From Obrimoposthia wandeli (lineage: Eukaryota), in assembly GCA_977020255.1 (NCBI GenBank), contig CDROCS010003256.1:62001-126000 (forward strand): a stretch of 64,000 nucleotides of DNA, in the 5' to 3' direction. Shown here one piece after another: positions 1-64,000 of the stretch. The notes beneath the pieces are model-generated. The model had not been told where the DNA came from. It made no database searches and worked only from the letters and a program-made list of their open reading frames with translations. A program made the translations under genes and the position numbers. Numbering within the stretch: the first letter of the stretch is position 1; each line of letters begins with the position of its first letter.

Positions 1-329
1 CATTTTAATGACATACATAAATGAAGATGCTGTAGATAATTGATAGCAATAAATATTTCAATTTAAAATACTTGAATATATTTATATAATGATTGACAGA
101 TAAGGCTTATTGAGCATATATGTGAGAGTTCTAGATCACTACCCAACCCCATTTATCCGATGAGTAACACATCAATCAATTTCACATATAACAATGATAT
201 TTATATATGTGTGATTTTGATCAATAATTACATAATTGTAGTGGTATCACTGATATCCGTCTTTAATTGCAATTTTAATGAAGCAATGATTAAAACTCAT
301 AATAATATAATAATTATTTTTACGCATAC

Positions 330-2100
330 ATTCTTCTAAAATATCTGACCTCACGTCAAAACATTTCCTACTCTTAGATCAAACCCGTCCTCCTGTTTTA
401 TCAACCTAATTTCATTCGGGAGATGGCCAAAAGTTCAACTTTAAGTCTCCTCTTTATTTATCATGCTTCCAATCCCTATACTTCTAGCAGACACAATTTT
501 GCTACCGGCCCTTCTTGTTTTAGAGTTCGACAATTGTCCACAAATCTGGTTACTCGAATCAGTTTTTACAACTTGAGAAAGTATAACTTTTAAAACAATC
601 CGTCGTTCCCTTTAAACCCACCTCCACAATCCTTCCGTATACACATATCTTTCTTGATTAAGCTCTTTACGTGATTGCACCTTATTTATTGGTTTCTTGG
701 ACCATGTCTCTTCATCTGCTTTTAAAAATTCCGGCCCTTCACCACTTCTTGAATTCACTAATTCATCGACATTCATCCGCCTGGATAGCAGATCCACTGG
801 GTTCTCTATTGTGAGACATATCACCATTGAATGGATGTCGTGATTCTCTGGATATTTGCCACTCTGTTTGCAACAAACGTTTTTAAAACACGATTATGCT
901 GTTGGATCGAACTCAACGTAGTCATGCTATCACCCCAGAACGTTATTTCTTTTAAGTCGATTTCTAGCGCGTCTGCCAATTTTCTTCCTAATGTTAACCC
1001 CACATAAGCTGCCATTAACTCTAATCTCGGTAGACATATTGTAGATTTTTTACCACTTTTCCTTTCAATATTTCTAATGTACTACGAACATACTCTCCCT
1101 GTTCACAAGCATACATCATTGCTCCATGTTTTTATCGGAACATCTCCAAAAATATGATAATCCATTTGTTGTCACTTCATTTATTTCCTCTACTTTCCAT
1201 TCATTCGCTTGCTCGTTCGTCTTAAGCACAGTTTTCATCAATTATTCGATGTTACTCAGCCATTTTCGCTCGCCCTTCCCTGCTTCGACCCACGCTTCGA
1301 CCCACGCTTCTGTTAACTCTTTCTTCAACCTTAATTCTTGTTCGAGCATTGCGACTGAATCAATGCTGTCATCCTTATATGTGGAATATAAGATTGTCTC
1401 CGCGGCTCCCAGAAACACTAATCGACTGAACTCCAATTGTCATGCCTTACCATCTACCCACACAAAAATCTAAGATACGGATGATTTTCTTTTTCTGTCT
1501 GTATCTGCAAATACATATATTTTATATCACATGTCAGTGATACTGCATTTCTCTGGAATCACGTCAAAATTGTCCCTAAATGCCCCTTGAGCTTTGGGCC
1601 GCATTCAATAGCATCATTTAAGATCATTCCATCCACTTTCGCAGCGGCGTCAAACACGATTATCACTTTCGGCGTCGTCTTGTCTCTCCGTATAACTGGG
1701 AAATGTAGTAGTAACCATTTTGCTTCTGATTCACCCTTTTTTCTACCACACGAACATATTCCATTCTTAGCGACCGTTGATTATCTTGCTGTACCCCACC
1801 TTTAACTCTGGATCCCGTGACATTCTGCAAAATTTGTCCTTATAAAATTGAACTGCCAATTTCCCCGCTCTGTAGAAACCTTCCCAATGCAGGTCCAACC
1901 CAATAGTGTCAATCAAACTACCGAATCTGCATCTCTCCCAACCACTTCTCTCTACACTCGGTGTGCTCTAATGTAGTCATATCCAATCATAATGTTGACC
2001 TTCCGCAATATTCGGATATTTTCTCGGAACGTCAGATATTGCAGATGTGATCATTGCTTCGCTATCTTCTTCCATTAACATACTCCTAGGTTTCCGGTCA
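330..2100 (-). mobile_element. Degenerate BEL/Pao LTR-retrotransposon pol fragment (RT, RNase H)
   Basis: Minus-strand translations give Pao motifs: LLHFPVIRRDKTTPKVIIVFDAAAK (~1630-1730), VSLTCDIKYMYLQI (~1500-1545), YKDD in place of YVDD (ORF 1242-1436), WGDSMTTLSSIQQHNRVLKTFVANRVANIQ (ORF 821-1015), GPEFLKADEETW (ORF 612-827). Many stops and frameshifts. Confidence 0.9.
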
Positions 2101-2469
2101 CATTCTTGACAGCTAATTTTGATGCATCTTTCTGTGCTTCTGATATTAAATTGGACCTCTGTCGCCATGATCTCATGTTTCCTACATCCTATTACTCATA
2201 CTGGTATCTTCCGTTTAAGCCTATCAATATTCATATGTTTTGCTATCCAGTCGTTTATGAAGGCAGCTATGCTGGCGTCATACATTTATATATACTTCAT
2301 TCTACCTGCCTCCTATATAACATATACTGTCAGCAATATCATTACTTTCTTAGCCTGTTCGACGACAATTGGAGAATTGAAGCTAAAATTAGTTAAATAC
2401 CTCCAGATTGTTGAAAAAATATTCTACGTTTATCCAAGTTAGATTTGGTATTTATTAAATGAGAAAAAA

Positions 2470-3360
2470 TGTCTTTTATACTTTTTCAAAGATTTCGCTT
2501 TTTCGTCAAACTTTAAGTTCACTAGAAACAATTTTTACCAGTTCTTTAACCAAATCATCAGTTACATATGGTGGAAAGGATTTTCAAAATCTCATTCTGC
2601 GATTGTTAGGGGACTTTAAAAATACAGTAATATAATAATTGTATTTTCTTTGAAACAAAAATTCGGAAATCAATATTTTAACTTTTCCCTCTCCCATGGA
2701 AAAACAATTTTTTTTAGATTTATCGATTTAATATATTAGTTTATATACAGTATGACCATATGAATTAAACAAACCTTTAGAAACTCCTAATACAATCTTG
2801 CATAAAATCAATAAATAAATAACCTGCAAGTTTTCTTGTAGCATCATGAAATGAATAAGCACGAAAGCGTTTATTATGAGAATAAGCGTTTATTATGAGA
2901 ATAAGCCTGTCTAGCACAAAATCAATACAGTTTGATCGGGGGGATTTTAAAATAATTCCAATTATTGTGCATTGATATTACGCGTTCTAAGGGATCCTCC
3001 TTGATGAAATAAATTTTATGTAATAATTAGCACAGTAACTTATCTATGGCGAGCGATTTTGTAAAAAAATATATTAAAATTAGCTTTCTTATTAGCTTTC
3101 TGATACAAATCATCTACTATAATTACAACATCCTTTTTCAATCTATTTGACCAATTTTGATCAAATCCATCAATGACATTTTTTTTATTTACAAAACGCC
3201 TGTTGACTTTAACCTGCTTCTCCACCACCATCTTAATGCTAATAAATATTTTTTAAATATTGCTTTAAAAGTTTACTACTTAATAATTTACAAAAAAAGT
3301 GCTTTCCTACTACCGGAAGGTCCTACTATTTGGTAAACTGCACTATTTTTCCAAAGCATA
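2470..3360 (-). pseudogene. Old Maverick relic: packaging ATPase plus downstream small basic protein
   Basis: Walker A remnant AVYQIVGPSGSRK (~3305-3345); ORF 3040-3231 aligns to the ATPase at 25062 (IDGFDQNW..VVIIVDDLYQ..KIARHR); FNSYGHTVYK at ~2740-2775; SFPPYVTDDLVKELVKIV at ~2520-2580 matches ORF 25889-26218. Confidence 0.85.
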
Positions 3361-4479
3361 ATAAGAAAAATAGTATTTATGTTTTCTTTCATATTAATCA
3401 CTATTAAATTATTCTTTTAAGATGAATATCGATCTATATATTTATTCAGAATACGGCATAATTTGAAAAAAAATCGATGATTTATATATTAAATTAAAAT
3501 TTAAAGAAAACGTATACGAGATTAATCATACAAATATATTAAAACTATTGATTAGCAGACTATACTTTCCAGATTAGACTGATTTGGGCTTCTTCATTCT
3601 TTTCAAATCCTTTATTGATATTTTAACTAGCCATTCTTGTTCTTCAAAGTTTATCTTCTTTCCAAGACGGTTGAAGAAGTCTTCCCACTTTATAAACAAA
3701 AGGGTTTCTCTACTACATACTTACTGTTTATTCTTTTCAACATTTTGTTCAAGTCATCTACAATTGATATTGCAAAATCAAAAAGTATGTAATTGAATTT
3801 GGCTGTACTTATAGATAGGGGTAGTGAAAAAGTGAATATTCAACTGCTTCTCAATATATTAATATTTTATTTAAAACATTGAAATAATTTTTTATATTTA
3901 ATTTCGAAAAAAAATGAAATGAATTACCCTACATTAGCTTTATATATATTTTTCTTCAACCAATCATATAAAATCTTCAATATATTTTATTAATGATTTT
4001 ACTTCATGTTTGTAGTTTAATGATTTGATACCTAAAATTTTATACATCTGGTAAAACACTTTCTTTGTAATTTATATTAGCAATCATATTCTAACAAAAC
4101 GTATTCTAAACAAGTTCTTACATATATATAAAAATTATAAAAGTTATTTTGAGATTTATCTAATATATGATTGGATTTGAATGTTTTACAATTTTTATTT
4201 TGTTTAATATAAATTCTATGAGAAACAATTTCTATGAGAAAATAAGTTTTTATATGTACCTTATTAATTACTAATATATTAGCCATTTTGAAAATTAATC
4301 TTTTTTGTTGTATTCTTTAAAGAATTATTCAATCCTATTTTTTACAATTACTTTAATAAATAAAATATTTCATATTAAACAAAATCAAAACAATGAAAAA
4401 TTATATTTGGTTTATTTTGATTATCAAACATAATCATGTCCATATAGTTATGATCAAGGCCACCCACTTTAAGTTTCTC

Positions 4480-5365
4480 TAATTGTTTATTGTTTGGTCG
4501 TCCATAAACCCAAATGAGACATGGATTATAGTAATCATAATCCTCTGTAAGTAATAATAATATAGTTGAAGTATAAAATAATTTATCAATTCAAATTTTA
4601 TAAATTCATTTGCGAAATTTTCGTATGTTGATTCTTCACTGCTTTCCATGAATGCCTTCTGCTGAGCCAATAAAGGAACGTATTCTCCATTTAGCTCAAT
4701 TTGAAAATTGTTTTTAAAAATGGTGAATTATCTCCTTCGACCCTTTCTTTGCCCGATATAAAAAATTTAAATCTTTCTCTATATTCCTGTATCCATTAAC
4801 ATCATATTCTTGGCTTCTAAATAATTTGTTGAGTTAATTAATTATCTCATCTTCCAATGGACCTGGTTTATATTCCAATATCCAAAGACCAAAATTCACT
4901 TGATTGGACATTGACATAACTTTTTCAGACACTTGGAGCTTATCTAGAAACTGGTTGGTTACATCATCCTCATTTGATATTACAATTGTATCTATGCTGG
5001 AAATTTGAGGTCCATATATAATTTCATATACTTATTTATCCATGCAAATGGTGTCATACTTTTGTCATATTTTTTTCGCTCTTCTTTAATTTCAAAAAGT
5101 TTGAAATTCTTCTTGTTGAGTAACTGTTGAGTTATTATGATAATGAAAATTTCTGAAAATAAATAGTTTAAAAACAACGTTATGTATTATAGTAATGATC
5201 CAGTAAGTGAAATTTGTCATGTTATTGGTATCTGATCATGATGGGGTGATTGGTATCAATGTGATCAATAACCCTTACATCAATATCATTGTTATATGTG
5301 AAACTGATGATATGTTCCTCATCGGGCGAGGGTGATGGCGGTAGTGGCAAAGAACCCTCATATCT
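4480..5365 (-). pseudogene. Degraded ORF of unknown family; its 5' part has a homologue at ~118-235 on the + strand
   Basis: Interrupted reading frames (ORFs 4479-4670 and 4992-5177; YEGSLPLPPSPSPDEEHIISFTYNNDI at ~5270-5362). Reverse complement of ~5250-5362 resembles 118-235 (ccgatgag..tttcacatataacaatgatatt). Confidence 0.35.
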
Positions 5366-5408
5366 TTCTACTTTATTGTCACATGTAAAATTTCAACAAA
5401 AAATTCAG

Positions 5409-8400
5409 ATATTCCATAGAAATTTTTGCTCTTGGAATCTACGGGCGAAATTTAAGTTTTCTTATAGTGGGAAGTGAAAAAATATTGGCACTGAAGACGA
5501 AAATCCAAGAACAAACCGGATTGCTTCCAGATGAACAGGAATTGATGTTTCAAGGACAAATACTGGAGGATGAGAAAACGGCGGAGGATTATCAAATTGT
5601 GGATAAATCTGAGATAAATGTTGTGAGGTGAGTTTGAATGCGATGTAACATATCATATTCATTTTTAGAGTTCCTATTCAAATTTTTGCTCTTGGAATCT
5701 ACGGGCGAAATTTACCATTTCTTATAGTGAGAAATGAGAAAATATCGGCACTGAAGACGAAAATCCAAGAACAAACTGGATTGCCTCAAGATGAACAGGA
5801 ATTACTGTTTCTAGGACAAATACTGGAGGATGAGAAAATGATGGAGGATTACCAAATTGGAAATAAATCTGAGATAAAAGTTGAAAAGAGACTGAAGTGA
5901 GTTTGAGACAGTTTTAGTCATTTAATATCTGTCAATATTCAAACAAAATCTGCTTTTATGTGTGTTTAGAATTATTTACAGTTAGGAACAGACAATGATA
6001 AAAAGCGTGTTTACATTTAGAGAATGGAGAACATCAAAATAAATTTACTTTTTTTATTATAATTTCTCTCTTTCTACTTTGCATAACAGTATTTTTTAGA
6101 TTAAAAAACCTCTTCGTCTTGCGCATCACCACTCGTTGCTTTCGCCTTGGTGGGATAGTAGTAGCCTGTCTCAGCTCTCCTCAGCATAGAAAAACATGAA
6201 TAAAATTAAAAGATATATTAAAAATATTTCTCAATAACGGGAGAAGGAAGATTCTTCTGTTTGGTAATCGACACCTCTCCAGATGTGAGCAGACTGGTAT
6301 TAGATTTCCTCGAACAATTCGTCTTGTACACCACAACCCTCTGCTTCCACCATATTCGTTCAACTTCACACTCATCGAGTCATTTATAGCTGCATAAGCT
6401 AAGAATCGTAGGGAACTGCTCGAAATCGATCTTGATGGAATTCAAGTATCCTTTGTGCTTTACCTTCGAATTTCAGTTCGCCACCTTGACCTCTATATCA
6501 TCCACTGCGAGTAAACTGATTTTTTCACTCCACACACATGTACAGTTTTAGAGGACATTGGTATCCCGGGGGTGCATTAGACTGAACACATCCACCTACT
6601 CAGCAAGATGACGCCATATAAAATCTATGTTGGTTTGAAGAATATTAATGTTCTGGACTGGCCTGGTAATTCCCTAGAATCAAATATAATCAAATGTCAG
6701 GATAATATTAAACTCGTTGCATATAGAAAGAGAAACCAAAATATAATAATGTTAAAGAGTTGAAATCTGAGATTAGAGATGAATTGCAATATTTAGATAA
6801 AGAATATTTTCATAATCTTGTAAGAATCTTTTTATGAAAGGCTTTACCGTTTAAGATGAAAAATGTTAATGGAATCTTTTTTTGTTGATGTGGTGGTTTT
6901 AAAATGTTGTATTACTTTCAGGGTGACGATATTATATATTAGATGATTATTTCTAAACAAAAGATTTAAACCCAAAATAATCGAGACATTTTATTGAGGA
7001 TTAATTTATACAAAGATTTGTTTTAAAATGCACAAGCCACTGCGATAAAATAAGATTTTTAGTGGTTTAAAGATACTGTAAAAAACTATATATATTCCTA
7101 CTCGTAATTAGAACTATTTAGCCATATTTTTGGATGTATAAATGCACGTAAATTTATTTGTCTTTATAAAGAGTAAAACTATTTTTTGATATTTAATTAA
7201 GATTGGAATACTATTTTCTCTGTTTTTAAATGCATTGTAATCTAAATAGTATTTAATTTATGTTAAAGCTTTTCTACGAGAGTATTCTATAAAGATTAAC
7301 ATTAGGGAATGAGGTTAAGTGAATAATTTTTGATTTTATATTTATATTTGCAGGTTGATAATCAAGATTGTAGGACAAGACGCACCCGTGGAGATCTATG
7401 GTGATCCAAAGAGGCGTGCGGGAGATCTGAAGACGATGCTGGATCAGGCTGAAGTCGCGGAACAGAGATTGTACTTCAAAAGAAAACTGATGGACGACGA
7501 ATTGGCCTTGGGGCATTACAAAATGAAGTCTGGAGACACCATTGAGATGTTTAGAATGTGAGTGAGACACATCGTGAGAGGTCATATAAATGGTCTCATT
7601 CGTGTCCATACATTAATATCGTAGCTGCAGAAATTTAGAAAATGATCTTAATTGAAAACATAGATGAAAATGAGTTTAATCATTTCCGCCATAAACCAGG
7701 GCCTATCAGTTATTTAATGCAATAAATATTCCCCAGACACTAATATTAATGGTAGTCAGTATAAATAATTATATTGTGAATTAATAAATAAATAAATGTA
7801 ATTAAAAAATGATTTTACATAAGAATAGAAATAAAATTTAAACAATCAACTAACAAATAATTTTGTGAAAATAATTCCTAATTCGATAATGAATAAATAT
7901 CCAATAGAAATAAGAAGTAAAACATGAAATAATGTATATATTTGACGACAATATTTATTCTTCATATTGTTTCAAGTCTTAAAATTGTTTATTGACATTC
8001 AGTTACAGTTACATTTTCAAATAATAAAAGTGCATACTCTGTCTGAGACTGTTCCATGTACGTTCAGATATTTTGGAAAACTGTTCTCAAACATTTGAAG
8101 TCGTGAATAAAAAGTCAACGTTGATATAATAGTACCTCAGAATGTTTTTGTCGTTTAGTTATTCATTCTATAAATTCATTTTGCATTAAATATGTTTAAA
8201 TTATCAAGTTATTTAATTAATTGCAAAACCAATTTTTTAGCTTAACAATTTAGTCTTCGAAACGGAAAGAAAACATTTTTGGATTAAGTCAACTATATTT
8301 AAAGAGATTCATCATGTTTTAGTAGATATTTATCAATATGGACTGCTTATACGTGGGATTGAAAATAGTTTAGTCAAAGATGAATATTTATTCATCATCC

Positions 8401-9990
8401 GTTCAGGATATTTGGAGTTGAGATAGCAACTCAGGCAGCAGAGTGTCCTCATATGGTTCGTGGTTGTCCTCTTCCTCCTCATCATTCCCTTTCTTATCGT
8501 TGTCATTATCTTCCCAGACCATTCCATCTTCTGTTATGTTCAATGCCAAGACATTTGTATCATATTTATTAACGACCATTCCCAACTGATCTGGTCAACC
8601 TGCAGTTTTATTCTATTAATACAGTCTTCGATTCTTCACACAATTTTCTGCATGATTTGGGAATTATAAGAAAAAATAAATCTTTGTAAATTTTAGAAAT
8701 TTTAGAAATTGAATATTTTTGGTCTACGGTAGAGCTGTTCAGTGAAACACAAGTTTGATTTATAACTGCTGTTTAATTATTATTGATACTGCGTTGATTT
8801 AAAATGTAAGTCTAAATTAAATAACGAAGTTGTTTTATAGTATGTTTTTAATCGATGCTGACTTTCATTGGGTGCGAGGACGTTTCGGACTGGCCTTTTT
8901 AAAAGTCGGACGTTTCGAACTTTTAAGAATTTTTATCATTTACTTTTAAGATTTATAAAATATTTTGTGTCAATTAAGTTTAGTTGAAAATTGTGTTCGT
9001 TCTACAAGGTTTTTCAGGTAAATTTAAAATATTTCAGTTTTATATAATTTAGTTTAGTTGAAGTTTGTCCATTTTCCCAAATTTAAAAATAGAAACATTT
9101 GTTGATTCGTATTCATTCGTAGTAGATTCATCTGCAAAGCTGAATTCACTTTCATCTTTTTTATTTACATTTCGTTCCCAAATGATTCGCTTTCCTACTT
9201 TTCATTTCTCAAAAAATATAATATTTCTGTTTATTTTTTGTAATCTTGTTTGAGGCTAAATATTTAAATAAAAATAGCAAATTACAAATTTATTAACGAA
9301 ACAGTTATTTAATTCACAAAGAAAACTCGGTCTACTGGTCAAATGACCCAAATGAATGATATAAGTAAAAATAGTTGTATATTAATTAAATGTAAAATAA
9401 TTAAATAGAATAGAGTGAATATAAAAAAATAATACCAATTTAATCCTATTTTGATCATATTTTAGGATTATGCAATAGAATAATAAAGTAATGTGTAATA
9501 TTATGTAAGTTACCGGTCAATTTTATATTATTTTGAGAATTTTGACTTTACAAAAATTACGCATTTTCCGATGTGTAATTCAAACTGTTACTTTTGATTG
9601 TTTATAAATTTTGTACGTTTCCACATTTCTTGGTGCTTAGTTGCACGACTGGCTAATTTTTTCCGTTGCCTAAATCTTTGACTATATCTGAAAACAGATA
9701 AATATATGCTACATCTATATGTGTATAACCTTTGTTACAAGCTTCGTTCATGTGTGCAGGAGCTCTATGAAGGTGCGGGTTCAAGATGGGCTAGTTTTGT
9801 GGCTGTCATCGAGGTCAACAAGAACAAGTCTGTCTCAGATATGAAGCGCTTAATCTAGCGCAAATTAGATTTGGCACCAAACAGACTCAGCTTGGATTAT
9901 AATGGGAAAGAGCTGATCGATGATCACAGTGTGAGGAGCTGTGGAATACAAAATATGGAATATGTGGCGATTTTTAGAGAAGCTTCATAG
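5409..9990 (+). pseudogene. Poly-ubiquitin-like gene, left paralogue; UBL exons 5409-5627, 5669-5896, 7354-7557, 9760-9990
   Basis: Each exon encodes one ubiquitin-fold domain (e.g. IQIFALGIYGRNLPFLIVRNEKISALKTKIQEQTGLPQDEQELLFLGQILEDEKMMEDYQI) with AG acceptors and phase-2 GTGAG donors; 41-nt intron 5628-5668. Last exon has a 1-nt frameshift and an in-frame TAG relative to its paralogue at 52918. First exon not identified. Confidence 0.8.
6105..6600 (-). mobile_element. Diverged Maverick terminal relic (TIR end plus fragment of the terminal spliced gene), inside an intron of the UBL gene
   Basis: 6520-6600 ends ggtgcattagactgaacacatccacctact, matching the TIR end at 38452; minus-strand KTNCSRKSNTSLLTSGEVSITKQKNLPSPVIE matches the repeat module KTRRLRKAKSCLLNSSEVTIERQENLPSKIIE of 36363-36539. 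Confidence 0.75.
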
Positions 9991-10599
9991 AACAATTATG
10001 ACAGTGATTTTTAGTTTAGTTTTTTTATACTTTGAAGAACTAAAATATATTTTAATTAGTTATGGCTGGGAGATCTATAGGTATGTGTAGACACAGTTTA
10101 AACAACGGAAATCATTAAATCTTATGAGGGTGCCCGGAGTCTAAATATCATGCAAATAAAGAATCTTTAATAAAATTTCAAAAATGCGTTAAATTTTTAT
10201 GTTAATTTTAAATGAGATTATACAAAATTAATTTGAAAACTAAGTTTATCTGTAATCAAACTCAGCTACTAAGTCAGGGTCAGAGGAAATTATCGATGAT
10301 GTTTGTTTAAAAATCCTATGATATGTTGGGCCTTAATGGGTTGAGGCAAAAACAGAGAATTCAAATAAAATGAATTAATGAACAAAATAATCTTTTCCCT
10401 TATACATTTTAATACTTGTGATATCTTAAAAATGGATGAACAAAGTTCGGTTCGCCATTTTATTTATCTGAGAGTAGTTAATACTGAAACAAACTCCCAT
10501 ACAATTTATTTGCAATTTGTTGTGTTGATTGGAAAGTAATTAAATATAAGTTAGATAAATTATTTTTTAACATAAATTTCACATAATCCAATACTTATT

Positions 10600-12135
10600 A
10601 AATCTACCTAATGTTCTAAGCCAGCCGGATTCATATTTTTTACCAACAAAATATGGTAATTCTCCACCTTGTTGGCTTTGACTAAAAGCTTCAATTATTG
10701 CCGTTTCACTATCAACTTCTTAAAGGGCATAGCAAATTTATTTTTTATACTTGTTCTCTATTTGTTTATAAACAGTTAATCCCTTAGAATTAAACGTGTC
10801 TGTTAAAACACGTAAATCATCTGGCCAAGCTTGAGTAAAGTCAATAAATATATACCCATGTGCTTGTTTAGCAGCATCATAGAATGAATCAACTAAAAAG
10901 TTCTTATTTTGGGGAAATGCCTGTCTGGCTACGAAATCTACAACTGTTTGATCTCTAGGATTTTTAAATAAAACTAAGTAATGCACATTAAGATTTTTTG
11001 TTCTATGATAATCACTTTGATGAAAAAGATTTTTAGTGATAAATATAACTGTTACTTCACGATGTATTGGACTCTTTGTAAATCAATTATTAAAGTCTGA
11101 TTCCTTGTTAGCCAATTATTATTACATCTTCTTTTTTCAATCTTTCGCACTAATACGCATCAAATACTTCAATAAGTTTAATTTCCTTCAACTTGCAAAC
11201 TTCTGTTTGGGGTAATCCACTTTCCCCTCCTCCACCAAGATGCCAATAAATATTTTTGAAACTAATCGTTTTGTAACCATTTACATACGAAATGTGTCTT
11301 TCCACTTCCACTGGGATCAACTATTTGAAATACAGCATTATTATTTAACTCCATTACGTATACTTTTTCATATTAATATTGTTTATATTCTCATAAAAGT
11401 TTCCTTATTGAAATGTGTAATGTCAGAGGTATTGTAGATGAAATACAAAAATTATTTAATGAATATTTGGCTATAATTTTATTTATTTGTGTTCGATTTC
11501 TAAATTCTCGAATAACATGTGATCTAACCAATATTTCAATGTTATCTCTTGTTATATCATTATTTTTTAATTCTGATAAAATTTGTTTACCCTTAATTTT
11601 TCCAGAAAATATTTCGTCGACAAGACGATCCACTTCATTGTCAGTATTTATAGTAATATTCATTTGAAACAATAAGTTTAAACGGGTTTGTTTATAGAAA
11701 AAATATAATAAGATATTTTTCTAAAATCAAATCAACTATGTCTGGATAATCAAAATTTTTTAATCCCAATATCATAACTTTACCACTAAAAAAATATATT
11801 TACACATAGCGATTTAAACTTCAAATATTTGAGAGCAGGAAAATTTTCCGGTTCAAACATGCATTCTTTTTTCATTTTCTCTTTAATTTTATAAAGATTT
11901 ATTGCTTTCCGAGATTAGCTGAAATTGTGATTGGTTGTATTGCGCTGATTCGAATTCCAAATGGTTAATTGAACTCATCCAAAGGTATTTTGCATTCCAT
12001 AACACGATAACTTTTTAAAAGAATTCAATATGAAAATAAAATAAAAATCTAACCAGAGAGAAAAATAACAACGGTGAAATGGTCAAACTTGTTCACATAT
12101 TGTCTCGGCTTCGATTTGTTGGGGTTTCTATATGA
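10600..12135 (-). mobile_element. Maverick relic D: core-protein start, ATPase pseudogene (~10738-11350), 93-aa ORF (11391-11672), TBP-like pseudogene (~11700-12135)
   Basis: High by-eye nucleotide similarity and identical gene order to 17580-19700 and 24270-25710; ORF 10738-10986 is nearly identical to the ATPase C-terminus. Confidence 0.92.
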
Positions 12136-12324
12136 AACCTTTCAGATTTAGATCCTCTGATGGAGGGCCCTAACGTGAGTTCTATATAAGCAGGACTTGT
12201 AGTTGTTTGTGGCCTACTTAAGTTATGCTTGCCTATCTCAATTTCTATCTGAAGGTTTATTATGTCTAGGTGTTGCGAAATGTGTGAAGAGCTGTGTATA
12301 CGGTTACTGCAAAATTCCCTTAGT

Positions 12325-12390
12325 GTAGTGTTGTATATGGAGTAGGTGACACCTACTTGCTTGCAAGGGTTCTGTTCAATACAACACTAC
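12325..12390. repeat. Nested palindrome: AGTAGGTG-A-CACCTACT (12341-12357) inside a 12-bp inverted repeat (12325-12336 / 12379-12390)
   Basis: Directly visible; the inner arms equal the terminal 8 bp of the Maverick TIR. Confidence 0.9.
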
Positions 12391-12542
12391 CTAATGTAGG
12401 AAATCTTTATTTCTAAGACACACGAAATTACGTTCTAACACGTTCTAAAAACAACAAGACTAATCCTAGTTACTTTTCACAAAGTCTCTACACAAGTGGG
12501 GATGATCCACGTATCGATTTTAATTGAGGGTCGTTTGTTTAC

Positions 12543-12755
12543 TAGAGTCTTTACTCTAAAAATATAAGCAATTTATGATTGTAGATTTTATAGAGCTGGT
12601 TGCTCTAAAAATATGGGCAATTTAAAGTTGTAGATTTTATAGAGCTGGTTGCTCTAAAAATATGGGCAATTTAAAGTTGTAGATTCTATAGAGCTGGTTG
12701 CTCTAAAAATATGGGTTGATTTTAGAGAGCTGGTTGCTCTAAAAATATGGGCAAA
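12543..12755. repeat. 49-bp tandem array with a dyad TAGAGC-N5-GCTCTA in each unit
   Basis: Units start at 12582, 12631 and 12680, plus a shortened fourth unit and a diverged first unit. Confidence 0.9.
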
Positions 12756-12769
12756 TTATCAATATAGGA

Positions 12770-13085
12770 CACTTCACTTTTACTTCAATATCTACTTCAA
12801 TATCTACTTCAATATCCACCCTTACTTCAATATCTATTTCAAAATATTAATATTGAGGAAACTTCACTTTTATACTTCAAAATATTAATATAGGAGGAAA
12901 CTTCAAATTTATACTTCAAAATATTAATATAGGAGGAAACTTCAAATTTATACTTCAATATCTACTTCAATATATTAATATAGGAGGAAACTTCAAATTT
13001 ATACTTCAAATTATTAATATAGGAGGAAACTTTACTTTTATACTTCAATATCTACTTCAATATCTACTTCAATATCTACTTTTCG
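12770..13085. repeat. Minisatellite of 12-bp (tacttcaatatc) and ~38-bp (ggaggaaacttcaaatttatacttcaa...) units
   Basis: Directly visible tandem copies. Confidence 0.9.
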
Positions 13086-13216
13086 CACCTCACCAAATAT
13101 CTGAAACGTCGCCGAGTATTCCTTACTCGTGGATTGCTGGTGTCAGTCCTCTAGGTTGACAGATTAGACTGTCACGTCTCTTGGCTCACGTAGCGGTTTA
13201 GGTTGTACTGCTCCTG

Positions 13217-13320
13217 AGTAGGTGGATGTGTTCGGTCTAATCCACACCCCCCTCACCACCCTGTCCTTTAAAACCGTGTATGTGTGTGGAGTGAAATTTT
13301 CTACATCCTCCCCCCACCCA
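13217..13320 (+). repeat. Maverick terminal inverted repeat (copy A)
   Basis: Reverse complement of 38345-38452; AG terminus as in Polintons. Confidence 0.92.
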
Positions 13321-13655
13321 ACACTCAAAAAAAACTAATTAACCCCATATAACACCCTTTAAAATTGAAAATCTCATAATGCTCCCAAAAAAGTGAGTAA
13401 GGTCCTGAGAGGCCGTCTAGTGGGCCAAAGCGTGCCCTCAGGGCCCGCGGTGGTTTGACGAGCAATACATATACAAGTTTATCCAATGACATACTCGCAT
13501 TCAAACGTAGTTAAAAATTGATAAAAACCTATAGATTTTTCAAATAAATTATTTGAATAACCCGCTTTCATTGTACGATAAAAGAGGGTTAGTCTGTTGT
13601 TTTTTGTATATAAGGAAACCTATTTTCATTATTTTTCATTAATCAAGAATCAAGA

Positions 13656-15770
13656 ATGCCAATTTTCAACAACGTCGATTTGGATGAAGAGATGGAGGTT
13701 CAACTATATGGGGATCTCTCTCCAGTACAGCAGCGAACGCCACCACCGGCGCAGTACATTGACTTACTTAGTCAAGACTCGTCGGTGGTGAGCGAAGGAG
13801 ACGAAGGAGAAGCAGCAGCAAGAGCCGAGCTGTTGCTAGAAGAACCACCATTGGCCAGCTCAACTCTGAGAGAAGAACCAATGAGCGTGAGAGGTGGGAT
13901 ACAGAGATCCCAATATATCGACCTGACTAGTCAGGATTTGATTGAGAATTGGGAAGACTGTACTCCCAGGCAAAACACAAAACCCACTCGTCCGGCAACT
14001 TCAGCAGTAGCAGCAAGGAGATCCAATCTCTTCGAGAATTTTGAGGCGGCAATCAAATGCCCCTGGAAATTGATCCCGCTGTCTCAGCTGGAGATAGTAC
14101 TCGCACCAGACTCAGATGAGGTGCTATTCACCGATGACGTACCGTCGGATGGGGAGGAGGACTTGACTCCATTCATCGACGAATGGATACAGCCAAGTAT
14201 CGGAGCCCCAAGAGCCAACGATTCGATGGTGGCAGAATTGGACGAGGACGAGTGGCGCCTGTTCACCGACGATTGGGATGGTCTCACTCCATCTGCAACT
14301 CCAACTCCGATAGCCGACAATACGGTGTCTGATTCGTTCAAAAGCCCGCAATCTTCGATACGTTCTGTTAGGAGAATAAAGGCGACGAATGAGGTTAGTC
14401 TATTAATTTATTTAAAATGTTTTTTCTTTTCATTTTTAGAAACTTCAACTGGATTTCACACATTCAGTGACCACGGTGGAGAGGCTGATTGAACCGCAGT
14501 ACTTGGCGATTCAATGTAGCCAGGATGATCCCAGGAGTGAGCAGCGATATCTACCGACTCCGGCTAAATTTGAGATAAATTATTATAAATTAGTTAATTA
14601 TTTTAATTATTCACATAGGAAGCCGAATTGGTGGAGGAAATTTGGAAGGGGGAAACTCTCAGACTACCCCTCGATAGGAAACAAGCGGCAGTTAAGAAAT
14701 CTCAACGCCATCGGGTCAAAGCCCACACGGTCTATCGGAAAAAGGCCAAGTTGGTGAAACAGGCTAACCTGCCCGTCATTGAGTTAAATTATTTATATTT
14801 TTAAATTTTATTGATGTTTTTTGTTGCAGGAACCAATACAATTAAATGAGGAGATATGGAGCAAAATTTATCCTTTCCCGCAGAAGCAAACGAGGCGGGC
14901 TGCTGTACGGAAGACGAGGCATCTTAGAAAGACGAAATCTTGTCTGCTCAAATCGAGCGAAGTAACGATAGAGCGGCAGGAAAAACTTCCGTATCAGATT
15001 ATTGAGGTAAATATTTATATATGTACATATTTTTTAAATAAGGGACTTTTATTAAAAAATTTATTAATGATTTCTTTTGCAGAAACCCGTCCGGATAATT
15101 GAGGAGACTTTGGGAGAAGTTACTCCTTTTTCCAAGAAACGGACGAAGCGAGCAGAGGTGTAGAAGAGGAGGCGCTCGAGAAAATGTAGCACCTCAATTC
15201 GCCATTCTTCTGAGGCGGTGATTGGACGACAGGAGTTTCTTCCATCTCCAGTGGACGACAGGCCAATTTTATACGAGAGGATCCCAGTCTCACCGATCGA
15301 GATTAGTCCGCCACCAAGTCAACGACGCCTGTAGGAGACATTACCGGCTTCTCCTCGTCCCACAACCAGCCAGAACTTGAAGAGGGCCTGGGATGAAGCT
15401 GGATTGGACGAATTCCTAGCGGAATTGGATACACCGGCAATGCTTCCAGATTCGCCAGCTTCAGCGTGAGAAGGAGGAGAAACAGAAGAAAGCTTCGCGA
15501 AAGAAGAAGGCTACTGCTTCTATGTCGGGGCCATCAACATCGGCTGCACCTCCTCCCAAAAAGTTACGGTAACTATTACCAAAACCTGAGGGAAGGACAA
15601 TTGCTACAAAACAACCGGTGAAGGCGAAATAAAACCGGGCCGGCCAAAGAAGAAGGAGCCAGTACCGCTTTCTCCAATAATACTTAGTCGGAGGGATTTC
15701 GATCCGGATGATCCCAATGATGACTTCGTAAAGATGTTTAAGAATATAATTTATAAAAATTAGTTTCTTG
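13656..15770 (+). pseudogene. Five-exon acidic/basic 'gene X' of copy A (SIM-like motifs, repeated basic modules, AT-hook-like GRP)
   Basis: Collinear with 37691-35588; two donors mutated (ataaat, ttaaat) and several nonsense changes (CAG>TAG, CAA>TAA). Confidence 0.8.
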
Positions 15771-16063
15771 TGTTTTCTTCTTAATATTTTTTTTTTTAAT
15801 TTTAAATTTTGAAATATTAAAATCATATCTTTAAGTTTATTAAATTATCAAGATGAAAAAATATATTTAATTTATTCGAATGTGATTGGATTAATAAGGA
15901 ATCATTTAGGTTTAAATATAAATGTAATGATTAGTTATAGATTTATTAAACTTTCATTTGGTACATTAAAAATATATCATTTAATTGCCTGTGATTGGAT
16001 TAAAAATACCTTAAATTTATATATATATAGGTTCAAAATTATTAACTTCTTCATAATTAAAAA

Positions 16064-16369
16064 ATGGAATTCATTAAATTGCAAAGCTTGGTAGCGAAGA
16101 TAGAAGCAAACATCAGAATAAATGAGAAGAAAGGGGACTTCAGAAAGAGGGTCCTCAATCAAAATTTGTATGCTGCTGTCGCGACCGAGTGGAATCGCCG
16201 GGTGGAGATACAAGAGAGGAGGCTAGCAGAATGACGTCGAATCGTGGAGTGGAATAAGAAGATCGAATTGGAAAAAAGGAAGGTGAATGAAAAAAGAAGA
16301 GAAGAGATGGAGGATGTTCGGCGAGCAGCAAGAAAGAGAATCCTCCAGATTAAACCGGAAGAAAATTAA
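16064..16369 (+). pseudogene. Charged coiled-coil ORF, copy A
   Basis: Homologous to 34854-35183; CGA>TGA stop at 16232-16234. Confidence 0.85.
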
Positions 16370-16703
16370 TTTTTTGATTATTATTTTTTCTTTGTCCTTT
16401 ATTGATTATATATAGTGTTACATAATTGTTTAAATATTTTACATAATTGTCTAAATATTTTACATAAGCATACTAAATATAAACAATTTTATATATAATG
16501 TTTTTGTAAAATGGAAAATAAATTATACATAAAATTATCTGCAGATTTAATGAAGATTATAAAAAAAATTACTTTTCAAAAAATTATACTGAGGAAATTG
16601 TTGGAGATAAATTATGTAATTTAATTTCGAAATATTTAGGTATGTTTACATTTAATATAATTTATTTTAATATTCATAGGAGAATTGACAATATATACCA
16701 ATC

Positions 16704-17321
16704 TTAACATGAAAGACTGAATCCTGAGTACTTTGTTATTTTAATAAATTTTTTATTAATGATTTTTTTCATCATTTTCAAACGAAGATGTACATTAACA
16801 CCGGGAATTAAATATTTCGGTTGTTCAAAGAAATTCAATCTCAAAGACCCACACATTTCGTAAGCTTTAGAACCTGCAATCCATTCTTTGCGAGTTACGA
16901 CCGTTTTATCATAACCAATGGTTGCCAAATTAGTATTTTGAGTATCAGTACTATAATTCAAAAGACTTTCAATCAAAGCTTTATGAGGATAGGAAGAATT
17001 TCCACCTTCAATTTTGACATTATTAAGAGTAACAATGGTATCATTAAATAAAGAATTAAAGAGATAATTTACAGGTGTTACATCGGCATTTTACTCTAAA
17101 TTAGTACCATCACGATTTAATACTTTTATTTGAACATAAAGCAAAGTATCATTCAAATCTAAATACTCGCTATTGGAACCATTAATATTAAATTCTAAAT
17201 CGGTTAAAGTGGTTCCTGAAACTGAGTTAACTAGAAATATTTCTTCAAAGGAAGCATTATCTACAACTACTTGTGGAAGTGGTTTATCAAAAATACACAA
17301 TTCGGTCTTGGCGCAACTCAT
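16704..17321 (-). pseudogene. Major capsid protein N-terminal half, truncated
   Basis: Nearly identical to residues 1-~180 of the MCP at 27670; internal TAA at ~17092; homology is lost near 16770. Confidence 0.95.
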
Positions 17322-17348
17322 TTTGCAAATATTGTTCCTTCAACGTTC

Positions 17349-17695
17349 TTACGTTTGTTTATATTGATTTTTTGCTTCTTTTTACGTTTAAATCCACTAC
17401 GTCCTTGACTTTTATTTGATTTACGTTTTCTAATCAAATTAGCAACTTCAGGTAAAACATTATCAAGTTCATCAAGTGCATGCTTCTTAAAAGTTGGTAT
17501 TAGTTTATTATCCTTAGATGAAAGGTAATTTTTTCCTAATTTTGATATAAATCGCCCGAATCTCTTTAAAAGAGGAAAGACAAATCTACCTAATGTTCTA
17601 AGCCAGCCAGATCCATATTGTTTCCCAACAAAATATGGTAATTATCCACCTTGTTGACTTTGACTATAAGCCTCAATTATTGCTGGATTCGTCAT
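17349..17695 (-). pseudogene. Maverick small basic core-type protein (QxGG / QYGSG motifs), copy A
   Basis: MTNPAIIEAYSQSQQGG*LPYFVGKQYGSGWLRTLGRFVFPLLKR..., located between penton and MCP. Confidence 0.75.
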
Positions 17696-18400
17696 TTTGT
17701 TTTCTTAAATGTATTGTTAAACTTGTCTTGGCCCCGTACGTGAAATCTATTAGTTGTCCGGAATCATCTCTAATATTTACTTCAATATTGTTTATAGAAA
17801 ACAGAGCTACTGGAAGATACATTGGTTGATCTATACACATACCGACAACGTCCCCATCTTTAGTTTCATTTTGAGAAATCCATATTGTTCTCAAAAGGGG
17901 AACTCGTTGTCCTCCTACAAGCGTTGATTCTATTAAATTAGTATAAATATATAAATGATTAACAACATTTAAAAGTTTTGTATTATTTTTAGCTTTTATG
18001 GTTTTTATTGTATGGGTTTCAAAGGTATTTCTGTTTAAACCAAGGTTTTTAGTGAGTTTATCATCAAATGAAACCCGTTTTATGTTGCTCTTTACCGTAA
18101 ACGTTAATTTATCATTTAATGTTACACATTTATCCAAATATTCACTACATTCTTTCAGTATTAATTTACATAAATCCACTTCACTATCTATTTTATAATC
18201 TTTTGAAAACGTTTTCAGTTCCACTACAGTCTTTGGTCTCGTTTCATATAAAAACACTTTTGCTACTCTACCAGGAACATTTCTAACCGATTTAGATGAG
18301 ACAATATTCCGTCTATTACGAGTTACTGTTTGTTCACTATCAAAACTGAATTGCAGAGCTTCTTTTTTATATTCAAAGTTAATTTTAATAACTTGAAGAT
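17673..18400 (-). pseudogene. Minor capsid (penton) protein lacking its N-terminus
   Basis: C-terminal HLYIYTNLIESTLVGGQRVPLLRTI..MYLPV..INNIEVNIRDDSGQLIDF..TIHLRK is typical of Polinton pentons; frame stays open upstream to ~18410, where it joins the ATPase by deletion. Confidence 0.85.
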
Positions 18401-18403
18401 ATT

Positions 18404-18916
18404 TTAATCGATTTTTAAATCTGACTTTGTTATTTTTGCCTGTATTATATTTGCCTGTATGGCCACGAAATCTAAAATTGTTTGATCTCTAGGATTTTTA
18501 AATAAAATTAAGTAATGTACATTAAGATTTCTTGTTCTATGGTGACTTCCTTGGCGAAAATGATTTTGAGTGATAAATATAACTGTTACTTCACGATGTC
18601 TTGCAATCTTCGCAAATAACTTATTAAAGTCCGATTCCATGTTAGCTTCCTGATACAAATCATCAATTATTATTAAATCTTCTTTTTTCAATCTTTCACA
18701 CCAATTTGCATCAAATCCTTCAATAAATTGTATTCCCTTCAACTTGCAAACTTCTGTTTTTGTTAATCCGCTTTTCCCTCCACCATGATGCCAATAAATA
18801 TTTTTGAAACTAGATTTGAAAAGAGATTCATTTTGCAACAATTTACATACGAAATGTGTCTTTCCACTTCCACTGGGACCAACTATTTCAAATACAGCAT
18901 TATTATTTAGCTCCAT
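18404..18916 (-). pseudogene. FtsK/HerA (A32-like) packaging ATPase, C-terminally truncated
   Basis: Walker A GPSGSGKT, Walker B IIIDD, ARHR and ITQN motifs; diverges from the B copy after residue ~153. Confidence 0.92.
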
Positions 18917-18953
18917 TACATATACTCTTTCATTTTTAATATTGTTTATATTA

Positions 18954-19235
18954 TCATAGAAGTTTCCTTATTGAAATGTACAATGTTAGATCTATTGTAG
19001 ATGAAATACAAAAATTAATTAATGAATATTTGGCTATAATTTTATTTATTTGTGTACGATTTCTAAATTCTCGAATAACGTGTGATCTAACCAATATTTC
19101 AATGTTATCTCTTGTTATATCATTATTTTTTAATTCTGATAAAATTTCTTTACCCCTAATTTTTCCAGAAAATATTTCGTCTGCAAGACGATTCACTTCA
19201 TTGTCTCTATTTATAGTATTATTCATTTGAAACAA
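18954..19235 (-). CDS. Conserved 93-aa Maverick protein of unknown function
   Basis: Open and nearly identical in copies A, B (24743-25024) and D (11391-11672); relic in copy C. Confidence 0.75.
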   Translation of the reverse strand: MFQMNNTINRDNEVNRLADEIFSGKIRGKEILSELKNNDITRDNIEILVRSHVIREFRNRTQINKIIAKYSLINFCISSTIDLTLYISIRKLL

Positions 19236-19254
19236 TAAGTTTAAACGGGTTTGT

Positions 19255-19755
19255 TTATAGAAAAGATAACAAGATGTAATAAGATTTATTTTCTAAAATC
19301 AAATCAACAATGTCTGGATAATCAAAATTTTTCAATCCCAATATCATAACTTTACCACTGGAAAATATATTTACACATAGCGGTTTAAACTTCAAATAAC
19401 TGAGAGCAGGAAAAATTTTTGGTTCAAACATGCATTCTTCTTTCAATTTCTCTGCAGTTTTAAAAAAAATTATCTGTTTCCCAAGAATAGCCGAAATCGT
19501 GATTGATTGTATTGCAGTGATTCGAATTCCAAATGGTAAATTGAACCCAAGCATTGGTATTTTGCATCCCATAACACGACAATTTCCTAAAAGAATTCAA
19601 TATGAAAATAAAATAAAAAACTAACCTGTAGGAAAAATAACAACTGTGAATTTGTCAAACTTTTCCACATATTGTCTCGGCTTCCATTCATTGAATGGTA
19701 AGTACGAAACATCATCTTCTGTTCTACCTTTATAATTTATATTTACGAGTTTCAT
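19255..19755 (-). CDS. Spliced TATA-binding-protein homologue, 153 aa (exons 19755-19626 and 19586-19255; 39-nt intron)
   Basis: Spliced product has both TBP repeats: MKLVNINY..KPRQY..VVIFPTGNCRVMGCK and IQSITISA..FEPKIFPALSY..VNIFSSGKVMILGLK, compared with TBP YEPELFPGLIY..LIFVSGKIVITGAK. Confidence 0.88.
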
Positions 19756-20004
19756 TAGACTAAAATTGTATTCTATAAAATCTTCTTTATATATTTCTGA
19801 ACCTGCTTTTCTATTGCACGTTTCTTGTAATTATCTTGCAAACCTATTATAATTGGATGATATATTTCTTCCAATCAAATTTGATTTTTAATATGGATTT
19901 AGTCCAATCAAATTCAATGCTTTAGTTATATTAACCAATGAGATTCATGTCTTTGTTAAAAATTATAATAAAAGAATGCGCCATTGGAGGATAAATTACA
20001 GTAA

Positions 20005-20486
20005 ATGTATTCATATCAAAGACAAGTATCAATGATGAACGATAGCCAACAGATATTAAGCGGTGATGAAGATTTAGAAATTTTTGAAGAATCGGATAAA
20101 GATATGTATGAAGAAGTGAAGCACTATTTCAAATACAAAATCAGATTCTTGAAGACGGCTCAACTGATTGCTTTAATAAATCCTGTGACAATTGAAAGAG
20201 GAAAGTTCAGTAATTATCTATCAAATATTCAAAAAACAGATTTTCAATATCTTAAAGAAAAAGTTAAAACGGCAGTTCCAAATATTACTTTCAATAAGAT
20301 CGAATTTTATATCCGAGGAGCCGATGCAGCATTTCTAGATGACTATGGAAGAGAAATAGATGTTGATGCGTTTCAAAAAAGAAGCAATGGACTGTAACAA
20401 TTCAACTTTATGGTTACAAGAAAGATGAAATTGGAATAAAGTTACTTATGTGGAAAATTGAACGTGCTCATATCCCTATGTTTTAA
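20005..20486 (+). pseudogene. Putative SSB paralogue 1, copy A (frameshifted)
   Basis: Homologous to 23495-23971; indel in an A-run near 20375. Confidence 0.75.
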
Positions 20487-20654
20487 CTATTTCATTTTCT
20501 TTCATTTTGCATGTTATAAATTGTAATCGGTTTTATTCATTTTTACTATGTTTCTTTCATTTGGCAATTAATAATCAGTTTTATTTTTCATAATATTTGT
20601 ATCTTAAATGTATTTTTTGATAAATATGTTTTTAATCAGTTTCCCTATTTTAGA

Positions 20655-21065
20655 ATGGATCCTCTTCTGAGATATGTAGGAAATTTTTTTTATTCAGAAA
20701 GAATTTCAAAAGGAAAACCATGTAATATATTAAAGAGGCATCAAATTATACGAGTTATGAATCCTGTGAAAATATCTAAATTAGAGAATAAATATCTCAT
20801 CGAAATTTTAACCACATTTGATATTGATCAATTGAAATATATTTTGGGATTTTACATTCCTGATTATGTATATGAAGTAAATTATTTCCAGCTTGAAACT
20901 GATCCCAGTCTGACTTTTAAAGATGATCTAGGATATTTGATTGCTCCAATTCTAGATGAAAAACTATGGAATATCTCAATACGTCTCAATGGATATTTTG
21001 CTGATGACGGGAAAATGCTGCTTCTATGGACTTTGAGTGAAGCCAATATGGTGTTTTATGTTTAA
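20655..21065 (+). CDS. Putative OB-fold single-stranded DNA-binding protein, paralogue 2 (136 aa)
   Basis: Intact ORF, paralogous to 23495-23971 (NPVxI, DxxxLK, FxDDxG, WxxxIRLxGY..LW). SSB function is inferred from the C-terminal beta-strand pattern only. Confidence 0.6.
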   Translation: MDPLLRYVGNFFYSERISKGKPCNILKRHQIIRVMNPVKISKLENKYLIEILTTFDIDQLKYILGFYIPDYVYEVNYFQLETDPSLTFKDDLGYLIAPILDEKLWNISIRLNGYFADDGKMLLLWTLSEANMVFYV

Positions 21066-21540
21066 TAAATGTTTTGAAAATAATTTTGACTCGTATTTTG
21101 TTTTTCTCTTCTAAATTATATAGATCTATTTTTTCTCTTATAAATCTGACCTAGATATTTAACAAAATCAAGTAGTAATTTATTAATCTTTCTTAAAAAT
21201 AGTAGTCATATATTCACATATTATTTGAAATCTCGTCTGTGATAAGCTGCCGGGACCAATATGGATTCCTGTGGTCTTCTCTAATTACTTTAACATGTTT
21301 TTTATGTTTGATTTAATAAATGTTTTGAAAATAATTTTGAGTCGTATTTTTTTCTTTTCCTTTAAATCTGACCTAAACGTATTTTTTCCTATAAATTATA
21401 TAATTCTTACCTACTTTTTTCTCTCATAAATTATTAATCTAAAATCTTTCTTAAAAATAGTATTAATATATTCACATAAACATATTATTTAAAATCTTGT
21501 CTGCGATAGGCCGCCGGGGTCAAAATTGATTATCGTGGTG
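21060..21540 (+). repeat. ~250-bp imperfect tandem duplication downstream of SSB paralogue 2
   Basis: tttaataaatgttttgaaaataattttga begins at ~21060 and ~21311; both units end with similar gata(a/g)gc(t/c)gccggg motifs. Confidence 0.75.
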
Positions 21541-22540
21541 ATAAAACATAAATAACCAGGAAACGTATCCTGACATAATAATTATCATTTTAGATAAGTA
21601 TTGAAAAGAATAATAAAGCCTTGCAGAAAATGTAATAAGTTAAAAAAGAAGGTTCGAGATGTATACAAATAGCGAGACAATTACTATATAAAAGTACCAA
21701 ACAAAACGAAGTTTTGAAACAAATAATTAAACAAAGTGTTGACAAATGAGTTGACAATTGATGAGTTAAAATTGAAATTATTTCAGAATTTTGATTACAC
21801 AGACTATTTGATTCGACAAATACAGGACTGAAAATCGGTTATGACTTCACTTCGAAGATAAATAATGATACTTGGTAACATGATCAACTCTTACACGACC
21901 ATATACCCTGCTATGGATGATAATTTTATACTTGTTAATGAACATAACTCTGACAGAGACATCAGTGAACAAAATCCTGGTTAAAAATTTAATCAGTCAT
22001 AGTTGACTTTTATAAATCATCATATTAATAATTCTCATTTTTAGCATGACCGATTTAATCATTTGATTTTTATTTAATCTTTTCTTTTAAACAAATATTA
22101 AATGTACTATAAACAAACAGATGGATATCAATAAACTGGATATGACTCCAGATCAGAGGGAACTCACTCGGTCAGATCAAATCACAACATCAGTTAAAAT
22201 AAATAGAGAACATCGTAAAATATACCTGAAAGAACAGCATTGGCAAGATTTCTATATTGAAGAATGCGCCAATTTAGTATAGCATTTTTCAAAAATGGTA
22301 GTGGACGAAAAATATTTATAAATCAGACGTTTATCCCAAAAAAAATTGAAAATCACAAAAGAAGAGCGAACCAGCGTATTAATTATGAATAATAACAATA
22401 AGCCAACTCAAATCGCCTTAGGTGAAATTTTCAAAAATAATGATTGTGAAAAAATGGAGATTCATGTAGCGTTAGGAAAAGTCCATTTGAACACTAAATC
22501 AGATAAAACATTGAACTTTCAAATGATAAAAAATCACACA

Positions 22541-22650
22541 AGAAGTGGATGTGTCCGGTCTAATCCACACCCCCTCCCCCCCTTGTCCTTTAAAACTGTG
22601 TAGGTGTGTGGAGTGAAATTTCGTGTAGGTGTGTGGAGTGAAATTTCGTG
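22541..22650 (+). repeat. TIR of copy B (terminal bases degenerate)
   Basis: gtggatgtgtccggtctaatccacaccccctcccccc..tgtcctttaaaac..gtgtgtggagtgaaattt is the reverse complement of the 38345-38452 end. Confidence 0.9.
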
Positions 22651-22956
22651 TATGTGTGTCTCCATTCCACCCAAAGGGGGGAAGGAAGGGGTACCCCCCA
22701 TATTTGTTAAACTTTTACCATGAATCTCAAAAGTGGTTAGAGAAGACCACGAGAATCCATATTGACCCCGACGGCTTTTCGCAGACGAGATTTCAAATAT
22801 TACTACTATTTTTAAGAAAGATTTTAGATTAATAAATTACTACATGTTAAATATCTATGTCAGTTTTAGAATTTAGAGGAGAAAAATCGGTCAGATCTAT
22901 ATAATTTAGAGGAGCAAAAACAAAATACGAGACAAAATTATTTTTCAAAATATTTA

Positions 22957-23361
22957 TTAAACATAAAACAACATATTGGCTTCACTCAAAGTCCAGAGAG
23001 GCTGCATTTTCCCGTCATCAGCAAAATATCCATTCAGACGTATTGAGATATTTCATAGTTCTTCATCTAGAATTGGAGCAATCAAATATCCTAGATCATC
23101 TTTAAAATCCAGACTGGGATCAGTTTCAAGCTCGAAACAATTTCCTTCATATACATAATCAGGAATGTAAAATCCCAAAATATTTTTCAGTTGATCAAAA
23201 TCAGTTGTTGTTAAAATTTCGATGAGATATTTATTCTCCACTTTTGATATTTTCACAGGATTTATAATTCGTATAATTTGATGCCTCTTTAATATATTAC
23301 ATAGTTTTCCTTTTGAAATTCTTTCTGGATAATAAAAATTTGCTACACATCTCTTATCCAT
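22957..23361 (-). pseudogene. Putative SSB paralogue 2, copy B (TGG>TGA stop at ~23053)
   Basis: Aligns along its length with the intact ORF 20655-21065. Confidence 0.8.
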
Positions 23362-23494
23362 TCTAAAATAAGGAAACTGATTAAAAACAATGTTTATAAA
23401 AAATACACATAAGATACAAATAAGATACAAATAAAACTGATTATTAAATGAAAGAAACATAGTAAAACCGATTACAATTTATTACACACAATAG

Positions 23495-23971
23495 TTAAAA
23501 CATAGAAATATGAGCACGTTCAATTTTCCACATAGGCAACTTTGTTCCCATTTCATCTTTCTTGTAACCATAAAGTCGAATTGTTACAGTCCATTGCTTC
23601 TTTTTCGGAAACGCATCAATATCAACATATCTTCCATAGTCATCTAGAAATGCTTCATCGGCTCCTCGGATATAAAATTCGTTCTTATTGAAAGTAAAAT
23701 TCGGAACTGCCTTTTCTATTTTCTGTTTAAGATATTGAAAATCAAGTTTTTGAATACCTGATAGATAGTAGCTGAACTTTCTTCTTTCAATTGTCACAGG
23801 ATTTACTAAAGCAATCAGTTGAGCCTTCTTCAAGAATCTGACTTTGTATTTGAAATATTGTTTCACTTCTTCATACATATCCTTATCCGATTCTTCAAAC
23901 ATTTCTTCGTCATCGCTTAATACCCGTTGGATATCATCCATTGTTGATAATTGTCTTTGATATGAATGCAT
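23495..23971 (-). CDS. Putative OB-fold SSB, paralogue 1 (158 aa)
   Basis: Intact ORF with acidic N-terminus and C-terminal WTVTIRLYGYKKDEMGTKLPMWKIERA; function inferred. Confidence 0.6.
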   Translation of the reverse strand: MHSYQRQLSTMDDIQRVLSDDEEMFEESDKDMYEEVKQYFKYKVRFLKKAQLIALVNPVTIERRKFSYYLSGIQKLDFQYLKQKIEKAVPNFTFNKNEFYIRGADEAFLDDYGRYVDIDAFPKKKQWTVTIRLYGYKKDEMGTKLPMWKIERAHISMF

Positions 23972-23984
23972 TTACTGTGATTTG

Positions 23985-24220
23985 TCCTCCAATGGCGCAA
24001 TCTTTTATACTAATTTCTAACAAAGACATGAATCTCATTGGTTAATATAACTAAAGCATTGGATTTGATTGGACTAAATCTATATTAAAAATCAAAATTG
24101 ATTGGAAGAAATATATCATCCAATTATAATAGGTTTGCAAGATAATTACAAGAAACGTGCAATAAAAAAGCAGGTTCAGACATATATAAAGAAGATTTTA
24201 CAGAATACAATTTCAGTCTA
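23985..24220. promoter_or_regulatory. Divergent promoter between SSB1 and TBP with six CCAAT boxes and a TATA-like element
   Basis: CCAAT/ATTGG at 23989, 24037, 24058, 24068, 24101 and 24120; tatataaa at ~24183; region conserved in copies A and C. Confidence 0.6.
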
Positions 24221-24759
24221 ATGAAATTCGTAAATATAAATTATAAAGGTAGAACAGAAGATGATGTTTCGTACTTACCATTCAATGAATGGAAGCCGAG
24301 ACAATATGTAGAAAAGTTTGACAATTTCACAGTTGTTATTTTTCCTACAGGTTAGTTTTTTATTTTATTTTTATATTGAATTCTTTAGGAAATTGTCGTG
24401 TTATGGGATGCAAAATACCAATGCTTGGGTTCAATTTACCATTTGGAATTCAAATCACTGCAATACAATCAATCACGATTTCGGCTAATCTCGGGAAACA
24501 GATAAATCTTTTTAAAACTGCAGAGAAAATGAAAGAAGAATGCATGTTTGAACCAGAAATTTTTCCTGTTCTCAGTTATTTGAAGTTTAAACCGCTATGT
24601 GTAAATATATTTTCCAGTGGTAAAGTTATGATATTGGGATTGAAAAATTTTGATTATCCAGACATAGTTGATTTGATTTTAGAAAATATATCTTATTACA
24701 TCTTGTTATCTTTTTTCTATAAACAAACCCCGTTTAAACTTATTGTTTCAAATGAATAA
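24221..24759 (+). CDS. Spliced TATA-binding-protein homologue, 166 aa (exons 24221-24350 and 24389-24759; 38-nt intron)
   Basis: GT-AG intron restores a two-repeat TBP; FEPEIFPVLSYLKFKPLCVNIFSSGKVMILGLK matches TBP repeat 2. The C-terminus is 13 aa longer than copy A because of 2 extra T in a T-run. Confidence 0.88.
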
Positions 24760-25024
24760 TACTATAAATAGAGACAATGAAGTGGATCGGCTTGCCAATG
24801 AAATATTTTCTGAAAAAATTAGGGGTAAAGAAATTTTATCAGAATTAAAAAATAATGATATAACAAGAGATAACATTGAAATATTGGTTAGATCACACGT
24901 TATTCGAGAATTTAGAAATCGTACACAAATAAATAAAATTATAGCCAAATATTCATTAATTAATTTTTGTATTTTATCTACAATAGCTCTAACATTGTAC
25001 ATTTCAATAAGGAAACTTCTATGA
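24743..25024 (+). CDS. Conserved 93-aa Maverick protein of unknown function
   Basis: Open in three copies. Confidence 0.75.
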   Translation: MFQMNNTINRDNEVDRLANEIFSEKIRGKEILSELKNNDITRDNIEILVRSHVIREFRNRTQINKIIAKYSLINFCILSTIALTLYISIRKLL

Positions 25025-25061
25025 TAATATAAACAATATTAAAAATGAAAGAGTATATGCA

Positions 25062-25709
25062 ATGGAGCTAAATAATAATGCTGTATTTCAAATAGTTGGC
25101 CCAAGTGGAAGTGGAAAGACACATTTCGTCTGTAAATTGTTGCAAAATGAATCTCTTTTCAAATCTAGTTTCAAAAATATTTATTGGCATCATGGTGGAG
25201 GAGGGGAAAGCGGGTTAACCAAAACAGAAGTTTGCAAGTTGAAGGGTATAAAATTTATTGAAGGATTTGATGCAAATTGGTGTGAAAGATTGAAAAAAGA
25301 AGATGTAATAATAATTGATGATTTGTATGAAGAGGCTAACAAGGAATCGGACTTTAATAATTTATTTACAAAGATTGCAAGACATCGTGAAGTTACAGTT
25401 ATATATATCACTCAAAATCTGTTTCACCAAGGAGGTCACCATAGAACAAGAAATCTTAATGTACATTACTTAGTTTTATTTAAAAATCCTAGAGATCAAA
25501 CAGTTGTTGATTTTGTGGCCAGACAGGCATTTCCTCAAAATAAAAACTTTCTAGTTGATTCATTCCACGATGCTGCTAAACAAGCACATGGGTATATATT
25601 TATTGACTTTGCACAAGCTTGCCCAGATGATTTACGTGTTTTAACAGACACGTTTAATTCTAAGGGATTAACTGTTTATAAACAAATAGAGAACAATTAT
25701 AAAAAATAA
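25062..25709 (+). CDS. FtsK/HerA (A32-like) genome-packaging ATPase, 215 aa
   Basis: GPSGSGKT Walker A, IIIDD Walker B, ARHR, ITQN, RNLNVHYLVLFKNPRD, HGYIFID. Confidence 0.96.
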   Translation: MELNNNAVFQIVGPSGSGKTHFVCKLLQNESLFKSSFKNIYWHHGGGGESGLTKTEVCKLKGIKFIEGFDANWCERLKKEDVIIIDDLYEEANKESDFNNLFTKIARHREVTVIYITQNLFHQGGHHRTRNLNVHYLVLFKNPRDQTVVDFVARQAFPQNKNFLVDSFHDAAKQAHGYIFIDFAQACPDDLRVLTDTFNSKGLTVYKQIENNYKK

Positions 25710-25888
25710 ATGCGCAATGCCTTTTACAAAGTTGATAGTAAAACGTAAAGTAAAATCTAAGAAATCAAAAAAAAGAATCATTAAGAAAAAAGAAGTGAAA
25801 AAATTAATCAAATCTGTAGTTAAAAATAAAAAAAAAATTAAATGGCTTCGAATATAAACAATATTTAAATTGAACCTTTTTTATTAAA

Positions 25889-26218
25889 ATGCAGAAAATA
25901 CAAAGAAGCATACCCTATTTTAAAGCTTTAGTCAAAACCTCTTCTAATAAGAGAATGATTATTCTCAAAGCATTTCCATCCTTTGTTGTAGATGATTTAT
26001 TGGAAGTTTTGTATAATATAGTTTTGGGTCGAGTAAAAGTTGGAAATCGGAAAAATATATTAAAGAAATATAGAAAAACTATTCTAGATATTGCTAATGT
26101 AAAAAGTAAAAAAAGGAAACGAAATATTATTCTTAAACAGAATGATGGTTTCATAGGGGCTGTTATTCCAGTTGTTGCTTCAATTATCAGTAGTATTATA
26201 GCTGCGACACGTGCATAA
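25889..26218 (+). CDS. Maverick small basic protein with C-terminal amphipathic QxxGF..P segment
   Basis: Lys-rich body and KQNDGFIGAVIPVVASIISSII tail, resembling the conserved Polinton ORF found between ATPase and integrase. Confidence 0.7.
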   Translation: MQKIQRSIPYFKALVKTSSNKRMIILKAFPSFVVDDLLEVLYNIVLGRVKVGNRKNILKKYRKTILDIANVKSKKRKRNIILKQNDGFIGAVIPVVASIISSIIAATRA

Positions 26219-26304
26219 ACAATTATTTATAAAATCAGTTAAAGATATGGGTGCTAACCCTTCTTTACCTAAATTTAAATTATCTTTCTATTCAAATTGT
26301 TGTA

Positions 26305-27318
26305 ATGGAGAAGAAATGGTTCTACCCAAAAGATCCAATTGGCTACACCGGAGTTTAAAAATTAGCAAAAAGAACAAAACAAAAATATATGAAAACGCAG
26401 AAATGGCTGAGCAACCAGTTGGCCTACAGTCTGAACAAGCCGATGAGAATAAGGTTTCCAACTAGAGCTTACAAAACCAGCGGTCCTAATAATTTATGGC
26501 AAATGGATTTGATGGAGATGATCCCATATTCTTCCATTAATAAGGGATATCGATATATTTTAACATGTATTGATGTATTTAGCAGATTTGCTCGTGCAAT
26601 TCCAGTTAAAGCAAAGTCTTCAATAGCTATGCTTGAAGCCATTAAAGAAATATTAAAAGAGGACATTCCACAAAATGTGCAAACTGATTTAGGAAAAGAA
26701 TTTTATAATAAGCAAGTTCAATCATTATTTAAACAAAATAATATAAATCATTACTCTGTGTTTTCACAATACAAAGCAGCAGTAGTAGAAAGATTTAATC
26801 GTACTCTAAGAGATCGAATAAAAAAGTATTTCACAAAAGAAGGAAATAAAAAATGGATCCAAGTTTTACCTAAAATAATACATGCATATAATCACTCTGA
26901 ACATAGAGGTCTCAAGAGAATGAGACCTGTTGATGTTACTAATAACCTTGGTTTAAACAGAAATACCTTTGAAACCCATACAATAAAAACCATAAAAGCT
27001 AAAAATAAGGCAAAACTTTTAAATGCTGTTAATCATTTATATATTTATACTAATTTAATAGAACCAACGCTTGTAGGAGGACAACGAGTTTCACTTTTGA
27101 GAACAATATGGATATCTAAAAATGAAACTAAATATGGGGACACTGTCGGTATGTGTATAGATCAACCAATGTATCTTCCAGTTTCTCTCTTTTCTATAAA
27201 CAATATTGAAGTAAATATGAGAGATGATTCCGGACAACTAATAGATTTCACGTACGGGGCCAAGACAAGTTTAACAATACATTTAAGAAAACAAAATGGC
27301 GAATCCAGCAATAATTGA
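26305..27318 (+). pseudogene. Retroviral-like (rve) integrase fused in frame to the penton C-terminus
   Basis: DDE triad intact (WQMDL, QTDLGKEF, VERFNRTL). In-frame start at 26305 is interrupted by TAA at codon 18. After MRPVDVT (~26940) the sequence switches to penton NLGLNRNTF..., matching the 17673-18060 region. Confidence 0.92.
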
Positions 27319-27650
27319 AGCTTATAGTCAAAGCCAACAAGGTGGATAATTACCATATTTTGTTGGTAAACAAAATGGATCTAGCTGGCTTAGAACATTA
27401 GGTAGATTTGTCTTTCCTCTTTTAAAGAGACTCGGGCGATTTATATCAAAATAATGAAAGGATTACCTTTCATCTAATGACAATAAACTAATACCAACTT
27501 TTAAGAAGCATGCGCTTGATGAACTTGATAATGTTTTACCTGAAGTTGCTAATTTGATTAGAAAACGTAAATCAAATAAAAGCCAAGGAGGTAGTGGATT
27601 TAAAAGTAAAAAGAAGCTAAAAATTAATATAAACAAACGTAAGAAAGTTG
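27296..27650 (+). pseudogene. Small basic core-type protein, copy B
   Basis: MANPAIIEAYSQSQQGG*LPYFVGKQNGSSWLRTLGRF; further stops at ~27450. Confidence 0.75.
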
Positions 27651-27669
27651 AAGGAACAATATTTGCAAA

Positions 27670-28896
27670 ATGAGTTGCGCCAAAACTGAATTATGTATTT
27701 TTGATAAACCGCTTCCACAAGTAGTTGTAGATAATGCTTCCTTTGAAGAAATATTCCTTGTTAACTCAGTTTCAGGAACCACTTTAACCGATTTAGAATT
27801 TAATATTAATGGTTCCAATAGCGAGTATTTAGATTTGAATGATACTTTGCTTTATGTTCAAATAAAAGTATTAAATCGGGATGGTACTAATTTAGATGAA
27901 AATGCTGATGTAACACCTGTAAATTATCTATTTAATTCTTTATTTAATGATGCCATTGTTACTCTTAATAATGTCAAAATTGAAGGTGGAAATTCTTCCT
28001 ATGCTCATAAAGCTTTGATTGAAAGTCTTTTGAATTATAGTACTGATACTCAAAATACTAATTTGGCAACCATTGGTTATGATAAAACTGATGCAACTCG
28101 CAAAGAATGGATTGCAGGTTCTAAAGCTTACGAAATGTGTGGGTCTTTGAGATTGAATTTCTTTGAACAACCGAAATATTTAATTCCCGGTGTTAATGTA
28201 CATCTTCGTTTGAAACGTAATAAATGGAATTTTTCTTTGATAAGCACGGACATTCTAAAACCTAGACTTGATATTTTGGATGCAAAATTGTATGTTCGAA
28301 GAGTTAAAACCGAGCAATCAGTTTTAATGGCACATAATATAGGAATGGAAAAAAACAATGCTTGTTATCCTATTAGAGAAACTAAACTTATATCTTATTC
28401 TTTAGGTACGGGTACACAAGCTTTTAATAAGGATCAAATTTTTGGTGATGTAAGATTACCGAAATTCATTTTAATTTCTTTTCAAAAAACTGCAAAGTTT
28501 CTAGGAAATTATACGACAGATGCAACTCAATTTGACAATCTTAATGTTGGTTCAGTGACACTTTCAAGAAATACTGATTATCGTGAAACATATAAAACAG
28601 ATTTCGAAGGTAACGCTTATGCTTTGGCTTATACCCAATCTATTATTCGAAATTTGGGTCAACTAGATAAAAATATAAACAATGGTATTTCTTTCACTGA
28701 CTTTAAAAACAGCTGCCCGTTCTTCACATTTGTTTTGGCACCAGACTTTGATATAAACCAATGCCAACTACCAAAGGATGGAAATTTACGACTAGAAATT
28801 AAGTTCAATGCAGCTTTAACAAATCCTACTATATTTATTTACGGAGTATTTGATTCGGAAATACAAATCAATAAAAACAGAACTGTCATATTATAG
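27670..28896 (+). CDS. Double jelly-roll major capsid protein, 408 aa
   Basis: MSCAKTELCIFDKPLPQ N-terminus, LEF..YLDLNDTLLYV, FFEQPKYLIPGV..LRL and LRLEIKF motifs of Polinton MCPs; frame intact. Confidence 0.95.
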   Translation: MSCAKTELCIFDKPLPQVVVDNASFEEIFLVNSVSGTTLTDLEFNINGSNSEYLDLNDTLLYVQIKVLNRDGTNLDENADVTPVNYLFNSLFNDAIVTLNNVKIEGGNSSYAHKALIESLLNYSTDTQNTNLATIGYDKTDATRKEWIAGSKAYEMCGSLRLNFFEQPKYLIPGVNVHLRLKRNKWNFSLISTDILKPRLDILDAKLYVRRVKTEQSVLMAHNIGMEKNNACYPIRETKLISYSLGTGTQAFNKDQIFGDVRLPKFILISFQKTAKFLGNYTTDATQFDNLNVGSVTLSRNTDYRETYKTDFEGNAYALAYTQSIIRNLGQLDKNINNGISFTDFKNSCPFFTFVLAPDFDINQCQLPKDGNLRLEIKFNAALTNPTIFIYGVFDSEIQINKNRTVIL

Positions 28897-28897
28897 A

Positions 28898-29278
28898 ATG
28901 GAGTAAGACATATTTTAAATTTATATTTATTAATTTTTATTTAGTTCAAAACAAGTAAAAGAATCAGCAGAGAAGGTCCTGGGTGATAAATTCAATGGAG
29001 TTTATCCTATTGATATGATTCCATTTTTTCAATCTGGAGGTTACATTATCAATACTCATACTTCGAATTTACCAGGAGAACATTGGATAGCTATTTATGT
29101 TAGAGAGTGGACAATACATGTATTTGATCCACTTGCAATGTATTATCCACACAAACTTGTTTCAACTATTCAAAAAGGACGAAGAAGAGTATTTTACAAC
29201 AAGATACAATATCAGGATCCTGCGACGAGAAACTGTGGACATTTATGTATTTTATGGTTATCGTTGCAAAACGATTAG
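28898..29278 (+). CDS. Adenain-like cysteine protease, 112 aa after splicing (exons 28898-28902 and 28945-29278; 42-nt intron)
   Basis: INT..PGEHW (His), FDP (Asp), QYQ, NCGHLC (Cys); ATG GA|gtaag...ttag|T gives MDSKQV.. in frame. Confidence 0.92.
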
Positions 29279-29510
29279 TGTGTTATAAAAATAAATATTT
29301 TAAATGTTTTATTTTGAATTATTTTTTAAATCTCTAAAAATATATAAGGGTAAAATAATAAAAGACATAAGGAGATATGTCAGCAAAGATCATAATAAAT
29401 AAGGTCCAAAAAAGTATTGAAATAACAAATAGTTAGAGTCTAGGTGCTCTAAAATTTTAAAAACTAAACTAAAAACTTTAACTTCTGAAGTGTCCATAAT
29501 GCGCTTGTCG

Positions 29511-32500
29511 TCAGCGATTTTGGTTGATCAGTTGATGGGCTCTTGAACTAGTTTGCTCAACGCTTTCAAGACACCCAGTATCATAAACTTTCCGGTAGGC
29601 CTCATGTGTAAGATTGTTTCTTCCCACACCCTTTGCTCTCATTGAACATGTATTATTAGATGCATGTAAACTGTAGCATTTAGGGCGTAGGAAAATACAA
29701 TCATCATACGAAACCTGTCCCTCGCTTTCATCCTTAAATTTCCCGATAATGTCCTTTAAACTCATAGAGTGTAGAGGATGGTTAGCGGGATATTTATGGG
29801 TATCTAGTAAGTTGTCCCTAAACATTGCTGGTAATAATTGATTATTTAAACTAACATTCCTACATTCTAAAAAGAAAGAGTCAGTGTCCCCAGCTGCGAT
29901 TTTGAATCTCACAATTAAATTCTTGTCGGTATTTCTCCAATTCTATGTATTGAAGCTCATACATTCTGAGTTTAGAAATGTCTAAAACCGTTTGACCTAT
30001 ATAACTCGGTCGATCGAGACAAATACTCTGTTTTCCTAATAACACTGCTACCAAGTCATCTGCAATTGTAAAACTACGCTTGAAGTTGTACTTGCTAGTA
30101 TATGTTATTAGTTTACGCTCATCATTGCTAAACCGTAGACAAATACGTTTCCGCAAGTCCTCTACAGTTTTTCCAAAGAGACTATTACTTTTTAACTTGT
30201 AAAAATCTCGATCGAATATGCTAGTGGCCTAATTACGTTTTCTTGAATTCTTCTCAATATAGTCTTTAAACACAAAGTTTTGACTGAAGCTTATAGCACG
30301 ATGAATTCGAGTAACTTTCGCTCCCAACTTTAAGTAGAATTGAAGAAGCCGCCAATGCACAACATAATTCAACTTGTCTTCATGGGTTAACAATAATTTC
30401 TTAACCTTTGAATTAGGTGGGCATTGACAAACAGGCACTACTGGAAGATTATCTAATTTATCATGAACATTGGAGGGGATTTTTATGTTAATCTCAACCA
30501 AATAGCCGACGTCTGATGAAACTGTATCAACAGTAGCCAAATCTGTCATCAACTTATTCAACTGATCCACATCATAAACCCACTTAAAGTTGGCATGAGG
30601 TAGAGGTTGAGTAAACGCCCACCCATACAAATTATTAATATCGATGTACAGAATCTCCGTGGATTGATTTTTGACAACATGATGTTTGTTGACAAAAGTC
30701 ATTCCACCGCGTATACCATAATCATACATTTGATACATTGCGGGATCTTGCAGTAACTCGATATTAATTTTAAGAGTTTTTATTGCTGTTGCCTATGAAA
30801 GACCAGGTAAACTAAAGAAATGCATGGGATCTAGCCCATCTTTTGCTAAATACTTTACACGAAAGGACTCAAAAACATCAGCTAAAAGATAAATGCTTAA
30901 CTTCATATAATAAAGCATATATTAGAGAAGATTTTGACAATTATTCACCCAAAATGTACGGGCCTCATTATAGTCTTGAAGACTTACACCCTCAAATTCA
31001 GTTATGGGTGGGATTTCAGTTGTATTTTCTAAATCTGCGAAAGTTTTCGCAAATTTATACGGAAAAATCCCCTTATCGTTAACCGAAGCTGGGAACACTG
31101 ACTGTGTAATTGGCCATGCATTTAAAGATGCCATTAAATTTTTTAAAGACCCGCTCAAAAACTGCAGAGAATCTATGAATCTTAAACTGTAGAATTCAGT
31201 ATATGCAGTTAAAGATAAATATTTCTCTGAAGTTTGAGGTATACATGAAATTTCCCAAGAGCTTAATGTACCCAACGCGTATTTAAGTATATGATGCAAA
31301 TCATATCCTTTGAGGTTATGAAACACGATGGGAATGCGTGCTTTTTAGGGAGACGACGGCCAAGGTTACAAAGATTGCACGCCGCTCCCAAGTATCGCCC
31401 CGTAACATGATTGTGATCTCTGACTAACTTAGACTGGGTTCCACACAAATAACATAATCTACAAGAATTAAAATTAACCCAGTCTATGCCTGTCATGATC
31501 ATTGCTTGATGAGCATTGAGATCATACCACGGTTTGACAATTGTTGTTCCTAATTCCTCTAATTTTAACATAAAATCTAAAATACAATTTGGACCGGAAA
31601 ATTTATGATACTGGGTAATATTGGGGCCTAAGAATAGTAGTCCTGCCGAAGCCGGTAGGTGAATACTCTCATACTGGTCGTGCAATGCTAAAATTGACTC
31701 AAAATCTGCATACACCCTGAATTCCACGGGTATGCATTTTGCCCAATCCCTGAATTTTAAATCCTTATCCTTAGGCATGCTATATAGCGTATTGTCATCA
31801 GGATTCAGTGAACATAATGTCAGATGTTTGCTGTAAGAGAGCTCGGATCGGAACCCATGCAAACATCTATGACACCACTTACACCTTATCCTAACCGGTA
31901 AGGCTCCATTATCTAAATTTAGAAGACGATCTAAACTGGGAATTGCAGCATAATGGAATTTATTATTATGTTCGAGCAAAATTAAGTTGACCTGAGTCCC
32001 CTCATTTTTGCTCCTATAAATTACATCTACAAAAGGATTTTTAAAAATTTCTTCATCTGTTACATCAACTGGGATATCAGTATTATATTTGAATACATTA
32101 ATACTCAAGTTATTAAGATGTTCAAATCTTGATATCGCAGTTAATTTAACAGGAAAATCTATTCCATGATACTGCAATTCATTTAAAAAAGGGGTATATT
32201 TACTGACATGCTCTCTATGCTCAGTAATTACATCCCTTTTGAGGATGGCCAACACGCTATACAGAAAGCAAAGGTTATCACTGTTTTGTACGTTAACAAT
32301 GGAACGTGAAAGTTGAAGAGATCTAGGTGAAGGAATGTATGAACTCCCCGAAAGATATATCATGTCAGTGAACTTTGTTAGAACAAAGCTAACATCGTGA
32401 ATTCTAACTAGAGTCCATCCACTACTTAACTCGCTATAATTAGCAATTTTTTCATCCAGGTTTCTTCCAATTTCAGTTACAAAATTATCATACAAAACAG

Positions 32501-32822
32501 TTGCTTTATGTGAAATTACCCTAGTTTTAGTTTCCTCATTGACATTTTTAAACTGCACTGTTGCGCAAAATTGAACCTTAGCCTGTCCTAATTTAGTCAC
32601 TTCTGATTTTAAAAGATTTTCAATATTTGAATCTACACCTACGTTTAATAAAATTTCATTTCTTAATGGCACCTTAACTATAACATATTTATTATTTAGG
32701 TGATACTCTATTGTAGCACCGTTTTCTCTACGTTTTTTGGGTGGGACCTTATTAAGAAATTGGCCTCGCCTCTTTCTTCCGTTTGTCGCTGACAAACCTC
32801 CCCTAATTGAACGGGAAGACAA
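29511..32822 (-). pseudogene. polB: Protein-primed family B DNA polymerase with N-terminal terminal-protein region; frameshifted
   Basis: Exo I VYADFES, DHNHVTGRYLGAACNLCN insert, Exo II FHNLKGYD, motif A YIDINNLYG, motif B KLKSNSLFGK, motif C GDTDS. Split over ORFs 31263-32822, 30922-31326, 30229-30738, 29881-30156 and 29511-29912. No ATG at the 5' end. Confidence 0.96.
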
Positions 32823-32829
32823 CTATTTA

Positions 32830-33902
32830 TATTAATAGTTGAGACAATCGCAGCTGAGGTTGAAGGTGCTGCTATTGGTGATGCTGCCGATGTTGAGACA
32901 ATTGCAGCAAAGCTGCTGCTAGTTGATGCTGCCGATGTTGAGGCAACTGTAGATGATGTTGAAGGGACCGCTGACCTTTCCGATGAAGAAGCGGCTGTTG
33001 TAGAAGTTAGTGCTGCTGAAATAAATATATTAAAAAATAAATATATTTTTAAAAATTATTACCTCTAAGGCGTGCTAACATCGATGTAGGCACTCGCGAA
33101 GGTGGAGGCATATCTGTTGTAGCAGATGACGATTGTAGAACGGTATTTCCTGAATAAATAATATAAATAAAATATATATAATAAAAATAAAATATATAAT
33201 TACTATTTACAAAAAAAAAAAAAAAAACTAATGATGACAATCCAAGTTGAGCTGGAATGAAGTCATCTTCATTGGTGGAAACCAGCCAGCTGTCGGCCGG
33301 TGGCTCGACGAAATCGGATTTCTCGATGGTCTCCAACCAGGTGTTGTCGCTCCATTGAGGCTGCTCCATCTCGAAATCTGACTGGGTGATATTTCGCATC
33401 CAGTCATTGTTTGAGAATTGGGTTGCTGGTGCCAACTCCTCAAAATCTTCCTCGGAGATGTCGTTCATCCACTCATTGTTAGACATTTGAGTGGATGGGG
33501 CAGCAGCAGAATCAGGAGCCGGGAGAGAAGGACCAATGGCAGGACCATAAACTGGTAGACTGACTGCCACTGTAAATGGAGGTGGAGCTCGAGCGGCCTG
33601 CGAATCGCGCACCAATTGGACGATATCCCTCTTCTTGTTGTTGGCCGTGAAACACGATAGGTGAGCTCGATGTTCACAGAAGAATTCTCGAAACTCCTTC
33701 TCCTCCATTGTTCTGCAGAAGGGGCAGACGAAGAACAGAACACCTTGAGACTTTGTCCGGTAGTATGCAGACATTGTCTCCATGCAGGACTCTCCTCCAT
33801 GCAGAGCCGAAGCAGCGCAATACGCAGGGAATAGGTTACACGTAATCTGAAATAATAAATATTAATAAGGAAATAATAAAAATAAATTCTTACCATAGGC
33901 AT
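32830..33902 (-). CDS. Spliced Cys/His-rich (RING-like) protein with acidic W..I...DF repeats and a Ser/Thr/Ala linker
   Basis: Exon 33902-33894 (MPM), 47-nt intron, then ITCNLFPAYC..H..C..CPFC-x12-CEHRAHLSC; further AT-rich introns near 33150-33230 and 33020-33062. Confidence 0.7.
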
Positions 33903-33984
33903 TATTTCAAATTGTCGGGGATTTAAATGAAGAAAGTGTTTGCTTATATACTAAAATTTATGCACACATGCTCTTTTCCTATTG

Positions 33985-34240
33985 GATTAAAAAATTGAAT
34001 TTATTCCTCCACTGAGAAGGATTGTTTATCTGTTATTGGATGAAAAAATAATTTTATTCCTCCAATTAAAGAGAAGGATTGTTTATCTATTATAGGTTGA
34101 AAAAATAATTGTATTTTTCTCATTAAAGAGAAGGATTAATCATATATTATAGGTTGAAAAAAAATTTATTCCTCTAATCAAAAGGCTTATTTGTAAATAA
34201 ATGTAAAATTTTAATAATGAATTCCTCCAATTAGAAGAAT
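33985..34240. repeat. ~57-bp tandem repeats upstream of the Zn-finger/PolB unit
   Basis: tttattcctc..gagaaggattgtttatct..atagg/attgg..aaaaaat repeated 4-5 times. Confidence 0.75.
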
Positions 34241-34275
34241 TGTTTATCTACATGTCAAGTAATAATAAGAAAGAC

Positions 34276-34719
34276 TTAAACATTTTTATATGCGCAATGG
34301 TCACCATGATTACGATATGGACAGCAAATATTTTGTGGAATATTTAATAGATGATCACGTGAAATATTTAAAGTATTCAACCTCAATTTAGGAAAATATT
34401 TTTTTAAAGTCTTATATTTTTTGCCATCCATGTCATCTAAAACATAAAAAATTTCATTTTCAATTTCAAAATTAGATTTAAAAGTATCGAAAATACATAT
34501 TTCACAAAAAGCCTTATGTTTTAATAAATGGAAATATTTAGTTAGATATAAATTAGTAAATGTTTTCTTATAATCTAAACTTTTAAATTGGATATCTATA
34601 TGAAATATGAAATGCAAAGGATGAAAAACGTCGCATACATCCATAATACATAATTCTTTTATAATATAATCCCCATTTTTGTTAATGAAAGCCTCAAAAT
34701 CTATGATATATTCCTGCAT
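34276..34719 (-). CDS. DEDD 3'-5' exonuclease-like accessory protein with C-terminal CxxxxHxxHCA motif
   Basis: IIDFEAF..YIIKELCI N-terminus and CCPYRNHGDHCAYKNV tail; may be C-terminally truncated. Confidence 0.6.
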   Translation of the reverse strand: MQEYIIDFEAFINKNGDYIIKELCIMDVCDVFHPLHFIFHIDIQFKSLDYKKTFTNLYLTKYFHLLKHKAFCEICIFDTFKSNFEIENEIFYVLDDMDGKKYKTLKKYFPKLRLNTLNISRDHLLNIPQNICCPYRNHGDHCAYKNV

Positions 34720-34853
34720 AATTACCCAAATTTGTAGCAAATCCCGTTGTTTATAACGAAAAACAATTAATCAAAAATTTATTAAAATGACGAGGTAGTA
34801 TTTAGACAATTTATTTAGACAATAAACATAATCAATAAAGACAAAATAATAAT

Positions 34854-35183
34854 CTATAAAATTAATTTTTTTGTGGAAGGACCCTCTTCCGGTTTAATCT
34901 GGAGGATTCGCTTTCTTGCTGCTCGCCGAACATCCTCCGTCTCTTCTCTTCTTTTTTCCTCCACCTTCCTTTTTTCCATTTCGATTTTCTTGTTCCACTC
35001 CACAACCCGACGTCGTTCTGCTAGCCGCCTGTCCTGAATCTCCACCCGACGATTCCACTCGGTCGCGACAGCAGTATATAAATTCTGGTTGAGGATCCTC
35101 TTTCGTAAATCTCCTTTCTTCTCATTTATTCTTATATTTGTCTCGATCTTCGTCACCAAACTTTGCATTTTAATAAATTCCAT
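34854..35183 (-). CDS. Highly charged coiled-coil protein, 109 aa
   Basis: Intact ORF with an NLS-like basic tail; homologue in copy A. Confidence 0.7.
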   Translation of the reverse strand: MEFIKMQSLVTKIETNIRINEKKGDLRKRILNQNLYTAVATEWNRRVEIQDRRLAERRRVVEWNKKIEMEKRKVEEKRREETEDVRRAARKRILQIKPEEGPSTKKLIL

Positions 35184-35587
35184 TTTTTAATTATGAAGAT
35201 GTTAATAAATTTGAACCTATATATATAAATTAAAGATATTTTTAATCCAATCACAAGCAATTAAAATATATTTATCAAATGGAAGTTTAATAAATATATA
35301 ACTAATCATTGCATTTATATTTAATCCTAAAAATTTAATTATTCCTTAACAATCCAATCACATTCGAATAAGTTAACTTTATTTTAATAAACTTACGGAG
35401 GATATTTTAATATTACTAAATTCTAAAATTTATTTTTAACCTTGTTATTTTATTAAACTTAAGGAGGATATTTTAATATTAAATTCTAAAATTTATTTTT
35501 AACCTTGTTATTTTAATAAACTTAAGTAGTATATTTTAATATTACTAAATTCTAAAATAAATAATAATAAAAAGACAACACAAGAAA

Positions 35588-37691
35588 CTAATGTTTATAA
35601 ATTATATTTTTGAAAATCCTTACGAAGTCTTCATTGGGATCATTTGGGTCGTATTCCCTCCGACTTATTTTGATAGGAGAAAGCGGTACTGGTTCCTTCT
35701 TCTTTGGCCGGCCTGGTTTCTTTTTCGGCTTCACCGGTTGCTGTACAGCAATTGTCCTTCCCTCAGGTTTTGGCAATAGTTGCCGCAACTTTTTGGGAGG
35801 AGGTGCAGCCGATGTTGATGGCCCCGACATAGAAGCAGTAGCCTTCCTCTTCCGCGGAGCTTTCTTCTGTTTCTCCTCCTTCTCACGCTGAAGCTGGCGT
35901 GAGACGGCATCCTGTTGCCCACGCGAATCTGGAAGCATTGCGGGTGTATCCAGTTCCGGAATTCGTCCAAACCAGCGTCATCCCAGGCCCTCTTCAAGTT
36001 TTGGCTGGTTGTTGGACGAGGAGAAGCAGTCTCCTGCAGGCGTTGTTGACTCGAGTGCGGACTTATCTCGATCGGCGAGACTGAGATCCTCTCATATAAG
36101 ATAGGCCCGTCGTCCATTGGAGGAGGGAGAATCTCCTGCTGGCCAATCACCGCCTCAGAATAATGGCCAATTGAGGTTCGAATTTTTCTCGCGCGCCTCG
36201 TCTTCTTCACCTCTGCCCGCTTTGTCCTTTTCTTAGGGAAAGGAGTAACTTCTCCCCAAGTCTCCTCAATTATCCGGACAGGTTCCTGCAAATGAAAACA
36301 AAAATAAAATTTCAAATAAAATTTTATTTAAATAAAAAAATATTTAAAATAACAAAAATTACCTCAATAATCTTAGACGGAAGGTTTTCCTGCCGCTCAA
36401 TCGTTACTTCACTCGAATTGAGCAGACAGGATTTCGCCTTTCTAAGACGCCGTGTCTTCCGTACAGTAAGCTGCCTCGTTCGCTTATGCGGGAAAGGAGA
36501 AATTTTGGCCCATGTCTCCTCAGTTAATATTATTGGTTCCTGCAACAAAAAAACATTAATAAAATTTAAACATATAAATAATTTACCTCGATGACGGGCA
36601 GATTAGCCTGTTTCACCAACTTGGCCTTCTTCCGATGGACCGTATTGGTTTTGATTCGATGACGTCGAGGTTTCCTAACTGCCGCTTGCTTCCTATCGAT
36701 AGGTAGTCTCCGAGATGCCTCCTCCTAAATTTCCTCCACCAACTCAGCTTCCTAAGTGAATAATTAAATAAATTTACTAATTTATAATGATATACCTCAA
36801 TTTTAGCCGGAGTCGGTAGGTATCTCTGATCACTCCTGGGATCATCCTGGCTACATTGACTCGCCAAGTATTGCGGTTCAATTAGCCTCTCAATCGTGGT
36901 CACTGACGGTGCCAAATCCAGTTGCAGTTTCTGAAAATAAAATTAAAAAACATTTTAAATAAATGATTTCTAACCTCATTCGTCGCCTTTATTCTCCTAA
37001 CAGGACGTATCGGAGATTGTGGCCTTCTGAATGGATCAGGCACTGTAATGTTGGGTATTGGAGTCGGAGTTGTAGAGGGAGTGAGACCATCCCATTCGTC
37101 AGTGAACAGATCCCACTCATCTTCATCCATTTCTGCAACCATGGACTCGTTGGCTCCTGGGGCTCCGATACTTGGCTGTATCCACTTCTCCTCCCCATCC
37201 GACGGAACGTCATCAGTAAACAGCTCCTCGTCTGAGTCTGGTGCCAGTATTATCTCCGGTTGAGACAGCGGGATCAATTTCCAGGGGCATTTGATTGCCG
37301 CCTCGAAATTGTCAAAGAGATTGGATCTCCTTGCTGCTACTGCTGAAGTTGCCGGACGATTGGCTTCTGTGTTCAGCCTGGGAGTACAGTCTTCCCAATT
37401 CTCTATCGAATCCTGACTAGTCAGATCTATATATTGGGATCTCTGTACCCCACCTCGCACGCTCATTGGTTCTTCTCTTGGAGTTGAGCTGGCCAATGGC
37501 GGTTCTTCTAGCAACAGTTGGGCTCTTGCTGCTGCTTCTCCTTCGTCTCCTTCAGTCACCACCGACGAGTCTTGACTAAGTAAGCCAATGTACTGCGCCG
37601 GTGGTGGCGTTCGCTGCTGTACTGGAGAGAGATCTCCATACAGTTGAACCTCCGTCTCTTCGTCTAGGTCAACGTTGTTGTAGATTGGCAT
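35588..37691 (-). pseudogene. Five-exon 'gene X' of copy B (exons 37691-36975, 36930-36796, 36751-36587, 36539-36363, 36285-35588; ~630 aa consensus)
   Basis: Four phase-0 GT-AG introns (44, 44, 47, 77 nt). TGG>TAG in exon 3 and a 4-nt deletion in exon 5 relative to copy A. Confidence 0.8.
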
Positions 37692-37759
37692 TCTTGCTTC
37701 TTGATTAATGATATTTGATTTATGAAAAAATAATGAAAAGAGGTTTCCTTATATACAAA

Positions 37760-38150
37760 AATAATAGACTAACCCTCTTTTGTCGTCCAATGAGAGCGGG
37801 TTAATCAAATAATTTTTTTGAAAATCAATAGGCTATTCTCAATTTTTTTTAACTATGCTGGAATGCTGGAATGTCATTGGATAAAACATATTTTATTCGA
37901 AAATATATCACTAAACTTTTGTCGTCCAATGAGGGCTGGTTATTCAAATAATTTATTTGAAAATCAGTAGGCTTTTCTCAATTTTTTAACTATGTTTGAA
38001 TGCTGGAATGTCATTGGATAAAACATTTTTTATTCGAAAATATAACTATTTTCTCAAGATTTTCTTAAAATTTTGTTGTATAAGTTTAACGTCCAATGAA
38101 AACGTATTATTCAAAGAATTTATGGTATTTTCTTAAATTTTGTTGATGTT
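37760..38150. repeat. Three ~125-bp subterminal promoter-like repeats containing CCAAT motifs
   Basis: gtccaatga..ttattcaaataattt..gaaaatc..gtcattggat repeated; only one such unit in copy A (~13480-13590). Confidence 0.75.
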
Positions 38151-38344
38151 TGAATACATGTATGTCTTTGGATTAGTATTTATTACTCGTTGATCCACCG
38201 CGGGCCCGTAGGGCACGCTTTGGCCAATTTTTTGGCCTCTCAGGACCTTAATCAAAAATTTGGGAGCATTATGAGATTTTTAAATTTACAGGGTGTTAAA
38301 TGGAGTTAATTTTTTTTTTTTTGAGTGTTTGGAATGGGGGGGTA

Positions 38345-38452
38345 GAAAATTTTTCTACACACCTACACGAAATTTCACTCCACACACATGCACGGTTTTA
38401 AAGGACAGTAGGGGGGAGGGGGTGTGGATTAGACCGGACACATCCACCTACT
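38345..38452 (-). repeat. TIR of copy B
   Basis: Ends ...ggattagaccggacacatccacctact at 38452. Confidence 0.93.
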
Positions 38453-38760
38453 TATAGGATCCAAGAAATCATTAAATCTAAAGGTCGAGGTAAGAATAAA
38501 CAATATTACGTTAATAGGCTTGGATATGAAACACCAACATGGATAAAAGCAAACCAGATAGAGTAAAAAATTTATATATTGTATTACCATATAATAGTTG
38601 TCCAAACAATCAACCTGATAATACCGCATCGAAATTTATTGTTGATTGGTAAAATCTGATAGAACTTCAAGGTGTATTGGAAGTTACATTGACATAATTT
38701 ACTTATAGTAATACACCTGTTATTTTACAAAAGGGTGGTGAAATTAATTTTAAGGAAACG
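38453..38760 (+). pseudogene. Integrase C-terminal chromodomain (38453-38566) followed by penton N-terminus, from another Maverick
   Basis: YRIQEIIKSKGRGKNKQYYVNRLGYETPTWIKANQIE* (chromodomain pattern), then LYIVLPYNSCPNNQPDNTASKF..IELQGVLEV (penton start), with stops. Confidence 0.82.
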
Positions 38761-38788
38761 ATTAGCATTTTAAATCCGATACTGTCTC

Positions 38789-38870
38789 AGTAGGTGTGAT
38801 TTTAAAGATGAGAAAATAATCACATCGTCGAAAATTTCATGGGGGATTAGACCCGACATATCCACCTACT
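38789..38870. repeat. 82-bp segment bounded by AGTAGGTG and CACCTACT; right end is a clear TIR fragment
   Basis: ggattagacccgacatatccacctact matches the TIR end; the left match is only 8 bp. Confidence 0.6.
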
Positions 38871-39019
38871 CATATAAAATGTTCATTTTAGTATATTCTA
38901 ATTTTTGTTTTACTAAAACTTCATTATTAGTTATATAATAAATTGTATAATCAACAAGCATTTTCAAGATGAAATCAAATAACATATATTTCTTTATAAA
39001 TAACTTCCAAGAAAATATG

Positions 39020-39560
39020 CAATAGACTTATCTTGACAATGATAATCAAAATCTTTAAGCAAATACACTTAGAGCAGGGGTGCGCAACAGCGGCCCGCGG
39101 GTCACATGCGGCCCTCTATGCAAGTTAGTGCGGCCCTCGCTAACAAAATTTATTTTTTACCTTCCGCAGGATTTGAATCTGTTTCGCCACAGTAAGGTAA
39201 ATTTTACAGTTTTAAAATCTAAATTCCAAGTGTCTCATTAAAACGATTTGCCAAGATTTATTCCATAGGTAAAATAAATGTTTTTCTGAATGCAAATATA
39301 TTGTAAAATTTTTGAATTTATTATGCATATGAATTCTAGATTTTCAGTGTGGCCCACTTAATATCTGAAGTGATGTTATATGGCCCGCCGACTAAAAATG
39401 TTGCACGCCACTGACTTAGAGTATCTAACTTTAAAATTCTCAGTGCTGCAAACAATTCTGGTTCAAATATACAATTTCTTCCCATTTTCATAGATACCTT
39501 ACACAAATTAACCTTCTTGTTGATATTCACTAAGATACTTATATATTAATAATCTTTATT
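39020..39560 (-). pseudogene. Diverged TBP-like relic interrupted by a hAT MITE
   Basis: KVNLCKVSMKMGRNCIFEPELFAALRILKL (ORF 39336-39530); LKDFDY remnant on the other side of the MITE. Confidence 0.8.
39075..39413. mobile_element. hAT-superfamily MITE, 339 bp
   Basis: TIRs CAGGGGTGCGCAAC / GTTGCACGCCACTG; perfect 8-bp TSD acttagag (39067-39074 and 39414-39421). Confidence 0.93.
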
Positions 39561-40139
39561 GTCTTTTTACTATAAACAAAACCATATTTAAAATATTCAA
39601 TGTCAAGAGTGCTCTACGACCATAGAAGGCTCTGTGAGGGAGAATTTGACCATTTCTGAACCAAAAATCATAAATCTCGACAATCGGGCATACTGAAACA
39701 ATCTTTATAATAGTACATACTAAAACTTTGTAGTAAAATGAAGCCCCAATTATAATAGAATAGTATTGATACTAGGACTTTGGAAAAAAGAGCTGGGCGT
39801 ACTTTCCCTGCGGTGGGGGCTTTGTTCCAAAATTCCAGCACTACTGGAGAAGGTCAGCTAAAATTCACATTTATACAGTTATTTTTGTGTTGGTTTCAGT
39901 CTCATGATGTAGTCATTTGGCATCTAACAATATATCAATTAATCAACATTAAACGATAAAAACAACGTCAACTTAATATTAACTATATAAGTACATCAAA
40001 TTTAAGCAGAATGTTCTTTTTTCAGTAAATAGTTTCATGACAGAAAGGGTTAACATATGTTAACAAGACGAATTAGGTGTGAAATTCAATAGACTATTCA
40101 TTTTATTGACATATTGGCCGCCCACAACATATTTCTTAA

Positions 40140-40820
40140 CCCTTACTACGCTGATTTTTTTTTATGTTAACAGCCACATACTGAGTTGTTTTTGGAAATA
40201 TTTGTGTATAAGAGGCATGTTGTTAGAGATCAATTTCTTATATAAATTTGTCAAATAAAGTATAAAAACCCTATATGAAATTTGTTATATATAAACATAC
40301 CAATATTTCCTTATGTTTTTTTCCAAAATATTTCAGTTATTTACACCTGGGCAGGTGTAAATAAGGTGAAAAAGGTAAAGAAATAAAGCGAAATATTAAA
40401 AATGATACTAGTTTCTTTTAATAAAGGGACTTTTGAGTACTTTTAACATATATTATAGATTAGGGTAGGTTGAGAGGAAATTGTTATGAAATTGTTTCAA
40501 TTTTAGCCACGTAATAATTACAGGTAAATGTGTATTATTTACCTTGTATTTTACCCTTTTTCAACATCTTATTTACACTTTATTTACTGACTTATGAGAC
40601 ACTATGAAGTTGACTAGTTAGTCTGATGAATATAATACCAATGTAATAAAGGTGAGTACAAACTACAGGTAAAATCAGGCATATCCAGCAGAGGGCGCCG
40701 TATGTAATTACCATAGCAACATTGTTCCCAAACACACTAGTGAAAACGAATATAGTCGTTTTCCGTCCTCAAACTGCAGCGTATCGGAAACGAGTTAAGT
40801 TGTATCCCGCGTAGTAAGGG
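40140..40820. mobile_element. Non-autonomous piggyBac-like element, 681 bp
   Basis: TTAA on both sides; 12-bp TIR CCCTTACTACGC / GCGTAGTAAGGG. Confidence 0.88.
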
Positions 40821-41138
40821 TTAATGTATTATTATTAATTCTATTCAGAATTTGACACATTCAATGGCGATCAACTGTTTCCAACAATCTGTAATATACA
40901 ACGTAAACTATATTCGTGTGCATGTGTGTGTATCAGCATAAATTAACAGTATACACACTCAAAACTGCACAGAGTCATGTTGTGGTTTACAAAAAGCGTA
41001 AGAAATAAAATCAGTTAGGGTAGCAGCAAGCTGCAGAAACATTGTCAGTGTGGTGATGTTGTGTTCTATTGATCGGTTCATCTAGTTTAAGCGAGCTTTA
41101 ACTGCAATCGTGTTCAGAATCGACTCACATTTAGTTAG

Positions 41139-41561
41139 TTGGCAATGCGAAGTCAAAAGTCTGGAAACGTAAAAATACTGAAGTATGAGGCTGTAATATG
41201 CCATTTCAAGGCGCCGAAAGAGAGCAATGATGTGAAATTGGATAAATTGAAAGAGGTGTTCACCAAGTCAATGTTGGTCAAGAAATGGAAGGGAACTATT
41301 ACTTTGACGCAAGACAACGTGAAAATCAAGTCTGTCAACAACTACTTCAATCGGCATTTTAAGTACACAGATGTGAAGATGCTCTATTCTCCGACAGACA
41401 ACACCAGCCAGATGATGTTAACTTTAGAGGACACCGAAATTTACTATTTCATACTCCAATTCAAGGACAGCGATCAGATAAGCAAGCTGGTTGAGGTTAT
41501 GGACCAAAAGAAGAACTATGAGATCATACCCAGTCGTCATGCACAGAGCAATTATAGGTAA
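41139..41561 (+). CDS. Intronless 140-aa ORF, possible PH/PTB-like fold
   Basis: Clean ORF with higher GC than its surroundings; alternating beta pattern and C-terminal helix (YYFILQFKDSDQISKLVEVM). Fold call is an impression only. Confidence 0.5.
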   Translation: MAMRSQKSGNVKILKYEAVICHFKAPKESNDVKLDKLKEVFTKSMLVKKWKGTITLTQDNVKIKSVNNYFNRHFKYTDVKMLYSPTDNTSQMMLTLEDTEIYYFILQFKDSDQISKLVEVMDQKKNYEIIPSRHAQSNYR

Positions 41562-42599
41562 ATCAGCACCGATACTTACCCTAATTCCGAGGAGCAAACT
41601 AACGGTACGAATTGATGTACATTTATGCATAGTATGTAGAACATTGATAACTTTATTTTTGAATTGGAATGTATTGTTGTCAAATATAAGTAGATCATTT
41701 GTAGCAATTAATTTTCTGATTTAATAAACTCATGTACAATTAAACATTAAACCTGTTTCTGCCTACTTATCGTTGATTTATATTGGAAAACTCAGTAGTA
41801 GGTGAAAGTTAAGCAACTGAAATAAAAACATGGGTACCCCTTGATGTCAATGAAACTTACTCGAGGTATATTTTAAAATATTTAATTATGTCGGATATTC
41901 AAGTTTTTACTATCATGTTAGCATCATGATTGTATGTTTGATGTGTGGACGTGGCTTGAGTAATGCAGTTTGCAGTCTAGCCATGGAGTAGCTACTGCCG
42001 ACTAAATGAAGTTATGTGTTAAAGGTACCCTCTTACTGCCTTTACTGTATTGGTGGGAGGAACTTATTGCATGTTCAATGAAGTTGTCAGTTAGATGGAC
42101 AGATACTCTACTGAGAAAAGAGGGAGGGTACTTATTCCCTGTAAGTTGTTTATACTTTTTAAGTCTATGACCGAGGTTACCATTCCTACATGGGCCAACC
42201 CTGCTTTCCGGGTGGTGAGCTCGATAATATTTGCATCATCTCCATAATGTTTATACTCTGGTTACTATTCCTGTATTACCAGGTGGCTATCCTTGATAGA
42301 AAAACATTGTTTTAGACATTTAATAGTTCAAATATTACAAGACTTTATTAAAATCAAACATATTTTCAATCCCGAATTCAATCAATTCCAGCGCACTGTA
42401 AACGAAAAAATAGAAGTGCCTGAAAATGTTAAATGTTTTTCTTTGATTTTTTGATAACTGTTCATGTTAAGAATGAAAATACAATTTCATAGTTTATATA
42501 CATTAAATCACATACTCTAAATTAATTGATTGGGGTTTCCTTATGTTTATTGGATGGTTCAACTAAAATGTATTATATATTTTTTACTTATAAAATTCC

Positions 42600-44650
42600 A
42601 GTAGTAATAAAAAAACATTTTTAAATTCAAATGTACATTTTATCTTTAATATTTTGGTCATAAAAATATCCACTCTTGAAACGGTTAACCACCTTCATTT
42701 CCATCCTTAAATTTTCAAACCATATCTTTGATGTCTGTAGAAAATAAAATGTCAGCCGTTGTATATTTATGAATATTGAATAAAATCGTCAACTGTTTCA
42801 TTCAACAAGTCTTTTTGATTGACATTGTTCATTCTAAAAAGAAAGAATCGGTATCCATGATCACTATATTAATTGCACGATCATTGCTTCGTATGAAATT
42901 AGCAAATTCTAGATATTGTAGTTGATACATAGTTGATACATAGTCAGGAAACACTGGTCTATTTAGGCAAATTTCTTTCTTTTGCATCAAAGCAAGATTT
43001 AATAGATTTGAATCTGTTGTGTGACATTTAAGCCGATCATTTTTACACAATCGTTTATCCAATGTAATTTTAGCTTTTGCTCTCTTTGACGAATTAAAGT
43101 CAATAAAAGACTTGAATATTTGAGTTTGTCTAAATGACCAACTGTATGAATTTATCTAATTTCAACACCTAAAAACAAATAAAATTGCAACAACTGAGAA
43201 TGTAATATGTAAATTTTCTTTTCTTCATGGGCCTACAGTAATTTTGGCACCTTACTGTTTGATGAACATTGTTTAATTGGTGCGATAATTAATTCATCAA
43301 TGTTACCATGTAAATATTTTGGTACATGCAAGTTAACTTCAAGTTAATATGCATATTTCTCAAGTCTTTAATCATACAATTACGTAAGCGTAAAGAAAAT
43401 TATTATTTTACCATTTTTGGTGATGTTAATCCATGAAAACTGTTCATGTGATAGAAATTGGCTTAGTACCCACCCATACAAGTGGTTTATATCAATATAC
43501 AAGAGTATGTGTCTTGCACAATTGTGTTTATTGAAAAACGTTATCCATCCCATTATATCGAATTTTAACATGTTGTACATAGCTGGACCATGAAGCAATT
43601 CAACTTCATATTCCGGAGTTTTAATAACACTTGCCCAACTTAAATTGAGTTTACTGCAAAGATTTAGTGCATCCAAGTTGTCATCTCACAACAAGTACAC
43701 ATCTAGTTACATCTAGTGCATCATATAATCCCTAACATGAGTGCATTGTAAACATCTCACGTTTTCAACGAATCATCATATTGATTAGCAGTAGCATATG
43801 AAGGAAAATCAGAAAGAGGTGATATTTTATTTCGTTGCTTCTAATAATATCAGATCTCAAATTTCTATTACAATGTGGAAAATTAGGCAAGTAAGAAACT
43901 TATTTTTCTAGACTCGCTGATGTAAAAAATAAAGAATCCATAACTTTTATAGCATCTGCTTGCATCGGAATGATTAGAAACATGAATTTCTCATTGGATT
44001 TTGGTATAATTGAGTAGATTTTATCCTAAATGTTTGAGTATTTCATTATGTGATGAACATAATTATCCATACGGTTATAAACTACAACGAACAAAAACGG
44101 TTGCTTACTAATTTGCCTGGTTAAATTACACATGGTGCAAGCTGCCCGAGGAAAACATCACTGAAGCATTTGTAGCATTTCTGAAATTTATACTATCTTA
44201 GTTTGTTATTACAAGGTACATTTATTCTCTGTTTATAAAATGGAGTACATATGATTTCTAAAATATAATTCATCCTAATTCTTTTTTCGAATCAATCTTA
44301 TATAAATGAGTTCATGTTCATGTTTGTACTTGATGTGAGGTTCCAGTATGCTTTCAAAGTCAGCATACACAGCAGAGAACTTACACACACAGAGAAGAGT
44401 TTGTTAATTCACGAAAGTTTCTGTGGGCAAGGTAAAAAGTGATGTTGCATTTGTGTTTAGGTTACAATTAGTTAAGTGATTTTCAAATAAGGTCTCTGTT
44501 CTAAATCTTAGTAAGAACTTGCTATTCCAATCATGTATAATATTGAATTGTTTAGAGCTTAGTAATATATTCAAGTCACATATAGAAATATAATATTTAT
44601 ACTCGAGTAAAAGTAAATTCACAATAACATTTTATTGTTTATGTTTTGTT
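42600..44650 (-). pseudogene. Second, more diverged Maverick pPolB relic
   Basis: NLLLLE..HLTNC (44404-44622), VYADFESIL (~44345-44370), YIDINHLYGW (43380-43676), KKEICLNRP..DTDSFFLE (42829-43062). Confidence 0.9.
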
Positions 44651-44807
44651 CTGTAAATGGTGTCAACATTAAGATTTAAAAAAGAAACTTGTTTGTAGCT
44701 CGTTGTTCATTCGCAGCATTATAACTAAAAACTGTATTTGAAGTTTATTTTCTCTCCACACATTTATCCACACATCGAATATCCAAGCATAATGCTCAAA
44801 TCATAAA

Positions 44808-45203
44808 GTGGCAGCCTCAAGTCATCAAACCAGGGAAACCCACTGGCTTTATTGGCTTCAGCTTACGCTTTATACTACTGACCATGAGCATCACGAGGAG
44901 ATTGTGCGAGATCCGAGATATAACTACACTCACAAACCCATTACAGGTGAAAGGGAGACCCAACCCACGTCGGGGTATATGCAAGACAACCATCACAATC
45001 ATCTTGAAGAGCGAGTGCATCCAAAACAGTCTGGATTAGGTCGCCACTTCATATTCAATACCGAGGAACAGCACCCATCCTTCTCCAGTGATGAGGAAGA
45101 AGATGAGATCGACGAAGAGGACCTAAATGGTCGCTGGATCGAGGAGATCACCTACATTAAGTACCAATTGGTCTTCCACTTCACATTATTATTCCAATAC
45201 TAA
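44808..45203 (+). CDS. Orphan 131-aa ORF with His-rich and acidic tracts, just upstream of the UBL exons
   Basis: Open frame with GTG start and elevated GC; no recognisable family. Confidence 0.35.
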   Translation: MAASSHQTRETHWLYWLQLTLYTTDHEHHEEIVRDPRYNYTHKPITGERETQPTSGYMQDNHHNHLEERVHPKQSGLGRHFIFNTEEQHPSFSSDEEEDEIDEEDLNGRWIEEITYIKYQLVFHFTLLFQY

Positions 45204-45648
45204 TAGCTTCGATATGTTTCTCGGCCAGTCCAGTTAATGGTGAAAGAAAAACATTAAATAATTATGCAACAAGTTTTCTTGAAAATTCTTCTTTAAGCAA
45301 TTTTGTTGCTGTTTTTCTGTGGTCATTTGACAATTGAGGTATATATGAAAAAATAGATTTAGAATAATTTATATCAATTGATATTGATAAGAAAAAAAAC
45401 AGATTGTGTGTTATATTTAAAATTTTTTTATAGCTAGTATAATTTTATAAAAATTATGCACAACTTTAAGATAAATTTCACTTTTTATTGTTTTAATTTA
45501 CGTAATATTTTAAGTTTGTTATGTTTTTCATAGTCACATCAAAATCTAATTTTTTTTCAATATATTTTATAGGCGTTATCTTTATCTTATTGTCTCTTAA
45601 ATTTGTTGTACGGATCTCCCAGAGCTGTTATCATTTCAAATATCCCAG

Positions 45649-48600
45649 ATTGCAGATATTCGCGAGGACTGAGGATGGGAAAACTGCGGAACTTTACATC
45701 ATGAAGATTGAGACAATAGCGACGATGAAGAAGAAGATCCAGGACAGTATTGGTCTGGCTATAGATGAGCAGAAATTGACATTCAAAGAAGAAACATTAG
45801 AGAATGATAGATTGGTAGAGGATTACCAAATTGTGGATAGATCTGTGATGCATGTGACATGGGTACCGAGGTGAGTTGTTCATAGTTTTAATCATTTATA
45901 CCTCTTTTTCAGAGGCAAGATGCAGCTATTCGCTAAGACATTGGATGGGAAAACGACGATTCTTGATGTCATGAGCTTTGAAACAATAGCAAAAGTGAAG
46001 AAGAATATCTTTGAAAGAATCGGCCTTATTCCTGAAGAACAAGAGTTGGTATTTAAAGGAGGAATTTTACAAGACAAGTATGCTATCGAACATTACCAAA
46101 TGGGAGACAAATCGGTGATAGATGTCATTGCCAAAGGAGGGTGAGCTAAACATTATTTTAATACTTTTGATATATTTTGTCAAAGATGCAGTGCAGATAA
46201 ACAAAAATGAAATTTTATCTAATTTATTCAAAATGAACTAAAGTCAAAATATTATAAACTATTTTGTTCCCAAACTTCAATTAACCACCATAACAATTAT
46301 CGTTCTTTTGAATCTTTATAAAAACAGTTTTCAAATAGAAAAGGGAAAATGTTAATAGGATGTGTTTTTCTTTTAAAACAATAATAAATCTAGGTACAAT
46401 TTATGCTCGATTATGGATATGTAGATTTAAAATCGACATAAATTGTATTATGAAAATTTGTACATAACCCTATATACGATTTTGAAAATTTTACTTTTGC
46501 AATATGGATGCGTTAACCAGAGCATAGTTCAAACTGATATTTTTGATTACTTATATCTTTTGTGCGCTTCGAAATTTCTTGGTGAGAGCATAGCTGGCTA
46601 ATTTTCCCACTTGGCTTCATTTTAAGCTATCTCTCAACAAAATTGATGCACTAAATTGTATGAATATGGGCCTGTTGAGAAAACTGAAACTACGGTTAAC
46701 ATATTGAATATATCCGACCAGCTACTTATGCTCTAGTAAGCAAAATAAGCCACAATTTGAAAACAGGGAATAAAGCTGTCATATGTGTTTATTTTTTGCG
46801 AATGCCAAAATTATGTTTCCCAAAATTGACTTATCTAAGTTAGTCATGGTTAAATAAGTAGCAATTCAGCAGACTTAGAAGGGAATAATCCAAATATGTA
46901 CTCATTAATCTTAATCAGTTTAAGTTTAAGGGTTTATACTGTTAAATTGACGACGAATACAGTTTTAATCATTGTTAAATATGTTTATTAAAAGAGAAAG
47001 AAGTTAAAAAATATATGTAAAGTCTCGTTTTAAGATTGTTATATTTAAAATTATATAACTAATTAAGTTACTCAAAAAGTGATTTTAAATAAGTTAAATA
47101 TATTTTTGAATTTGAACTTAAAATAAACGATTTCAAAGGTTATGATATTAATTAAATAAATAAATATTTACAAATTAAGTTAATTTTCAAAACTTAAGTT
47201 TTATTACTATAAAAAATTTTGTATTAAGTATTTTTTACTTATTTATTAATATAACCTACATACATAATTGTATTAAAAAGCTATTTGAAATTCGGTTTTA
47301 TTTGAAATGTTTGACTATTTAAGATCAACTAAACAAAGTAAATGTATTAAATTATGAATTTTAAATAGTATGAAAGATCTTATAAATATTTTATTTTATT
47401 TAAAATTTAAAAAAAATTATTTTCGAATAAGAAAATTAGGTCTTACTCACAAAATATTTATTTATAAAAATAAAACAGAATTTGTGATTTGTTAATATCG
47501 GTTTTCAGGCATTTTATTCAGATATTCATTACGACAATGGATGGTAAAACTGTGATCATGGAGATTAGGAAGAATGAAACAATATTGGAAATAAAGAATT
47601 TGATACAGAAGAAAATGGGGTTGATTCCGGATGAGCAGCAACTGCAGTTCAATGGGATAACTTTAGAAGATGACAAATGGTTGGAGGATTACCAAATAGG
47701 GGGAAAATCTGATATAAAATTGATAAATATGTGAGTATTGTGCTTCTCGTTATTTTGATTTCCGTTTCAGAGCTCCGATACAGATTTCAGCGAAAACAAT
47801 TCATGGGGAAACGGCGATCTTTGAAATAATGGGGAATGAGACAATATTAGCAGCGAAAAAGAAAATCCAGGAGAAAATCGGTCTCAATCCAGATGAGCAG
47901 AAATTAGAGTTTCAAGGAATAACTTTGGAAGATGTCAAAATGTTGAAGGATTACCAAATTGTGAATCATTCTGTGATAAATGTTCTAGAAAGACTCAAGT
48001 GAGTTTTATGTTGAAGTCATTGTTTCATTTAGAATAAACTGTTTGCCAACAACCACGACGTTTTTAATTATCTAAAACTTTGAAACGAAAAATAAAATTA
48101 AACCACAATGTATTATAAATATAAACAACTGCGACAAATGTGTGAATTTACGTATTGCCCTAGTATTTTTTAACAAACTAAATATTTTACGATTTAATTC
48201 AGCCCAACAGATTACCATGTATAATTAGTTTTGTTATTGTTACTTGGTGAGTTTAATAATTATCAAACATTTATAAAGGTTGTCGTGATCAATCAAAATG
48301 GCTTTTCTTACGAAGTGTTGAGATAAATTAATCAATTTTAGCTTCGGGTCCGAGGAATCAATATTGTGTGACGCAATTCTCATGTAGAACAACGCACAAC
48401 TTCACTACTCGTGTAACAATTGATTTTATTCATCAGAAAGCCAATGGGGAAACATTCTCCCTACTCATCTGAGTTGAATTGATTAGACAGGGGGAATGCC
48501 TGACAGGAAAGAGAAATCGTGTAAATGTTGAAATAGCTGATGAGTTAAAAGATTTTCTTTACTCAACATTATGGGCCATTACAAAAGTTTCCTATATGCA

Positions 48601-51600
48601 TCAATTAGACAGATACATGGAATAAACAGTATAGTAAAGACAAATTTTCAGATCATTTAAGGCAACCGAAGGTTATTTCAATAAAATATCCATTTCGCGT
48701 TTCGATATTTGGTCTAGAAATTCACTAACTGCCAGCCATTTTGCTGATTTTAAACTTTGAAATGTTTTGAATCAAATCGAGTGTGGTGATTTTAAAAAAC
48801 AAGGTTTTTTTTTTACAAGGTTTAGTTTTCTCAATAATTTCCGAATAATTTATTGCGTAATTGTATTATTCTTTCAGGACTATCATTGTATTTTATCAAG
48901 ACATCGATTGGATTATAAACCAAGTCTTATTATTAAAATATATTTACATAATACAAACATTTGATTTCAATTTAGAGTTCTGTACAAAAATATCATACGC
49001 AAGAAGGACATTTAGGCTACATTCAGACTCATTCGGCCAAACGTGGGGCAATTACAGTCTTGCACCAGAAGACACATGTAACCGAATTTATAAAACATAC
49101 GTACGATGCGTATTGTGGTAAACTAAGAGATCGGGATACTCTGAAGGCCTCATTTAGCATGCGAGACATGCTCAGAAAGTCTCAGAGCATGGAGGCAATG
49201 AAATAGAAAGACTTTAAGTTTTGGAATTCGTGTGATTGGGAGGGAACCAAAAATTCATTTCAATGATTGTAATTTTGCAATTTTAATTTTACTATAATAA
49301 CTAAGAAAGCGAAATTTGGATTTTCTATCAGCAAGAAGACTAATTCCTCATTCTGATCAGATTCTTCTGACTAATCTACATTTTCAACTGAAGGAAATGA
49401 TTCTGAAGATTAATTTGTCTCCGAAGACGAAGATTTTGAATATCAACTTGAAGAAGATTTAAATACACAGAAATTTTAGCTCCCCGAATAGAAAAATTTG
49501 GTGCCTAATTGATATATATCAGAGGAATCTGTGGCATTTTTAGCTGCAAGATTTAAATATAAAAATTCTATTAGCAACTAGAGTAAATATTTATATTTCC
49601 TATTGAACAGCATGTTGAAAAATATAAATGTTTCGTATTTTGTAATATTGGTAGATGTTTTGTGGAATCAGTGGGATCAAAGTGTGTAGTAAATGATCGA
49701 GACTTTTCATAGACAGATCAAAATCTAGTCCGAATTGCTTCACAACGGAAACAAATTAGCATCTATTCCCCTTGGTAATTAAGAAAATCTCAAGGACGCG
49801 TATGAAACTATGAAACTCACATAGGAAAATTTCAAATATAATGATATCTAAGCTTTTGTTCTCCGAAATGTTATATGAATTACAATCCGTATTTTACACA
49901 GTCGTTTAGACAATTTTCCGGTAGATTTTGAGGACTTTACCGATCAGCACATTTTAATGAATTTTAGCTAATTTTGCCTCAGAGAATCAAATTCTGGCAC
50001 CAGTTTTGTCTATCAAATCCGACTTTGATTCATAAAATCTCGCAATTTCCCAAGAAACCGCAATTTTATGCCCATAGTTGGAGAATTAGACATACATCGA
50101 TACCAAATTTAATAAGTCATCACACAAAGTTGAGATGAGAAAATATGTCCAAAAATTCCTTGAGGCCACTGCATAAATTTATCTTTCTTTGACAATGTCT
50201 GATGTACAGCTTTTGGCATGTTGTGACAAAGTGTGGATCCCGGAAAAGTGCTCTAAATCAATGTCAATCTAATATTTTGTCTTATTCTTGTCCCATAGTC
50301 TTGAAAACGTTGAACATTTATAGCTGAAGCATTCTCTATTGTGGCCAAGAGCTTTGACGAATTGTTTCATCAAATAAACTTTTATGTGCAGCGGTGAAAT
50401 ACTATGTTTTTTCCTATCAATTACAGAGTTCTTGTCACCAGACGTCAATTTTTTCTTGGTAGCGATTTCTTTGTTACCCTGTGGTTTACTGTAGTCCTAC
50501 TGTCGCTGCTTCTTTTATTTTTACACAATGTCGAATTGGAGTTGAACTCTATATATTTTTATTGTGAAGTTAAACACACTCCAAGCTCATTTTAGAACTG
50601 TCAATAAAAAGTATCCAATCACTTGAAGCATATGCAGGCAACCCAGTAGTGAGAAAAAGGCCTCCAACATTATTACAATAAACAAGCTGACTATTTGAAT
50701 GGAAGAACTTTCGCTGATTTGCGTTTCCTTTACGATGAAAATATATTCTAATGCCAGGCTTCAACGATCTTGTATTTTGCAGCCCGAACGCCAAAACCTC
50801 GGCAGTGCTTTGGCAAATACAAATGTGTGCCCAGGTTATTCAATCCAGGTTGACTAAATAGAGACGGTTTATCACAATCTGCATCATTTCATATGTTGAG
50901 GCATGTGAACTGAGGGCTTCAAAATCAATCTGACAACTCAGTAAATACATGCACTAGTATTTCCTCACATTGTTCAACTGATCCAATGGCGAATGGGATA
51001 TCTGGGTATTGCAAGTGTTGTTTGTTTTTATATTTGAAACCATTTACAATAACAAGGCAGAAGTAGCAGATATCAAATTGATTTGTTGGTTCTCCCCGTA
51101 ATATAAGAACACCAAACTTAAGCTTATAATTTGTTCCTTGACGAATTTGAATGCTAAAAATGTTAACTAAAACAAAAATTTACTAACTTGTAAAAATAAT
51201 TGTAAAATATAAAATCTTTTGATCATACTAATCGAATGTAAAAAATACAAAAGAAACGGTAGGTGGTTGTAAAACAAGTTTCTGTATGAAAATGCTGTTA
51301 GTGATCAGCATGACAAGTCCCTGTAAATAGTGATGAACAGTTAATTTCTGGTAAAATATCGACAACACAAACATGCCATGGGATAGAAAAAGTCTGATTT
51401 AAGATTTGGATCCAGCGCCACGACATTATTCCAAAACTGCTCTAAGTTTCTATGCCATATAAAAATCATTTTTGTTGACCAGTGTTATCCAATAATAATT
51501 TTAGGACTTTGCAACAAGATTGTACATCAGTTTATATTCAACACCAAAGCAGAAAATTTGTTTAGAATCATTAATGATACACAAATGTTTTTTCTTCTGG

Positions 51601-53137
51601 GATACAAATGATAATGTAAGTAAAGTTTGGAAATGACGATGATATGCAAACTTATGACTAGATTATTTATTTGCTGTTCCCCTAATTATATTTGCAGATT
51701 GATTATCAAAACTCTAGAAATAAACAGAGACATGGAGATCTATGTCGATCCCAGAACGATGGTGGGGAATCTGAAGACGATGCTGGGCCAGAATGAAGTC
51801 GCGGAACAGAGATTGTACTTCAACAGTGAACTGATGGATGATGAACTGGGGTTGAGCCATTACAAAATAAAGTCTGGTGACACCATTGAGATGTTTAGAA
51901 TGTGAGTATATCTTATTATTTTCGTTTCTAGGGTTAATGTTATATAGCTACAAATATTAACTCTCTTTATTACAATTCATGGGTGTTCAACCAGAGAATA
52001 TTCCGAACTGGGCTCCTCTGAATATTAAAATAGTTTTTTTTTAAAATAAAAGTAAACATTAATAAGATATCATTTTTTATCATTGTTAACTGCTAAATAG
52101 CTGTAAAACTATAAATACTTTTACTAAACGATCAAATTAGTTTTCTTAAATGCTCTAATACAGTCAGTAAAATAAATATTTGATCTCATTTTAAAATAAC
52201 TAATTATTTGAGGATTATATTTATTTATCAAGACCATTTGACATGTAAGCCCAGAAGTAACGAAGATTGTATAGTAAAATAGTTTCAACTTGAAGGTTTT
52301 TTGCATCAAATTCTACATACAACTGTACACATTTTTAATCCGTTAAAAAAGAGATATATCAAATAATAATTTTCGATTTTTGGAGTTATTTAAGCAGTGT
52401 ATTCCAGACATGTACATTACTTATACACTCTGACGTTCTTATTTGTCGAAGAAGTCCTTTTGCAGTAACTTCTTGTCCGCTAATTACTTCAAGTGCATCA
52501 CGTATATCTTCAAAGATGTTCAACATTGAGGTGACAGCTTGAAAAGAACTCGACCATCGTGTTTCACCATTTGTTAACAGTTTTAGGTCCGTCTGCTGCT
52601 GTCAGTGTGAGAGATAACAAAGTTTCAGCAGCATTTGGAGAATGTCAAAAAGAGAGTGCAAAGCTCCCAAATATTGAAAGAGTGTCACATTCGAGTTACT
52701 TTATAATATGCAGATTCTATAACAAGGTTTAGTGAATGAGACTCATATGGTACATAAAATGCCAAAAAGTGTCATGGAACACATTACAACACCCCTGCTA
52801 CGCTTCTGATCCCGACCGCAACATTGAGACAGTCATTATTAGCTGCTCTAGAACCAGCCTGAAGTGCATTTAGTGCATTTTCTAGTCTATTGTCATGAGC
52901 ATCATTCATGCGTGCAGAAAGACTGTGAAGGTGCGGGTCCAAAACAAGGCTGGAATTGTGGCTGTGATCGAGATCAGAAACACAAAGACTGTGTCAGATG
53001 TGAAACAATTAATCGTGCGTAAATTCAATTTAACGACAAACGTAATCAGATTGGAGTATAATGGGAAAGTGCTGGTCGATAATCACAGTGTCGAGAATTG
53101 CAGAATTCAGAATATGGATCTTTTGAAGATTATTTGA
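45649..53137 (+). CDS. Poly-ubiquitin-like gene with six UBL exons: 45649-45870, 45913-46140, 47509-47730, 47771-47998, 51698-51901, 52918-53137
   Basis: Each exon encodes one ubiquitin-fold domain (e.g. MQLFAKTLDGKTTILDV..IPEEQELVFKGGILQD..IEHYQM). All internal junctions are phase 2 with GTGAG donors, internal exon lengths are multiples of 3, and the frame is open throughout. Start exon not identified. Confidence 0.85.
48990..49130 (+). mobile_element. Gypsy-like integrase zinc-finger remnant
   Basis: EGHLGYIQTH..VTEFIKTYVRC resembles GHLGxxKT..VxxFIKTCxxC, read across frameshifts. Confidence 0.5.
49750..51150 (-). mobile_element. Degenerate DNA transposase, probably Chapaev/CMC-type
   Basis: GEPTNQFDICYFC, GFKYKNKQHLQYPDIP, DWILFIDSSKMSL, SPLHIKVYLMKQFVKAL. 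The transposase call is firm; the superfamily name is from recall. Confidence 0.75.
52400..52800 (-). mobile_element. hAT transposase remnant
   Basis: GETRWSSSFQAVTSMLNIFEDIRDALEVI on the minus strand. Confidence 0.7.
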
Positions 53138-56100
53138 GATGGTCTTTAGGCAAATTTTTCCATTATCTTGTCAGTATCTTTTAATTTGATGCTACACTTA
53201 CTGAAACAGCCAAATGTGATAATATTTGTGGTGTGTTTCTGAGATTTATAATTTTGTATTTTATGTTGAGCATTCAATTCTAATACAATCTTGTATCTTT
53301 TCTTGTTCGTGTGTCAACTATCAATAGTAAATATATATCTGAGTAGTTAACAAATAAGTTAACCACATCAAATAACTCTACCGCTTCATTATGCTTTTGT
53401 AATATCTGTCTTTCTGATTAGGATAAGTAACATTTATATTTTACTGCACAGTATATCGAAATCAACCTGACAGTCATATGAATATATAAATTTGGTAAAT
53501 ATATTTAGGGTTAATTTTTTGAGATGAGTCAATTTTTTCTCTCAATTTTCTCTTGATTTCAATTTTGATGAGTCAGCTCAAAATATTTCTTCTTCATTAT
53601 ATACATGAAAAAAATCTTATTTAAAAATTGTTTTTTGTAATAATTTATTATAAAACACGTTAAATAAAATGTCTCACAAAATTGGGTTAAATTATAAGAA
53701 ATTTTAAGAAAAATGTTTGTTCCGTAGGAACTTCTGGTTCACCCGATAAAATCTTCAGATATATTAATTTTTAGTTTCAACTGTAAATGCAAATTTTACT
53801 TTTTAATAAAAATCGGAAAATTTTCATGGAAGACAGCTTCAAAAAATTTCTTTGGGGTTCTATTATAAATTATGTTGTTTCGAAACATGGATTTGGAATT
53901 TTTTTTTTACTTTTTAGACTTTATTAGGAAGACCTTTGAACTATTGATGATTGAATAAAAATTAACTCAGAAAATTAACTTAAATATTTTAGACAGAAAT
54001 CACTTAGGAGGTTACCAATTGGAAAAATAACTTGTAACGCACTGCAACTATAAAATGAAGAGAATTATTTTCATTTAAACCGAAATAATTTGTTAATTGT
54101 ATAAAGTTATATTAAAAAAACACCTGACTCGTCTCAAGATGACATGTTATGATATTAAACTGATATTTTAGCCGAATTTGTACTTTTGGTACTTATATTT
54201 GTGTTAGTTAACGATTAATTGTGGTCCGTATGATCACGTTATGGAACAAACACATAAATCTTTCTCGAATGGGCTTTTAGGCCTATTTACCCATAGAAAT
54301 AAATGAAAACATAAGATTTTACCCTTTCTTGTCTAGACTTCGTAAAAATAATTCTTGTATATGCTTATATCATTCAGATGATGGAAGAAAATCCAATACA
54401 TTTGATTATTTCTGTCCTTGAAAATATTCAAAGTTTTCTAACACAAGTAGTAACAATAGAATGGCATACATCAACATTTTCGATCTGTTGAATGACTTAG
54501 TGCAATGAATTCCATTGGCGTTTCCAAGCTTAACACTGATTATTTGTTGAGGAGTTACATTAAAAACTATCAGGAACCACATTTGAATTATATTTGTACA
54601 CATATTTTTGTAAGTATCACATATGCCTTATATAATTATGTACACCCCATTACACTCATGCATAATTTTAATAAAACACTATCCCAAATTTATATTATTA
54701 ATTTCCAATGGATTACAAAGACTATATCAACAATGCTCTGATTCATCAAAGTCTAGTGCTCATCATCTTACTTGCCCTGCTACTCCCATTGATGGCATGT
54801 TTACTGTATATTTAATGATACTTATAGATCATGTTTATACTACTGCATTATGCCTTATTTGTGAGTACTGGCCTATGCCTGTGAAGAAGTGGATTATGCC
54901 CTCACAATTAAAGATTCCAGAAAGGAATATGAAAAAAGATATTGATAATTTAGTGGATTAGTTTGACAAAATCAGTATATTTCAAGATACTAACAATATT
55001 TAAAATATCAATATTTGAATAGCATTACAATTTTGGAGAGAAACCTATTGTTACTTCAATTGAAAAAATAACCGATTTTTAGAGCACATTACAAATATTT
55101 ACTTGAATGAATTGCAATATAATATCCAGCGTCATATATAATGACAAGATGTAATCCACGTCTGAATAATACATACTTAATCAAGCATGAGTGCTGTCAT
55201 AGAATAATTGTTAGCAAGTATGATACATTAATCAATTAGTCGTGCAAACTAATCTTCCTCATGGTTACATACACATACGTTGTTATAAAATAATCATTAA
55301 GAACCAGATGGGATTAATTGAATGCATTATCATACTTACTATAATGGCTAGCAACTGACTTTATTTTAATTCACAATATACTAGTTTTGGTAACTAAGCT
55401 TAGCATGACAACACACACATTGTCATAATATAATGGCAAGCAACTGTGATTGTATTTCAATTGACTTATCTGGTACATAGGTTTTGAAAACTAATATAAC
55501 TTACTGTTACAAAAAATGCAATTATTATATACTGTTATGGGATAATCAATGATGCATTTAAACAAAGGCATTTAGCTATATAATAAAACTTTGAATTATT
55601 TAAAATACATGTAATAACCTAAATACATTGATCTAATTAAAATGTTGGGTAATAATTCTTCTTAAAATTAATATGATATTGGTAAAGAAAATCAAATATT
55701 ATTACAGCATAAAAATTAGCTTGGAAAATTTCATATAAAATAAATAACAAATAATTTTCTACTTGTAATTAGTTTAAATTAGAAAAAAGAAAGAAATGTG
55801 TTACAAGTCATTTCAAAAACTTTATGAATAAGCCATCAAAAATTTTGGAAATTTGAACAATAATAATTTAAATAGTTTTATTTAAAATATTGGAAAAGAT
55901 AAAAACCCCAGAGGCATGTAATGATGCAGAAAATATTAAATAAAAATAATAAAATCAGATTATTTATGATAGATAAATAACATTACATGAGAATTCAAAA
56001 TAATCAAATTAAATAGAAAATTAGAATTACTGAAATTATGACCTTGATAAATCATAAGAATGTGTATATAATATGGAACAATGTAAAAAAGAGGACTCTG

Positions 56101-57154
56101 ATTAGGGGAATATATGTGTCTTTCAGGACAAAGCCCCACTCTTAAGACAAATTAGTAACATATTTTCAAACTTATGTAACTTTTTATCTAAACGTCATTT
56201 TGAGATGCAGTCTTCACTAATGGATACGCACCGCATTCAAGGGTATTTATAATAAGGTGCTCACTTACTGTATAAACTTGGATGAAGGTTGCAACTATTC
56301 ATCACAAAGACCATTTATTTAAATACATAAATTTTTCAATTATATTTTTTAAACAAAAGTCATTTAATTAAAATGTTTAATATAATTTTATTAATATCAA
56401 TTTTTCTAGATTTTTATGTATCATGTGTATTTTATTTATTTCTAAATTTTATTAAATTATACATTATTAAAAAAAGAAAAATTGTTTTACTGCTTCAATA
56501 AAATTAATTAATCTTGAAGAAGAACTGATGAAATTGCAAAGTACACAGTAATTATTATATAAATTTCTAAATTTAATTATATTATATGTTATATTTCTAA
56601 ATTAAAGTATTTTATAATTACTTAAATTAATTTAGTAAATTTTATATTACTTTATTTTTAAAGTATTTTACATAAAAAATTAAAGAGATAAAACTTTTGA
56701 AAAATATTTTTAAATTTATTATGGCTAAAGATAGTAGCCCTGCTTGTTAAATATTACTAATATAGTACTGCGTTAATCCAGAAATAATGCGGATCCAGAC
56801 ATAATGCTGTATGCTGCGTTTTCAAATAAAAGAGAAACGAATATTGCGTTGTGCTAATAACTCCGGTTTGGTGATATAGCCAATTAATTTAATAAATTAT
56901 GTCTTTCGAAAAATGGCTTCTCCTATATACAAATACACATATATATATATATATCAATTTATATCCTCATTTTTATTGGTTGAATTCATTTACATTGCAG
57001 TTATTTAAAATCATTTTACGTTGCAGATTTTTAAGGAAATGTGATACAATTATAATACAAATTAGGAAATAAATGAACATACGAATACAAAAATGTATTT
57101 TTCAACTATAACTGTCTCAACTATTTTTCATCTTATTGTCATCGATCCACTGGG

Positions 57155-57839
57155 GGGGTACGGAAAAAATGGCAATGGCAATATGGAAGAAATGGCAAAC
57201 TTATTTTATTTTATAAAAAATAAAATAAATTAATATGTAAAACCAAAAATTATTATAAACAAAGATACATTTGTTGTTCTCACATTTATTTACATTAAAA
57301 TATTGTACAGTTATGTCATTTTATTTACACTTTATATATAACCAAAAGCACATGTTTAATATTATTCACACATGAACATTAATATTACTATGCAGTCTTC
57401 GAGAACATCCTATCAACATGTAGATAGCATTTAGGCAAATAGTTCACTCATCAACCACTAGGTTACAATTTGAGATTGCCTACATTTGAGATTTGAGAGA
57501 AGCCACTCTTTCAGAAGTGCAATTAGTTATTGTTGGTGCATTTGTTATCTAAATTTACTGTGATTATGACTTCATGGCTTCATGTTTTTTAAATATTTTA
57601 ACAAATAATCATTTCGCTGCCTAATATCTAAATATGTTACAGAAGCCACTCTTTGAAAAGCGCAATTAGTAATTTTTGCTGTAAGTCTTATGAACTACTG
57701 TATACATTTGTTGTGACTTCAAGGCATCATTTTTATACTTATTAATTTATTTTATTTTTTATAAAATAAAATAAGTTTGCCATTTCTTCCATATTTTGCA
57801 TATTGCCATTTTTCCATTGCCATTTTTTCCTACAACCCC
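57155..57839. mobile_element. MITE with ~90-bp imperfect TIRs and 5-6 bp TSD
   Basis: GGGG..ggaaaaaatggcaatgg.. termini; actggg on both flanks (57149-57154 and 57840-57845); internal ~140-bp direct repeat (agaagccactcttt). Confidence 0.82.
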
Positions 57840-59879
57840 ACTGGGTGTAGTCTTGTATCCTTGAATTCTGAAACAGAGAATCAAATTCAATGGAGGAGGA
57901 GGTACATTGAAAATTGCACTATTATCCCGCTTGAAAACAGTATTTCTTTTGATTATAAATTTGTTCTCCTGAATTTGATATTTGATTCACAAATTGATTG
58001 ATGAATGTATTGATTCTCCACTTCTACTGAAGTAAAATTTGAAACCTATTTATCAAATATAAGTTTATCTTTGTTGACAGGTAAATAACATTATAGTGTT
58101 ACGGTTTCTTCAAAAAATACTTTTCTTTTTTCATATTTATGTACATGTTGATATAGATTTTCGAAATTTATATTTCCAATATGAGTTTAAATATTCAATT
58201 AGGAATGCATTAGGAAGATTTGTCAACCTTTTATTAATATAAGGAATTGATAAGTATCATTATGTTGATATTAAAAATTTAGTAGATTATTAAATTTCAG
58301 TAATCGTTTAAATAATGAAATTTGACTAGAATTTACTCCAAGCGGTGTCATAAGTATTTGCATGGCTTTAGGTTACAGACAGCTTTTGATAAGCGTGAAG
58401 GACTCTGTAGAGGTAATATGAATGCAGTTACTTTATATTCCATGATTGAAAACAAACACATTGATTTAATGATTTTAGTAAAAATTATGTCACCACCTTA
58501 TGTGATTTATACAAAGTATGTACTTGCTCTATTTTGATAATTAATTTTCCAATTTTTTTTGATTATTAATTTTTATTAAAATCATTGTCTATGTATTGTT
58601 TATATTGGATTGTTTATACCCATTAAACAAAGACATCACATGATCACTTTTACATGTAATAGACATAAATTGCACGTACGTTGCAATGTTACTAAAAATT
58701 GATTTTTCAAATAGTATATAAGAATTAACTTGTTTATAATAAAAAAAATTATTCAACATCAAAATGTTGATTATCAATTACAAGGTAATGGATTTAAGGG
58801 ACATCCGACTCTACCATTCAGGACTTCAATGCCGCACTAATAATTTATTTTATATTTAATTATAAAATGCATTTAGGAACATGCAGAATGATGGGTTGTA
58901 AAAGATTGTTTGTTAAAAAGCTCTCTTACCTTCCATATTAAAATTGAAGGAATATAATCCATTACCAGTACTAATTTGATTCATGGAGTAAACCTCAACA
59001 AGTTGGGCAAAAGTATGGGATCAGGCGCAGTTTATGAGACATAAATTTTACCACGACTACAATAAGTCTCCTGATGAAACAAAGACTATGCTTGTAAGTT
59101 GGATTTATTTTGTTCGCAAAATGCAATCTTATTAAAAATATATTTATTTTTGTTTTCATTTATAAACAATACATTATTAGCTTTATTTCGTTTGCAAATT
59201 GATTAACTTATTTATTGTAAAGAAGTGCAGGATGCATTAGAAGATCTCATGTTTGCTACTATTACTACATTAATTAATAAAAATCATTTTGGGTAAGGAT
59301 TATTTTTATTTTATTATTTATTTAGTTTACAACATTAGATCAATTTTCATAAGAGTTTGAGGCAGATTGAAAACTTTAATAATTATCCAGTCATATCTCG
59401 CGGAGAGAACTATTATGAAACTTATGGTTCAATTAAATCAAATCTCGATTTGGTATATAAGAGTAAAAGTATCAACTCTAAAATGAAAATAGAGAAAATT
59501 AATTAGATATCAACAATTCAGCAACATCACCAGCAGCAATCATAAGGGAAGAAACTATTGATGAAGTGAAGAGAGAAGAAGTAATTGTAGTGAGGAAATT
59601 TATTGAATAAGATGAAGAAAAAAAATGATCAGATTTTTAAATGGATTTGACTTTTACGAAACCCATTATAGCTCATGCTTCCAGTATGAAAATGAATCAT
59701 ATTAACCACCTTTTTGATAGTTTGTTTAGTGCTAGATTTAGTCAACATAATACAGAAAAATTAAAGAGAACAAACATGAGTGAGATTTTAGTAAATCAAT
59801 TGTATATTGATAATTATCCATATGCATTTAATGAAACTAGGCTTCTGAAATCAGGATTCACCCATATAATTAATATATA

Positions 59880-62800
59880 TTTAGCAAAAAAGATTTCTTA
59901 TAAAATATTTGATGTATTCATCTGTCTTTGTATACCCAAAATTAATAGAAACAATAATGAAATATAATAAACAGACTACTAATATAATTAAAGAAACTAT
60001 CAAAAACGGTGACAAGGTCTTAACATGTGGCATTGTTAAATTTGTCTTAGCTCCGTACGTCAATAATATTAGTTGCCTCTTGAATCATCCCTAATATTTA
60101 CTTTCAATATTGTTTATAGATAAGAGAGCAACTGAAAGATACATTGGTTGATTTATACGAATAGTGATAATGTCCCCAACTTTAGTCTGACTTTGAATAT
60201 CCATATTGTTCCCAAAAGTGGAACTCTCGTAGTCGTCCTTACAAGTGTTGGCTTTATCAAATTAGTATAATAAATAAACTTGGATATACATTTTATTTCC
60301 TTCTTTTGTGAAGACATTTTTATTCGACTTCTTTAAGTACGATTAAATCTTTCTACTAATGTTGCTTTGCACTGCGAAAATACCGTGAGTAATGATTTAT
60401 ATTATTTTGTTTAAATAATGATTGAACTTTTATTTTCTCCTAAATCAGTTTGCACATTTGTGAAATGTCCTCTTTAATATTTCTTTAATGGTTTCAAGCA
60501 TAGCTATTGAAGATTTTGCTTTTAACTGAAACTTCACACGAGAAAATTCAGTTAAATACATAAACAATACATGTTAAAAATATATCTGTATATCTTATTT
60601 ATGGAAGAAGATGGACTCATCTCCTTTTACTTCAAATCTATTTTGCCATAAATTATTATGACCGTATGGTTTTTGTATGCTATAGTTGGAAACTTTCTTC
60701 TCATCGGCTTGTTAAGACTGTAGGCTAAATGACCACTCAGTCATTTCTGCGTTTCTTGCAAATCTGTTTAGTTTTTAAAAACTTCCAATAAATCATTCAC
60801 AACAAAAGATGGAAATGCTTTAAGAATTCTCATTTTATTATGAAAAGAAGCTTTTGATCTAAGCTTTAAATAGTGGTATAAGTTTGTACTTTTTTCATAA
60901 AAAAGTTCTTGGATTAGCACTGTTTATATTCGAAGTCTTTTATTCACTTCTTTTATCTAATGATTCTTTTTAGATTTCTTAGGCTTTACCTTTTTACTTT
61001 ACGTTTACGTTTTTATTATCAACTCTTGAAGACATTACAAATTCTTATTTTTAAATAACTTTTCTCTGCTTGTTTATAAAACAGTTACTCCCCTTAGAAT
61101 TAAATATGTCCGGTAAAACTTGTAAAACGTATATGGGCAAGCTTGTGTTAAATCACAATATATACCCATGTGCTTGTTTAGCAAAAAGCATCATGAAATG
61201 AAACAACTAGAAAGTTTTTTATTTTGGGGAAAATGCCTGTCTGACGACGAAATTTACAACTGTTTGATCCATAGTATATTTAAATAAAACTAAGTAATGT
61301 ACATTAAGATTTCTTGTTCTATGATGACTTCCTTGTTGAAAAGATTTTTGAGTGATACATATAATTGTTTTCTTCACTATGTCGTGCAATTATTGTAAAT
61401 AAATTATTAAAGTCCGATTCTTTGTCAGCCTCCTGATACAAATAATAAATTAATTATTCATCTTCTTTTTTTCCCATCTTTGCACCAATTCGCATCAAAT
61501 CCTTTAATACATTTTATTTCCTTTAACTTACAAACTTTATTTGGATTTGTCCCCTTTCACCTCCTCCACCATGATGCCAATAAATATTTTTGAAACTAGA
61601 TTTGAAAATATATTCATTTTGTAACAATTTACAGACGAAATGTGTCTTTCCACTTTCACTGAGACCAGCTATTTGAAATACGGCATTGTTATTTAGCTTC
61701 ATTACATATACTTTTTCATTTTATTGAAACGCATAATGTCAGAGCTAGCGTAGATGAAATACAAAGATTAATTAATGAATATTTGGCTATAATTTTATTT
61801 ACTTGTGTTCGATTTCTAAATACTTGAATAACATGTGATCTAACGAATATTTCAATATTATCTCTTGTTATATCATTATTTTTAATTCTGATGAAATTTG
61901 TTTACCCATAATTTTTCCAACAAAAAAATCGTCAATTTGATGATCTACTTCATTACTAGTATAGTATTATTGAAACAACAGTTTAAACGGGTTTAATAAT
62001 AGAAAGATAACAAAATTTAATAAAATAGATTTTCTAAAATAGATTAACCAGTGTCTTGATAAATAAATTATTTTAATTCCAATATCATAACTTTACCACT
62101 GGAAAATATATTTACATATAGCAGTGTAAACTTCAAATATATGAGAACAGAAAAAATTACCGATTCAAAAATGCATTCTTCTTTCTTTTTATCTGCAATT
62201 TTATAAAGATTTATTAAGTTTCGAGATAAGCTGAAATTATGATCGATTGTATGCCGCTGATTAGAATTCCAAATGGTAAATTGATCTCATTCAACGGTGT
62301 TCTACATCCTATAACATGACAATTTTCCAAAGAATTAAATATGAAAATAAAATAAAATTCAACCTGAGGAAAAAAACTGTGAAACAAACTTTTCACATAT
62401 TGTCTCGGCTTCCAATCTTGATGGTAAGGGTGAAATATCATCTTATATTTTTATTTTAATAATTTATATTTACGAGTTTCATAAAAACTAAAATTGTTTT
62501 CTGTCAATTTTTCTTTATATATGTCTGAACTCAGCTTTTTATTGCACATTTCTTATAAATATATTGCAAACCTATTATAATTGGATGATATATTTCTTCC
62601 AATCTATTTTGACTTTAATACGTGTTTGTCTAATAAAAATTCAATGCTTAAGTTATATTAACCAATGAGATTCATAACTTTGTGCTACAAATTGGTATAT
62701 AAGAATGCGCCATTAGATGACAAATCATAATAAATTCATTCATATCGAAGGATATTAAGCGATTAAGAATATTTAGAAATGTTTGGAAGATTCGGATAAG

Positions 62801-63185
62801 AATATGTATGAGAAGTGAAACAATATTTCAAACACAAAATCAGTTTCTTGAAGAAGGCTCACCTGATTGCTTTTAGTAAATTCTGTGACAATTGAAAGAA
62901 GAAAGTTCAGCTATTATATATCGAATATCTAACAACCAGATTTTCAATATCTTAAACCGAAAGTTGAAAGGCTGTTCCAAATTTTACATTCACAAGAACG
63001 AATATTATATCCGAGAGCTGACGCAGCATCTTTAGATGACTATGGAAGAGAAATAAATATTGATGCGTTTCCGAAAAGCACATGACTGTAAAAATTCGCT
63101 TTTATGTTTACAAGAAAAGATGAAATTGGAACAAAGCTACGTATGTGGAAAAATTGGAACGTGCTCATATCCCCATGTTTTAACA
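59880..63185 (-). mobile_element. Maverick relic C: penton C-terminus, integrase fragment, small basic ORF, ATPase, 93-aa ORF, spliced TBP, SSB1 (all pseudogenised)
   Basis: Penton KFVLAPYV/GAKTNLT (59881-60300); integrase QKWLSG..SL (~60700-60770); ATPase ~61060-61710; TBP ~62000-62500 with the same intron; SSB1 homologue ~62740-63185 on +. Same gene order as copies A and B. Confidence 0.92.
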
Positions 63186-64000
63186 AGTTTGTTTTCTTTC
63201 ATTTTGCATGTAATAAATTGTAATCAGTTTTATTAATTTGTTAGATTGGGATTTAGTAAAAATTAATTAATATATATATGTGCATAGAAAGATAACACTG
63301 AAAGTTGTTAAGTTAGAGAAAATAAAAAGAAATAATTAAAAAACAAAACAAAAGAAAAGGATCGAATAAAATTAGACCTTGAGAGGTCATGTTTTGTGCG
63401 AGTATTTAATAGATTTTGGAATTACAATAAGGGCCCCCAAAAGAAGTTAGCCAAAACAAAATTAATTAAGATATTTCCAATTAAAAATAATAACTGTCTG
63501 GGAAAACAACCAGCAGTTACAGGACAAGAAAAATCTGGGAAAGAGACCAGGTCGCTGCTTGACTGCTCGACAAATCCATTAGATATCTAAGCAACTGAAA
63601 CCAACAACGTTGGAAGGACCACGTCGCAAATTATTTAATTTTTAAATGCAAGGTAAGCGCATTTACTAAGTGATTTGGAATTACAATTCATTTGCAGAAC
63701 CGAGCCGCAGAAGATTATATAAATTGAAATTACCAAAAAGATAAGTTAGTGGACACAAATCGATAACAGAGAAGCTGAACTAATTTCCAAAAGTCGAAAG
63801 GAGTTAGAAAGCAGTTATTGTTCCAGAACGCTGAATCTCCAGACCATATCGATTGTTCCTGTGGGAGAAAGGTAGGCGAACTGCAAAGCGGAGAGGTATT
63901 ATTATAATTTTTAAAGTACTTTCATTCCTGTTAAAACGAGCAAGAACCCGAAGGGAGCTATTCGGGACCATAACAATTGTTCCTGTGGAAAAAAGCATAT

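Follow-up and report, generated by a model that had tools for sequence, protein, structure and literature searches.

Obrimoposthia wandeli carries a Maverick in the stretch of 64,000 nucleotides analysed here (the window), and this locus raises the question of whether such an element brings its own gene-expression equipment. A first-pass annotation had proposed that a TBP homologue, a protein with four acidic-aromatic repeats, a zinc-finger domain, a nuclear protein with SIM-like motifs and an AT-hook, and CCAAT-rich promoters form one transcription and anti-silencing kit, analogous to E1A or ICP0. A transcription function is indeed present in the element, but the five proposed parts do not make up a single module, and our analysis of the window Maverick found no evidence of anti-silencing.

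The element and its genes

The region is a Maverick bounded by terminal inverted repeats (22545-38452; Table 1), of which at least 150 near-identical copies exist in the same genome. No matching 6-mer that could represent a target site duplication was found at the ends of the window copy, to which this search was confined. The protein-primed polymerase was recognized by its profile (PF03175, E 2.7e-9), as were a retroviral-type integrase and a packaging ATPase. The window copy lacks approximately 1060 nt within the fused integrase gene, a gap visible against other copies; its pPolB body is split into several frames, and the last exon of R1 contains a frame break. The putative major capsid gene encodes a conserved 408-aa ORF with no Pfam match, which we take to be the capsid protein from its size, its position and what is usual in the family; the labels PZ-like, PW-like and DEDD-like (the last from a D-x-E motif) are likewise our presumptive assignments.

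Table 1. Positions of genes, promoters and boxes of the Maverick within the window.
Feature	Position	Strand	Remarks
Left terminal inverted repeat	22545-22637	.	94 nt, 92.6% identity to 38354-38447
orfA, paralogue of orfB, likely SSB-like	23053-23361	-	27-29% to orfB; TATAAACA box at 23391-23398
orfB, predicted T7 gp2.5-type OB-fold single-stranded DNA-binding protein	23495-23971	-
Bidirectional host-type promoter	23972-24220	.	6 CCAAT/ATTGG; both ATGs have a canonical TATA 38 nt upstream
Short TBP-like gene	24221-24759	+	two exons (24221-24350, 24389-24759); predicted 38-nt intron
TATAAACA box	24718-24725	+	34 nt before orf90
orf90	24752-25024	+
TATAAACA box	25028-25035	+	34 nt before packaging ATPase
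Packaging ATPase	25062-25709	+	Pox_A32, E 4.8e-6
TATAAACA box	25677-25684	+	within ATPase 3' end (Y-K-Q codons), before small basic ORF
TATAAACA box	25853-25860	+	36 nt before PZ-like gene
PZ-like core gene	25889-26218	+
Integrase N-part fused into 3' part of putative minor capsid gene	26389-27318	+	PF00665 (rve), E 4.7e-13
TATAAACA box	27195-27202	+	~100 nt before PW-like gene
TATAAACA box	27628-27635	+	42 nt before putative major capsid gene
Putative major capsid gene	27670-28896	+
Adenain-like protease	29015-29278	+	weak match: Peptidase_C5, E 0.018, below cut-off
pPolB body	29511-33015	-	terminal-protein region, vOTU, endonuclease VII-like, palm
Predicted 5' exons of pPolB	33063-33902	-	33902-33894, 33846-33229, 33149-33063; zinc domain + acidic repeats
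DEDD-like gene	34276-34755	-	TATAAACA box at 34748-34755; no Pfam match
orf109, basic coiled-coil-like, family-specific	34854-35183	-	canonical TATA
R1, predicted five-exon disordered protein	35588-37691	-	SIM-like motif, acidic-aromatic stretch, AT-hook-like motif
Right terminal inverted repeat	38354-38452	.	match to left repeat

Two promoter classes and a reduced TBP

The CCAAT-rich promoter described earlier was borne out, since its six motifs compare with 0.63 expected, a number reached by 0/2000 shuffles, and no ATAAAC box occurs within it. Canonical TATA together with CCAAT was found at the TBP, SSB-like, polymerase and SIM genes of the window, and within the family of this Maverick the regulatory-looking genes evolve under purifying selection. 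A non-standard ATAAAC(A/G) box, counted when located within 130 nt of the ATG (chance occurrence in such a span 0.04-0.07), precedes the ATPase (12/12), PZ (12/12), major capsid (10/10), minor capsid (11/11), PW (9/9), DEDD (9/10) and integrase (9/12) genes, compared with 0/13 TBP and 2/9 orfB genes; these counts are not independent because the lineages are related. In six elements, the box is present 8-13 times in sense and 0-1 times in antisense orientation. The C at position 7 is strict across lineages and in different reading frames. At the 3' end of the ATPase gene, the codons TAT AAA CAA are found in 14/14 lineages, with a background use of 57/80 for TAT and 158/207 for AAA. Exceptions to this pattern are boxes at orfA and the DEDD gene, two ATAAAC sites 127 and 184 nt before the pPolB gene of the window, and some minor-capsid box matches of the form AATAAACA, which overlaps a poly(A) signal.

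The TBP homologue itself was confirmed (PF00352, E 1.1e-11, at 24403-24759 in the second exon). Splicing in this Maverick family is predicted from sequence only; the GT-AG pattern of the intron (24351-24388) was matched in 11/14 copies tested, and intronless relatives are colinear with the two-exon gene. A short TBP of 145-150 aa is present in every Maverick family sampled, including 10/10 copies picked by the polymerase alone, frequently with orfB as neighbour, and Maverick core genes lie beside TBP in 17/47 metagenome loci. A Maverick without the TBP gene, looked for as a control for the box, was not found.

The structural model of the short TBP (pLDDT 93.4; top Foldseek matches all TBPs, TM 0.64-0.76) exhibits the two-lobed saddle common to cellular (PF00352) and giant-virus TBPs, with a complete C-lobe and an N-lobe reduced to its sheet. 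At approximately 23-27% identity to these, it keeps the F-P, the second F and the E-x-E stirrup of the C-lobe, whereas both N-lobe helices are missing and residues 1-61 contain no helix. N4, N6, R45, M47, S69, T71 and N114 are invariant across 31 homologues, and host TBP, mapped by eye, has N, V, V, T, N, V and L at these positions; the changed residues presumably fall on the DNA-facing side. Of the intercalating phenylalanines, F39, F100 and F116 are invariant and the first N-lobe position varies (Y/C/I/F), for which the nearly invariant F20 may substitute. The stirrup glutamates, which bind TFIIB in cellular TBP (PMC7221094), are retained as E96 in 30/31 and as E98 in 31/31 homologues. The basic N-lobe helix 2, present in host TBP and absent from the model, is the surface for acidic-aromatic partners in cellular TBP (PMC7221094) and binds TFIIA, TAF1, Brf1 and Mot1 in eukaryotes.

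A probable late switch and the host alternative

Given that the box stands on capsid and packaging genes and is missing at the TBP gene, the short TBP is likely a herpesvirus-style late switch. We consider it probable, from the two promoter classes and the conservation of the protein, that it reads the ATAAACA box and turns on the capsid and packaging genes late. Transcription of the TBP gene and of the polymerase and SSB-like genes would come first, by host factors acting on CCAAT and TATA promoters; the short TBP would then activate the capsid and packaging genes, binding TATAAACA in preference to TATAAAAG. The 5' TATA half would be held by the C-lobe of the short TBP, whose kept glutamates would bring in host TFIIB. 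The N-lobe, remodelled and more polar, would tolerate C at position 7 and evade TFIIA, TAF1 and Mot1.

A comparable late system of beta- and gammaherpesviruses employs KSHV ORF24, EBV BcRF1 and HCMV UL87 with TATT boxes (PMC12529657). Both systems have a virus-coded TBP fold with a polar DNA-facing surface, and a one-base-variant TATA box on virion genes beside conventional promoters on early genes (same source). However, in that account ORF24 is large, works within a complex of six members, contacts Pol II directly and has no TFIIB glutamates, whereas the Maverick TBP, of 150 aa, keeps them and is the saddle alone, without ORF24-type Pol II-binding extensions or partner activators. The likeness is at the level of the fold only (BcRF1, E 1.7e-3), and by this comparison the short TBP would at most work like ORF24 and would not be a member of its type. 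Giant-virus TBPs, for their part, are mostly paired with their own TFIIB and have lost the glutamates (PMC7221094).

TBP-like genes have already been annotated in polinton-type viruses and adintoviruses, with at least 27 'TBP' matches among those listed in supplementary file 2 of Buck et al. 2024 (PMC11071296), and in the Fig. 5 legend of Starrett et al. 2021 (PMC8502044). Adinto18043_TBP from the former has GQCRIMG and EPELFPA in common with the short TBP, and several of its TBP-labelled records also carry a TFIIB-like gene, in contrast to the ORF lists and gene maps of the Mavericks studied here, which contain none. The term 'TBP' is absent from the main text of the Buck et al. preprint; the available portions of main text and supplementary file 2 give no promoter or function for it, and neither the helix-less N-lobe nor the box is described in the available portions of these two sources.

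The status of animal Mavericks, as transposons or as viruses whose life cycle is regulated, is unsettled, and a dedicated late promoter with a matching factor, if true, would bring direct evidence of a timed programme. It would also explain quiet capsid genes across thousands of integrated copies, and the short TBP would be a natural altered-specificity TBP that kept the TFIIB contact and dropped the regulatory lobe.

A complete two-stage programme is conceivable but rather doubtful: the genome-linked terminal-protein precursor, through its acidic zinc-finger leader, would help to fire the host-type early promoters, and the smallest known TBP switch (~150 residues, with a rebuilt DNA face and invisible to host TBP regulators) would drive all virion genes from the orthogonal TATAAACA box via host TFIIB.

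It is rather improbable that host TBP or TFIID reads the box, as a TATA variant that is weak or specific to certain tissues, with another role left to the Maverick TBP, for example as a decoy, a repressor of early promoters or a competitor for TFIIB. So strict a C at position 7, across lineages and frames and next to canonical TATA boxes in the same elements, would scarcely be expected unless some reader depended on it, and the invariant changes of the viral protein, which we assume to face DNA, point in the same direction. On the other side, the box is one position away from canonical TATA, TBP paralogues also exist in the host, and wild-type plant TBP was crystallised on a C(-25) variant (entry 1qn3), so host TBP can bind a similar box.

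The polymerase precursor and the family-specific genes

The first-pass annotation was right about a Cys/His domain (33619-33846, minus strand; conserved at 18-31% identity in distant families) and about four acidic-aromatic repeats of the form W..I..DF (about 33256-33480, minus strand; three in one subfamily-B copy), but not in treating them as separate proteins. In four other families, the zinc domain and the terminal-protein domain share one open frame, which makes the finger the N-terminal part of the protein-primed polymerase; the annotation is corrected here by assigning it to the precursor. In the window family, finger and repeats are predicted pPolB exons. This zinc finger and acidic linker would lead the terminal-protein precursor and may be cleaved from it at a Q/S-x-G motif. 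Polinton pPolB (10.1101/2024.03.18.585575) has the same TP-vOTU-EXO-PALM order, and its DNxCF and HY motifs are present in the frame of the window; unlike there, the terminal protein here follows a two-site zinc domain and a variable linker, and in one family there is an additional ubiquitin-like domain that ends in LRGG.

In R1, a single strict SIM-like motif (YIDLTS) lies within 36975-37691 and an AT-hook-like motif (KKKPGRPKKK) within 35588-35938, which agrees in part with the earlier description, although Pfam calls neither. Pairwise dN/dS between subfamilies is 0.09 for orf109, 0.33 for the zinc domain, 0.31 for the acidic repeats, and 0.27 and 0.61 for R1 exons 1 and 5.

That the viral TBP, the acidic repeats, the zinc finger and the SIM/AT-hook protein act together as one E1A/ICP0-like module is quite unlikely. 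They do occur together in 12/20 TBP-picked copies of the window family and have CCAAT and TATA promoters in common; the dN/dS values of the zinc domain, the acidic repeats and R1 exon 1 speak for the module, that of R1 exon 5 against it. The repeats, the family-3 linker and R1 exon 1 contain acidic-aromatic tiles, as scored by a rule of thumb. However, the repeats and R1 are absent in gene order from 30 other-family elements of the same genome and 47 metagenome loci (0/30 and 0/47), all of which have the TBP, and are thus family-specific extras; the co-occurrence that the first-pass annotation had named as its own check breaks down across families. The zinc domain and linker belong to pPolB, and in three families the linker is either short or rich in Pro, Ala and Val. 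A stand-alone ICP0/E1A-like activator did not emerge either: the zinc domain, of the pattern C-C-H-C plus CxxC-H-H, lies in the pPolB frame rather than in a separate RING or C4 gene with an activation domain, and Atlas RING leads scored under 0.8. Pairing of the viral TBP with the acidic repeats, as suggested before, is unlikely because the model lacks helix 2, the partner surface in cellular TBP.

That some host factor reads the box as a forkhead (FOX) site is highly improbable, since the box has a fixed strand and distance and a single copy and GTAAAC(A/G) is not enriched (1-4 versus 0.8-1.7 expected), even though TAAACA is the FoxM1 consensus (PMC2910063).

A short TBP and a variant TATA box on virion genes

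The first-pass annotation had proposed that a viral TBP, acidic-aromatic repeats, a zinc finger, a protein with SIM-like and AT-hook motifs and CCAAT-rich promoters act as a joint expression kit. This is borne out in part: the sequence does contain a TBP, acidic-aromatic repeats (four), a domain with Cys/His sites and both SIM-like and AT-hook-like motifs, but the module that is conserved in the Maverick lineage, and is real, consists of a short TBP and the box that matches it at virion genes.

TATAAACA lies ~30-50 nt upstream of virion-module start codons, and the window holds 38 box matches against 8.8 expected. The table gives counts for six families from the genome and nine loci from metagenomes, with start codons chosen automatically and two PW and two TBP rows without ATG left out; the chance level is 0.04-0.07 per 130-nt upstream stretch. 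Sense boxes numbered 8-13 versus 0-1 antisense in six elements, and GTAAAC(A/G), tested alongside, was not enriched. The codons TAT AAA CAA occur within the ATPase 3' end in 14/14 lineages. No Maverick lacking TBP was found as a control for the box. A canonical TATA 38-64 nt upstream plus 2-6 CCAAT boxes precedes the window's TBP, orfB (SSB-like), polymerase (pPolB) and the family-specific genes orf109 and R1, and the claimed CCAAT richness was confirmed (6 versus 0.63 expected). This division has exceptions: the SSB-like paralogue orfA and the DEDD gene carry the box, and two ATAAAC sites are found 127 and 184 nt ahead of the window's pPolB. A further TATAAACA lies within the major capsid gene; several families have it ~300 nt upstream of the protease, for which it may serve as promoter. 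Where TBP and pPolB lie head-to-head (L049, L137-L155), an antisense box within the TBP gene is directed at pPolB.

Relatives of the viral TBP are 145-150 aa long and make up a protein family (35 matches in one search; 98 clusters at E < 1e-10 in a further one, some being ordinary TBPs). In the predicted structure (pLDDT 93.4) the C-lobe is complete and the N-lobe is reduced to strands; its best structural matches are TBPs. Among 31 sequences E98, F100, F116 and F39 are invariant, and E96 is kept in 30. Also invariant are N6, R45, M47, S69, T71 and N114, which we take to be DNA-facing; the corresponding host TBP residues are V, V, T, N, V and L. TFIIB is bound by the two TBP glutamates, according to PMC7221094. 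The host carries an ordinary TBP on contig C238 besides intronless divergent paralogues.

The data show two classes of promoter, a reduced TBP that is conserved, and retained TFIIB contact residues. Host factors would transcribe the early set first; the short TBP would next bind the box, bringing host TFIIB and Pol II to the virion genes. We consider this predicted late switch rather probable. PMC12529657 describes such early/late logic for KSHV; according to the same paper, T at the first TATA position is favoured by a proline after the C-lobe phenylalanine. On that basis the changed N-lobe would presumably face the 3' half of the box, where C lies. Against the switch stand entry 1qn3, in which wild-type plant TBP is bound to a TATA box carrying C(-25), and the fruitless search for a Maverick lacking TBP.

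A literature search found no paper on the box or on Maverick TBP function. TBP labels in polinton-like viruses already exist: one figure legend of PMC8502044 carries them, with no match in one supplement, and part of supplementary file 2 of PMC11071296 gives at least 27 matches, several alongside TFIIB-like genes, the label being absent from the main text of its preprint.

Table. Location of features and box counts (ATAAAC(A/G) within 130 nt of ATG)
Feature	Coordinates	Box upstream
ATPase		12/12
PZ		12/12
Minor capsid		11/11
Major capsid		10/10
PW		9/9
DEDD		9/10
Integrase		9/12
TBP		0/13
orfB		2/9
Maverick	window 22545-38452	
TBP intron	window 24351-24388	
TATAAACA in major capsid gene	window 28674-28681 (+)	
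Partial copies	window 10600-21540; about 60000-63240	
PH-like ORF	window 41145-41561 (+)	
Antisense box	L049:3088 (-)	
Family 3 pPolB	L064:1498-6114 (+)	
BIR-RING and phosphatase-like genes	L061:3519-4421; left arms of L067 and L077	
Host TBP paralogues, intronless, divergent	G000:C60:132396-132908; C1092:86720-87232; C968	

Polymerase precursor and predicted introns

The zinc finger had been listed as a component of its own. We compared 20 copies from other TBP-bearing families and 10 chosen by polymerase alone, using the pPolB domain order from 10.1101/2024.03.18.585575. In other-family copies the zinc domain immediately precedes the terminal-protein region; the two are joined in uninterrupted open frames of 262-401 codons (further frames: 816, 1185 and 1539 codons). 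Judged from sequence, the zinc finger belongs to the polymerase. An alignment of 13 copies contains two Cys/His sites, C-C-H-C and CxxC-H-H. The following linker carries the four acidic repeats in the window's family; in family 3 it is acidic but non-repetitive, family 4 has a Pro/Ala/Val-rich version, and two other families have a short one. A Q/S-x-G motif upstream of the terminal protein in 5/6 genome copies checked (SLRG in the sixth) is a putative protease site. In family 3 (L064, L060, L062) a ubiquitin-like domain ending LRGG lies ahead of the zinc domain, with a frame break there in two copies; with a vOTU protease in the same chain, LRGG could be a self-cleavage site.

Pairing of the viral TBP with the acidic repeats is disfavoured. 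In cellular TBP, helix 2 of the N-lobe carries most of a basic cluster to which TFIIA, TAF1, Brf1 and Mot1 dock through acidic-aromatic segments (PMC7221094), and the viral model lacks this helix. The repeats could instead bind host TBP or replication factors.

The gene boundaries also depart from those first proposed. AT-rich GT-AG segments, predicted introns, interrupt right-arm genes. Three at the pPolB 5' end, 28 to 86 nt long, were located in 14, 15 and 15 of 15 family copies (with donor sites preserved in 14, 14 and 15 and acceptor sites in 11, 15 and 14), and their phases connect ATG 33902, zinc domain, acidic repeats and terminal-protein region. Four in R1 were located in 12, 7, 7 and 7 copies of the 15. 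The predicted TBP intron (36-38 nt) has an identical position in three families and is missing from other families and from the majority of metagenome relatives, implying intron gain or loss within Mavericks.

The element, its copies and other cargo

The Maverick is delimited by 94-nt inverted repeats and contains matches to ATPase, integrase, protease and pPolB; in this copy ~1060 nt are missing at 26945 and pPolB is fragmented. The 1.35-Gb genome holds at least 150 TBP exon copies, the best 150 of 32,673 first-look candidates all being 98-100% identical. In runs X1-X4, ~6-7% of all contigs fall on 10.6 kb of the element, as would fit a family of very large size. Several partial copies from this family, rearranged and 79-96% identical, flank the element on both sides. 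A nearby PH-like ORF weakly matches the trematode family PF25356 (E 1.3e-4) and is likely a host gene; taken with ~30% GC and very short introns, it is a hint of a flatworm host. Families 3 and 4 encode a BIR-RING inhibitor of apoptosis (Pfam), and family 4 has a gene that, judged by eye, resembles a dual-specificity phosphatase with an altered active-site motif.

Follow-up and report, generated by a model that had tools for sequence, protein, structure and literature searches.

A minimal TATA-binding protein carried by Maverick/Polinton elements as a candidate viral late-promoter factor

The TATA-binding protein (TBP) kinks TATA DNA with four phenylalanines (F99, F116, F190 and F207 in yeast) and two asparagines (N69 and N159). 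Excerpts of the literature indicate that mutations at I194, V203 and L205 alter yeast TBP specificity and that the C-terminal half of the protein reads the upstream half of the box (PMC1636458), and that helix H2 crosslinks to TFIIA and NC2 (PMC2577341); a TATA variant carrying C(-25), that of 1QN3, is bound by host TBP via Hoogsteen pairs that avoid a leucine clash (PMC4402545, likewise in excerpt). Among viral proteins, KSHV ORF24 reads TATTWAA with a polar DNA face (10.1101/2025.08.25.672222), and the excerpted accounts describe a large protein in which all four phenylalanines are retained and the acidic TFIIB residues are absent, and which attaches directly to the Pol II CTD and acts together with five further viral factors (PMC7498053; 10.1101/2025.08.25.672222). 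Within Polintons themselves, TBP is named for a MELD virus with an adintovirus-like PolB in the Fig. 5 legend of PMC8502044 (2021, in excerpt), and is present in all three of the three members of Polinton cluster VC_101_0 along with a TFIIB-like gene (PMC7805220 Table S6). TBP is therefore already listed for Polintons, in the excerpted text without main-text discussion, and is less novel as a Maverick gene than originally assumed. TBP or TATA is mentioned neither in the main text of 10.64898/2026.06.19.733378 and PMC10748475 nor in the supplements of PMC8502044 and PMC10120064, and a literature search covering few subscription papers returned no title or abstract on a mini-TBP family, its structure or a YATAAACR box, and no description of the timing of Maverick capsid genes.

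The window analysed here is a 64,000-nt stretch of the Obrimoposthia wandeli genome (contig CDROCS010003256.1, positions 62,001 to 126,000). At 24221-24759 it holds a TBP-like gene (hereafter mini-TBP) with a 38-nt GT-AG gap inside a Maverick, and here the coordinates and a Pfam TBP match agree with what had been proposed. The surrounding element, copy B, displays Maverick/Polinton hallmarks in its protein-primed PolB (pPolB) and rve integrase (both broken), capsid, A32 ATPase and terminal inverted repeats (TIRs), with the protease scoring below cut-off:

22540..38452: Maverick/Polinton copy B, about 15.9 kb, bounded by TIRs
22545-22637 and 38354-38447: TIR arms of copy B, 93% over 94 nt
25062..25709, + strand: A32-like packaging ATPase (Pfam Pox_A32, 26.7 bits, cut-off 22.8)
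26359..27318, + strand: rve integrase (Pfam rve above cut-off), fused by a deletion to the end of the gene for the putative minor capsid
27670..28896, + strand: predicted double jelly-roll major capsid protein; structural matches to its model include the capsids of PBCV-1, iridovirus and mavirus (E 2e-16)
28934..29278, + strand: adenain-like protease (Pfam Peptidase_C5 weak, below cut-off; synteny in relatives)
29511..32822, - strand: protein-primed PolB (Pfam DNA_pol_B_2 above cut-off), with several broken frames in copy B

An ORF and Pfam scan of the 16-kb element revealed no RNA polymerase gene. In copy B, the single copy considered for this feature, the flanks do not match as a 6-bp target-site duplication and the left end is degenerate. 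Copy A (13217-21539) is a sister of copy B (22540-38452) with an internal deletion and the opposite orientation, and the two lie head to head with their TBP genes pointing apart. Adjoining the mini-TBP of copy B is a divergent member of a conserved ORF group at 23495-23971 (- strand), with relatives such as L073:1502-2138, and an ORF of this group stands next to mini-TBP in 18 metagenome loci; ORFs of this type are often preceded by a 40-45 nt GT-AG gap, and no family was found for it, the protein atlas giving no match at 0.9 or above. Elsewhere in the window, a ubiquitin-like ORF at 45506-45874 (+ strand, Pfam 43 bits) and a PH-like ORF at 41139-41561 (+ strand, trematode match below cut-off) are probably host sequence.

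The mini-TBP genes and relics of the window are the following:

24221..24350, + strand: exon 1 of copy B (shortened repeat 1), 43 codons from the ATG at 24221
24351..24388, + strand: GT-AG gap of 38 nt, a candidate phase-1 intron
24389..24759, + strand: exon 2 of copy B (end of repeat 1 and whole of repeat 2), TAA at 24757-24759
19255..19755, - strand: mini-TBP of copy A, with a 39-nt gap and an open frame, inside the internally deleted, inverted element copy
11659..12147, - strand: broken relic, by sequence match
61996..62411, - strand: broken relic, by sequence match
39030..39545, - strand: diverged relic, split by an insertion at 39075-39413

The summed exons yield 166 aa in copy B and 153 aa in copy A, which is the size range originally given, but the 166-aa tail is probably a slipped T-run, because 16 of 28 sister copies lack 2 nt relative to copy B across 24697-24724 and end like copy A (9 of 28 match B). 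Both copies had been described as intact, and their frames are indeed open, but copy A carries Lys in place of a 98%-conserved stirrup Glu. Relics had been placed at ~11700, ~39020 and ~62000: those at 11.7-12.1 kb and 62.0-62.4 kb are present, with the GT donor kept and the AG acceptor lost, and the third is real but lies mostly at 39417-39542 (- strand), where 45% amino acid identity over 42 residues marks it as far more diverged than the others. The 339-bp insertion that splits it (39075-39413), which we take to be hAT-like, has short inverted ends and an 8-bp target duplication. A weak trace (E 0.006) at 58825-58902 (+ strand) comprises a mini-TBP intron end and exon-2 start and resembles the family of L057.

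The exon-2 frame matches Pfam TBP (PF00352) at 44.3 bits (cut-off 22.9) with a single repeat detected, and its 35 matches among solved structures are all TBP (best E 4e-13); exon 1 by itself has no Pfam match and resembles the N-terminus of an intronless natural relative (43%, E 8e-11). The fold was assessed on a model of such a relative of the window's spliced protein, P0003 (pLDDT 96), whose best structural matches are all TBPs. This model superposes on yeast TBP with Z 13.2 and rmsd 2.6 Å over 151 residues, residues 1-153 aligning to yeast 66-240, such that the TBP fold first proposed is recovered by structural search with a relative's predicted model.

Residues were mapped through P0258, whose numbering differs from that of yeast by a constant 50, with the repeat-1 register resting on a profile alignment. 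Across 110 relatives the equivalents of F190 and F207 (100%), F116, E186 and E188 (98% each) and N69 (97%) are kept, as is that of P191 in the mini-TBP alignment. Near-invariant changes occupy both the repeat-1 side (V71>N, 99%; V122>R, 98%; T124>M, 99%) and the positions N159>S (97%), I194>R (98%), V203>C (100%) and L205>N (100%); the window's family differs from the others at a single site, 24 of 25 copies having Ser at the I194-equivalent and not the 98%-conserved Arg. The original prediction was correct that one kinking Asn is kept and the other is Ser, and that three of the kinking phenylalanines remain, but the fourth is not Tyr: the F99 position is Pro26 (96% conserved in the profile alignment), and Tyr29 (16% conserved) falls at V102. 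A shortened repeat 1 and a missing N-terminal extension were likewise rightly called, as repeat 1 is ~10 residues shorter before F116 than in cellular TBP and a median of 3 residues precedes the first strand motif. The linker between strands 45-51 and 66-78 spans 20 residues versus 33 in canonical TBP and contains no long helix in the P0003 model, indicating that H2 is probably missing. Three canonical features are thus not found, namely the four intercalating phenylalanines, the N69/N159 pair and H2, and the acidic stirrup E-P-E is kept at 97-98% in the 110 relatives. Based on the relative's model and the alignments, we predict that E-P-E forms a TFIIB-type acidic stirrup and that the DNA face is polar and remodelled.

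The genes of copy B are preceded by two kinds of promoter-like sequence, the first three entries below belonging to the TBP gene itself:

24183-24190, + strand: TATATAAA, putative host-type TATA of the TBP gene, with the same layout in relatives
24213-24217, + strand: TCAGT, putative initiator-like site of the TBP gene
24100-24124, + strand: CCAAT-type sites before the TBP gene, by sequence
24718..24725, + strand: TATAAACA box, 34 nt before a 90-aa ORF and overlapping the TBP gene end
25028..25035, + strand: TATAAACA box, 34 nt before the packaging ATPase
25677..25684, + strand: TATAAACA box, 40 nt before a 46-aa basic ORF
25853..25860, + strand: TATAAACA box, 36 nt before a conserved 109-aa ORF
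26214..26221, + strand: CATAAACA box, 33 nt before a 72-aa ORF starting MG
27628..27635, + strand: TATAAACA box, 42 nt before the major capsid gene
34748..34755, - strand: TATAAACA box, 36 nt before a conserved 147-aa ORF
23391..23398, - strand: TATAAACA box, 37 nt before a 102-aa ORF

Eight of the 13 YATAAACR sites in copy B stand 33-42 nt before an ORF, and none lies within the PolB gene. Across TBP-bearing elements, the box occurs upstream of 55/74 virion-module genes (eight classes, de-duplicated upstream regions), as against ~1.6 in sum and at most 3 per class for shuffles and 0/74 for the antisense strand. It precedes the ATPase in 12/14 cases, the 109-aa ORF in 8/11, the capsid in 8/9, the putative minor capsid in 6/9, the small ORF before the capsid in 5/6, the integrase in 5/7, the 147-aa ORF in 8/13 and the protease in 3/5, with 21 of 48 sites placed 31-37 nt before the ATG. 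Before TBP genes it was found in 0/38; these have a canonical TATA in 21/38 (shuffle mean 7.5) and an initiator-like site in 17/38 (shuffle mean 7.7, maximum 15). The TBP genes of L091, L094, L099, L101 and L105 have no TATA box; their upstream regions instead have a short TTTGTTTT motif in common. The TATA-like site at 24183, at first put forward for a DNA-binding assay, is more plausibly the gene's own host-type promoter than the target of mini-TBP.

The box also precedes the ATPase in 4/5 further TBP-bearing loci, and in 0/13 contigs without a detected TBP, which are partial and mostly distant. The corresponding Fisher p of 6e-6 overstates the contrast because the control contigs are partial or distant, TBP absence from them is unproven and kinship confounds the comparison; no close TBP-less Maverick was found, TBP being present in 10/10 genome regions fetched. 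The pattern has exceptions, as the TBP-bearing L113 and L231 are without the box before the ATPase and the box is matched in 3/4 genes of class c943, which has TATA-like promoters, and the window's family uses the same box despite its Ser at the I194-equivalent.

Since the capsid and packaging genes stand behind a shared TATAAAC box, mini-TBP likely switches those genes on. We therefore propose, with a probability of roughly 60%, that mini-TBP is the element's viral late-promoter factor, predicted to bind YATAAACR and recruit host TFIIB and Pol II, with "late" read purely from gene function. The notion that the element redirects host Pol II to its own promoters gains a candidate target in this box. 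Under the proposed mechanism, host TBP would transcribe the mini-TBP gene early from its TATA and initiator promoter, and the host would splice the 38-nt intron of the transcript. The repeat-2 half of the saddle, with F190, P191 and F207 kept, would then read the upstream TATA half, and the repeat-1 half, remodelled by F99>P, V71>N, V122>R and T124>M, would accept C at position 7, which we take to be the C(-25) of the TATA variant; this C, fitted by host TBP presumably only with distortion, would lie under the repeat-1 half, and mini-TBP would prefer TATAAACA over TATAAAAG. Seated on YATAAACR before capsid, packaging and integrase genes, mini-TBP would recruit host TFIIB via the kept stirrup together with Pol II and, without H2, would bypass TFIIA and NC2 control, the combined steps yielding an early-to-late switch. 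That a whole branch of Mavericks/Polintons might follow such a two-stage transcription programme, in which one 150-residue, H2-less, TATAAAC-reading TBP fires the virion genes by way of host TFIIB and Pol II, we regard as an even bet.

Alternatively, the reader of the box could come from the host, be it TBP itself, one of its paralogues or a Forkhead-type protein, with mini-TBP boosting TATA-dependent transcription generally or having another target. This is the strongest of the competing explanations, though an unlikely one. TATAAAC is one position off canonical TATA, a TBP complex with the C(-25) variant has been solved, host TBP can accommodate TATAAAC in a crystal, ATAAACA presumably also fits a Forkhead-type site, and the host has several TBP-family genes, one of them very divergent (L031-L037). 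However, the box is one-stranded and set at a fixed distance, unlike a typical enhancer site, it is missing before the ATPases of all 13 contigs without a detected TBP, and the near-invariant non-canonical residues of the DNA face would be needless for a generic booster. The stirrup kept at 98%, together with the loss of one of four kinking phenylalanines and one of two asparagines, which may weaken DNA binding, could instead befit a decoy that damps host transcription by titrating away the host's TFIIB or other partners of TBP; we consider this improbable, as H2, a site contacted by TFIIA and NC2, is deleted, the concave face shows conservation and no drift, and the box would be left unexplained. 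The more specific suggestion that TFIIA or NC2 is sequestered is unlikely because H2, which crosslinks to both, is missing. Slightly less probable again is a repressor or architectural factor acting on TATA-like DNA, whose role would be to shut off early promoters or to bend the DNA as it is packaged or integrated. Mini-TBP differs from herpesvirus ORF24, as excerpted from PMC7498053, in having neither an activation domain nor one that binds Pol II, and no TFIIB-like partner was found in the elements: no match arose in the 45 + 15 neighbour proteins scanned beside mini-TBPs (part of the ORFs), and a genome search gave 12 matches among 29 candidates, with no multi-copy family. On the other hand, the stirrup would permit TFIIB recruitment, and the boxes lie ahead of virion genes at a distance typical of promoters, and are found neither at the TIRs nor upstream of the TBP gene.

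A late-promoter factor encoded at this locus would be made from a spliced transcript, and comparison among relatives argues strongly for the splicing originally predicted. Natural proteins encoded without the intron (P0003, and L044:1306-1737 of the same genome) align without a break over the junction; L073:2175-2621 is a further intronless member. Unrelated intron sequences occupy the same phase-1 site in three Maverick families of the genome, with a fourth family intronless. The gap is bounded by GT..AG in 23 of 25 copies aligned over it, with lengths of 35-40 (copies chosen by flanking DNA). Parsing of 60 loci gave 34 with a 35-45 nt intron, 9 intronless and 17 unparsed; the parser demanded splice ends, and therefore only position and length are informative among these loci. 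In four read runs the intron and spacers are evenly covered and DNA-like, and the 38-nt skip is not among the 15 joints listed of 457.

The mini-TBP family is under purifying selection, with dN/dS of 0.05-0.39 among those metagenome pairs that are not saturated (58 of 67) and of 0.21 and 0.28 between genome families, where the other 4 of 6 pairs are saturated. Among young copies, pN/pS for shared changes is 0.12 and 0.41 (exons 1 and 2, small counts), and for private changes 1.10 in exon 1 and 0.58 in exon 2 (ATPase, 0.64); because these private changes are near neutral, most young copies appear to be decaying, a drift that is expected after insertion. Thirty copies were left out of this analysis because they had been chosen for protein identity. 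The expectation that dN/dS would lie clear of 1 thus holds between families and among metagenome pairs, but not for the private changes of young copies. It is very improbable that the window's mini-TBP family is an unspliced, dead passenger, a reading to which a gap shorter than the 47-nt intron of the host TBP gene, splicing deduced by sequence comparison and the decay of young copies lend something, but which would leave the 35-45 nt introns with GT..AG at one codon in three families, beside the intronless fourth, and the keeping of about half of residues at near-saturated synonymous divergence between families without explanation.

A search of the 1.35-Gb genome returned 150/150 scored matches at 98-100% identity, from 32,673 first-look candidates, and 200 kb sampled at fixed positions held 2 mini-TBP matches. 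Mini-TBP is carried by at least four Maverick families and, extrapolating from this sample, would number roughly ten thousand copies in the genome, with a very wide error. These genes probably outnumber the host's TBP genes by orders of magnitude, a very rough comparison, and leaky expression could therefore bear on host transcription. About 7% of the fixed-position sample (L291-L310) matches four Maverick families, and a capsid query gave 35,203 first-look candidates in the genome, which are not copy numbers.

Beyond this genome, mini-TBPs of 145-160 aa form a wide family in Mavericks. A profile search returned 509 proteins, the best being 145-160 aa with canonical TBPs among the weaker matches; a Maverick core gene is present in 26/58 metagenome loci and in 18 of the 24 reaching 3 kb, with L073, L077, L108 and L113 being near-complete elements. 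Searches of IMG/VR with the TBP, capsid and first ATPase profiles gave no relatives, and the protein atlas returned TBP clusters only for mini-TBP, with uninformative taxa. A quick tree of 61 rows places 32 mini-TBPs, along with 4 unlabelled rows, apart from the three host TBP rows (branch SH-aLRT 98), showing the separation from host TBPs that a phylogeny had been expected to address; recent capture from the host is ruled out by this split. The host itself has two canonical-type TBP genes head to head (L031/L032, G000 C238) and, on two contigs (L034/L035), a TBP-like gene that is divergent and lacks introns. In other Maverick families of the genome, BIR (inhibitor of apoptosis) and dual-specificity phosphatase genes adjoin mini-TBP, and metagenomic relatives carry further accessory proteins:

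L055:640-1452, L057:2257-3036 and L057:299-736: BIR and dual-specificity phosphatase neighbour genes
L077:225-719, L097:1710-2168, L096:1918-3327 and L113:6804-7889: ubiquitin-conjugating enzyme, RING, LRR and KilA-N proteins

A matched factor and box make the timing of Maverick capsid genes directly testable and offer a sequence marker of virion-stage transcription. Mini-TBP is, moreover, a natural experiment on TBP, in which the same three specificity positions are changed, H2 is dropped and the TFIIB surface is kept. If our reading is true, it would represent a natural altered-specificity TBP, present in thousands of copies in one genome and independent of herpesvirus vTBP, and, to our knowledge, the smallest viral late-transcription system.

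Among known systems, the NCLDVs encode TBP-like proteins that are structural matches in BFVD (best E 1.5e-8). These proteins are mostly longer, and their viruses often encode their own RNA polymerase. The elements of PMC8502044 and PMC7805220 combine, as far as the excerpts describe them, a TBP-like gene with pPolB, RVE, ATPase, capsid and protease, as here; VC_101_0 differs, by description and not by sequence, in its TFIIB-like gene, which was not found in the present elements. Cellular TBP (Pfam PF00352; yeast Spt15, archaeal TBP) has in common with mini-TBP the two-repeat saddle (Z 13.2, P0003 model) and the equivalents of F116, F190, P191, F207, N69, E186 and E188. In contrast, mini-TBP is 153-166 aa long, with no N-terminal tail, a shorter repeat 1, no H2, the F99>P and N159>S changes, and polar residues at V71, V122, I194 and L205. 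The vTBPs of beta- and gamma-herpesviruses (KSHV ORF24, EBV BcRF1) are, in the excerpted accounts, likewise viral TBP-like proteins with a polar face that work at a variant TATA before late genes with host Pol II, although mini-TBP's own tie to a variant box and to host Pol II is, by comparison, a predicted one. Relative to ORF24 as so described, mini-TBP amounts to a bare core in which the acidic stirrup is retained, and its box is YATAAACR and not TATTWAA. At most, then, mini-TBP works like a herpesvirus vTBP without being a member of that group, as it has neither the Pol II-binding N-terminal domain nor the six-factor complex.
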